Source: a virus
Taxonomy: Duplodnaviria; Caudoviricetes
Strand: one strand, 5' to 3'
IMG/VR virus record: IMGVR_UViG_3300030372_004824
Span: 1 to 48,385 of that record
Length of the DNA stretch: 48,385 nt
In this document: positions 1 to 48,385 of the stretch, piece after piece
Layout: every line of letters begins with the position of its first letter
Position numbering within the stretch: the stretch's first letter is position 1
The notes under the pieces: model-generated
What the model saw: the letters and a program-made list of their open reading frames with translations, nothing else
The model's database searches: none
Told to the model about the DNA's origin: nothing
Program-made: the position numbers and the translations under genes

Positions 1-1
1 T

Positions 2-94
2 TTAACGCCTCAACAAATACAAAACGTACAAACAAGAACCACAAGAACTTTCACGCGTACATACAGATCAGGAGGAGGTGGTGGTGGATATTAA
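2..94 (+). CDS. 3' end of an upstream ORF ending ...RSGGGGGGY (partial)
   Basis: Frame 2 is open from the window edge: LTPQQIQNVQTRTTRTFTRTYRSGGGGGGY, stop TAA at 92-94, 9 nt before the next ATG. Confidence 0.55.
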   Translation, partial: LTPQQIQNVQTRTTRTFTRTYRSGGGGGGY

Positions 95-103
95 ATTACA
101 ATT

Positions 104-496
104 ATGAGTATATTAAGTAAAGTATTTTCAGCCGGAGCTGGTAAATTAGTGCAAAACGTAGGTAATGTTATAGATAGCTTAACTACTACTGATGAAGAAA
201 AACTAGCTGCTGAAGCAAAGATAAAAGATTTAATCATGAGTTACGAAGCTGAAATGCAAAAGCAAGTAACCGAAAGGTGGAAGTTAGATATGAACTCTGA
301 CTCGTGGTTAAGTAAAAACATAAGACCACTAGTATTAGTGTTCTTAGTAGTAAGCACAGTGTTATTAGTATTTATAGATGCTGGTGCAATAAGTTTTGAT
401 GTAAAAGACTCATACGTAGATCTTTTACAATTAGTATTAATAACAGTGATCGGTGCTTACTTTGGCGGTAGATCACTAGAAAAAGTAAAAAAATAA
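104..496 (+). CDS. Holin, GTA_holin_3TM-like
   Basis: ERWxxDMxSDSWLSKNIRP motif, two hydrophobic segments, and a C-terminal YFGGRSLEK plus basic tail typical of this holin family. Confidence 0.8.
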   Translation: MSILSKVFSAGAGKLVQNVGNVIDSLTTTDEEKLAAEAKIKDLIMSYEAEMQKQVTERWKLDMNSDSWLSKNIRPLVLVFLVVSTVLLVFIDAGAISFDVKDSYVDLLQLVLITVIGAYFGGRSLEKVKK

Positions 497-500
497 AATT

Positions 501-1094
501 ATGGGATTATTAGGACAAGATTTTGTATCAAGAATTACAGGATCAGCTTTTGCTGACACGGCGGCAAATACTATTACAGCTCCACAAGGACAAGCTATCA
601 TAGCTATACAAGCTATAGGAACTACTGACGAAGAAATACTTTTAAGCTCTTTAGTGGCTGTAGATGCTACTAGAGACTTTAACACAGTTTCGGCAGCAGG
701 GTCAACTGGTAGATTTACTAGAACTGTAAACGGCGCAGTGTCAACTGCTGCTAAAGTTATATTTGACGAAGAAAATGCAGCTAATGGCGGTATAAAACCT
801 GGAGATAAAATATTTAACGCTGTTGGTACACAACTGGCTGTAGTTTTAGCTTTAGATCCAGATGGTGATAACACAAAAGAAATATCTACTGTGGCTAACT
901 TTAGTGCTAGTGACGATGATGTTTTAACTTTTGTAAGAGATGGAGAGTTTACAAATGTAGGTACCGGTGGACAAACGTTTGCAAATAACAATAAAATACC
1001 AGTTGGTATTATGCTTTATGGTACTTGGGAATCTGTATCTTTACAAGCAGATGCTTTAACAGGTGGTTTAATAGCTTATTTCGGACAAATATAA
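501..1094 (+). CDS. Hypothetical beta-rich virion-associated protein
   Basis: 197-aa ORF rich in Ala/Gly/Thr with an AT-rich leader; no recognised motif. Confidence 0.55.
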   Translation: MGLLGQDFVSRITGSAFADTAANTITAPQGQAIIAIQAIGTTDEEILLSSLVAVDATRDFNTVSAAGSTGRFTRTVNGAVSTAAKVIFDEENAANGGIKPGDKIFNAVGTQLAVVLALDPDGDNTKEISTVANFSASDDDVLTFVRDGEFTNVGTGGQTFANNNKIPVGIMLYGTWESVSLQADALTGGLIAYFGQI

Positions 1095-1122
1095 ATAAAT
1101 AAATTAACTTAAATTAAATAAA

Positions 1123-1404
1123 ATGGCAAAAAAAGAAGAGGTTGTGGACCTTAAACCACAAAAAGTAACTGACGAAGAATTAACTAAAATACAAGAGATC
1201 GTTAGCAATATTAATAGAGCTCAAATGGAAGTTGGTAGATATGAAGCTGGCAAACATACTTTGCTACATACTATTCAACATTTACAAGGAGAACTTAAAG
1301 TTGTTCAAGAAGAGCTTGAAAAAGAATATGGCACGGTAAACGTTAATATTCAAGACGGTACATTAAATTATCAAGAAGATGGCGAAGCTAATAAGAAAGA
1401 TTAG
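1123..1404 (+). CDS. Hypothetical small coiled-coil protein
   Basis: 93 aa with a heptad-like helix followed by EKEYGTVNVNIQDG; preceded by an A-rich leader. Confidence 0.6.
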   Translation: MAKKEEVVDLKPQKVTDEELTKIQEIVSNINRAQMEVGRYEAGKHTLLHTIQHLQGELKVVQEELEKEYGTVNVNIQDGTLNYQEDGEANKKD

Positions 1405-1600
1405 TATCGGTAAAGATTATAAAAATGATGCAATGCACTATGCTGTAGGTCAAGAGGTATATGGTGGACATACTATTTGTGATATAGTAGAAGAAGATGA
1501 AAAGTTTTCTGTATATATTAAAAAAAACAAAGATGTTTTACCTTGGAAAGACTTTAATAAAAACATGGCAGTATCTGTTGAATATAATTTAGAATACTAA
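1379..1600 (+). CDS. Hypothetical protein
   Basis: 73-aa ORF overlapping the previous gene; its stop is coupled to the next start (TAATG). Confidence 0.65.
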   Translation: MAKLIRKISIGKDYKNDAMHYAVGQEVYGGHTICDIVEEDEKFSVYIKKNKDVLPWKDFNKNMAVSVEYNLEY

Positions 1601-2190
1601 TGAAAAGCGTTTACAACTTTGTTGTAACGCCAATAGGACAAAGGTACAATAACGTAAAGAAGGTTGGAGATAAAGAGTTAATAATTAACACTGAAATCTT
1701 CAACCATCAATACGTTAATAGAACTGCAAAAGTAATATCTACTCCTATAATTGGTGATACAAATATAAAGCCGGATAATGAAGTAATACTACATCATAAT
1801 GTATTTAGACGTTGGCATAATGTAAAAGGTGAAGAAAAAAATAGCAAAAACTATTTTAACGAAAATACTTATATTGTATATCCTGATCAAATATTTTTAT
1901 ACAAACAAAATAATAAGTGGTTATCACCAAAAGGGTTTTGTTGGGTTAAACCCATAAAAAACCAAGACAAATACAGTAATAGCGAAACACAAAAAAATAT
2001 AGGTATTATAAAATATACTGATAATACTTTTCAAATAAACGATCTTATTGGTTTTACACCTTCTTCTGATTATAAATTTGTTATTGATGGTGAGTTATTA
2101 TACAGAGTGTACACTAAATTTATTACAATTAAATATGAATACCAAGGAAACGAAAAAGCTTATAATCCAAGCTGGGCACAGAGCAGTTGA
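1600..2190 (+). CDS. GroES-like co-chaperonin with two tandem GroES-like repeats
   Basis: Both halves resemble the GroES pattern: FVVTP...AKVISTP...IKPDNEVIL and WVKPI...GIIKY...INDLIGF...FVIDGELLYRV. Confidence 0.6.
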   Translation: MKSVYNFVVTPIGQRYNNVKKVGDKELIINTEIFNHQYVNRTAKVISTPIIGDTNIKPDNEVILHHNVFRRWHNVKGEEKNSKNYFNENTYIVYPDQIFLYKQNNKWLSPKGFCWVKPIKNQDKYSNSETQKNIGIIKYTDNTFQINDLIGFTPSSDYKFVIDGELLYRVYTKFITIKYEYQGNEKAYNPSWAQSS

Positions 2191-2410
2191 AGAATTAATT
2201 AACGTTGCTAAAGAAAAAATTATTACAAACACAGAAGATGATGTTAGCGCTGACAGATTAAAAAATGCTGCAGCTACAAAAAAACTAGCTATATTTGATG
2301 CGTTTGAAATACTAAATAGAATACAAGAAGAAGAAAATATACTTGAAGGTAAAGAAAACAAAGCAAACAATAAAGCTTTTAAAGGTTTTGCTGAAGGTAG
2401 GTCAAGATGA
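2135..2410 (+). CDS. Probable terminase small subunit (start revised to ATG 2135)
   Basis: Helical 91-aa protein directly before TerL with an ATGA overlap; ATG 2135 has the aattaaat leader typical of this genome. Function is inferred from position only. Confidence 0.45.
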   Translation: MNTKETKKLIIQAGHRAVEELINVAKEKIITNTEDDVSADRLKNAAATKKLAIFDAFEILNRIQEEENILEGKENKANNKAFKGFAEGRSR

Positions 2411-4626
2411 GTTACGAACAAACATTAGTTAAAATAATAGAACCTGTTAAACGTACGACTATAACTCGTATGAATAAAGGTAAAAAATGGGAATATGGAT
2501 ATAATAAAGAACATGATATTATCGTTATATCAAAAAATGGTACAATTGGCGAAATCATTGAAATGCAAAGTTTACGAATTGCTTTACCAAAAGTGCCAAC
2601 CAACGTGTACGTGCATGCCAAGCGTAAATGGCAAAGGATAGAATATCCTAAACAATTATCTAAATTAAAAAATATATTTGACTGGAGATCATATCCTGAA
2701 GAAGCAAAAGATCAATGGTATGATTATATAGACGAAGAGTTTAAAAGAAGAGATGAAGGTTTTTGGTTTAACAATAATGGTAAACCAACCTATGTAACAG
2801 GTAGCCACTATATGTACCTGCAATGGAGTAAAATAGATGTAGGTGCTCCTGATTTTAGAGAAGCAAACCGTTTGTTCTATATATTTTGGGAAGCATGTAA
2901 AGCAGATAAGCGTTGTTATGGTATGTGTTACCTTAAAAACAGACGATCTGGTTTTTCATTTATGTCGTCAGCTGAAACAGTTAATCTAGCTACTATATCA
3001 AGTGATAGTAGGTATGGTATATTATCTAAAAGTGGAGCCGATGCTAAAAAAATGTTTACAGACAAAGTTGTACCAATATCTGTTAACTATCCGTTTTTCT
3101 TTAAACCGATACAAGATGGTATGGATAGACCTAAGTCTGAGCTTGCTTACCGTGTACCTGCGAGTAAGTTTACTCGTAAAAAAATTACTGCAAACGAAAA
3201 GCAGGAAGACTTGGTTGGACTTGATACTACTATTGACTGGAAAAATACAGGTGATAACAGTTATGACGGAGAAAAGCTTACACTGTTAGTACACGATGAA
3301 AGTGGTAAGTGGGAAAGACCAGATAATATTTTAAATAATTGGCGTGTTACAAAAACATGTTTAAGATTAGGTAGTAGAATAGTTGGTAAATGTATGATGG
3401 GCTCAACTTCCAACGCCCTTGATAAAGGTGGAGACAACTTTAAAAAATTATATAATGATTCAGATGTATCAAGACGAAATCGTAATGGACAAACAAAGTC
3501 TGGCTTATATTCTCTCTTTATCCCAATGGAGTGGAACTACGAAGGCTTTATTGATGAATACGGAAATCCAGTCTTTAATAATCCAAATAATGATGTATAC
3601 GGACCACACGGAGAATTAATAGATTATGGTATTATTGATCACTGGCAAAACGAAGCTGAAGGATTAAAAGGAGATAGTGACGCGTTAAATGAGTTTTACA
3701 GACAGTTTCCAAGAACTACAGAACATGCGTTTAGAGATGAAACAAAAAACAGTATATTTAACTTAGTTAAGATATACGAACAAATAGATTACAACGAAGA
3801 AATGTCTAGAACATTAGGTATTTCAACGGGTAATTTTCAATGGATTAACGGTATAAAAGATTCAAACGTTATATTTTATCCAGATCCAAAAGGTAGATTT
3901 AAAATAAGCTGGGTACCACCTACCCACATGCAAAATAAAATTATAATAAAAAACGGTATTAAATACCCTGGCAATGAACATACAGGAGCTTTTGGTTGTG
4001 ACTCGTATGATATATCAGGAACCGTAGATGGTAAAGGTTCTAAAGGAGCGTTGCATGGTTTAACTAAGTTTAGCATGGAAGATGCGCCACCAAACCAATT
4101 TTTTTTAGAATACTTAGCAAGACCGCAAACAGCAGAGATATTTTTTGAAGATGTTTTAATGGCACTAGTGTTTTACGGTATGCCGTTACTTGCGGAAAAC
4201 AATAAACCAAGATTATTATATTATTTAAGACGTAGAGGTTATCGTGGTTATAGTATGAATCGCCCTGATAAAATATGGAACAAATTATCTGTAGCAGAAA
4301 AAGAAATAGGTGGTATACCAAATACAAGTGAAGATATTAAACAAGCCCACGCTGCTGCAATTGAAATGTATATTCAAAGCCATGTTGGCATGAATAACGA
4401 AGGTCAGTTTGGCAATTGTTATTTTAACGAGTTGTTAAATGATTGGGCTAAATTTGATATAAATAAAAGAACTAAATATGATGCTTCTATAAGCTCTGGA
4501 CTTGCTATAATGGCTTGTAATAGACACTTATATAGACCAAACGCTAAAATAGAAAGATCAAAACTAAACATAAGTATTGCTAGATATGAAAATAAAGGCA
4601 ATACATCTAAATTAATTAAAGAATAA
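2407..4626 (+). CDS. terL: Terminase large subunit
   Basis: Walker A-like YLKNRRSGFS, Walker B LLVHDESGKW, coupling motif GSTSN, RNase H-like nuclease motif FGCDSYD; lies upstream of the portal. Confidence 0.92.
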   Translation: MSYEQTLVKIIEPVKRTTITRMNKGKKWEYGYNKEHDIIVISKNGTIGEIIEMQSLRIALPKVPTNVYVHAKRKWQRIEYPKQLSKLKNIFDWRSYPEEAKDQWYDYIDEEFKRRDEGFWFNNNGKPTYVTGSHYMYLQWSKIDVGAPDFREANRLFYIFWEACKADKRCYGMCYLKNRRSGFSFMSSAETVNLATISSDSRYGILSKSGADAKKMFTDKVVPISVNYPFFFKPIQDGMDRPKSELAYRVPASKFTRKKITANEKQEDLVGLDTTIDWKNTGDNSYDGEKLTLLVHDESGKWERPDNILNNWRVTKTCLRLGSRIVGKCMMGSTSNALDKGGDNFKKLYNDSDVSRRNRNGQTKSGLYSLFIPMEWNYEGFIDEYGNPVFNNPNNDVYGPHGELIDYGIIDHWQNEAEGLKGDSDALNEFYRQFPRTTEHAFRDETKNSIFNLVKIYEQIDYNEEMSRTLGISTGNFQWINGIKDSNVIFYPDPKGRFKISWVPPTHMQNKIIIKNGIKYPGNEHTGAFGCDSYDISGTVDGKGSKGALHGLTKFSMEDAPPNQFFLEYLARPQTAEIFFEDVLMALVFYGMPLLAENNKPRLLYYLRRRGYRGYSMNRPDKIWNKLSVAEKEIGGIPNTSEDIKQAHAAAIEMYIQSHVGMNNEGQFGNCYFNELLNDWAKFDINKRTKYDASISSGLAIMACNRHLYRPNAKIERSKLNISIARYENKGNTSKLIKE

Positions 4627-4628
4627 AT

Positions 4629-7037
4629 ATGGCAGAGTCTGTTATAAAAAGTTATTTTCCAAGTCAAGTAGTAAGCGATGCTGAAAAACTAAGCTATGAT
4701 TACGGTTTAAAAGTAGCAAAAGCTATTGAACAAGAGTGGTTTTACGATGATAATAATCAATCAAGATACAGTAGCAATAGAAACAATTATCATGGTTTAA
4801 GATTATATGCTAGAGGTGAACAATCAGTTCAAAAATATAAAAACGAATTGTCTATAAATGGTGATTTGTCTTATTTAAATTTAGACTGGACGCCAGTACC
4901 TATTATACCTAAGTTTGTAGATATACTAGTAAATGGTATGACACAAAGAACTTATGATATAAAAGCTTATGCAATAGATCCGTTTGGTGTTAAAGAAAGA
5001 ACAAACTACATGGAATCTGTTTTAATGGACATGGAGTTAAAAGATATTAACAGTGCTAACGAGTTACAGTTTGATGTAAACACTAGAGAAACTGATATAA
5101 ATTTACCTGAAAGTAAAGAAGAGCTAGAATTACACATGCAGCTTGATTATAAACAACCTATTGAATTAGCGGAAGAACAAGCTTTAAACTTGTTATTTGA
5201 AGGTAATAAATTTGATTTAATTCAAAAACGTTTTTATTATGATTTAACAGTGTTAGGTATTGGCGCTGCAAAAACTGACTTTAATACTTCAGAAGGAGCT
5301 GTTATTAAATATGTTGATCCTGCTGATTTAGTTTATTCATATACTGAATCACCTTACTTTGATGATATATATTATGTTGGTGAAGTTAAAATGATCCCAG
5401 TAAATGAACTTGTAAAACAGTTTCCGTTTTTAGAACAAGAAGATTTAGAAGATATAGTTAAAAATAAAAAAACATATCAAAAAAACTATTTACAAGGGGT
5501 TGCTGGTTATAAAGAAGAAGACAATAATAAAGTTCAAGTTTTATATTTTAATTATAAAACTTATATGAACGAAGTTTACAAGGTAAAAGAAACCGGTAGT
5601 GGCGCTGATAAAGCTATAGAAAAAGATGATAGTTTTAATCCACCTCAAGAAAAAGAAGGTAATTTTATAAGGCTACATAGAAGTATAGAAGTTTTATATG
5701 AAGGTGCTTTAATACTTGGTACAAACAGGCTTTTAAAATGGGAAATGTCTAAAAACATGATGCGTCCTAAAAGTGACTATACTAAAGTTATGATGAATTA
5801 TAGTATAGTAGCTCCACGTATGTATAAAGGTAGAATAGAAAGCTTAGTAAGACGTATTACTGGTTTTGCTGATATGATACAGTTAACTCATTTAAAACTA
5901 CAACAAGTTTTAAATCGCATGGTACCAGACGGTGTTTATCTTGATGCTGATGGTTTAGCAGAAGTTGATTTAGGCAACGGTACAAATTATAATCCTCAAG
6001 AAGCGTTAAATATGTTTTTTCAAACAGGTAGTATAATTGGTAGATCATATACGCAAGAAGGAGATATTAATGCTGGTAAAGTGCCAATACAAGAAATAAC
6101 AAGTGGTAATGGTGGTAATAAGATACAAGCTTTAATAGCTAACTATAACTATTATATGCAAATGATAAGAGATACTACGGGGCTTAACGAAGCTAGAGAT
6201 GGTAGTACTCCAGATAAAAACGCTTTAGTTGGCGTACAAAAATTAGCTGCAGCAAATAGTAATACAGCTACAAGACACGTATTACAAGCTGGTTTATTTT
6301 TAACAGCAGAATTAGCCGAGCAATTATCACTTAGAATATCTGATATATTAGAATATTCACCAACAAAAGAAGCTTTTATACAAGCAATAGGTTCTCATAA
6401 TGTAGCTACATTAAAAGAAATAGAAGATTTATATTTATATGATTTTGGCGTGTTTATACAGCTACAACCAGATGAAGAAGAAAAACAAATGCTTGAAAAT
6501 AATATACAAGTAGCTTTACAAAAAAATAGTATAGAACTTGAAGATGCTATAGATATTAGAGAAACTAAAAATTTAAAACTAGCAAATAAGCTTTTAAAGT
6601 TAAGAAGAGGTAAGAAAGAGCAAAAAGACAGAAGATTACAAATGGAAAATATTCAAGCTCAGTCTCAATCTAACACACAAGCTGCTCAACAAGCTGCTCA
6701 AATGGAAATGCAAAAAAACCAAGCATTAACTCAAAGTAAAGCAGAGCTATCACAATTAGAAGCTCAATTAGATTTACAGAAGTTACAGCAAGAAGCACAA
6801 ATTAAAAAAGAGTTAATGCAAATAGAGTTTCAAATGAACATGCAGTTAAAAGGCGCTGAAACTCAACAGTTAGCTAATAGAGAAAAAACAAAAGAAGATA
6901 GAAAAGATGAAAGAACTAGAATACAAGCAACTCAACAAAGTGAAATGATTGATCAAAGAAAAGGTGGAAAAACACCTAAAAACTTTGAATCAATGAGTAA
7001 CAATATGAGAGAAAGCTTTGATCTAAGAAACTTATAA
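4629..7037 (+). CDS. Portal protein
   Basis: 802 aa directly after TerL; PIIPKFVDILV and TGLNEARDG motifs; long Gln-rich C-terminal coiled coil like the P22/crAss portal barrel. Confidence 0.85.
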   Translation: MAESVIKSYFPSQVVSDAEKLSYDYGLKVAKAIEQEWFYDDNNQSRYSSNRNNYHGLRLYARGEQSVQKYKNELSINGDLSYLNLDWTPVPIIPKFVDILVNGMTQRTYDIKAYAIDPFGVKERTNYMESVLMDMELKDINSANELQFDVNTRETDINLPESKEELELHMQLDYKQPIELAEEQALNLLFEGNKFDLIQKRFYYDLTVLGIGAAKTDFNTSEGAVIKYVDPADLVYSYTESPYFDDIYYVGEVKMIPVNELVKQFPFLEQEDLEDIVKNKKTYQKNYLQGVAGYKEEDNNKVQVLYFNYKTYMNEVYKVKETGSGADKAIEKDDSFNPPQEKEGNFIRLHRSIEVLYEGALILGTNRLLKWEMSKNMMRPKSDYTKVMMNYSIVAPRMYKGRIESLVRRITGFADMIQLTHLKLQQVLNRMVPDGVYLDADGLAEVDLGNGTNYNPQEALNMFFQTGSIIGRSYTQEGDINAGKVPIQEITSGNGGNKIQALIANYNYYMQMIRDTTGLNEARDGSTPDKNALVGVQKLAAANSNTATRHVLQAGLFLTAELAEQLSLRISDILEYSPTKEAFIQAIGSHNVATLKEIEDLYLYDFGVFIQLQPDEEEKQMLENNIQVALQKNSIELEDAIDIRETKNLKLANKLLKLRRGKKEQKDRRLQMENIQAQSQSNTQAAQQAAQMEMQKNQALTQSKAELSQLEAQLDLQKLQQEAQIKKELMQIEFQMNMQLKGAETQQLANREKTKEDRKDERTRIQATQQSEMIDQRKGGKTPKNFESMSNNMRESFDLRNL

Positions 7038-7038
7038 A

Positions 7039-7068
7039 TTTATTAATTATTATTATATTATATTATGG
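7039..7068 (+). promoter_or_regulatory. AT-rich leader motif, copy 1 (TTTATTAATT...ATATTATATTATGG)
   Basis: A near-identical motif precedes ATG 9869. Confidence 0.4.
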
Positions 7069-8273
7069 AAGAAAACAAAGAAAACGTAGTTGAAGAAACT
7101 ACACAAGAAACTGTGCAAACAGTTGATAAAACAAAATTTAATAGCGCTGAAGATGATAGCGTTTTAAAAGTAGATTTAAATAACCCACCAAAAATAAAAG
7201 AAGATGCCGTTCGAGAGCAAGAAACAAATGAGGTATCTGTACGCGACGAACAAGCCGCTAGCGGAGAAGTTCAGAAAGAAAACGTCGAAACAACAGATGA
7301 AAAACCTACCGGAGACAGCGCCGACAACGTTCAAGATGAAGCGCCCACTCTTGAAGAAGTAACCGAACAAGAAGTAACAGAGCAAGTAGAAGAGTTAGTT
7401 GAAGAAACTAAAGAAGCTATAGCTGAAGCTCAACAAACTGGAAAAGAACTTCCTGAAAATGTTCAAAAGTTAATGGACTTTATGGAAGAAACTGGTGGTG
7501 ATATAAACGATTATGTTCGTCTTAATCAAGATTATACTAATTACGATGATAATAGTATATTAAGAGAGTATTATAAACAAACTAAAAAACATCTTACGGA
7601 TGAAGAGATTAGTTTTTTAATGGAAGATTCATTTTCTTATAATGAAGAAGAAGACGACGATAGAGAAGTAAAAAGAAAAAAATTAGCGTTAAAAGAGCAA
7701 GTTGCCAGCGCTAAAGCCTACTTAGACGGGCAAAAGTCTAAATACTATGAAGAAATTAAAGCTGGGTCAAAGTTGACCAAAGAACAACAAAAAGCTATGG
7801 ATTTTTTTAATAGATATAACAAAGAGTCAGAAGAGACTAAAAAAGTTGTAGATAATAACACTAAAATTTTTGATCAAAAAACTGATAATCTTTTTAACGA
7901 TAAATTTAAAGGGTTTTCCTTTGATGTTGGTGAAAAGAAATTTAGGTTTAATGTTAAAAATATAAACGAAGTAAAGCAAAAACAAAGTAACTTACAAAAT
8001 TTTATGACAAAGTTTGTTGATAAAAATAAAGCTTTGGTTGATGCTGAAGGCTATCATAAGTCATTGTTTACTGCTATGAATTCTGATGCTATTGCAAAAC
8101 ACTTCTACGAACAAGGTAAAGCTGATGCTTTAAAAGAAAGTATAGCTAAATCTAAAAATGTTGATATGAATCCAAGACAATCTTTTGGTGAAGTAGAAGC
8201 TGGAGGTATGAAAGTAAAAGTATTAGGTGATAATTCTTCTGATTTTAAGTTTAAAATTAAAAACAATAAATAA
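7065..8273 (+). CDS. Probable capsid scaffolding protein
   Basis: Very acidic disordered N-terminal half and helical C-terminal half; sits between portal and MCP. Confidence 0.65.
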   Translation: MEENKENVVEETTQETVQTVDKTKFNSAEDDSVLKVDLNNPPKIKEDAVREQETNEVSVRDEQAASGEVQKENVETTDEKPTGDSADNVQDEAPTLEEVTEQEVTEQVEELVEETKEAIAEAQQTGKELPENVQKLMDFMEETGGDINDYVRLNQDYTNYDDNSILREYYKQTKKHLTDEEISFLMEDSFSYNEEEDDDREVKRKKLALKEQVASAKAYLDGQKSKYYEEIKAGSKLTKEQQKAMDFFNRYNKESEETKKVVDNNTKIFDQKTDNLFNDKFKGFSFDVGEKKFRFNVKNINEVKQKQSNLQNFMTKFVDKNKALVDAEGYHKSLFTAMNSDAIAKHFYEQGKADALKESIAKSKNVDMNPRQSFGEVEAGGMKVKVLGDNSSDFKFKIKNNK

Positions 8274-8294
8274 CAAATTTAAAATTTAAAAATT

Positions 8295-9800
8295 ATGGCA
8301 ATTACTGCAGGAGGTAGTTTGAATAGTGTACCTGCTCCAAAGCAACAAACACTAGCATCAAACTACATCGATTTTACGAGTACAACTACTCAAGGTTGGG
8401 CTCAACAATATTTACCAGATCTAATGGAAAAAGAAGCTGAGGTATTCGGTAACAGAACTATCTCTGGTTTTCTTTCACAAGTTGGAGCTGAAGAATCTAT
8501 GACTGCTGATCAAGTTATTTGGTCTGAGCAAGGTAGATTACACTTATCGTATCAAGGTACAGTTACTGTAGCTGGTGATGTTAATGGTACGTTCGAAATT
8601 ACAAAAGACATTGACGGTGATACTACTGTTGGTACTACTACTTCTAGAACTCACGGTGTTAGAGTAAATGATGTTGTACTTATTGCAAGTGCAGGTATCG
8701 TTACTAAATGTTTAGTAGTAGAAACTCCAGACTCAAACGTTGTTTCGGTTGAGCCTTATGACAAAGTTGATTTAACTGATCATGCTACAACTACTAGTGG
8801 ATCTATATTATTAGTTATAGGTTCTGAGTATGGTAAAGGTCAATCTTACTCTGATATTACTGGTACTCACAGTGCTGATAGAAGAGAAGCTATTGAGCCA
8901 TCTTTCAAGCAATTTAACAACAAACCAATAATCATGAAAGATTATTACGAAGTTTCAGGATCTGATGCTTCTCAAGTTGGTTGGGTTGAAATTTCTGGTG
9001 AAGAAGGACAAAATGGTTACTTATGGTACTTAAAGGCTGAAGGTGATACTAGAGCTAGATTTACTGATTACTTAGAAATGACAATGATTGAAGCTGAGAA
9101 AACTGCTTTATTATCGCCTATAGGTTTTGCTAACAAGCAAATCAGAGGTTCTGCCGACGCTGGTCTTAACGGTGCTGGTACTGAAGGTTTATTCGCTGCT
9201 ATTGAGTCTAGAGGTAACTTAACTTCTGGTGTAACTGGTGTTAACGCTGCTACTGATTTAGCTGAGTTCGATGCAATTTTAGCTGAGTTTGATAAGCAAG
9301 GTGCTATTGAAGAAAACATGTTATTTGTAAACAGAGCTACGTCTCTTGCTTTTGATGATATGTTAGCTTCTATGAACTCTTACGGGGCTGGTGGTACATC
9401 ATACGGTGTATTCAACAACTCTGAGGATATGGCATTAAATTTAGGTTTCTCTGGTTTCAGAAGAGGTTCTTATGACTTCTATAAGTCTGACTTCAGATAC
9501 TTAAATGACAAAGCTACAAGAGGTGAAATAAACCGTGTTGCAGGTTCTGCTGCAATCAGAGGTGTTATTATACCTGCTGGTGTATCTTCTGTATATGATC
9601 AAGCTTTAGGAAAGAACTTAAAAAGACCTTTCTTACACGTAAGATTTAGATCTTCACAAACTGATGACCGAAGAATGAAAACTTGGGTTACTGGTTCTGT
9701 TGGAGCTGCTACATCTGCGCTTGACGCAATGCAAGTTCATTATTTATCAGAAAGATGTTTAGTAGTACAAGGTGCTAACAACTTTATGTTAATGAAGTAA
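8295..9800 (+). CDS. Major capsid protein
   Basis: 501 aa after the scaffold; codon usage suggests high expression (many TTC/AAC/ATC/GGT); followed by a terminator; GxEGLFAAIESRG and RPFLHVRFR motifs as recalled for crAss-like/Bacteroidota MCPs. Confidence 0.88.
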   Translation: MAITAGGSLNSVPAPKQQTLASNYIDFTSTTTQGWAQQYLPDLMEKEAEVFGNRTISGFLSQVGAEESMTADQVIWSEQGRLHLSYQGTVTVAGDVNGTFEITKDIDGDTTVGTTTSRTHGVRVNDVVLIASAGIVTKCLVVETPDSNVVSVEPYDKVDLTDHATTTSGSILLVIGSEYGKGQSYSDITGTHSADRREAIEPSFKQFNNKPIIMKDYYEVSGSDASQVGWVEISGEEGQNGYLWYLKAEGDTRARFTDYLEMTMIEAEKTALLSPIGFANKQIRGSADAGLNGAGTEGLFAAIESRGNLTSGVTGVNAATDLAEFDAILAEFDKQGAIEENMLFVNRATSLAFDDMLASMNSYGAGGTSYGVFNNSEDMALNLGFSGFRRGSYDFYKSDFRYLNDKATRGEINRVAGSAAIRGVIIPAGVSSVYDQALGKNLKRPFLHVRFRSSQTDDRRMKTWVTGSVGAATSALDAMQVHYLSERCLVVQGANNFMLMK

Positions 9801-9810
9801 ACTATTTATT

Positions 9811-9848
9811 AAGGATCGAGGCTTCGGCCTCGACCCTTTATTTTATTA
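9811..9848 (+). terminator. Rho-independent terminator after the MCP gene
   Basis: Stem TCGAGGC (9816-9822), loop TTCG, GCCTCGA (9827-9833), extendable by AAGG/CCTT, followed by a T-rich tract. Confidence 0.85.
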
Positions 9849-9872
9849 ATTTTATTATATATTATATTATGG
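9842..9872 (+). promoter_or_regulatory. AT-rich leader motif, copy 2
   Basis: Matches the motif at 7039-7068. Confidence 0.4.
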
Positions 9873-10699
9873 CAAAAAAACAAAAAGAAGAGGTAGAGGT
9901 ACCTGTTGTTGAAACACCTATTGTTGAAACAAAAAAACCAAAAAGAACTGGACCAACATATAAAAAATCAAATGATGGTTGGGAAATAAAAGATAGAATA
10001 TACAGATTAAAAGATGGTAAACAACCTTTGTCAAGGTCTATAAGATCTGCTAACATATACTGGTTTGATGAAAGTGCTGGTTATGAAAGAGAATTAAAAT
10101 ACTGTGTAAATCAAAAAACAGTCTTTGTTGATGAAATGAAAGGCGATCAAAGATTAGATCATATTGTGTTTAGAAATGGTATGCTAATAATTGAAAAAGA
10201 AAAAGTTGTTTTACAAAAATTACTTTCGTTATATCACCCTGATAGAGATGTAATATTTTACGAAGAAAAACCAGTCGCAGTTGCAACAGATGAAATAGCT
10301 TGGTTAGAAATGGAAATAGAAGCTTTAAACGCTGCTAGAGATATTGATATTGATATGGCTGAAGCTATTATGAGAGTTGAAGTTGGTTCTAAAGTATCAG
10401 AGATGAGTTCTAAAGAACTTAAACGTGATTTACTATTATACGCTAAGAAAAACCCTAGTTTGTTTTTAGAATTAGTAACTGATGAAAACGTTCAGCTTAG
10501 AAACTTTGGTATTAAAGCAACAGAGCTTGGTATTATTAAATTAAGCTCAGATCAAAGAACTTTTACTTGGGCTTCTAATGATAGAAAACTATTAAACGTT
10601 CCTTTTGATGAACACCCTTATTCTGCTTTAGCCGCTTGGTTTAAAACAGATGAAGGTATGGAAATATATACCAATATAGAAAAACGATTAAACTCGTAA
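9869..10699 (+). CDS. Hypothetical phage protein (post-MCP)
   Basis: 276-aa ORF with a low-complexity N-terminus and a globular remainder. Confidence 0.7.
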   Translation: MAKKQKEEVEVPVVETPIVETKKPKRTGPTYKKSNDGWEIKDRIYRLKDGKQPLSRSIRSANIYWFDESAGYERELKYCVNQKTVFVDEMKGDQRLDHIVFRNGMLIIEKEKVVLQKLLSLYHPDRDVIFYEEKPVAVATDEIAWLEMEIEALNAARDIDIDMAEAIMRVEVGSKVSEMSSKELKRDLLLYAKKNPSLFLELVTDENVQLRNFGIKATELGIIKLSSDQRTFTWASNDRKLLNVPFDEHPYSALAAWFKTDEGMEIYTNIEKRLNS

Positions 10700-10705
10700 C
10701 AACCT

Positions 10706-10743
10706 TAGTAGAGTAACCACTCTTCGGGGTGGTTACAATACTA
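10706..10743 (+). other. Long UUCG-capped RNA hairpin without a U-tract
   Basis: TAGTA-GA-GTAACCACTC-TTCG-GGGTGGTTAC-AA-TACTA, followed by A-rich rather than T-rich sequence. Confidence 0.7.
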
Positions 10744-10755
10744 CAATAAAAAAAT

Positions 10756-11499
10756 ATGGCAGTAAATATAAATACAGTATATCAAAAAGTATTAGCAATA
10801 GCTAACAAAGAACAAAGAGGTTATATAACTCCTCAAGAATTTAACTTATTTGCTGATCAAGCACAAAAAGAAATATTTGAACAATATTTTTATGATTTAA
10901 ATCAATTTAAAAGAATACCTGGTAATGATACTGATCATTCTGATATGGTAGCATTATTAAATGATAAACTTTCTTTTTTTAGTAAGTTTGAAGTACTCAC
11001 TAGCCAAAGCACTGGACTAAACGCTCAACAGTTTAATATTCCTGATGATTTTTATAGATTTCAAGATGCTAGAACAAGCGCTGATTTTAATAGCGTTAAA
11101 ATAGAAAAATTAAACAAAGCTGACGCACAACAAGCTTATACTTCTGCACTAACTAAAGGAACAAACACAAGGCCTATAATGTATCTTGAAGAAGAAGATA
11201 AACAAATATGGGTTCAATCAGACAATGAGTATTGGAACGGAGAATCAGCATCTCCTATAACATCAATCACTTTACAATACTATAAAAAACCAACATCTCC
11301 TAGTTGGGCTTATAACATAATAAATCAAAAACCTTTTTATAATAGTACTAATTCTACTAATTTTGAATTACATCTTTCAGATGAATCAGAGTTAGTTTAT
11401 AGAATATTATTTATGGCTGGTGTTGCTATAGAAAAACCACAATTATCACAAGCTGCTGCAGCTTTACAAACTTCAAGTATACAACAAGAAAAACAATAA
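10756..11499 (+). CDS. Tail tubular / ring (head-tail adaptor) protein
   Basis: N-terminal NKEQRGYITPQEFNLFADQAQ and C-terminal LQYYKKP...FELH motifs as recalled for crAss-like ring proteins; position after the head genes. Confidence 0.65.
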   Translation: MAVNINTVYQKVLAIANKEQRGYITPQEFNLFADQAQKEIFEQYFYDLNQFKRIPGNDTDHSDMVALLNDKLSFFSKFEVLTSQSTGLNAQQFNIPDDFYRFQDARTSADFNSVKIEKLNKADAQQAYTSALTKGTNTRPIMYLEEEDKQIWVQSDNEYWNGESASPITSITLQYYKKPTSPSWAYNIINQKPFYNSTNSTNFELHLSDESELVYRILFMAGVAIEKPQLSQAAAALQTSSIQQEKQ

Positions 11500-11503
11500 A
11501 TAA

Positions 11504-13219
11504 ATGGCACTAATTAATGAATCAAACCAAGCTTATTACGAAGGAAATAATTATGGTAATTACCAGTTTGTATCTTTAGACGATATAATAAATCAATTTC
11601 AAATTGCTTATGTTGGCCAAGATAAAATAATACCTAGAATAAAAAGAGTTGATGTAGCTTTTCACGCAATGAGAGCTTTGCAAGAACTATCATTTGATAC
11701 TTTTAAATCTGTAAAGTCTCAAGAAATAGTTTTACCACCAAGTTTAAAAATGATATTACCACAAGACTATGTTAATTATACTGGCGTATATTTTACTGAT
11801 GAATCTGGTATTAAACATCCTTTATATCATACAAAACACACTTCAAATCCTTTTACAATTTTACAAGAAGACGATGGTGCTTATGCTTTTGCAGATGATT
11901 CTGAGCTTATAGCTGATCCTAACTTTGAAGATCCAAGTGGAACACTACACCCTAATTGGTCTAGAACTCCAATATCTGCTTCTATTGGGGCTGATCCAAC
12001 AAACACTGCTACTGGTGCTAGTGGTTTTTCTTCTTTAGCCCGTATGTTTGGTGGTGGTTTTAAAATAAACCAAGATAGTGCTCAAAACCCTTTAGGTACA
12101 GCTACTAGTTCTAACTCTTTACAATTTAGACATGCTGCAAATCCTGTAAATGGTGGTGGTGGTACTACAATTATAGACGGTAGAGTTTTAGCTTGCTGGC
12201 AAGAGATAGACGTAAGAGGTATAAACTTTTTAGATTTAGGCGCAAATGTAAGCGTGTTCTTAAATGATGGTACTGGCGCTACTTATAGTACTAATGTGCC
12301 TGATGGTAAAATAATTATAGGTTTACAAACAGTAGATAGATCTACACCACAGGCTTACGCTAATCAATTAACAGGTATGGCAAATTCAAGAACAGTTGGC
12401 CCTAGTTTTGTTTCACAGCCACAACATCCATTATATAATCCAAACTTTTTTAGTAGAAATCTTAATAATCCTGATGTTGGTTTTATAGAGTTTGACGGTA
12501 CAGCTGCTAGTACAGAAAAAGAAGCTACTATAGATGTTAGCGCTTATGAATATCTTTATTTTATGATTATAAGTAAAGTTCCTGTTACTACTGTAGAAAG
12601 AGATGCTACTAGTCAAGTTCTAGGCGTGCAACCACCAAGTACTGGAACAACACCTGTTTTTCCTATACAATTTACTTTTCAAAATCAAGTTAATTCTGTA
12701 ACTCTTAAAAACATAGTACCACCAAGTGTATTAACACACGCTAACTCTTTAACAAAAGACTCTAACACTTGGGCTAACTACAAGTCAAGCACACCTTCTG
12801 AAAACACTATAGTTGATTACGATTATGACGACGCAAGGTTTCACAACTTAAACAAGGGTCAAAGATATGGTTTAGAGCCTTCGCACGCCCAAGTAAATGG
12901 ATCTTTTTATATAGACAATTTACAAGGTTATATAAACTTTAGCTCTAATATTAGTGGTAAAAATATTATATTAGACTATGTTAGTGATAGTTTAGGTACT
13001 GATGCTGAAATGCAAGTACACAAATTTGCTGAAGAAGCAATGTATAAACACATGCTTTGTGATATTATGTCAAGTAGATTAGGTGTTCCTGAGTATGCTA
13101 TTAATAGATATAAAAAAGAAAAAAGAGCTTCAAAAAGAAATGCAAAACTAAGATTATCTAATATTAAATTAGAACAAATAATTCAAACGTTTAGAAACAA
13201 ATCTAAGATAATAAAATAA
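11504..13219 (+). CDS. Second ring/adaptor structural protein carrying a large internal insertion
   Basis: N-terminal RALQELSFD...LPQDYVNY and C-terminal INFSS...ILDYVSD...VHKFAEEAMY blocks separated by about 300 aa of beta-rich sequence. Confidence 0.6.
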   Translation: MALINESNQAYYEGNNYGNYQFVSLDDIINQFQIAYVGQDKIIPRIKRVDVAFHAMRALQELSFDTFKSVKSQEIVLPPSLKMILPQDYVNYTGVYFTDESGIKHPLYHTKHTSNPFTILQEDDGAYAFADDSELIADPNFEDPSGTLHPNWSRTPISASIGADPTNTATGASGFSSLARMFGGGFKINQDSAQNPLGTATSSNSLQFRHAANPVNGGGGTTIIDGRVLACWQEIDVRGINFLDLGANVSVFLNDGTGATYSTNVPDGKIIIGLQTVDRSTPQAYANQLTGMANSRTVGPSFVSQPQHPLYNPNFFSRNLNNPDVGFIEFDGTAASTEKEATIDVSAYEYLYFMIISKVPVTTVERDATSQVLGVQPPSTGTTPVFPIQFTFQNQVNSVTLKNIVPPSVLTHANSLTKDSNTWANYKSSTPSENTIVDYDYDDARFHNLNKGQRYGLEPSHAQVNGSFYIDNLQGYINFSSNISGKNIILDYVSDSLGTDAEMQVHKFAEEAMYKHMLCDIMSSRLGVPEYAINRYKKEKRASKRNAKLRLSNIKLEQIIQTFRNKSKIIK

Positions 13220-13220
13220 T

Positions 13221-16200
13221 ATGCCGGAAATCAAACATAATTTTACCACCGGTAAAATGAACAAAGACTTAGACGAAAGACTTGTTCAGAACGGTGAGTA
13301 TAGACATGCTACAAATATTCAGGTTTCTACATCAGACGATTCTGACGTTGGTTCTGTACAAAACATACTTGGTAATAGTTTAATTGAAAATTTAGAGTAT
13401 TTACCAAATAACACTACTTGTTTAGGAAGTATTGCAGATGAAAAAAACGATAAGATATATTGGTTTTTATTAGGAGATACGCTTGACGCTACAGATTTAG
13501 TTAATGGTGATTATGAAGACACAACAACAACTATTTATACTCAAACTGACTGGGACACTTTTGGTGAAACAGGTATTGTAACACAAGACGAGTGGACTCT
13601 TGTAGCTGATGGTCCGGTTACTCAGTTAGGTCATGGTATGAGTATAGATGCTATAGATGGTGTATTAAAAAGAGATAACAGTAATCTTGGCACTAATTCT
13701 TCTGCTAGACAAAAAGTTGATGTTATTAATGGTGTTGAATATACAGTTTCGTATGACAGAAAATATACAGGTGGAGCAAGTACTGAAACTAATATATTTA
13801 TGGATTTTGGTAATGGTAATCAAGGTTTAGCTATTTCTACTGAAAATAGCGGTAGTTTTGTTACCGTGACAGATACTTTTACAGCTGCTTTTACAGGTGA
13901 AATGTTTTTTAGAATATATTTTATAGGTGATATGGAAGGTGAAATAGATAATGTTACTATATCAACTTCAGCAAAAACAAGTAGAATATTAGAGTACGAT
14001 AAAGCTAATGATGAAATAAATCCTGTTTTTGTAGATATAGATAATAGTGTTTTAAAATTTAGTGAAAATAAAATAACAGCAATAAACATAATTGATGATT
14101 TATTATTTTTCACAGACGGTATTAATGAGCCAAAAAAAATAAATATACAAAGATCAAAAGATAATACTACTGACGGTAATAGTTTTACTACTATAACAGA
14201 TTATAGCAATACATCTTTTCCAGCAAAAGAAGAGCATATAACTGTTATTAAAAAAGCGCCTATAAACGCGCCAACAATACAGTACAATTATTTTAGAGAT
14301 CCGTCAAAAGCAAACACTGGTATTATAAGTATATCTGATACTTACGCACCAGGCCCTCATACTTTAATAAACTCTTCAAAAGGACTTATAAACGATTTTG
14401 CAACCTTATCTGTTGGTGATACTTTTCAAACTATAATAGAAACAGATATTAATTTTATTAATGAGTTTGTTTTAAATTGGCAAAACGGCACAAACGTTAT
14501 ATTAAAAGCTTTTGATGATAATGGTAATCCTCCTATTGTACCTTTGCAAAACTATGATATAAAAGGTTTTATTACTAATTGGTCTAATAATGAGTTTGTT
14601 AATACTAATGAACTTTATGATTTTGAAAATGTTAGTAACCAAACAAATTGGCAAGTTGTAACTCAAGATGAAACATATTCTTTTGATAATACTGACCCAG
14701 CAAGTGCTGATAATCAAAAACTAGTTTTTTATACTCACGACGGTGTAGACGGTAATGAAATTTTAGATAATAGAAATTATGAAATATCTTTTGAACTAGA
14801 AACATTTGGTGGTAATTTACAAGGAGATTTAAAAGTATTCTTATTTAACAATACAACAGGTACTAATCAATATGTTGAAGTTGATGAACTTACAAATTTA
14901 GCTAATACTAATACTGGTGTATATACATATACAATTGATCCAAACGTATATAATTTAAATGCTTTTACTAATTATGCTAACTCATTAGTTTTTGAAGCTA
15001 ATGACACTAACGGTACTTTGTTTAACGGTGTTGTTACTAATGTTTCAGTAACTAGAGTAGATGCTCAATTAGCTAAAGTAGAAATAGAAATAACTTCTAT
15101 ACCAGATACACCACCAAGTGTATCGGCTGGAAATACTAGTTTAAATTACGTTATAGATATATACGAAGATTTTGATAATATATTTAGTTCTAAGTTTTCT
15201 AGAATAGCATACAGATACAAATACAAAGATGGTGAATATTCTTTTTTCTCACCATTTTCTAGCGCTATATTTTCCGCTGGAGTTTTTCAATATGATCCGG
15301 TTGAAGGTTATAACTTAGGTATGCAAAATACTATAAAAGATATAATAGTAAAAAACTTAGATAATAATTTACCAAGTGATGTAGATGCAATTGATATATT
15401 ATATAAAGAAGATAATTCTTCAGCTGTTTATTTAGTTGACACGTTAAAAACTTCTGATGGAATATTTAGTTATAAAATTGAAACTGATACTGTTAAAAAT
15501 ATTTTACCAGAAAATCAACTGTTAAGAACTTTTGATAACGTGCCTATAAAAGCAAAAGCACAAGAAGTTATAGGCAATAGAATAATATATGGTAACTATC
15601 AACAAAATTATGATTTAGAGTATTACAATGATATTACTTCTCAAAACGAGACGTACAATTTAGTTTTAGATACTAAAATAAAATCAAACAATAACTCTAC
15701 TAATTCTGGACTACCATCTATAAAGTCTTCTAGAGATTATCAAGTAGGTGTTGTTTATAGCGATAAGTACGGTAGACAAACTCCTGTTTTATCAAGTTCG
15801 TCTGCAACTAACGAAGTGCAATTACTTTCTGCTAGACAATTAAATTCTTTTGAGGTAACAATAAATAGTAATGGACATCCTGTAAATGCAGAGTATTTTA
15901 AATTTTATGTAAAAGATATTAGCGGTGATTATTTTAACTTAGCTATGGATCGTTGGTTTGACGCTGAAGATGGAAATATTTGGTTGTCTTTTCCTTCTTC
16001 TGATAGAAACAAAATAGATATTGATGATTATTTATTATTAAAAAAAGGTATTGAAACAAATACTGTAGATTTAACTACTAAAAATAAGTACAAAGTTATT
16101 GATATAAAAAATGAAGCTCCAAGATTTATAAAGGCAAATAGCATGCTAATAAGTCAAAAGCGTCACGCGGCGTCTAGTCCTTTGTTTACTGCCGAAGCTC

Positions 16201-18542
16201 CTTTTAAAACTGGTAATTCATTTAACGTTTTTTATTCTAAATATAACAATAGTGCTTTGTCTCAAATAGTAGATTTGTTTAATTCTAAAAGTGTAGATGA
16301 AGAGTATTTTATTAGATTTGCACAAACAAACGCCGCTGCACCTCAATCATCTTCAAATAAATATAGAATATTTAATATGGAGCTTGATAACTCTACTCCA
16401 CAAAAACTTATGTTTTCTGTAGAAGGTAAATTTGGTAGCGATGTTTCTCAATTTAACATATCTCAAGTTCAAGATCATAGTGCTGGTGTAATTGATGGTG
16501 TTAACTTTATAATATTAAAAGAAAAAATAGAAGACTCTGCTAGATTTGAAGGTAGGTTTTTTGTAAAAATTCTTAGAGATGAACATTATAATCAATTTGT
16601 AACGTCAAGTATAACGCCTACTGATACTAATATAAATTATACAACAAGTCCAAGTACTACTAAAAAAATATATTACTATGAGTCTGTTACAGATACTAGA
16701 TTTAATACAGTAGCTCATCATGGTAATGGTACTGCAAATGGAGCAGAGATATGGGGTCTTAATAGTAATTACGATGATTTTACTGATTATGATGGTCTTA
16801 GTGCTAGTTATCCTTTTATGGACGATTCAACAACATATCCTTCTGGACAGGCTGGTGGTGATTTAAATGCTTTTTTTGAGTGTGAAAAATCAATAATAGA
16901 AGCTGTTGGTGATTTTGATTATGACAGTGCTTTTACTGGTCAGTTTGGGTATGATGAAAAAGGTTTCGGTACAATAAAAAGCTGGAGAGCTTATTTTAGA
17001 GGCCTTAATACAGCTATTGATCCAGACGCTTCTTCTAGCGACAGGGTAAATACTTTACATATAGAAAATGATAGAGCTAACGCTAAATTTGAAGATATTT
17101 GGTATTTTAATTCTACTAAATATTCTTATAATCTACCTTATTATACTGGTTTTGAAGTTAGCGTAGATTATCCTATAAAAAATAGTACTATTGTTCACGC
17201 TGACTGGCAAACTAAAACAGCTGTTACAAACTATGCTAACTCTGCTATAATAAACGTTAGTTTTGGTGGTATAGAGCCGGAAGTAAATACAGGTTGGCCT
17301 GATGATGGTACTAATGCTTCTCCACATTATCCTTATTATGATAGTAAATTTTTTGATTTAGAAAACCACACTACTTTTAAACCAACACAAGAAGCATTTA
17401 TTAAAAAAATAGCTAGTGGTAGTCAGTTTAGATTTGCTGAAGATCCTAATGGAGAAGTTTATACAATAACAGATGTAGTTGTAAGTTATTTAATAAACTA
17501 TGACAATTTATGTGAAGCAGAAAACCAATTACCTCCAAGTAATTATAATCATCATGCTAGACAAGCTGAAATAATAGGAAATAATTTTAATAGTAGTGTT
17601 GGAAATTTAGTAGAGTATGATTCTCCAAACGTACCAACAACAACTCCTGGAACTGGTAATTATCATTTTAGAACACCTACTTTTTATTCTGCTCCTAATT
17701 TTTCTGTAAATTATAGTATGGTTTTAGACAAGCCGCTTGGTTGGAACCCTATTGGAACTCCAGGATCAGCTATAACTGGTGGTTTAGAAATAGAATTAGC
17801 CGCTTCTAGTGGTACTCAAATTACTCAAAATAGTGGATTATTTAGTTTAAGAGTAGATAGTATAACTGGTACTACGCCTGCTGGAGATACTGTAAGCGTA
17901 GAAGAAGGTATGGTTTTAGACGGTCACAATGACGGTGGAAGTAGTTTTGTAGAATTTACAATAAAACCAATTGTAACAAGTATTGATTTTGACGGAACAT
18001 ATTATAATTTAAAATTAAGATGTTATAGCGGTGATGTAACTAACGGGGCCTTGCCAACTGGAACAGGAGCGGGTAAAGTTGGTGATATTGCTGCGGCTGA
18101 TGATTTGATATTTAAACAATATTATATGAATGGTATGTCTCCTAATTCTGCTAAAAATTTAAACTGGTTTAGACAAGGTGGTGAATCTGAAATAAATTCT
18201 GGAGTAATGGCATTAGGATATACAATAGAGTTTTTATCTGTTGAAGAAGAAGAAAGTCCAGAGCTACCATCTAGTCCTGCTATTTGGGAAACAGAACCTA
18301 AAGAAGATAAAAAATTAAATGTTTATTACGAAGCAAGTGATTATTACAAAATATCTGAAGATCCTGCAGATTTATCAAGCATAATACCAGTTGGTTCAAC
18401 AGTAGAACACGCAAACAGTGGCGCTATACCTTCTAATACAATTATTGATTCAATTGCTGCTGATGGTACAATAACATTATCTAATAACGCTAGTGTACAA
18501 CCAGGTACAATAGCAACACATATAGAAGACAGATTTAATTAA
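13221..18542 (+). CDS. Tail stabilization / muzzle protein, N-terminal part
   Basis: GKMNKDLDERLV.NGEYR N-terminus, LFFTDG.NEPKKINI, AYRYKYKDGEYS.FSPFS, GNRIIYGNY and YQVGVVYSDKYGRQTPV blocks as recalled for crAss-like stabilization proteins. Confidence 0.75.
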   Translation: MPEIKHNFTTGKMNKDLDERLVQNGEYRHATNIQVSTSDDSDVGSVQNILGNSLIENLEYLPNNTTCLGSIADEKNDKIYWFLLGDTLDATDLVNGDYEDTTTTIYTQTDWDTFGETGIVTQDEWTLVADGPVTQLGHGMSIDAIDGVLKRDNSNLGTNSSARQKVDVINGVEYTVSYDRKYTGGASTETNIFMDFGNGNQGLAISTENSGSFVTVTDTFTAAFTGEMFFRIYFIGDMEGEIDNVTISTSAKTSRILEYDKANDEINPVFVDIDNSVLKFSENKITAINIIDDLLFFTDGINEPKKINIQRSKDNTTDGNSFTTITDYSNTSFPAKEEHITVIKKAPINAPTIQYNYFRDPSKANTGIISISDTYAPGPHTLINSSKGLINDFATLSVGDTFQTIIETDINFINEFVLNWQNGTNVILKAFDDNGNPPIVPLQNYDIKGFITNWSNNEFVNTNELYDFENVSNQTNWQVVTQDETYSFDNTDPASADNQKLVFYTHDGVDGNEILDNRNYEISFELETFGGNLQGDLKVFLFNNTTGTNQYVEVDELTNLANTNTGVYTYTIDPNVYNLNAFTNYANSLVFEANDTNGTLFNGVVTNVSVTRVDAQLAKVEIEITSIPDTPPSVSAGNTSLNYVIDIYEDFDNIFSSKFSRIAYRYKYKDGEYSFFSPFSSAIFSAGVFQYDPVEGYNLGMQNTIKDIIVKNLDNNLPSDVDAIDILYKEDNSSAVYLVDTLKTSDGIFSYKIETDTVKNILPENQLLRTFDNVPIKAKAQEVIGNRIIYGNYQQNYDLEYYNDITSQNETYNLVLDTKIKSNNNSTNSGLPSIKSSRDYQVGVVYSDKYGRQTPVLSSSSATNEVQLLSARQLNSFEVTINSNGHPVNAEYFKFYVKDISGDYFNLAMDRWFDAEDGNIWLSFPSSDRNKIDIDDYLLLKKGIETNTVDLTTKNKYKVIDIKNEAPRFIKANSMLISQKRHAASSPLFTAEAPFKTGNSFNVFYSKYNNSALSQIVDLFNSKSVDEEYFIRFAQTNAAAPQSSSNKYRIFNMELDNSTPQKLMFSVEGKFGSDVSQFNISQVQDHSAGVIDGVNFIILKEKIEDSARFEGRFFVKILRDEHYNQFVTSSITPTDTNINYTTSPSTTKKIYYYESVTDTRFNTVAHHGNGTANGAEIWGLNSNYDDFTDYDGLSASYPFMDDSTTYPSGQAGGDLNAFFECEKSIIEAVGDFDYDSAFTGQFGYDEKGFGTIKSWRAYFRGLNTAIDPDASSSDRVNTLHIENDRANAKFEDIWYFNSTKYSYNLPYYTGFEVSVDYPIKNSTIVHADWQTKTAVTNYANSAIINVSFGGIEPEVNTGWPDDGTNASPHYPYYDSKFFDLENHTTFKPTQEAFIKKIASGSQFRFAEDPNGEVYTITDVVVSYLINYDNLCEAENQLPPSNYNHHARQAEIIGNNFNSSVGNLVEYDSPNVPTTTPGTGNYHFRTPTFYSAPNFSVNYSMVLDKPLGWNPIGTPGSAITGGLEIELAASSGTQITQNSGLFSLRVDSITGTTPAGDTVSVEEGMVLDGHNDGGSSFVEFTIKPIVTSIDFDGTYYNLKLRCYSGDVTNGALPTGTGAGKVGDIAAADDLIFKQYYMNGMSPNSAKNLNWFRQGGESEINSGVMALGYTIEFLSVEEEESPELPSSPAIWETEPKEDKKLNVYYEASDYYKISEDPADLSSIIPVGSTVEHANSGAIPSNTIIDSIAADGTITLSNNASVQPGTIATHIEDRFN

Positions 18543-18543
18543 T

Positions 18544-20244
18544 ATGACATATCAAGTACAAAATAATATAAACTTAAACGATTTGTTAAAAATAACAAGA
18601 CCGGATGGTAGTATTGTTTATGTAAAAATTACTGGTATTGGCGCTTTAGATCCTGCTGGAGCAACAAATCAATTTACTTTAGATTCTAATACTCATAATT
18701 TTACTTATACATTAGACTGGCATAATTGTTATTCTTTTGGTAATGGTGTTGAGTCAAATAGAATACGAGATGGTTTTAATAAAATGTTATTAGCTCCTGG
18801 CGTAAAAGTTTCTGCAGAGTTTGATGATTATAAAAAAGAAGAAAGAAAAAATAGTTTAATATATTCTGGAATATATAACAAGTCAAATAGTTTTAACGAA
18901 ATAAATCAGTTTAATTTAGCAGAAAAAATTACAAAAGATATAAACCCAACATACGGTAGTATACAAAAACTGCACACTAGAGATTCTGATTTAACAGTAC
19001 TTTGTGAAGATAAAGTATTAAAGGTATTAGCAAATAAAGATGCACTATTTAATGCTGATGGCAACATACAGTTATTATCTAACGAAAGAGTTTTGGGTCA
19101 AGTTATACCTTATGTAGGTGAGTATGGTATATCAAAAAATCCAGAATCATTTGTTGCAGAGGCTTACAGATCTTATTTTACTGATAAACAAAGAGGTGTT
19201 GTCTTAAGATTATCAAGAGATGGTTTAAGCCCAATATCTTTACATGGTATGAAAGATTATTTTAAAGATAATTTAAAAACATCTGATTTATTAATTGGTG
19301 GTTACGATAAGAAAAAAGATCAGTATAATTTAACTTTAAACGATACAACTGTTAGTTTTCAAGAAAATGTAAAGGGTTGGACAAGTTTTAAAACTTACAC
19401 ACCTGAAGATAGTATTAGCTGTTCAAGTGATTATTATACTTTTAAAAACGGACAAATATATTTACATCACGATGATAGTGTAGATAGAAATGAGTTTTAT
19501 GGCGTGCCTAATGATTCGCAAATAACTTTATTACTTAACGACGCGCCTAGCGTTATTAAAAACTTTGAAACTATAAGTTACGAAGGTACTCAAGCTAAAA
19601 TAGCAGTAACAACAGAAACTGGAACTGATTTAAGAGATCAAGATGATAGTTATTACAATTTAGAAGAAAAACCTGGTTGGGTGTTAGATAGTTTATCTAC
19701 AGATAAAAACGCTGGCAAAGTACATGAGTTTATAGAAAAAGAAGGTAAATGGTTTAATTATATAAAAGGTGATGATATTCCAACAGACTATAGCTCAAAT
19801 CAATTACAAGGTATAGGTATTATATCACAAGACACTGTTTTAACAGAAACTGATTCTCAAGGTGTTGTCACGGTTTTAGATGAAGTTGTTATAACTTTTA
19901 ATGAAGACATTAATATATCTTTATCTTTAGAAGATACTATTTATTATGTTATACTCGACGATATTGGTGATGGTGACGTTATTGATAGTGATGATTTAGA
20001 AGAATATAGTTTAGAAATAAAGTCAATTGGTAAAAACACAATTACAGTAGCCCACGACAATGTTCAAATTCCACCAGTAGCAAATATATTTGAACAAGGT
20101 GATTTTGTGTTATTTAAAAAGAACTCTTTATTTAACAAATCAGGTGTTACAGGTTATTATGCAGAAGCAACATTTACAAACAATGCAAAAGACAAAGCAG
20201 AATTATTTTCTGTAAGTTCACAAATAAACGAAAGTAGCAAATAA
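18544..20244 (+). CDS. Tail stabilization / muzzle protein, C-terminal part encoded as a separate ORF
   Basis: WHNCYSFGNGVESNRIRD, YGSIQKLHTRD, GEYGISKNPESF, YFTDKQRG and KEGKWFNYI beta-propeller-like blocks. Confidence 0.75.
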   Translation: MTYQVQNNINLNDLLKITRPDGSIVYVKITGIGALDPAGATNQFTLDSNTHNFTYTLDWHNCYSFGNGVESNRIRDGFNKMLLAPGVKVSAEFDDYKKEERKNSLIYSGIYNKSNSFNEINQFNLAEKITKDINPTYGSIQKLHTRDSDLTVLCEDKVLKVLANKDALFNADGNIQLLSNERVLGQVIPYVGEYGISKNPESFVAEAYRSYFTDKQRGVVLRLSRDGLSPISLHGMKDYFKDNLKTSDLLIGGYDKKKDQYNLTLNDTTVSFQENVKGWTSFKTYTPEDSISCSSDYYTFKNGQIYLHHDDSVDRNEFYGVPNDSQITLLLNDAPSVIKNFETISYEGTQAKIAVTTETGTDLRDQDDSYYNLEEKPGWVLDSLSTDKNAGKVHEFIEKEGKWFNYIKGDDIPTDYSSNQLQGIGIISQDTVLTETDSQGVVTVLDEVVITFNEDINISLSLEDTIYYVILDDIGDGDVIDSDDLEEYSLEIKSIGKNTITVAHDNVQIPPVANIFEQGDFVLFKKNSLFNKSGVTGYYAEATFTNNAKDKAELFSVSSQINESSK

Positions 20245-20245
20245 T

Positions 20246-21895
20246 ATGGAAATAAAAGGTTTTAATTTTGGTTCTAATTATGTAAGTAATAGCGGTGAGT
20301 CTAGACTATTAAAAATTATAGGAGATAATGGCGCTATATTTAGCTTAGAAGTTCAAAGAACTGTAGGCTCTACTATTACGTTTTATAATTTTAATACAAA
20401 AACTTTTACTTCAACAAGAAAAAGATTAAAAAATAAAAAATGCGTTAATGGTGGCTTTGATGTTCAAGTAAATTTTCCTTCTTCTGGTTATACAACTTCA
20501 CAAACTACTTCTGGCCCTGATAAATACGACTTGTTTTTATACGCGCAAAACGAGTTAGATACTTTTCATTTACCTTATATTGATGCTAGATTTCCTGACG
20601 GAACTATAGATTTAAACAATACAATAGGCTCTAGCTCTTCTTTATTGCAAAGAGTTTTATATCAATATCCACCCGCTGTATTAACTTTAACCGCTATAGG
20701 TCCAAATGAACTTGCAGGTTTTACTAGCGTAACAATTGCATCAAAATCATTTAATTTACAAGCTGGCTCATCAACGGGATTTATGGACTTTTCTGTTACA
20801 ATAACTTTAGCTTCTGCAAAAACAGGCGTTATAACAAAACAACCGGGCGAAGGAGATATAGTAGCTTTTGCTAGTTTAGGTTTAACAGAACCTTATTTTG
20901 CCATACCAGGGGTAAACACAGCTACAAGTACAGCGGCAGTAACTATAACTGATTTACCTAGAAGTAATGAAAATACTTTTCGTTTTACAGAAGGTCCAAC
21001 AATTGCTGTTGGTAATACTATAACTGGTGTTGGATTTGATGGCATAAACGATTTAGATGGACCAGTTATTGTTACAGGTATTTCAGGAACAAACGTAACT
21101 TTAAATAAAAATATTACAATTCCAGCGGCAGGTAGTAACGCTACAGCTGCGGTTAAAGCTATTACTTATCATAGATTTCAAGTAAACGATAGTGTTACTA
21201 ATTTAAGCGCTTTAACTTCTGGCATGAAAGCTTATGGAGGTACTATTGGCGAAGATACTTTTGTAAAAGGTTATTACAACACTACAACGTTGCAAAGAGA
21301 AATTACTAATCCAGATGGTAGTGTTTATGAAGAAGATTATACCGTAGTCAATCATGATATACCAGCTTTTGATACTTTAGGTTTAAAGCCTACTATGTTA
21401 AACGGTTTAATAGATAAACAAGGTGGGGTTATTACTTTTAACTCTGCACAATCTGCTACTGCTAGAAATACTTCTCATAAAATATATGCTTATGGTAGAG
21501 ACAGTATTAAAAAAATATCAGGTATAGATTTAGAAATTAAAGATTTAAAAATAGAATTAAGCGATGTAGTAACTACGGTTAATGATTCTGACGCTAATGG
21601 TACTGATGCTTTAACTTCTTTCGATGTATCTAGTGTTGTAGGTATACGTGACGACGTTAGTACTGTTCATGGTGTTAACTTAAATTCTGGCGTAGCAACA
21701 CCTATTGTTACGAATATATCTAGTAGTACTATTACTTTAACACCAGGTAGTCATATATTACAAAACGGCCAAACTTTAACTTTTAAAGATGCTGGTAGAG
21801 TTTTTACAGTTAGTGGCAAAATAAAAGTAAACGAAATGTCAATTAGATCTACTAATTTATATTTTGATTACGAAAGATTCATAACAGCATCATAA
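20246..21895 (+). CDS. Hypothetical beta-rich tail-associated structural protein
   Basis: 549 aa rich in Thr/Ser/Gly, closely coupled to the muzzle gene. Confidence 0.6.
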   Translation: MEIKGFNFGSNYVSNSGESRLLKIIGDNGAIFSLEVQRTVGSTITFYNFNTKTFTSTRKRLKNKKCVNGGFDVQVNFPSSGYTTSQTTSGPDKYDLFLYAQNELDTFHLPYIDARFPDGTIDLNNTIGSSSSLLQRVLYQYPPAVLTLTAIGPNELAGFTSVTIASKSFNLQAGSSTGFMDFSVTITLASAKTGVITKQPGEGDIVAFASLGLTEPYFAIPGVNTATSTAAVTITDLPRSNENTFRFTEGPTIAVGNTITGVGFDGINDLDGPVIVTGISGTNVTLNKNITIPAAGSNATAAVKAITYHRFQVNDSVTNLSALTSGMKAYGGTIGEDTFVKGYYNTTTLQREITNPDGSVYEEDYTVVNHDIPAFDTLGLKPTMLNGLIDKQGGVITFNSAQSATARNTSHKIYAYGRDSIKKISGIDLEIKDLKIELSDVVTTVNDSDANGTDALTSFDVSSVVGIRDDVSTVHGVNLNSGVATPIVTNISSSTITLTPGSHILQNGQTLTFKDAGRVFTVSGKIKVNEMSIRSTNLYFDYERFITAS

Positions 21896-21944
21896 AGTAA
21901 AATAACACTAAAAAGTGTAACTATTATTGTATAAATTAAATTAA

Positions 21945-22364
21945 ATGAATAATAAAATAATTTTTCGTAGTTTTAACAACTCGGATTACAATACAGTTTC
22001 AAAATGGTGGGACTGGTGGTGGGGTAAAAAAGGTGCTATAGAAAGAGAATATCTACCACATAATAATTATTGCTATATAATTGGCAAAAAAAAAGAAATG
22101 GTAGCCGCTGGGTTTTTGTTTGTTGATAAAACTGCACCAGTTGGCTATTTAACTTATGTAGTTTCAAACCCTAACTACAGACAAAAAGATAGAAGAAGTA
22201 TTATAGAACAATTAATACTTAACATAGAAAGACAAGCAAAACAAGAAGGTATAAAGTTTATATTTACTGTTTGCGGAAATATACACATGGAAAATATTCA
22301 CAATAAATTAAGCTGGACAATAGATAAAACTGCACCAGCTTACGAAACTTTTAAATACATATAA
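21945..22364 (+). CDS. GNAT-fold acetyltransferase-like protein at the head of the ejection-protein cluster
   Basis: IFRSF..SDY, MVAAGFLF, YLTYVVSNPNYR, and AKQEGIKFIF strand/helix pattern of GNAT proteins. Confidence 0.6.
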   Translation: MNNKIIFRSFNNSDYNTVSKWWDWWWGKKGAIEREYLPHNNYCYIIGKKKEMVAAGFLFVDKTAPVGYLTYVVSNPNYRQKDRRSIIEQLILNIERQAKQEGIKFIFTVCGNIHMENIHNKLSWTIDKTAPAYETFKYI

Positions 22365-22366
22365 AT

Positions 22367-23077
22367 ATGGGAGGAAGAGCAAGAAGACGTATTGCTAGAG
22401 AATCAATGGAATTTGCAAAACAGCAAGTTGCTGCTTATAAGCAAGAACAAGCTATTCAAAGAAACATTTTAGAAAAACAAAAAGAAGAGTATAAACAATT
22501 TGAGTTTGTTAATCCGTATAGAGATTTACAAAACTACTATGAAGACATGGAAAATGTTTTTGAAGACTTAACTGTAGATACTCAAGCTGCAGACTTTCAA
22601 ATGGAAAGAGGCGAGCAACAAAGAGCTAATATATTACAAGCTCTTAGAGGCGCTGCTGGCGGTAGTGGTATAGCTAATCTAGCACAATCTTTAGCTAATC
22701 AAGGTGTAATACAAGCTGCACAAGTATCTGCTAATATAGCTCAACAAGAAAGACAAAATCAAGTACTAGCGGCAAGAGCTGCTAGTCAAATACAAACCGC
22801 TGAAAGACGTGGTATGGCCGCTGCTGATATGGCTCAAAGAGGTGGTGAAGCAATGGTTCAACAAGCAGAAATGTCAAGAGTAAACACTTTACTTGGTTTA
22901 GAGTTTAGTGGTATGGCCGGTGCTAACGCTGGTTTACAAGCTGCTTATGCAAATCAAATGGGTGCTTTTGGATTAGACGCTCAAATGTTAGGCGCTCAAA
23001 TGGGTATGTATGGTCAAATAATCGGCGGTCTTGCTCAAGGCGGTGGTAAAGTTGGTGCCGCGATGGTTGGAGCATAA
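22367..23077 (+). CDS. Small ejection (internal virion) protein
   Basis: Gln/Ala/Gly/Met-rich helical protein with a Gly-rich hydrophobic C-terminus; position analogous to T7 gp14 / P22 gp7. Confidence 0.6.
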   Translation: MGGRARRRIARESMEFAKQQVAAYKQEQAIQRNILEKQKEEYKQFEFVNPYRDLQNYYEDMENVFEDLTVDTQAADFQMERGEQQRANILQALRGAAGGSGIANLAQSLANQGVIQAAQVSANIAQQERQNQVLAARAASQIQTAERRGMAAADMAQRGGEAMVQQAEMSRVNTLLGLEFSGMAGANAGLQAAYANQMGAFGLDAQMLGAQMGMYGQIIGGLAQGGGKVGAAMVGA

Positions 23078-23093
23078 TAATAAAATAATAAAT

Positions 23094-24956
23094 ATGGCAA
23101 AAAAACAAGGATTACCATCTATAATAGGAGGAACAGATGCTACGTTAGTAAACGCTGCTTATAAAGCTGCTATGGCTAACGTGCCTAGAAGTTTACAACC
23201 TGTGTATGATCAAATAGGAAGATCTTTTGAAAAAGGTATGAGTGCTTTAGGTAAAGGATTAGGAGATTTAGCATCAGCAGCTGGTGATATAGGTGCGGCT
23301 TTAATAGAAAAACAAAAAGAAGAAAACGAAGACACAGGTGTAACAAGAAGTTATGAAAACGATACGGACTTTACGAGTACTGACGATCCTACAACTGATC
23401 CCGATAAAACAACAACATCTACATTTGAATCTACTCAACAGCATACAGATAGCTCTGGAAACACAGTTGATTTTGAAATAAACAGTTTAGATGATGAATT
23501 AGCAAAAATAAATAAAGAACTTAGATCTTTAGCCCCTATTATTGGTAGTAGTGAATTAAAAGGTGATGAAAGAAAAAAAGCAAGAAGAGCTTTAAAAGAA
23601 AGAAGAGATAATATATTTGAGTCAGCAAAATCTTATGAAGTTGCTTCTAAGTTAATAGGTGAATATTTAAAACCAGAAAATTTTGTTATAAATCCTGAAA
23701 GAATTGATGACGCTAATTTTTTAAGAGCTTTAAAAAATAATGGTAGTCCTTTAGGTGATGGTTCTAGAGCTTTAAAGGGTTATGATAAGAAAGGTAATAT
23801 TATATTTTCTTATGTAGATAAAAATGGTAAACCTATACAAGATTCTTTTGGTAACAACCTTACTGTTGATCAAAATAGTGTTAAACGTTTAATAGTACCT
23901 GCTAACGGTGTGGTTAGTGTTGATTTTGCTAATAGTGAAAAATCTGCTCTTGACAATGGTTTAAAAGGTATAACGCTAACCGATCCTGACAAAAAAGTTA
24001 TTGCTCAATCAGCTACAGGAAAAATAAAGACATCTGCTGATTTTGAGTGGGCTGCTAGTATAAAGTATGGTGATAAATCTTTATTTGAAGATTTAAACTC
24101 TGCAGATTTAAGTAAAACTTCTTTTAGGTTATTTAGCTCGTTAAGCGTAGCTGAATTTGATGCAGGTAAAAAAGACGGTGTAGTAGATGTTAGTGATTTT
24201 GCTAATAACCCAGATAATTATAAAAAATTAAAATCTGCTTTGTTAAATCCAAGAGATCCTAATTTTAACTTAGGAGTTTCAAAAGCTTTTTTAAGCGATT
24301 TTGTAAAAGATCAATCTACTGCAATAAACGCTCGAGGTTTACAAAAGTATGTACCATCAGGAAATGATAGCGATGGCACTGCGACAGAAAGAGAAAACGC
24401 TCGTAAAGTACAATCTTTTGTTGCAACTGCTGATGATGTACAAGCTGGAGAAGAAGCGCCTCCTATAAATTTAGGTGGTGGTAATTTCCTAAGTATTAAA
24501 AAAGATCCTAATGTAGATCAAAACGATCCAAAAGGCGGTTTAATACTTGAACTAACTAGCACAGATGAAGATACAGAAGAAAGAACAGTTCGACAAGTTA
24601 ATTACCAAAGCGCAATAGACATGCTAACAAATAATAGTGGCTTTAGAGCTAAAGATGTATTTAAAGATCAAACTTGGTATGTTGCTGGAGCAACTAAGTT
24701 TAACTCTGCAAACGCGTTAGGTACTTTAAGTGAATCAGAAAGAAAAGATGATGATGCTGTTATTCCTATACTTAGAAATAGCCTTAGAAGAAAATATCCA
24801 GATAAGTTTAAAGTAAGTGAGCCTAGAGCTTTATTTGCACAAGAAATAAAAATAGAAGTCAGAGACACAGAACCGCCTAAGTCAATTACTTTAAATGTTA
24901 ACGATGCTGACTTTAATAAAAACTTAGATAACTTTATCAACGAAAACGCTGAATAA
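23094..24956 (+). CDS. Middle ejection protein (start revised to ATG 23094)
   Basis: ATG 23094 has an AAATAATAAAT leader and avoids overlap with the previous gene; N-terminal Gly/Ala amphipathic segment. Confidence 0.55.
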   Translation: MAKKQGLPSIIGGTDATLVNAAYKAAMANVPRSLQPVYDQIGRSFEKGMSALGKGLGDLASAAGDIGAALIEKQKEENEDTGVTRSYENDTDFTSTDDPTTDPDKTTTSTFESTQQHTDSSGNTVDFEINSLDDELAKINKELRSLAPIIGSSELKGDERKKARRALKERRDNIFESAKSYEVASKLIGEYLKPENFVINPERIDDANFLRALKNNGSPLGDGSRALKGYDKKGNIIFSYVDKNGKPIQDSFGNNLTVDQNSVKRLIVPANGVVSVDFANSEKSALDNGLKGITLTDPDKKVIAQSATGKIKTSADFEWAASIKYGDKSLFEDLNSADLSKTSFRLFSSLSVAEFDAGKKDGVVDVSDFANNPDNYKKLKSALLNPRDPNFNLGVSKAFLSDFVKDQSTAINARGLQKYVPSGNDSDGTATERENARKVQSFVATADDVQAGEEAPPINLGGGNFLSIKKDPNVDQNDPKGGLILELTSTDEDTEERTVRQVNYQSAIDMLTNNSGFRAKDVFKDQTWYVAGATKFNSANALGTLSESERKDDDAVIPILRNSLRRKYPDKFKVSEPRALFAQEIKIEVRDTEPPKSITLNVNDADFNKNLDNFINENAE

Positions 24957-27900
24957 ATGTTTACATTAGGAGATAATCAATATACTTTAGAACAGCTTAA
25001 AGGTTTTGCTTCTAAAAGAGGCGAAGACTTTGACTCTTACTTTACATCATTGCAGCAAATAGGCTTGCAAGGTGAGGGTTATACTCCTAAAATAGAAGGT
25101 AGTAAAACAGCTGAATTACCTCAAATAACACCTGCTGACGTTGATTTAACCGAAGAACAGTTTGTAACAAAATATAAAGATGTTTTAAGTATGATGGGCT
25201 TTGAAGTTAAACAAGCAAATCGTCGTATACCTATAGGAAGAGGCTTAGGAGTTGGTATTCCAGGTACAGATGCTATAACTATTACTTCGCCGCCTGATGA
25301 AAACAAAAACACTGTTTCAGAAACTTTTGGTGTAGACGTGCTTAACCTTTTTATGGGTGAACAGCATAGGGGTAAAGCTAGTAAAATTAATGATTTTATT
25401 AAACAACATGTTGACAAAAGTAATATTGATTTAAACTTTTTTTCAGCTGGTTATCAAACTGCAAGAGAAAAATACGACTCTGTAGATTTTGAAAATTTAA
25501 GCGCAAAAGAAATTTTTGAAATACAAAACGATATATCTAATGATATTTTTAATAGTGGTGATGCTGTTACTAAAGTTGTTGCTAATATAGCAGTTGGCAT
25601 GCAAGATTTGCAAAAAAATACTATTAACAGCTTAAGTAAAAAATATAATGTAACAGATATAAGTCAAAGCTCTGAAGCTATGAACGATTACACTTTTATA
25701 ATGGGTAAAGAGTTTGATAAAAGACTTGATGAAAGTGAAGATTTAAAAAGATTAGAAGAACTTACTGGAAAAATAGCTCAAAATGTTTTTAAACCTGCTT
25801 TAAAACCACAATTAGCAAAAGAAGAAGAAGACGAAGTTCTTAGCGAAACAACAGTTGGTAGAGCAATAATTAAAGGTTTTAGAAGAAATCCAAAACTAGA
25901 TAAATTATTTAGAGCTATTTACGGAACTGCAGGTGTTAAATTTCCAAAAGCAGCTGCTGATTTTACTAAATTAAATATTGACGAAAGAATAGGAAATATA
26001 AGTGCTGAACTAGAAGAATTAAAACAAAAAGATCCTAACGAAAAAATTAACGTTATAGGTGTTTTTAACCAAAAATCTCCTGAGTTAAATGTAAAAGGTG
26101 GTATATATACTGTTGCTGAAAGAATAGAGCAAATAAACAATATTATGCCTAAGTTAGAAGAACAAGCTAGCCAACAATTTGCTAAAGGAAAAGAATATCA
26201 AGAAAAACTTCAAAAGCTTAATGTAGTAGAGCTTTATGATGAAGATTTAAGTATTGATGTAGACGGCGAAAAGCTATATAGTATGATAGGTGATCAAGGT
26301 GTCCAAATGCTTAGCGTTATGCTTAGTGGTGGTGGTTCTACTATGGTGCAAGAAGCTGGTAATGCTTACGCGGAAATAACATCGCAAAAGGCAGCTATGA
26401 AAATGTTTAAAAATTTAGAGCCAAAAGAAGCTCTAAAAGCTTTTTATAAAGAAGATATTAAAACTCAAGCCGATGCTATATTAGAGTTAGTTAAAAATGG
26501 TGAATCTGACACAGACATAGCTTTTAGTATTGGTGGTACTAATGCTGGTTTAGATATGGCTGGTGCGTATATAGGATTTAGTAGAGCAGTAAAGTTTTTA
26601 CCAAAAAAATTAACAAGACAGTTTATAGACGGAGAGTATATAAAGTTTTTACAAGGTGGTTATAAATCTTTTGGTAAAGATGTAGCTATTTCTATGTTTG
26701 CAGAAACTTTAACAGAAACTTTGCAAGAAGGTGTTAATTTGTTCGGCGTATCAAGAGCTACTGGAGTTAATCCTAAAGTAAAAGAAATTAAAAAAAGAGT
26801 ATTAGAAGCAGGTACTCAAGCTATGCTTGCTACAGGGCCACTAGTTGGTGGTGGTAAAATTGTAACTACAGGTTCAAAGGAGCTTTTAACACAATTTGTA
26901 GCACATACAAATCCTGATCATAAAAGAAATTTTATAAACCAAGCAAGAAAAAAAGTAGATTTAGAATACAAAAACGGCAAAAGATCAAAAGAAGATAGAG
27001 ACGCAATACATGATCAGCTTGATATGATGGACGAGTATACTAACCTAGATCTTCTTGGTGATAATAAAAAATCAAAAGAAGATTATATTAACGCTGCAAC
27101 AGAAGATGTTGTTTTAAGAAGACAACAAGAAAAATTAGAGTCTGAAAAAAAGACTCTTGAAAAGTTTGGCGGTGTTGATCCTATGGGTGGAAGAGGTAGT
27201 GTTGCTATTGATTTAGAGTTAAATAAAATTAAGAAAAAAAGAGAAGCTCTTAGTAAGAAAAAAATGAAAGCCGTACGAACAGGTAATTATTTGCAGAGTC
27301 TTAAAAGCATAAGCTACGCAATAAACAACACACAAGACGGTGTGTTAGGTGATAAGACAATAACTAGTTTTCAAACCGTTGAAGAAGCTTTAGAATATAT
27401 CAATGGTAAAAAATATAATATCACTAAAAGCCAAAAAGATAGACTTGAAAACGGGCAAAGTACTGCTATTACTTTTGGAAATGAAACTATAGCTGTAAAA
27501 GACAATGCTATTGGCTTGATTAATAAAAATGATCCATATTCTACTAATTCAATACATCATGACGGTTTACATTTAATACTAAATGCGTTTAATGATAAAC
27601 AACTAAAAGAAGCAAGAGATTTATTAACTAAAGAGCTTGGTAAATCTACTGATCCGTTACAAATGAAAATGAACGAAGATATAGCTGCTAGATTTTTACA
27701 ATATGTAGCTGATCCAGACTATACAGGTCGTGCTTTAGATGAAGAGTTTTTTACAGCAGTATCTGATGTTTACAAAGCTTATACTTTAGCAAATCTTAAC
27801 ACAGAAAGCGCTGGTGTGTTTGATCTTTTAGCTGAAGGATTTAGAAATATTTTTAGAAAAAACACTGGCATGAACTTAGATTTAGAAAAGCTAGATCCTG

Positions 27901-30900
27901 GTACTATGTTAGAGTTTATAAAACAGTATAATGCTTTTAACGGTAAAACTGGTGTTGCTGCTCCTTCAAGAACAGCACTAGTAGCTTCAGAAGTTGATGA
28001 TAAAAATGCTAAAGAGTCTAAAGAAGCTTCAGATCAAGTACAGCAAATATTTGAACAAAGAGGTGTTGCTGGCGCTATGGATATTATAGATTTATTTAAA
28101 CCTATAACAGCTAGAATAGCAGAAGAACGTAGAAATGCGCCTAATTACGACAAAGAGCTTTTAATGAGTGAAATAGAAATAGGTAAGCGTGGAATATTTG
28201 ATTTAATTAGAGATTACAAAGTTGAGTCTGGTGTGCCATTAGCCGCTTATATTAACACTAATTTAAGAAGAAGAGCCATAGAAGCTTCTAGAAGAGTTTT
28301 AGGTGAAGAGTTTACAGAGGACGTTTCAACAAGAGTTGATATAGCCGAAAGAGAAGTAGATGTAGAAATATCAAGACCACAAAGAAAAAAAATTAGATTA
28401 GCTGAAAGATTAGGTGTTAAAAATAAAGTTGATGAAATTATATCTAAAAAAATATCAGACTTAGATATAAATAATTTAAACTTTAAAAACTTAAAAAACT
28501 TAGTACCTGAAATAGTTGGTGAGCTTTATGGCATATCGCCTAAAAAAATAGAAAATTTAGCTAATATAACTAAAAAAGAGTTACAGTCAGCTCAAATGTT
28601 TATTAATAAAAATGCTGATTTATTAATAGCTATGCTACCAGAAGGCGCTACATCAGGCGGTACAGCAACTGGCGTGCCTAAAACTTTATTAAACGAATTT
28701 TATACTAAAACTAGTAGAGCTAAAATGGCTGAAACTGGCACTAAAGCTGGTTTAGCAATACAAGTTAAAAATAAAAACATAGATAAAACTAAGTTTTTAG
28801 AAGTGTTTGGCATTGTTGACGGTAAACCTGTACGTACAGATAGAAACACATCAGCTCGAGTTTTAGCATTAGCTAATCAAACAGGCAAAATGCTTACAAA
28901 CCAAGCTGTAAGACAACAGTTGTTAGACGATGGCCAAGTGGCTAGCGCTTTGTTTAAAATAGAAGACGGTAAATCTCCTGCTATGGAATCAAAGGCTGCC
29001 GCTAATTTAACGCCTGAAAAGCTTATGGAGTTTATGTCTAGAGTGCCTAGTGTTGGTAATATACTGTCACCATTAATGCCATTATATAGAAAAAAATATT
29101 TGACTGAAGCTATGGACATTGTATATAGCGGTGTTTTAAGTACTGACGAAATAGTAGATTTAACAAACGATATACATAAGATAATAAAGCAATATGTAAA
29201 AGAGCCAGTTGATAATGTTAGAATAACTAAAAAACCTGAAGATTTTAGTAAGTATTTAATTGACGAATTATTAAATTTTGACTTAAGCATATTAGAAATA
29301 ACAGATGTTAAAGAAACTAAAAATGAGCTTTTTTTAGATTTAGATTTAATTAAAGAACAAAGAGCCGGTGCTGTAATTGCTGTTAAAAAATTAATTGATA
29401 AACATGGTATCGAGCAAGCTCTTAGATATGCTTTAGCTTTTATGAAACCTATGTACGCTGGCGCTTCTAAAATAGCTGACGGTAGATATGACGTAAACAG
29501 TGAAGGTGATGTGTTTTATATAGGCGACGAAGCTTTTGAGCAATTAGAAATATACAAAAGACAAGAAAAAGCAAAGCCAGAAGGAGCGTTGTCACAAGTT
29601 TTAATGAACAGAGCTCAAGTATTTAAAAATGTACCTGACTTTGTGAACGTTTTAAATAAAGGTGTACCTGGTTTAAATATAGTTTATACAGGCGCAAACT
29701 TAAGCACGGCAATTTTTAATTATAATGGTAAACCTATAAACGTAAACACTAGCATTATAGATCAAACTAGTCAAAACTTTATAAATAAAATAAAAAACGA
29801 AGGAGAAGCTGCTGTTAAAAAACAAAGTTTAAAAGAAGCTAAAGAAGCTAGAGAGTTAATTAATGATCTTATAACTATATTTAATGAAGAAAATAGCTTG
29901 TCTAATAAAAATTTAGCTATGATGCTTTTTAGCTTAAACTCTAACATGCAAACTCCTATGCGTAGAGCGGCTAACTTATTTTATGTTTCAGAAAACTATA
30001 ACACATTTAAAAATCCAGGCAGCCAATTAGAGTATGAACACATGATACCTGCTAACTGGATGATGATTAAAACTTTGCAGGCTAATCTAGCAGAAGGCGG
30101 TATAAAAAACTTAGATAATTTTTATAAAAACTATAACGTAGCTATTATACCTAAAGAAATGAATACTATTATCAACTCTCAAGAAGTTGGTTATAAATCT
30201 ACTATGCCTAGCGATTATAAGTTAACAGATCCTGCTTGGAAAAGATATTATAACAATAGAACTTTAGCAAAAAAAGGTATGGTGGCTATTAGAGAGTTAG
30301 GTACTGATAAGCTTGTAGGTTCAAATTTTACAAAAGTTAATTTTATAAAAGATCCTAAAAATGCTCAAACTTTTGAAAAAGCAATACAAAAAAGTAGAGA
30401 AGTAGGTGTTGAAAGCAAAGGTATAAGTATTTTAGATTTTGATGACACTCTAGCTGTTAGCCAATCGTTAGTTAAGTTTACTAGACCAGATGGTACAACA
30501 GGAACTTTAACACCTGCGCAATATGCTAGTACTTATGAAAATTTATTAGGTCAAGGTTATGTGTTTGATTTTTCTGAGTTTAACAAAGTTATAAAAGGTA
30601 GAACAGCGCCGTTGTTTCAAAAAGCTTTAAAACTTGCTAATAAGTTTGGTACAAAAAACATGTTTGTTTTAACTGCTAGGCCACCTGAGTCTGCTACTGC
30701 AATATTTGAATTTTTAAAAGCAAACGGCTTAAATATACCTTTAAAAAATATAACTGGTCTTGCAAACTCTACAGCTGAAGCAAAAGCGTTATGGGTTGCA
30801 GATAAAGTTGCAGATGGTTATAATGATTTTTATTTTGCTGACGATGCTTTGCAGAACGTGCAAGCGGTTAAAAACATATTAGATCAATTTGATGTTAAAT

Positions 30901-32969
30901 CAAAAGTTAGACAAGCAAAAGGTGTTGAAAGTAAATCTGCTATAAACAAAGCGTTTAATGAAATACTTGAAAACGTTACTGGTATTGGCGCTGATAAAAG
31001 ATTTGGTGCTGCTAAAGCTAGAAAACGTGGCTCTAGCAAAGGTAAGTTTAGATTTTTTATACCACCATCACACGAAGATTTTGTAGGTTTATTGTATAAC
31101 TTTATGGGCAAAGGTAGAACAGGTGATAGTCATAGAGATTTTTTTGAAAAAACTTTAATAAAGCCTTTGAATAGAGCCTTTAGAGAGCTTGATACTGCTA
31201 GACAGTCTATAGCAAACGATTACAAGTCTTTAAACAAGCAAATGCCTGAAGTTAAAAAGTTATTTAAAAAAGAAGTGCCAACGGGTGATTTTACTTATGA
31301 AGACGCTATAAGAGTTTATTTGTTTGATAAGCACGGGCATACTGTACCTGGTTTAAGTAAAAAAGATCAAGCAGATCTTGTTAGTTTAGTACGTAACGAC
31401 GAAAAATTATTAGCTTATGCTGAAGCTTTAAATATATTATCAAAACAAGAAAGCTATGTTACACCTACAGAGACTTGGGACACAGGTGATATTAGAGTTG
31501 ATTTAGACGATGCAACTGGTAGAGTTGGTAGAGCTCAGTTTTTTAAAGAGTTTAGTGATAACGTTGATATTATATTTTCTACAGAAAACTTAAACAAAAT
31601 TGAAGCTGCTTACGGTAAAGAGATGAGAGACTCTATACTAGATATGCTTTATAGAATACAAACAGGTAGAAATAGACCTCAAGGTCAAGACGGTTATGTA
31701 AACGTGTTTGTAGATTATTTAAATGGATCTGTTAGTACTGTAATGTTTTTTAATGTTAGATCAGCTATATTACAGCAATTATCTTTTGTAAACTTTATAA
31801 ACTTTGCTGATAATAACTTATATGCTGCTGCAAAAGCTTTTGCAAATCAAAAACAATATTGGGCTGATTGGGCTATGTTATTTAACTCTGATTTTATGAA
31901 ACAAAGGCGTGGCGGTATTAGAACAGACGTTAACGGCGCTGAATTAGCACAAGCTGTTGCAAAATCAGATAGTCCAACACGTACTGTTATACAAAAGTTA
32001 TTACAAATAGGTTTTTTACCTACACAAATTGGTGATAATATTGCAATTGCTTCTGGTGGTGCTACAATGTATAGAAATAGACTTAATACTTATTTAAAAC
32101 AAGGTTTAAGTAAAAAAGAAGCTCAAGAAAAAGCTTTTGCTGATTTTCAAGAAATAGCAGAGGCTACACAGCAGTCCGCAAGACCTGATATGGTTTCAAA
32201 ACAACAGTCTTCTGTTGCTGGTAAAATAATATTAAATTTTCAAAACGTTACTTCACAGTATAATAGATTAATGAAAAAATCTTTTTCAGATTTAATTAAT
32301 AGAAGAATATCTAAAGGTTATACCACTCAAGCCCAAAGTGATTTAGCTAATGTAAATAAAATATTATATTATGGTGCTGTACAAAATATAATATTCTATA
32401 GTTTACAGTCTGCTTTATTTATGATGTTATTTGATGATGACGATGAAGAGTTTTTTGATAAGAAAAAAGAAAGAGTTTTAAACGGTAGCTTAGACAGTAT
32501 ATTAAGAGGCGCTGGTATATATGGTGCTATTGCTTCTACGTTAAAAAACGTTGTTAGACAGTTTAGAAAACAACGTGAGTCTAAAAGACCAGATATGACT
32601 GCTGTTGCTATAGAAGCCTTAAACTTATCACCTGTTATAGGTATTAAAGCTAGTAGAATAGTAGGTGCAGAAAAAACCTTAGTATATGATAAGAGAGCTA
32701 TAGAAAAAATGGGTGATTTTGATATTGATAATCCACATTTTGACGCATATACAGCTTATATTGAAGCAATACTTAATTTACCATTAAATAGAATTTATAG
32801 AAAAACTATAAACACTAGAAATGCTTTTGACTCGCAATATCAAGCATATCAAAGAGTATTGTTTTTTAGTGGTTATACTAATTATAACTTAGGTATAGAA
32901 AACAAAGAAGTTGAAAGATACAAAAAAAGAAGAAAAAAGAAACAAGGTAAAAAAATACATATTTATTAA
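24957..32969 (+). CDS. Giant ejection / polyvalent protein (2670 aa) with zincin-like, sigma70-like, HNH-like and HAD phosphatase segments
   Basis: HHDGLH...DEEFF (27555-27752), sigma region 2-like block (28080-28300), EHMIP...WKRY (30036-30250), DFDDT...LTAR...FADD (30435-30845); last gene of the ejection triad. Confidence 0.75.
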   Translation: MFTLGDNQYTLEQLKGFASKRGEDFDSYFTSLQQIGLQGEGYTPKIEGSKTAELPQITPADVDLTEEQFVTKYKDVLSMMGFEVKQANRRIPIGRGLGVGIPGTDAITITSPPDENKNTVSETFGVDVLNLFMGEQHRGKASKINDFIKQHVDKSNIDLNFFSAGYQTAREKYDSVDFENLSAKEIFEIQNDISNDIFNSGDAVTKVVANIAVGMQDLQKNTINSLSKKYNVTDISQSSEAMNDYTFIMGKEFDKRLDESEDLKRLEELTGKIAQNVFKPALKPQLAKEEEDEVLSETTVGRAIIKGFRRNPKLDKLFRAIYGTAGVKFPKAAADFTKLNIDERIGNISAELEELKQKDPNEKINVIGVFNQKSPELNVKGGIYTVAERIEQINNIMPKLEEQASQQFAKGKEYQEKLQKLNVVELYDEDLSIDVDGEKLYSMIGDQGVQMLSVMLSGGGSTMVQEAGNAYAEITSQKAAMKMFKNLEPKEALKAFYKEDIKTQADAILELVKNGESDTDIAFSIGGTNAGLDMAGAYIGFSRAVKFLPKKLTRQFIDGEYIKFLQGGYKSFGKDVAISMFAETLTETLQEGVNLFGVSRATGVNPKVKEIKKRVLEAGTQAMLATGPLVGGGKIVTTGSKELLTQFVAHTNPDHKRNFINQARKKVDLEYKNGKRSKEDRDAIHDQLDMMDEYTNLDLLGDNKKSKEDYINAATEDVVLRRQQEKLESEKKTLEKFGGVDPMGGRGSVAIDLELNKIKKKREALSKKKMKAVRTGNYLQSLKSISYAINNTQDGVLGDKTITSFQTVEEALEYINGKKYNITKSQKDRLENGQSTAITFGNETIAVKDNAIGLINKNDPYSTNSIHHDGLHLILNAFNDKQLKEARDLLTKELGKSTDPLQMKMNEDIAARFLQYVADPDYTGRALDEEFFTAVSDVYKAYTLANLNTESAGVFDLLAEGFRNIFRKNTGMNLDLEKLDPGTMLEFIKQYNAFNGKTGVAAPSRTALVASEVDDKNAKESKEASDQVQQIFEQRGVAGAMDIIDLFKPITARIAEERRNAPNYDKELLMSEIEIGKRGIFDLIRDYKVESGVPLAAYINTNLRRRAIEASRRVLGEEFTEDVSTRVDIAEREVDVEISRPQRKKIRLAERLGVKNKVDEIISKKISDLDINNLNFKNLKNLVPEIVGELYGISPKKIENLANITKKELQSAQMFINKNADLLIAMLPEGATSGGTATGVPKTLLNEFYTKTSRAKMAETGTKAGLAIQVKNKNIDKTKFLEVFGIVDGKPVRTDRNTSARVLALANQTGKMLTNQAVRQQLLDDGQVASALFKIEDGKSPAMESKAAANLTPEKLMEFMSRVPSVGNILSPLMPLYRKKYLTEAMDIVYSGVLSTDEIVDLTNDIHKIIKQYVKEPVDNVRITKKPEDFSKYLIDELLNFDLSILEITDVKETKNELFLDLDLIKEQRAGAVIAVKKLIDKHGIEQALRYALAFMKPMYAGASKIADGRYDVNSEGDVFYIGDEAFEQLEIYKRQEKAKPEGALSQVLMNRAQVFKNVPDFVNVLNKGVPGLNIVYTGANLSTAIFNYNGKPINVNTSIIDQTSQNFINKIKNEGEAAVKKQSLKEAKEARELINDLITIFNEENSLSNKNLAMMLFSLNSNMQTPMRRAANLFYVSENYNTFKNPGSQLEYEHMIPANWMMIKTLQANLAEGGIKNLDNFYKNYNVAIIPKEMNTIINSQEVGYKSTMPSDYKLTDPAWKRYYNNRTLAKKGMVAIRELGTDKLVGSNFTKVNFIKDPKNAQTFEKAIQKSREVGVESKGISILDFDDTLAVSQSLVKFTRPDGTTGTLTPAQYASTYENLLGQGYVFDFSEFNKVIKGRTAPLFQKALKLANKFGTKNMFVLTARPPESATAIFEFLKANGLNIPLKNITGLANSTAEAKALWVADKVADGYNDFYFADDALQNVQAVKNILDQFDVKSKVRQAKGVESKSAINKAFNEILENVTGIGADKRFGAAKARKRGSSKGKFRFFIPPSHEDFVGLLYNFMGKGRTGDSHRDFFEKTLIKPLNRAFRELDTARQSIANDYKSLNKQMPEVKKLFKKEVPTGDFTYEDAIRVYLFDKHGHTVPGLSKKDQADLVSLVRNDEKLLAYAEALNILSKQESYVTPTETWDTGDIRVDLDDATGRVGRAQFFKEFSDNVDIIFSTENLNKIEAAYGKEMRDSILDMLYRIQTGRNRPQGQDGYVNVFVDYLNGSVSTVMFFNVRSAILQQLSFVNFINFADNNLYAAAKAFANQKQYWADWAMLFNSDFMKQRRGGIRTDVNGAELAQAVAKSDSPTRTVIQKLLQIGFLPTQIGDNIAIASGGATMYRNRLNTYLKQGLSKKEAQEKAFADFQEIAEATQQSARPDMVSKQQSSVAGKIILNFQNVTSQYNRLMKKSFSDLINRRISKGYTTQAQSDLANVNKILYYGAVQNIIFYSLQSALFMMLFDDDDEEFFDKKKERVLNGSLDSILRGAGIYGAIASTLKNVVRQFRKQRESKRPDMTAVAIEALNLSPVIGIKASRIVGAEKTLVYDKRAIEKMGDFDIDNPHFDAYTAYIEAILNLPLNRIYRKTINTRNAFDSQYQAYQRVLFFSGYTNYNLGIENKEVERYKKRRKKKQGKKIHIY

Positions 32970-34018
32970 TGAAAAAACTATTTATACTATTATTAACTGC
33001 TTTAACTGCTTGTGCGGCGCCTAAAAAGTGTTGCGGCCAAGATATTAAAAAAATATTTAAATTTTCAACATTTTATGCGGCTGCTAATGGTGGTACTTCA
33101 ATATCAGATGTTGACGTGTTTTCTGTTACAAACGGTTTACAAACATCAACAATTAAAACACCTTATGATTATAATTTAGTTTTAGGTATACGTAAAATAG
33201 CTAGATTTGGCTATGAAAACAGAGCACAAACATTTTACGACGGTACTGAAAATTCATGGTCAGATGGAGCTAACATAGGTAAAGTATCTGGCTTAGAGTT
33301 TTTATTTGAAGTTGATTATAGCAGACAACAAGGCAACGAGTATATTGATCAACATCATTTTGTTAGATTTGTAGAAGACAAATATATATTAAAAGGTGAA
33401 TACTTAGAAGATGGTTTTGCAGATGTTAAGTATGTTGAAACATCTGAAAGATATAGATATAAAATAAATAATAAGTTGTCTTTTAACGTTGGTGCTGTTC
33501 AAAGATTATCTGAGCCTTATGGTTACGATCCACTAGAAGAGTGGAAATTAGATAATGGCGGTATACACTATACGTATTTAGCTTTGCAAGAAGGTTACAA
33601 TGTAGATGTATTTAAATCTGAATATACAGATCCAAACGGTAGTATAGTAGCTACATCAGCTGATGTTTGGGAACAAGTTGTAATACCTACCGTGTTAGCA
33701 AATTATACCGAAAGAAAACGTAACGAATTAGATCAGATAATACAACACTCGCTAGTGTTAGGTTTTGATTATTATCATTACACTAAAATGTTTTGGACAC
33801 ATGCTTGGGCTAACGTTATGCCTTGGCACTATGATGATGACGGTGAGTTTTCATATCATAAATATAATAATGGACAATGGCTTGATTATAGTGGTGGTTT
33901 AATATTTGGTTATAAGCTAAATAGGTCTTTAGGGCTGTTTGCAGAAGGCAAGTATAACAAATATTGGAATAGAGAGTGGTATGACTTTAAATTTGGAGTA
34001 AATTACGTAATCTTTTAA
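32969..34018 (+). CDS. Secreted outer-membrane beta-barrel-like protein
   Basis: Signal peptide MKKLFILLLTALTAC, alternating aromatic/Gly beta strands, C-terminal FKFGVNYVIF resembling a BAM beta-signal. Confidence 0.7.
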   Translation: MKKLFILLLTALTACAAPKKCCGQDIKKIFKFSTFYAAANGGTSISDVDVFSVTNGLQTSTIKTPYDYNLVLGIRKIARFGYENRAQTFYDGTENSWSDGANIGKVSGLEFLFEVDYSRQQGNEYIDQHHFVRFVEDKYILKGEYLEDGFADVKYVETSERYRYKINNKLSFNVGAVQRLSEPYGYDPLEEWKLDNGGIHYTYLALQEGYNVDVFKSEYTDPNGSIVATSADVWEQVVIPTVLANYTERKRNELDQIIQHSLVLGFDYYHYTKMFWTHAWANVMPWHYDDDGEFSYHKYNNGQWLDYSGGLIFGYKLNRSLGLFAEGKYNKYWNREWYDFKFGVNYVIF

Positions 34019-34038
34019 ACTATAACTACACACTAAAA

Positions 34039-34314
34039 ATGGCAAAAGAATTAAACGAAGATACTGGCTTTACAATAAGTATAAAAACATTAGTAGCAAT
34101 AGGTTTTGCAATATCTACAATTATAGGTATGTGGTTTGCCTTACAGGCTGATATTGCAGAAGCAAAAGAACTGCCTAAGCCAGATGTTACGCGTATGGAA
34201 TTTAACATGAAAGATGTAAACATAAGAAATACTATTATGGAGACTAGAGACGATGTTAAAAAGTTAGAAGAGCGTATGATTCGTATGGAAGACAAAATAG
34301 ATAAATTGAGATAA
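34039..34314 (+). CDS. Small single-pass membrane protein with a C-terminal coiled coil
   Basis: TM segment LVAIGFAISTIIGMWFAL followed by heptads DVKKLEERMIRMEDKIDKL. Confidence 0.65.
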   Translation: MAKELNEDTGFTISIKTLVAIGFAISTIIGMWFALQADIAEAKELPKPDVTRMEFNMKDVNIRNTIMETRDDVKKLEERMIRMEDKIDKLR

Positions 34315-34320
34315 ATTGAA

Positions 34321-34671
34321 ATGAAAAAATTAGACATGTCAAAGGTCGTTTATGTTTTGATGATGATAGTAGTGTTTACTATATCACAAGCTTTCGGCCA
34401 AATAACAGTAACACACTTTAATGCCGAGTGGAATAATACTAATAAAGTTGAGTGGTTTACTAAACTAGATGATTGTGATTTAGCAGATGTTGATATTGTT
34501 AAAGAGCCAAAACTACAAGAAAAACACAAAATAGTTATAGTGCCTACTATAGTTATATTTAAAGACGGTGAAGAAATAAAAAGGTATCAAGCAGACCTTA
34601 GTTTTAAAATGCTTGCAACAAGAAAAGAAATACAAGAATTTATTAACGAACAAATAATGAGCGACTTTTAG
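34321..34671 (+). CDS. Exported thioredoxin-fold protein lacking CxxC
   Basis: Signal peptide ending AFG-Q; HFNAEWNNTNK in place of WCGPCK; VDI...IVPTIVIFKDGEEIKR cis-Pro motif. Confidence 0.7.
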   Translation: MKKLDMSKVVYVLMMIVVFTISQAFGQITVTHFNAEWNNTNKVEWFTKLDDCDLADVDIVKEPKLQEKHKIVIVPTIVIFKDGEEIKRYQADLSFKMLATRKEIQEFINEQIMSDF

Positions 34672-34673
34672 TT

Positions 34674-35057
34674 ATGCCAGGATCAGAAAAACAAAACGAT
34701 ATGTTTGACGCTTCGCCTTTAGATTTTAAACAAAAAGGTAATCCGTTTCCTGTAACTAGTTGTGGTAGACGTAGAAACACTGGAGGTCCTTTATTTAGAA
34801 AAAAAAGTAACGAGCCTAGAAGAACTACAAAAGGTAAGGGTCGTAACTTTAGAACAGTTGAAGAGGGTGCTGGTATGACCTCTAAAGGAGTTAAAGAATA
34901 TAGACGTAAAAACCCTGGAAGTAAGCTTAAAACAGCTGTAACAGGAAAAGTTAAACCAGGCAGTAAAGCTGCTAAAAGAAGAAAATCATTTTGCGCTAGA
35001 TCAAAAGGCTGGACCGGAGAACGTGGTAAAGCTGCTAGACGTAGATGGAAATGTTAA
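34674..35057 (+). CDS. Small highly basic protein (RRKSFCAR family, DUF6321-like)
   Basis: GAGMTSKGV..YRRKNPGSKLKTAVT...RRKSFCARS...RRWKC. Confidence 0.65.
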   Translation: MPGSEKQNDMFDASPLDFKQKGNPFPVTSCGRRRNTGGPLFRKKSNEPRRTTKGKGRNFRTVEEGAGMTSKGVKEYRRKNPGSKLKTAVTGKVKPGSKAAKRRKSFCARSKGWTGERGKAARRRWKC

Positions 35058-35074
35058 CAAATAAATAAACAAAC

Positions 35075-35329
35075 ATGCCTAGATTAAGAGTAAAAGATAT
35101 GCCTAGAAAGCAACAAATGGCTGTAAAAGCTACAATGGCTGATGGTGGCAAGGGTAATCCAAATAAAATGAAAAAAAGTTCGGCGCTAAAAAAAATATCT
35201 GCTGCTTGTAAAGCTGCTGCAAAAAAGAAATTTAAAGTTTGGCCTAGCGCTTATGCTTCTGGTTGGGGCGTAAGGTGTACTAGAGCTGGTGGGCCATCTA
35301 GATTTGGTGGAGGTAAAAAGAAAAAGTAA
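35075..35329 (+). CDS. Small highly basic protein (KVWPSAYASG motif)
   Basis: Lys-rich 84 aa with KKFKVWPSAYASGWGVRC. Confidence 0.6.
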   Translation: MPRLRVKDMPRKQQMAVKATMADGGKGNPNKMKKSSALKKISAACKAAAKKKFKVWPSAYASGWGVRCTRAGGPSRFGGGKKKK

Positions 35330-35631
35330 TGGGGTCGCCTATAGTAAAACGTAAAGATCCTGTAAAAGGCACAGGTAAAAAACCAAAAGGTACTGGTAGA
35401 CGTTTATATACAGACGAAAACCCAAAAGATACCGTAAGTATTAAATTTGCTACTCCTAGTGATGCTAGAGCAACCGTAGCTAAAGTTAAAAGAATAAATA
35501 AGCCTTATGCGCGCAAAATACAAATATTAACCGTAGGAGAGCAAAGAGCAAAAGTTATGGGCAAGTCACAAGTTGCTAGTATATTTAAACGTGGAAAAGA
35601 AACAATAAGAAAAGCTAGAAAAAATGTTTAA
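35329..35631 (+). CDS. Small highly basic protein (LYTDENPKDT motif)
   Basis: 100 aa, TAATG-coupled to the previous gene. Confidence 0.6.
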   Translation: MGSPIVKRKDPVKGTGKKPKGTGRRLYTDENPKDTVSIKFATPSDARATVAKVKRINKPYARKIQILTVGEQRAKVMGKSQVASIFKRGKETIRKARKNV

Positions 35632-36151
35632 AGATTTTGATACAAAGCCGTTTAAAAAAAAGAAACCACCTGTAGATAGTGGCTACACTACTCGTACAGA
35701 AATAAATGAGCTTAAAAAAATACCTTTAAATAAAAAGTTTGTAAAAGACAATGATAATATAGAATCTGCTTTTGCTAAAACAGCTAAAGATAATAATGTT
35801 GAAGATTATGATAAAAGTATTGCTGCAAATTTTATTAAAAAATCAGCACCAATAATATTAGATTTAAAAAAACATCATAATAGAAAAAGACCTTATGAAT
35901 TAGATAGCGCTTTAAAAGCTATAGTATTAAAATCTATGCAAACACCGTCATATCCATCTGGACACTCTGTTCAAGGCACTGGCATAGCAAAATTATTAGC
36001 AGATAAATATCCAAAAGCTAAATCTGCTTTTTTAAAAACAGGTAAAAATATATCTTATAGTCGTAGAGTTGCCCGCGCTCACTATAAGTCAGACAGTAAG
36101 GTGGGCGAAGAAATAGGTAACTCAATGTATAAATTTATAAAAAACAATTAA
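35624..36151 (+). CDS. PAP2 / haloperoxidase-superfamily phosphatase, soluble
   Basis: All three motifs are present: K-x6-RP (KKHHNRKRP), PSGH (TPSYPSGHS) and SR-x5-H-x3-D (SRRVARAHYKSD); no TM segments or signal peptide. Confidence 0.85.
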   Translation: MFKDFDTKPFKKKKPPVDSGYTTRTEINELKKIPLNKKFVKDNDNIESAFAKTAKDNNVEDYDKSIAANFIKKSAPIILDLKKHHNRKRPYELDSALKAIVLKSMQTPSYPSGHSVQGTGIAKLLADKYPKAKSAFLKTGKNISYSRRVARAHYKSDSKVGEEIGNSMYKFIKNN

Positions 36152-36152
36152 A

Positions 36153-36494
36153 ATGAAAAAAGCACCAACAAAGTTTAACAAAAAAATGCAAGCTGCAGCC
36201 GCTGCTGGTAAGTTAGATAAAAACCCAAAGCTTAAAGCTGCTGTTGAAAAAGCTGGACCACCAATGAAAAAAGGGTCAATGGCTAAAATGAAAAAATCAA
36301 TGGCTACTTTAAAAAAGTCTATGGCTAAGTTAATGAAAGATGATAAAGCTGCTATGAAACTTAAAAAAGAAGGAGCTATGATGATGAAAAAAGCATCAGC
36401 AACTATGATGAAAACTAAAAAGTCAATGGCTACAATGAAGAAAAAGTCAGCTATGATGATGAAGTCTATGGCTAAAATGGGTCACAAGAAATAA
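36153..36494 (+). CDS. Lys/Met/Ala-rich low-complexity basic protein
   Basis: Repeated KKSMA(K/T)(M/L) units. Confidence 0.6.
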   Translation: MKKAPTKFNKKMQAAAAAGKLDKNPKLKAAVEKAGPPMKKGSMAKMKKSMATLKKSMAKLMKDDKAAMKLKKEGAMMMKKASATMMKTKKSMATMKKKSAMMMKSMAKMGHKK

Positions 36495-36773
36495 ATGTAC
36501 GTTCAGAAGAACAATCCTATAAAGAAAAAGCAAAAAGGCGGAGGCACACGTAAAACATGTTTGCCTGCCGCTAAAATTGCTAGTATGAGCAAGTCTGAAA
36601 GACAACGTTTAGTTTCTGCTAAACAAAAGTCTGGTAAAGCAGGTAAATATAGACGTTCTTCAAAAACAAATGTAAAAGGTGCTCGTAAAAAAGGCGCTAC
36701 GCTACGTGATTGGTTTCAAAAAGAAGACTGGAGACAAGTTAATAATCCTAAAAAAAAATGTGGTGAAAAATAA
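36495..36773 (+). CDS. Small highly basic protein (CLP...MSKSER / LRDWFQKEDW motifs, DUF5872-like)
   Basis: 92 aa, abutting the previous stop. Confidence 0.6.
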   Translation: MYVQKNNPIKKKQKGGGTRKTCLPAAKIASMSKSERQRLVSAKQKSGKAGKYRRSSKTNVKGARKKGATLRDWFQKEDWRQVNNPKKKCGEK

Positions 36774-36891
36774 AAATACACCTTTTAAATTAAGAAAAGT
36801 TAATTCTCCCATGAAGTGTTGGAAAACACATAAACAACAAGGTTATAAGAAAAAAGGAGGAAGAACTGTGCCTAACTGTGTACCAAAATAA
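36763..36891 (+). CDS. Tiny basic protein with a CW...KKKGG.TVPNCVP motif (start uncertain, GTG 36760 or 36763)
   Basis: 3' part of track ORF 36679-36891; fills the gap between neighbouring genes and carries a two-Cys motif. Confidence 0.5.
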   Translation: MKNKNTPFKLRKVNSPMKCWKTHKQQGYKKKGGRTVPNCVPK

Positions 36892-36895
36892 AATT

Positions 36896-39124
36896 ATGAA
36901 AAAATTATTAATATTATTATTTTTACCACTTTTAGCTTTTTCGCAAAAAGAGTGTGTAATACATATAACTACAGATAATTATCCAACAGAAACGTATTGG
37001 ACTTTATTTGCTGATAGCTTATATGGTGATACTATTTGTAATGTACTTGATGGCCATTACACATTGCCGTATACAACATATACAGACACTTGTTATATAG
37101 ATGATAGCATTGCTAATATAACTTTTTTAATAAGAGATACGTATGGTGATGGTATGAACGGTAGTTATTATGTTACCGTTTGTGGTGATACTATAGTTAA
37201 TTATCCAAATCCAAACTTTCAAAGCGGTTTATATTCTAATAGACCAGTACCAAACTGTTTACCACCACCACCACCTCAACCACCAGGACCGTGTGTACCA
37301 ACACTTGTTAATATTAACTTAGATCAATATCCTGAAGAAACTTCTTGGGATATAAAAGATAGTTTAGGTAATATATTGTTTTCAGGTGGACCTTATAACA
37401 ACGTGCCAGATTATGAGCCTCAGTTTAAATTTAAATGTTTGCCACCAGGTGAATTAACCTTTACAATATATGACTTATATGGTGATGGCTTAGAAGGTAG
37501 TTTATGGGGCGGGCAAAATGGCTCGTATTATGTAATGCAGTGTGGTGATACAGTTGTATATGGTAACGACCCTGCTTTTGGTTATGACACTAGTCATGTT
37601 TGGCAAGCTGATACTTGTATACCTCCACCACCAGTATATGGTTGTATGGATGATGATTATGTAGAGTATAATGAACTAGCTACAATAGATGACAGTAGCT
37701 GTGTAACTCTTAAAATATATGGCTGTATTGATAGTACAATGTATAATTACGATCCTATAGCAAATGCAATGGAAGACATTGACTCGTGCAGTTATACTTT
37801 AATACTACATGATCTTGTAGGTAACGGCTGGGTAGGTACAAGACTAGAAATATGGCAAGATGCTGATACTAGTATATTTTATATGAACCAACCTTCTTTT
37901 AATCAAGCTTTTAGCTTAGGTTTATATGCGCCAGACGAAGTACACGCTAAACTATTTGTTAGTCAACAAGCGCAACACACTGCTTTAGAGTGTGGTTTTA
38001 CTTTGTTAAATCCGTTTGGTGATACTACAATAAGCGTACAACCACCTTTTATAATACCATTTTTTAAATATGAAGCACAAACATATTGTGGTAATATATG
38101 TGAAGAAAAAATATATGGCTGTTTAGACAGCTTAGCATTTAATTATGTTGACAGCGCAAATACAAATGACGACTGTTACTATTATCCTGGTTGTATATCA
38201 CCAGCATATTTAGAATATCATATTGATACTACAAATGGGTATTATACTGATTTTAATATACAAGACAGCTGTAATACTTTAGCAGTGTTTGGCTGCACAA
38301 ATGACACGATGTATAACTATAACGCCTTAGCTAATGTAGATAATGGCGGCTGTATACCTTATATATATGGCTGTATGGACCCAACAATGTATAACTATAA
38401 TCCACAAGCAACAGCAAGTGATACGTGTATAGCATACGTATATGGTTGTACTGATCCAACAGCTTTTAACTATAATCCGCTAGCAAATACTGATAACGGC
38501 AGCTGTGAAGCTTTTGTTTTTGGTTGTACAGATAGCACAATGTTTAATTATAACCCACTTGCAAATGCTGATAATAACTCTTGTATACCTTTTATCTATG
38601 GCTGCACTGACCCTAGCATGCTTAATTATAACCCACAAGCTAACACTGAAGATTTTAGCTGTATTGCATATATGTATGGTTGCACTGATAGTAGCGCCAT
38701 TAATTTTGATTCAACAGCTAATACTGACAATGGTTCGTGTATTGCTGTGGTCGAAGGATGTATGGACGTCAATGCGTACAACTATAACCTCAATGCTAAC
38801 ACTAACGATTCCTTGGCATGCTTGTATGCGGCGAATTGTATAACAGGACCTGGTATACCTTATTGGTTAAACGATCCTTGTTATGCTTGGGTATTAGAAG
38901 TTGACGAATACTGTTGTGAAAACTCGTGGGACACTATTTGTCAAGCAACATATAATTACTGTGATGGTACTTGGTCTGGACCATTACTAGTAAGAAATCA
39001 AGTAGAAAAGAAATTGGTAGCTGTTACTGATATTCTTGGTAGACCAACAAAAATAATTAAAAACAAGCTTCTATTATTTATATATAGCGATGGAAGTGTA
39101 AATAAACAAATATTAAAAAAATAA
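36896..39124 (+). CDS. Secreted Cys-rich repeat protein with a T9SS-type C-terminal domain (start revised to ATG 36896)
   Basis: Signal peptide MKKLLILLFLPLLAFS-Q, two D.YP.ET.W...D.YGDG domains, about 11 GCxD..NYN..A...D.SC repeats, C-terminal TDILGR...LFIYSDGSVNKQILKK. Confidence 0.8.
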   Translation: MKKLLILLFLPLLAFSQKECVIHITTDNYPTETYWTLFADSLYGDTICNVLDGHYTLPYTTYTDTCYIDDSIANITFLIRDTYGDGMNGSYYVTVCGDTIVNYPNPNFQSGLYSNRPVPNCLPPPPPQPPGPCVPTLVNINLDQYPEETSWDIKDSLGNILFSGGPYNNVPDYEPQFKFKCLPPGELTFTIYDLYGDGLEGSLWGGQNGSYYVMQCGDTVVYGNDPAFGYDTSHVWQADTCIPPPPVYGCMDDDYVEYNELATIDDSSCVTLKIYGCIDSTMYNYDPIANAMEDIDSCSYTLILHDLVGNGWVGTRLEIWQDADTSIFYMNQPSFNQAFSLGLYAPDEVHAKLFVSQQAQHTALECGFTLLNPFGDTTISVQPPFIIPFFKYEAQTYCGNICEEKIYGCLDSLAFNYVDSANTNDDCYYYPGCISPAYLEYHIDTTNGYYTDFNIQDSCNTLAVFGCTNDTMYNYNALANVDNGGCIPYIYGCMDPTMYNYNPQATASDTCIAYVYGCTDPTAFNYNPLANTDNGSCEAFVFGCTDSTMFNYNPLANADNNSCIPFIYGCTDPSMLNYNPQANTEDFSCIAYMYGCTDSSAINFDSTANTDNGSCIAVVEGCMDVNAYNYNLNANTNDSLACLYAANCITGPGIPYWLNDPCYAWVLEVDEYCCENSWDTICQATYNYCDGTWSGPLLVRNQVEKKLVAVTDILGRPTKIIKNKLLLFIYSDGSVNKQILKK
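37634..38821 (+). repeat. Coding repeat array (GCxD...NYNP.AN.D.GSC, about 26 aa per unit)
   Basis: About 11 units counted in the translation, seven of them contiguous in the 3' part. Confidence 0.85.
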
Positions 39125-39128
39125 ATTT

Positions 39129-39569
39129 ATGGCAACAACAACGGCAACAATAACACTTTCTAGTTCAGATTTGCTCACTGACAACTTATCGTTGTCGGCT
39201 ACAACTACTTTGTACAAAGGAGGTACTACAGCTACTGGTTTAGAACAACTAAACTACCACAGAGCAAAAATAGCTACAGGTACTAACTTTGATCTTATAC
39301 CAGAAAGCGATGCATTAAAAGATAATTCTAACTATGTTTATATTATCAATAAAAACACAGATGTTACTCATTATGTAATAATCTCTATTAACAGCGAGCC
39401 TGTTGGTAGATTATATGCAGGTGACTGGGCATTTTTTCCATGGTCTTGTGATTTGTCTGCTGCGGCAAACGATTCAACTATAGAACTACAAGCGTATGAA
39501 GCTACTGCTACTGTAGAATATGCTTTATTTCACGTTGGAGAAACTTTAGCAACAGCATCTGATTCATAA
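39129..39569 (+). CDS. Small beta-rich structural protein, paralog A
   Basis: Starts MATTTATITLSS; shares GRLY.GDW.F.P and EYALF with the next gene. Confidence 0.7.
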   Translation: MATTTATITLSSSDLLTDNLSLSATTTLYKGGTTATGLEQLNYHRAKIATGTNFDLIPESDALKDNSNYVYIINKNTDVTHYVIISINSEPVGRLYAGDWAFFPWSCDLSAAANDSTIELQAYEATATVEYALFHVGETLATASDS

Positions 39570-39596
39570 TATTAACAATAAAATAAATAAACAAAT

Positions 39597-40022
39597 ATGG
39601 CAACAACAACTGCAACAATTACGTTATCTAGTCTTGATATAGCTGATAACCCGGTAAATATATCAAACACTGCTACTTTGTATACTGCTGGTACAGACAC
39701 TGGTCTTTCAGAAACTACAGGTTTAGCTAGAAAAAAAACAAGTTCTGGTAGTAACACTATACTATTAGATCATGGCTTAACATCTGGCGTAGCTGCTGAT
39801 ATGACAGCTGATAAATCTGCTAAAGTATATATTAAAAACTGTAACGATAGAGGAGATGGTACTAAATACGTTACAATTTTAATTGTAGACAAAGAAATTG
39901 GTAGGTTATATGGTGGTGACTGGATGTTTATACCTTATTCTGGTGGATCAGGTAAAGACATTGAGTTTACTGCTAGCGATACTACTGAGACTGTGCTTGA
40001 GTACGCATTATTCTACGAATAG
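39597..40022 (+). CDS. Small beta-rich structural protein, paralog B
   Basis: Starts MATTTATITLSS; shares GRLY.GDW.F.P and EYALF with the previous gene. Confidence 0.7.
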   Translation: MATTTATITLSSLDIADNPVNISNTATLYTAGTDTGLSETTGLARKKTSSGSNTILLDHGLTSGVAADMTADKSAKVYIKNCNDRGDGTKYVTILIVDKEIGRLYGGDWMFIPYSGGSGKDIEFTASDTTETVLEYALFYE

Positions 40023-40025
40023 AAA

Positions 40026-40337
40026 GTGGCTTCGCTTCACAATATATCTGGTGAAATTACAAAAGAGTTATTGGCGGCTGGTGATAATATCAACTTGTCG
40101 TCAATATCTTTATGTAATACAAACGCTACGTTACCGTGTACTGCGGACTTATTTATAGAACAAAAAACTACGCCGTCTGTTACTGGTGGTACTTTTTATA
40201 TATTTAAAAATACCTTGCTACCGGCAGGCGCAACATTAACACACAACTTTAAATTTGATAACTCAAGTTTTGGTTTGTTTTTAAAAATAACTAAATCTGC
40301 TAGTGAAACACCAACTGTAGATGTAATAATATCTTAA
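40026..40337 (+). CDS. Small beta-sandwich-like hypothetical protein (GTG start)
   Basis: Fills the gap between neighbours; ISLCNT...LPAGATL...VDVII pattern. Confidence 0.55.
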   Translation: MASLHNISGEITKELLAAGDNINLSSISLCNTNATLPCTADLFIEQKTTPSVTGGTFYIFKNTLLPAGATLTHNFKFDNSSFGLFLKITKSASETPTVDVIIS

Positions 40338-40592
40338 ATGGAATATATTGGAAGAACAGTAATGACTTCGCCTATTATAGGCAATATTACGTATACTCAT
40401 AACCAAAACACGACTTCCAATACATGGACAATAACGCATAACTTAAATAGGTTTCCTTCTGTAACAGTAGTAGATTCTGCTGAAACAGTAGTAATAGGCA
40501 CTATAGTTTATAACTCGGCAAACCAATTAACAATAACTTTTTTTGCTAGCGGAAGCGCTGTAGCTTTCCAAGGCAAAGCATATCTTAATTAA
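40338..40592 (+). CDS. Small fibre-associated protein ([15 protein letters not shown] domain)
   Basis: The same domain type recurs at the C-terminus of the next gene ([18 protein letters not shown]). Confidence 0.6.
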
Positions 40593-40603
40593 AAAAACAA
40601 AAC

Positions 40604-42541
40604 ATGGCAATAGAATTTTATAGTAGTATTGACTTAAACAAAAACGAATTACAAAATGCTGTAGTACAGAATTTAAGTTCTGCACCCGGTAGTCCAGTAG
40701 AAGGTCAAATATATTACGATGATAGCTCTGGTAAAAAAATGATTTATTTTTACGATGGATCAAACTTTTTACCTGTTGGTCAAAACACTATACAAAGTCA
40801 CGCTGTTGAAACTTCAATAGCATCAGGTGATAAACTAGCTTTTTCTGATGAAAGCGAAACTGGTGATGTTAATAACTCTATAACTATAGACAATTTAATG
40901 GGCACTGGTTTACAACACGTAAGTACAGCCGCCATAGCAGATGGTGATTTTATATTATTTTTAGATGGTGGCTCTTCAGGTACTGGTAAAAAAGAAGCTG
41001 TACATGATTTAGCAACTTTATTTGCTGGTTCTGGTTTAACAGCTACAAACTCTGTTATAGCTGTAGATACTCTTAATCAAGATACTACTGGTACCGCTGA
41101 TCACGTAACTATTGTAGATAATGAAAGCACAGACGAAGAAAATCAAATAACATTTGTTGAAGGTGCCGCTGGCGCTGGTAGTCGTGGATTAGAAGTTGAC
41201 GGTGATTTTACATATAATCCAAGCTCTGGTACTGTTTCTGCAACAATATTTAAAGGTAACATAGATGCTGTTGATGGTGACTTTGACGGCACGTTAGAGG
41301 CTGATGCTTTAACAATTGGCGGTACTAATATTCTTTCTGGTGGTATTATAACTACATTAGGTACAATAGCACAAGATACTGTTACGTTTCAATCTGCTCA
41401 ATCTGAAGATCCATTAGTTATAATTGAAAATAAAGTTAATGATGAAGGTGGTGCTAGATTAAGATTTGTAAAAGACAAAGGTGCTGCTGGTGCCGATAAT
41501 GATATTGTTGGTCAAATAGAGTTTAATGGTGATAACGACGCGCAACAGCAAACTACTTTTGCTAGAATACAAGCTCAGGTTAACGATGCTAGTGATGGTG
41601 CTGAAGAAGGTAAATTAATACTAACTGTTGCTAGTCACGATGGAGAGTTACAGCCTGGTCTTACAATAACAAGTGGTGATGCTGAAGATGAAGTTGATAT
41701 TACTCTTGGTAATGGCTCTAACTCTGTTGTAACTATACCAGGTAACTTAACAGTAACAGGTACACAAACAGTAAACAATGTTGTAACAGTTAGTACGTCT
41801 AACGGTGTACAGTTTGAAGGTACAGCTGCTGATGGTAACGACGCTATACTTAAATCTGCTGTAGCTAGTTCTGATAAAACATACACACTGCCAAACATAA
41901 CTGGTCATATACCTATATTGTCAAATGATCCAGGTACTACAGCTGTATCTGCTACAGTATCTGAGCTTAATGTTTTAGACGGTATTACAGCAAGCACATC
42001 TGAACTTAATATTTTAGACGGTGTAACTTCTACAGCTTCTGAGCTTAACATATTAGATGGTGTTACAGCTACTGCTTCAGAGTTAAATGTAATGGACGGA
42101 ATAACTGCAACTACAGGTGAACTTAACTTAATTGACGGTGGTACCGCAAGAGGTACTACGGCTGTAGCAGATGGTGACGGTATACTTACAAACGATGGTG
42201 GCACAATGCGTATGACTAAAGTTGAAACTTTTGCTACGTATTTTGGCACTGAAATAGCTTCAAACCGCATGGTTGTAGCTGATATTGATGTATCAAGTTT
42301 AACAGATCAAAATATAGTAACAATAACACATAACTTAGGTACAGCTGATATAATAGTACAAGTTTATGACAAAACAACAGAAGCTAATATCATGTGTGAT
42401 ATAGCTAGAACAACAGATGACTTTAGTACTGCTAGTACTTCTGTAGTATCAATTGATTTTGGTACTGCACCTCCAAACGACTGTAGAGCTTTAATTACAA
42501 GCTTAGCAGGCGCAACAGCTGGATCAATAGCATATACATAG
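40604..42541 (+). CDS. Fibre protein
   Basis: [14 protein letters not shown]-terminal motif, acidic Gly/Thr-rich shaft, 13-aa repeats, ITHNLG C-terminal domain. Confidence 0.7.
41951..42140 (+). repeat. Five tandem 39-nt / 13-aa coding repeats (T.SELN.LDG.T)
   Basis: [64 protein letters not shown]. Confidence 0.9.
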
Positions 42542-42560
42542 AATAATTAAATAAAATCTT

Positions 42561-45500
42561 ATGAGTAAAAAATTTCATAGTGATATAAGTTTTCCGGATG
42601 ATAATAAAATAAAACTTGGCACTGGTGAAGATGCTGAAATATATGTAAATAACGACGAGCTTATAATACAAAATACAACTAGCGATAAAGATATTGTATT
42701 TAATATAAACGACGGTGGTAGTACTGTAGAGGCTATTAGAATTGATGCAGAAAATAGTAGAATAGGTTTTTTTAATAGCTCACCAAGCAAAGTAGTTAGC
42801 ATAACAGGTACTTTTCAAGCTTCAGGTGAGTCTTTTTTTAACAACTTTGATGTAACAAACACAAGTTCTGCTTCTAGATTTAGAGATGGACACGTTGTTC
42901 ATTTTAATACTAATAGAACAGCAAATATATTTACTACCTCTGACGATCTTTATATAACAAACGGTGAAGATGATAAAGATATATTATTTAGATGTGACGA
43001 CGGTTCTGGCGGTGTATTAACATATCTTAGACTAGATGGTAGTGAGAAAACTATACAAATAAATGTTCCATTAAATGTTGGTGAAGATACTAGTGGTCAT
43101 GATGTAAGATTTTATGGCGCTGCTACAGGTGAGCAAATGCTTTGGGACACAAGCGAAAGTCAACTAAAAATTAATCACGATACTGATGACTACGGGCTTG
43201 GTATATTTACAGTTTCATCAGCACAAATGACACAACCTCAACTTAAAGTTGGTAGAGATGAAAATCAATATTGGGGTGTGTATACAGCTGATAGAAATGC
43301 TGTGTTAATACATAGGCAAGATGAAACTAGTGGTACAATAAAAACTATTTTTCAGCAGTGGGATAGTAACACTTCAGATACAACTGGTGTATGGCAATGG
43401 CAACATGGCGATGGTAGTGGTAGTAGTTTATCTACAGCTATGACTTTAACACAGGCTGGTGCTCTTTCTATGAGCAGTATAGATGTACAAGGTGACGCTA
43501 ATCTTGCAGGCGCTACAACTGTAGGCGGTACAGTGCTTGGTACATCTGCTAAGTTTGGTAGAGACGCAGATAATCTTATAGATTTTACTACAGACAATCA
43601 AATAGATTTTAGAGTAGCTGCTGGTCACAGACTTAGATTAACACAAACAGCTTTAGCACCAATAACAACAGATGCTGTATCATTAGGCACATCAAGCTTA
43701 AACTTTTCTGATTTATTTTTAGATAGTGGGGCTGTTGTTAATTTTGATAACGGTGATGTTACTTTAACACATAGCGGTAATAATTTAGCTATAGCAGGTG
43801 GTAATTTAGAATTTACAGGTTATGGGTTTGTAATGGACGGTAATACTATAACAGGTATTGACGATAGTGGTGAGTTTACAAATGATGACAACCATATAAT
43901 GACATCTGCAGCTGTTGAAGATAAAATATTAGGTTACAGTTATACGGCAAACGCATTACCTTTATCTGGTGGCACAATGACTGGTAACATAACAGTTGAC
44001 GAGGCTGATGACGTTTTGTTTACAAACGCTTCAAACGATCAGTACTCAATGAGTAGTACTGAAACAAAGCTAAACGCGATGCCATTTCCATTAGACTTTC
44101 ATGATGTTTTAGCTTTTGGACACAATTACACTATAACGCAAGAAATATCTACAGACGGTACAAACTTTTCTTCAATGACATTAGAGTCAAATGTTTTTGA
44201 CTTAAGAACAGATACTAGTGTAACTGTTATTGATGGATCGCTTGCCACAGAAGAACAGGCTACTAGGTATACTTTTACTAACGTTGCTTATGTGGCTGCT
44301 CAATTTTTAAAAATATGTTTTACTTATGTTAGTTCTGCAGCTGATGTAACTGTTACTGTTGACACGTCTAGCGATGGTTTTTCTAGCGATTCTACACAAA
44401 GACATCAAAGCACAGTTAGTAGTACTAGCGCAAAAACTGTTTATTGCTACTTAGACGGTCACGGTGGTGACAGTCACATGAGAGTTACTTTAGATAAAGG
44501 TAACAACACAGATAATAAAAACGTACAGGTAAGTAGTATACAGCTTTTAACAAGAAGACATGGTGATCAAGGTCAAGGTCCTGAATATAACGTGCCATAC
44601 GCTTACGATTATGATAGAAATATTAATCTTTATGGAAGTTTAGATTTAGTTGATGGTAAGGTATTAAAACTTGGTAGCAGTGATGATCTTCAAATTTTTC
44701 ACGATGCTACTGATACTAATATGAATAATTATACTGGTGATTTATATATTAGAAATTATGCAGACGATAAAGATATAATATTCCAGTCAGATGACGGTAG
44801 CGGTGGTGTAACAGAATACTTTAGATTAGCTGGTAACGAAGCAAGAAGTATATTTTCTAGAAATGTTTTGTTTAATGATAGTACAAACCTTTTATTTGGT
44901 GGTGGTGGTGATATGTATATCAATCACAATGGTACTAATAATTATATCGTAAGTCAAAACGGTGACTTAGAAATACAAAACACAGCAGACGACAAAGATA
45001 TAATATTTAAGTCTGATGATGGCTCCGGAGGAACAACAGAATATTTTAAATTAGACGGTAGCTCAGCAACTCATGATGGCTCTGCAAATACATCTGCGTA
45101 TACTCAATGGCCAGATAATTCTATAATATCTTTAGGTAGTGCTAAAGATTTTAGTATGTATCACAATGGTACTAAAACTTTATTTAATAATACAACGGGT
45201 AATTTAGAAATACGTAATAGCGCTGATGACGGTGATATTATTTTTCAATCAGATGATGGCAGTGGCGGGACTGAAACCTATTTCTTTTTAGATGGCTCTT
45301 CTGCTACGGGTAATAATGAATATACAGTTTGGCCTGATGATTCTGTAATTGCACTTGGCGCTAGTAAAGATATGCAGCTATATCATGATGGTTCTAAAAG
45401 TTGGATTTACAATAATCTTGGTAATTTAGAAATTAGAAATACTACTGCTGATGCTGATATAATATTTTCTAACGACGATGGAAGTGGTGGTGAAACAGCT

Positions 45501-47978
45501 TATATTACATTAGATGGTAGTGAAAGCATGGTATTCCTTTATAAAGCTACAAGATTACCTGATAATATTTCCTTACAAATAGGCTCTAGTGGTGATTTGC
45601 TAATACAACACGACGCTACAGATAGCACAATAACAAATGCTACTGGAGATTTAAAGTTTATAAATAATGCTAACGATAAAGACATTATATTTCAAAGCGA
45701 TGACGGCTCGGGTGGAGTAACAGCATATTTAACACTAGATGGTAGCGAAACTACAGTTAATGTAGCTAAAAAATTAATAGTTGATACTGGAAGTGATAAT
45801 CTTGTTGCAGAGTTTAAAAGTTCTGGCGATAGTATTGGTGAAATTAGAATAGCTGATAACTCTAAATACACAAGATTATTATCTGTCGGTACACAATTTA
45901 AAATAATGCCTAATGATGGTGATGAAACAGTTGTGTTTGATGGTACTACAACAACATTTAATGGAACTGTTACGGTAGGTCAAGACGACACTGGTTATGA
46001 TGTTAAGTTTTATGGCGCAACTACTAGTAGGTTTTTACACTGGGATGAAAGCGAAGATTACTTATTATTTAGAGATAATGTTAAAGGTGTTTTTGGCAAT
46101 GGAGCTGATTTAAAACTATACCATGATTCTAATAATAGTTATATAGAAAACGGCACTGGTAATCTATATATTATGGCGCGTGCTACTGACGCAGATATAT
46201 CATTTCAAAGTGACGACGGTTCTGGTGGAGATGCAGAATATTTCAGAGTTGATGGTGGTGCAGAAACAACTATATTTAGTAAACCTATTAGAGTTCAAGA
46301 CAGTACATCTATAGAGGTTGGTAGTGGTGCTGATTTACAAATATCGCACAACGGAACAAATTCTTCTATAATAAATTATGTTGGTGAATTAAATATTACT
46401 AACACTACTGATGATTCTGATATAAACTTTTCTTGCGATGATGGTTCTGGGGGAACTACAGCTTACTTAACTTTAGATGGTAGTCAAAAAGACGTAGATT
46501 TTTCAGTGCCAGTAAACTTTGGTGCAAGTGGTGGTAGTGCTGGACATGATGTAACGTTTTTTGGTGACACTAATGGATATGATATGTTTTGGGACACAAC
46601 TCAAAACGCTTTAAGACTTGACGATGGTGTTAATATATATATAGGTTCTGGAAATGATTTAAAAATAAATCATGATAGTAATAATAGTTATATAAGCCAA
46701 GAAGGTACTGGTAATTTATTTATTAGAAATACAACCGACGATGCTGATATAATATTGCAATCAGATGATGGGTCAGGTGGTGTGACTGCTTACTTAACTT
46801 TAGATGGTAGTGCTGGGTATACTCAAGCTTATAAAAACATTAGATACCGAGATAACGTTAAAGCAGAGTTTGGAGATGGAGGAGATTTAGATATATATCA
46901 TGATGGCAGCAACACTTATATTACTGATGGAGGCACTGGAGATTTATATATAAGGCAAACTAGAGATGATGGTGATATACTTTTCCAATGTGATGATGGA
47001 AGTGGTGGCAATGCTACATACTTCTCTTTAGACGGTAGTCAAGCTACACATGATGGCAGCGCTACAACAGCATTAGCCACAGTATTTCCTGATAATAGCA
47101 AAATTCATCTTGGTAGTGGAAGTGATGGTAGACTTTGGCATGACGGCTCTCACACATATTTGCAAAACACTACTGGTGATTTAATAATACAAAATTTTGC
47201 AGACGATAAAGATATATTATTAAAATCAGACGATGGTAGTGGCGGTACGACTACTTATATACAGCTAGACGGTAGTTCAGCTAAAGTATTAGTTAATAGA
47301 GCTTCTATTTTTTATGATACTATAGAAATGGCTAGTTACTTATATCACAATGGCGATACTGACACTTACATTGGTTATAGCGCGGCTAACACGTTTGTGG
47401 TTAATACTGGTGGTAGCAATAGACTTACTATTACTGGCACTAACGCAACTTTTACAGGTAACATAATAGTAGCAGATGATGGAACTATAGGCTCTGCCTC
47501 TGATACAGACGCTATAAGTATTGATGACAGTGGTGTTGTAACTTTTTCAAGTAGAATAAAAGCAAACGTAAGAGAATTTGAAGTAGCAAGCGGTTCAGCA
47601 GGTGACGCTAAAGGTGATATAGTTTATTTTGGTAGTACAACTTCAATGACTGCTGGTAGTATATATCATTATAAATCAGATGGTACTTGGGAGTTAGCAG
47701 ATGCTAGCGCTGTTGCTACTTGTGATGGGTTGTTAGCAGTTGCTTTAGGTGCAGCATCAAACACAAATGGTATGTTGCTTAGAGGTATGGCTACACTTAG
47801 CGCAGATCCTGGAGCTGTTGGCGATGTGTTATTTGTTTCTGAAACAGCTGGTAGAGCTACAGCAACTGCACCTACAACAAACAACGCGGTAGTTAGAGTC
47901 GTTGGTTATTGCTTACACGCTACTAATGGTAATATATGGTTTAATCCAGACGGTACGTTTGTAGAAGTTACTGCGTAA
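42561..47978 (+). CDS. Long fibre protein (1805 aa) with modular repeats and a C-terminal DUF2190/cement-like domain
   Basis: 11 copies of D.DI.F.SDDGSGG...Y..LDGS within 65-75-aa modules; C-terminal GDIVY...WELADA...GDVLFVS..AG.AT.TAP...VRVVGY. Confidence 0.75.
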   Translation: MSKKFHSDISFPDDNKIKLGTGEDAEIYVNNDELIIQNTTSDKDIVFNINDGGSTVEAIRIDAENSRIGFFNSSPSKVVSITGTFQASGESFFNNFDVTNTSSASRFRDGHVVHFNTNRTANIFTTSDDLYITNGEDDKDILFRCDDGSGGVLTYLRLDGSEKTIQINVPLNVGEDTSGHDVRFYGAATGEQMLWDTSESQLKINHDTDDYGLGIFTVSSAQMTQPQLKVGRDENQYWGVYTADRNAVLIHRQDETSGTIKTIFQQWDSNTSDTTGVWQWQHGDGSGSSLSTAMTLTQAGALSMSSIDVQGDANLAGATTVGGTVLGTSAKFGRDADNLIDFTTDNQIDFRVAAGHRLRLTQTALAPITTDAVSLGTSSLNFSDLFLDSGAVVNFDNGDVTLTHSGNNLAIAGGNLEFTGYGFVMDGNTITGIDDSGEFTNDDNHIMTSAAVEDKILGYSYTANALPLSGGTMTGNITVDEADDVLFTNASNDQYSMSSTETKLNAMPFPLDFHDVLAFGHNYTITQEISTDGTNFSSMTLESNVFDLRTDTSVTVIDGSLATEEQATRYTFTNVAYVAAQFLKICFTYVSSAADVTVTVDTSSDGFSSDSTQRHQSTVSSTSAKTVYCYLDGHGGDSHMRVTLDKGNNTDNKNVQVSSIQLLTRRHGDQGQGPEYNVPYAYDYDRNINLYGSLDLVDGKVLKLGSSDDLQIFHDATDTNMNNYTGDLYIRNYADDKDIIFQSDDGSGGVTEYFRLAGNEARSIFSRNVLFNDSTNLLFGGGGDMYINHNGTNNYIVSQNGDLEIQNTADDKDIIFKSDDGSGGTTEYFKLDGSSATHDGSANTSAYTQWPDNSIISLGSAKDFSMYHNGTKTLFNNTTGNLEIRNSADDGDIIFQSDDGSGGTETYFFLDGSSATGNNEYTVWPDDSVIALGASKDMQLYHDGSKSWIYNNLGNLEIRNTTADADIIFSNDDGSGGETAYITLDGSESMVFLYKATRLPDNISLQIGSSGDLLIQHDATDSTITNATGDLKFINNANDKDIIFQSDDGSGGVTAYLTLDGSETTVNVAKKLIVDTGSDNLVAEFKSSGDSIGEIRIADNSKYTRLLSVGTQFKIMPNDGDETVVFDGTTTTFNGTVTVGQDDTGYDVKFYGATTSRFLHWDESEDYLLFRDNVKGVFGNGADLKLYHDSNNSYIENGTGNLYIMARATDADISFQSDDGSGGDAEYFRVDGGAETTIFSKPIRVQDSTSIEVGSGADLQISHNGTNSSIINYVGELNITNTTDDSDINFSCDDGSGGTTAYLTLDGSQKDVDFSVPVNFGASGGSAGHDVTFFGDTNGYDMFWDTTQNALRLDDGVNIYIGSGNDLKINHDSNNSYISQEGTGNLFIRNTTDDADIILQSDDGSGGVTAYLTLDGSAGYTQAYKNIRYRDNVKAEFGDGGDLDIYHDGSNTYITDGGTGDLYIRQTRDDGDILFQCDDGSGGNATYFSLDGSQATHDGSATTALATVFPDNSKIHLGSGSDGRLWHDGSHTYLQNTTGDLIIQNFADDKDILLKSDDGSGGTTTYIQLDGSSAKVLVNRASIFYDTIEMASYLYHNGDTDTYIGYSAANTFVVNTGGSNRLTITGTNATFTGNIIVADDGTIGSASDTDAISIDDSGVVTFSSRIKANVREFEVASGSAGDAKGDIVYFGSTTSMTAGSIYHYKSDGTWELADASAVATCDGLLAVALGAASNTNGMLLRGMATLSADPGAVGDVLFVSETAGRATATAPTTNNAVVRVVGYCLHATNGNIWFNPDGTFVEVTA
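42996..47246 (+). repeat. Dispersed coding repeat containing DDGSGG, 11 copies
   Basis: Counted directly in the translation and checked in the DNA. Confidence 0.9.
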
Positions 47979-48385
47979 TGGCTATAAATAAAATAAACTC
48001 AATAGCAATAGCGAGTATAGCTAAAGTAAGTAGTTTAGCAAAAGCTAGTATGGCTAAAATAAATAGTGTTGTTAATGTTTTGTTTGCAGATAATAATGCT
48101 GTAGCAAAATCTATAACAACTGGTAGCGGTCAATCTGTCCATATAGCTGAAACAGAAGCTTATAGCTTAACACAAGAAAACGCTTTTACTATTGGCTTTT
48201 GGATAAAAGCTGGTTGGGATAATAATCTAAATACTAATATACATTTTCTTGCTATGAACGATGGTAGTAGCACAGCTAGAAACCAACAGATAAGAATTTT
48301 TTATAACGAGTCTAACAATAGATTAGAGTTTAGAATAGGTAGTGATACTAATAATAGATCTGTAAATTTTTGGGCATTGCACTCT
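47978..48385 (+). CDS. Partial ORF, probably containing a LamG/ConA-like domain
   Basis: TAATG-coupled start; MAINKINSIAIASIAKVSSLAKASMAKINSV... then AFTIGFWIK and NRLEFRIG; open to the window edge. Confidence 0.6.
   Translation, partial: MAINKINSIAIASIAKVSSLAKASMAKINSVVNVLFADNNAVAKSITTGSGQSVHIAETEAYSLTQENAFTIGFWIKAGWDNNLNTNIHFLAMNDGSSTARNQQIRIFYNESNNRLEFRIGSDTNNRSVNFWALHS

Follow-up and report, generated by a model that had tools for sequence, protein, structure and literature searches.

We analyzed a 48,385-nucleotide stretch of viral DNA (hereafter the window, meaning the whole stretch at positions 1 to 48,385 of the virus record IMGVR_UViG_3300030372_004824). The record is estimated to be 83% complete and is present in marine metagenome runs from several studies. 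The TerL, portal, capsid, and muzzle genes of the window match crAss-like families (PHROGs/Pfam), the membership feature of Crassvirales. The muzzle genes are followed by a GNAT acetyltransferase gene, two predicted ejection genes, and a 2670-aa ORF encoding a giant modular protein, for which we delineated the following features:

22367..24956, + strand: pair of genes for putative ejection proteins of 236 aa and about 620-641 aa (assigned by location and composition)
24957..32969, + strand: giant modular protein, 2670 aa (ORF), the last of three predicted ejection/cargo genes, downstream of the muzzle genes
24957..27341, + strand: N-terminal region, aa 1-795, without family match and inherited with the zincin lineage
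27342..27941, + strand: zincin-like metallopeptidase domain, H868-D869-x-x-H872 plus E930 (alignment, model)
28008..28022, + strand: joint 1, AKESK, at the end of a linker with pLDDT<50; F, M, L, T, Q, E, and others precede the Ser in relatives
28020..28304, + strand: sigma-70 region-2-like domain (fold match; weak profile matches)
28398..28958, + strand: conserved domain, fold unassigned, traveling with the sigma-like domain (confident model; 116/196 representatives)
28980..28994, + strand: joint 2, AMESK (EAK in L002); strict F-S-x in relatives
28989..30401, + strand: variable block, possibly HNH-like, containing a conserved E-H-x-x-P core at aa 1693-1698 (alignment, model)
30405..30419, + strand: joint 3, GVESK, which overlaps the HAD start
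30420..30920, + strand: HAD-family phosphatase-like domain (DFDDT at aa 1827, LTAR at 1905, FADDA at 1960)
30921..30935, + strand: joint 4, GVESK; strict F-S-x in relatives
30936..32966, + strand: conserved C-terminal domain (191/196 representatives), containing an unconserved fifth ESK (32577)

The GNAT gene (window 21945-22364) lies directly before the ejection genes and has similar genes in 19 of 74 loci; virion cargo might be a substrate of the enzyme. Located 3' of the giant gene are a 349-aa ORF with a signal-peptide-like start (32969-34018; in 34 of 74 loci), a thioredoxin-like ORF (34321-34671), and a PhoC-like acid phosphatase ORF (35624-36151). A GroES-like gene (1600-2190) adjoins the terminase, and the relative G004 has a GroEL (L091 75-1412). 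Two adjacent window ORFs of 1773 and 566 aa (within 13221-20244) match the muzzle-like phrog_14478, their region being spanned in G004 by a single 3218-aa ORF, and the capsid gene of the relative G003 consists of two ORFs of 339 and 149 aa (L097 12546-14014). DNA polymerase A was searched for and not found.

The giant protein had no match among 50,697 annotated phage records, while 1669 of the 50%-identity representatives are related to its HAD and C-terminal part at E<=1e-30. We collected relatives via four queries (the C-terminal domain, the sigma block, the zincin, and the HAD plus C-terminus) and obtained 332 protein entries, reduced to 232 by dereplication. Several unrelated effector domains occur in variable combinations in one polypeptide, as in polyvalent proteins. 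Relatives add zeta-toxin-like kinase or lytic transglycosylase modules, the kinase scoring above the cut-off in 5 of 13 relatives and LPD14 below it in 2 of 13; neither LPD nor other catalogued polyvalent domains were found in the window protein. The giant protein sequence gave no solved-structure match, Foldseek with both models returned no PDB match at E<=0.001 and one viral match that is probably a family member, and the Atlas gave only unnamed clusters or nothing.

The modules downstream of the zincin fared differently. The predicted sigma-like segment gained support from the model, in which residues 1022-1116 are predicted to fold as sigma-70 region 2: 18 of the top 20 VIA-align rows fall on this stretch, all of them titled as sigma chains or as complexes that contain sigma (Z 6.5-8.0; 72-103 residues at an rmsd of mostly 2.3-5.4 A), the profile matches to sigma factors (E 0.44-0.49) and a second fold search being weak. 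The domain is found in 86 of the 196 full-length representatives. The predicted likeness to sigma-70 domain 2 spans about 90 residues; unlike sigma-70 factors, the domain is embedded in a virion-type polyprotein, lacks a region-4 match, and is followed by a domain of unassigned fold. No region-4 row came from the fold search, which barely covered that part, and the following domain (28398..28958) had no Atlas match. Four genome matches to the sigma-like part were found, two in a Flavobacteriaceae assembly and two on short contigs of unrelated bins; judged from such sequence matches, the host of the window virus is likely a flavobacterium. The HAD domain could be confirmed, as motifs I (DxDxT), II (T/S), and IV (DD) are all present and the domain matches the polynucleotide kinase family phrog_415 (E 2e-5). 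The HNH-like nuclease proposed between the two has a nearly invariant Y-E-H and P (42 rows) and a model (pTM 0.72) with strand-strand-helix order, but it stays a lead because its best nuclease match, T5 endonuclease, reaches only Z 3.2, and the variable block has no Pfam, PHROG, or NCBIfam match. The C-terminal domain and the sigma-like part likewise had no match in these three collections.

The original prediction held that the tripeptide ESK, recurring next to a zincin-like site, marks the cleavage sites of an injected polyprotein. All five copies are located as claimed (aa 1020, 1344, 1819, 1991, and 2541; nt 28014, 28986, 30411, 30927, and 32577). Their number is not evidence in itself: five copies against 0.97 expected gives p=0.003, yet among 1908 tripeptides ESK comes only 9th, and shuffled sequences average 5.5 tripeptides that are equally extreme, which rules out the count as an argument. 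The first four sites fit the longer pattern [AG]-x-E-S-K (4 against 0.14 expected, for a pattern picked after inspection of the data). We rejected the fifth copy (32577) as a site: it is internal to the conserved C-terminal domain, and its counterpart in close relatives is EAK or KAD. The copies were also said to fall at domain boundaries, and indeed the homology blocks (blast) of relatives begin or end at window sites 1, 2, and 4, but site 3 overlaps the HAD start. In two AlphaFold models covering sites 1-3, these sites are within or border segments with pLDDT<50, which is expected regardless at sites 2 and 3, both being close to model ends; as modeled, none of the three is buried inside a folded domain.

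Alignment of the homologues showed that a short linker motif is positionally conserved at the same boundaries, and that it is not ESK as such. The relatives carry F/M/Y-S-K/R at the exact positions of joints 1, 2, and 4, and the joint tag is thus family-wide, ESK being one clade's form of a general x-S-K/E tag. Among the 232 dereplicated proteins, where the anchor pattern was found, the Ser is kept at joints 1, 2, and 4 in 80 of 84, 76 of 82, and 160 of 167 cases, respectively, Phe preceding it in 75 of the 82 joint-2 cases and 154 of the 167 joint-4 cases. Joint 1 is permissive and may have E even in F-type proteins (e.g., P0064 and P0071). For joint 3, relatives frequently carry F/Y-S-K/R or Y-S-E a few residues ahead of the point where the HAD domain begins; the window's clade has lost the aromatic residue there, and G-x-E-S-K overlaps the HAD start instead, an ESKGI at the joint-3 place being found also in the F-S-K-type proteins L008, L010, and L030. 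We observed that 245 of 1212 homology breakpoints lie <=10 aa from F-S-K/R, against 36.7 expected (6.7x; 128 representatives of an earlier set), the sites not being independent as the same few joints dominate the count; seven other patterns gave no enrichment apart from a slight one for F/M/L/Y-A-K/R (55 against 46 expected). F-S-K/R is 5x denser downstream than upstream of the zincin (1.61 vs 0.30 per 1000 aa in 205 proteins), and ES[KR] is absent from both predicted ejection genes upstream of the giant ORF (22367..24956). The five inserts that we found by pattern between the HAD and C-terminal domains all have F-S-K at their end, and four of them near the start. Ser is encoded by TCN at joint 1 and by AGY at joint 4, and the tag is therefore not one DNA repeat, which excludes a DNA-level repeat or recombination word as its origin.

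The tags fall into classes that differ in the accompanying zincin. The commonest is F/M/Y-S-K/R with an HExxH zincin. The window's clade (six proteins, three representatives) has [AG]-x-E-S/A-K at all four joints together with HHDGLH, 23 of its 24 joint sites being [AG]-x-E-S-K and one A-x-E-A-K. A third set of 13 HHD[AIV][LF]H proteins, mostly found through zincin patterns and not by linker, carries mainly F/Y/M-S-E. The counts of S-E and S-K/R sites are 40 and 10 in the 13 HHD[AIV] proteins and 61 and 511 in 122 HE proteins, and the three HHDG proteins have 14 E-S-K/R sites. The joints tend to change together: an E-type tag is present at joints 3 and 4 alike in 9 of 93 proteins, where a permutation that ignores kinship predicts 1.08, and proteins whose joint 4 is FSE contain, at other places, 30 aromatic/Met-S-E and 21 -S-K/R sites, compared with 30 and 320 where joint 4 is FSK/R. 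Bulk E and K content is equal between the tag classes, and a general K-to-E drift was ruled out. There are exceptions, as the HD proteins L075, L078, and P0269 have F-S-K/R after the HAD, and L031, P0148, and P0181 have FSE at joint 4 and mostly or only S-K/R elsewhere. Single proteins with several F-S-Q or F-S-N sites (P0166, P0197, and P0129) may represent extra tag classes.

In the zincin tree each HD group forms a single branch and the tag class follows the tree. On the other hand, the HD groups are scattered in the trees built from the C-terminal domain (FSE changing 8 times) and from the HAD domain (6 changes); these trees, like that of the upstream 236-aa gene, are of fast-evolving sequences with many weakly supported branches. 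The independent switches are few: the two HD clades and L015, which has multi-joint S-E with an HE zincin on its own branch of the zincin tree, plus P0179, P0242, and P0168, similar to L015 in tags and zincin and counted as separate only by their differing HExxH context, outside the zincin tree. An independent-pairs test on the C-terminal tree gave four pairs on well-supported branches (p=0.125, not significant) and seven on all branches.

This pattern bears on the possibility that the tag has a structural or historical origin, as a helix N-cap or a module-shuffling seam, without any recognizing partner. A hydrophobic-Ser-x-x-Glu sequence is a helix N-cap pattern, and such an origin would agree with the helix that is predicted to start directly after joint 1, with the permissiveness of joint 1, and with the overlap of the window's joint 3 with the conserved HAD start. 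We nevertheless think it very improbable, given that F-to-E and K-to-E changes occur simultaneously at joints hundreds of residues apart and track the tree of a distant domain, that F to E takes three base changes in proteins of unchanged composition, and that an internal F-S-x-E-N in the C-terminal domain shows no clear class switch (few rows).

A partner would have to be sought in the N-terminal half. The N-terminal region has no credible Pfam, NCBIfam, or PHROG match and its blast matches are almost confined to the HH-type zincin clade; because the N-terminal ~800 aa are co-inherited with the zincin, the tag reader can be mapped to this half only, in which the zincin-like domain is the only recognizable enzyme. 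H868, H872, and E930 are invariant in 55 aligned rows and both motifs are on helices in the model, giving the two His and the downstream Glu on a second helix that characterize zincin-like MPTases. The window has, however, HDGLH in place of HExxH, and the zincin-like site of the original prediction thus stood as to its metal ligands but lacks the canonical catalytic Glu. Among the 196 full-length representatives the second motif residue is E in 187 and D in 9, and the window's HDGLH is confirmed by a contig of a second study (run X2, 27423-28622) with 0 differences over that stretch. An exchange of Glu for Asp at the zincin general base usually cuts activity sharply. Neither the fold searches nor Pfam, PHROG, and NCBIfam gave a zincin match for the window's domain, the beta strands of which are predicted at low confidence. 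We regard the domain as a zincin variant, not a canonical member, that may work in a zincin-like manner. As both HD clades have a Glu in the tag, we considered substrate-assisted catalysis in which this Glu replaces the lost one, an idea weakened by the differing Glu positions and by the HE enzymes P0130, P0170, and L015 that also pair with S-E.

We favor, with moderate confidence, the reading that the giant protein is an ejection polyprotein that processes itself, with a protease and cut sites evolving in concert. The 2670-aa protein would be packaged in the capsid and injected, and its built-in zincin-like domain would cut at the joint tags (E-S-K here; F/Y/M-S-K/R or F/Y-S-E in relatives) to give a sigma-region-2 module, an HNH-like module, a HAD phosphatase-like enzyme, and the C-terminal domain. 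Cutting may take place within the head, in the course of ejection, or after entry into the cell, and cuts after E would yield pieces of ~114, 36, 54, 19, and 77 kDa. Our guess for the bond is x|S, because the Ser is least variable and stable products are expected; by the N-end rule, an N-terminal Ser gives stable products. We infer that the tag is read by the zincin and not by some other portion of the N-terminal 1000 residues inherited with it, and that reading means cutting. The tag is a likely self-cutting signal because it changes with the zincin-like domain in the relatives, and cutting by this domain is the simplest account of a tag that flanks the modules, is denser downstream of the metallopeptidase, and changes with it. 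Both HD clades keep distinct tags despite an HDxxH without the usual base. Going by these sequence comparisons, the joint tags are probably the cut sites of a self-processing phage polyprotein. As new modules bring their own tags, the protein may be a plug-in effector cassette acting before phage gene expression. The original prediction of a releasable host-takeover toolkit is partly supported, by the conserved tag and its co-variation with the zincin; against it, ESK is just one clade's form of the tag, the fifth copy does not belong to it, the window's zincin has no canonical catalytic Glu, and the nuclease stays a lead.

The co-variation would be accounted for equally well if the zincin-like domain or the N-terminal region bound the tags without cutting, to fold, order, or thread the modules, the HD variant being a binding-only form. 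Consistent with this are the window motif without a catalytic Glu and, in the available texts, the related polyvalent proteins that are packaged whole, the N4 region needed for encapsidation (PMC5512222), and the crAss001 cargo thought to unfold for tail passage (PMC10172136). We hold binding alone to be unlikely, as HExxH is kept in 187 of the 196 full-length representatives with an invariant third metal ligand, and as the tags stand on both sides of free-standing enzyme modules, as if for release.

Another alternative is that the tags are cut by a different protease, either an A-x-E-type phage head protease or a host enzyme, and that the zincin of the window's clade is possibly dead and its sites re-routed. 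According to the available text of PMC10052503, gp245 of phage SPN3US cuts after A-X-E with Ser preferred at P1', and all four window sites fit the corresponding [AG]-x-E|S, as do nearly all joint sites of the six clade proteins (23 of 24). We find this quite improbable. The gp245 of SPN3US is described as a separate enzyme stripping N-terminal propeptides from many head proteins (PMC10052503), unlike the window family, which has internal sites in a single protein and F-S-K as the default. In the window, [AG]xES is absent from the portal, the likely scaffold, and the 620-aa ejection protein, and occurs twice in the capsid protein and once in the 236-aa protein. The tag class also does not track the neighboring gene: in the tree of the upstream 236-aa gene it is scattered, with 12 changes against 13.0 in shuffled data, and L080 (S-E) and L007 (S-K) have identical aligned rows, the muzzle tree having no second HH-type row and hence being uninformative. 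Finally, the remaining HD zincins pair with F/Y-S-E, which a dead enzyme leaves unexplained. Searches for S77 and S80 head protease genes gave 0 in 5 records per family, control searches being equally silent.

Self-processing of this kind has precedents in proposals. Autoproteolysis by zincin-like MPTase domains was proposed for polyvalent proteins (Iyer et al. 2017, PMC5512222), and N4 vRNAP, ArdC, and TraC1 carry such domains and are described there as packaged or transferred uncut. The window protein resembles those described in the available text in its several domains, one of them an internal H-[ED]-x-x-H + E domain, in its mosaic modules, and in having relatives with a zeta-toxin-like kinase, SLT, and weak LPD14 matches; that text, supplements aside, names no cut-site motif and lacks the word "sigma," and the window family differs in having a mapped tag, the class of which follows the peptidase lineage, and HDxxH variants. 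In crassviruses, the cargo block of phi14:2 (gp65-67; 10.1101/2020.03.07.982082) and crAss001 (gp45-50; PMC10172136) has a zincin-like domain, and cleavage of fused forms was suggested. The window agrees with these in its crAss-like terminase, portal, capsid, and muzzle genes, the cargo genes 3' of the muzzle, and the zincin-like cargo domain. As far as their available texts go, zincin-mediated processing is proposed or left open, uncut-packaged examples are given, and the joint tag is not mentioned in PMC5512222 (the supplements of which may list members), 10.64898/2026.04.10.717836, 10.1101/2020.03.07.982082, PMC13434306, PMC10172136, and PMC10052503. Our literature search, mostly of papers outside subscription, found no description of the joint tag or of HDxxH proteases.

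A further difference from the Crassvirales described in the available texts is that no virion RNA polymerase was detected in the window or in two complete relatives, a sigma-2-like cargo module being found instead. A motif scan found no DFD[IG]D polymerase motif in the two complete relatives (the window being 83% complete), and the motif is present in only 2 of the 232 giant-protein representatives. A DFDID stretch near the C-terminus of the giant protein (window about 32712-32730) resembles the crAss polymerase motif, likely by chance. Of the 30 ORFs scanned in the complete relatives, one is a stand-alone sigma factor, encoded in the early block of G003 (L095 923-1678) besides the cargo protein. 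Since the scan found no polymerase motif in the two relatives and one of them has a stand-alone sigma factor, these phages probably use the host RNA polymerase.

While self-cleavage has been a proposal since 2017, the papers searched gave no mapped site or code; with candidate sites, a candidate enzyme, and natural specificity variants now named, the question becomes testable with short constructs and swaps. The tag marks the module limits in a family of >1000 otherwise unannotated giant proteins, and the sigma-like module points to an infection start by an injected sigma-like piece in place of a virion polymerase. Taken in full, the picture is a tentative one that we put forward as possible: a large marine crAss-related phage family with a self-processing plug-in effector cassette, in which a protease and its three-letter code (F-S-K, F/Y-S-E, or E-S-K) would have been rewritten together several times into natural orthogonal pairs, active HDxxH metalloproteases among them, and an injected sigma-like factor would replace the virion polymerase.
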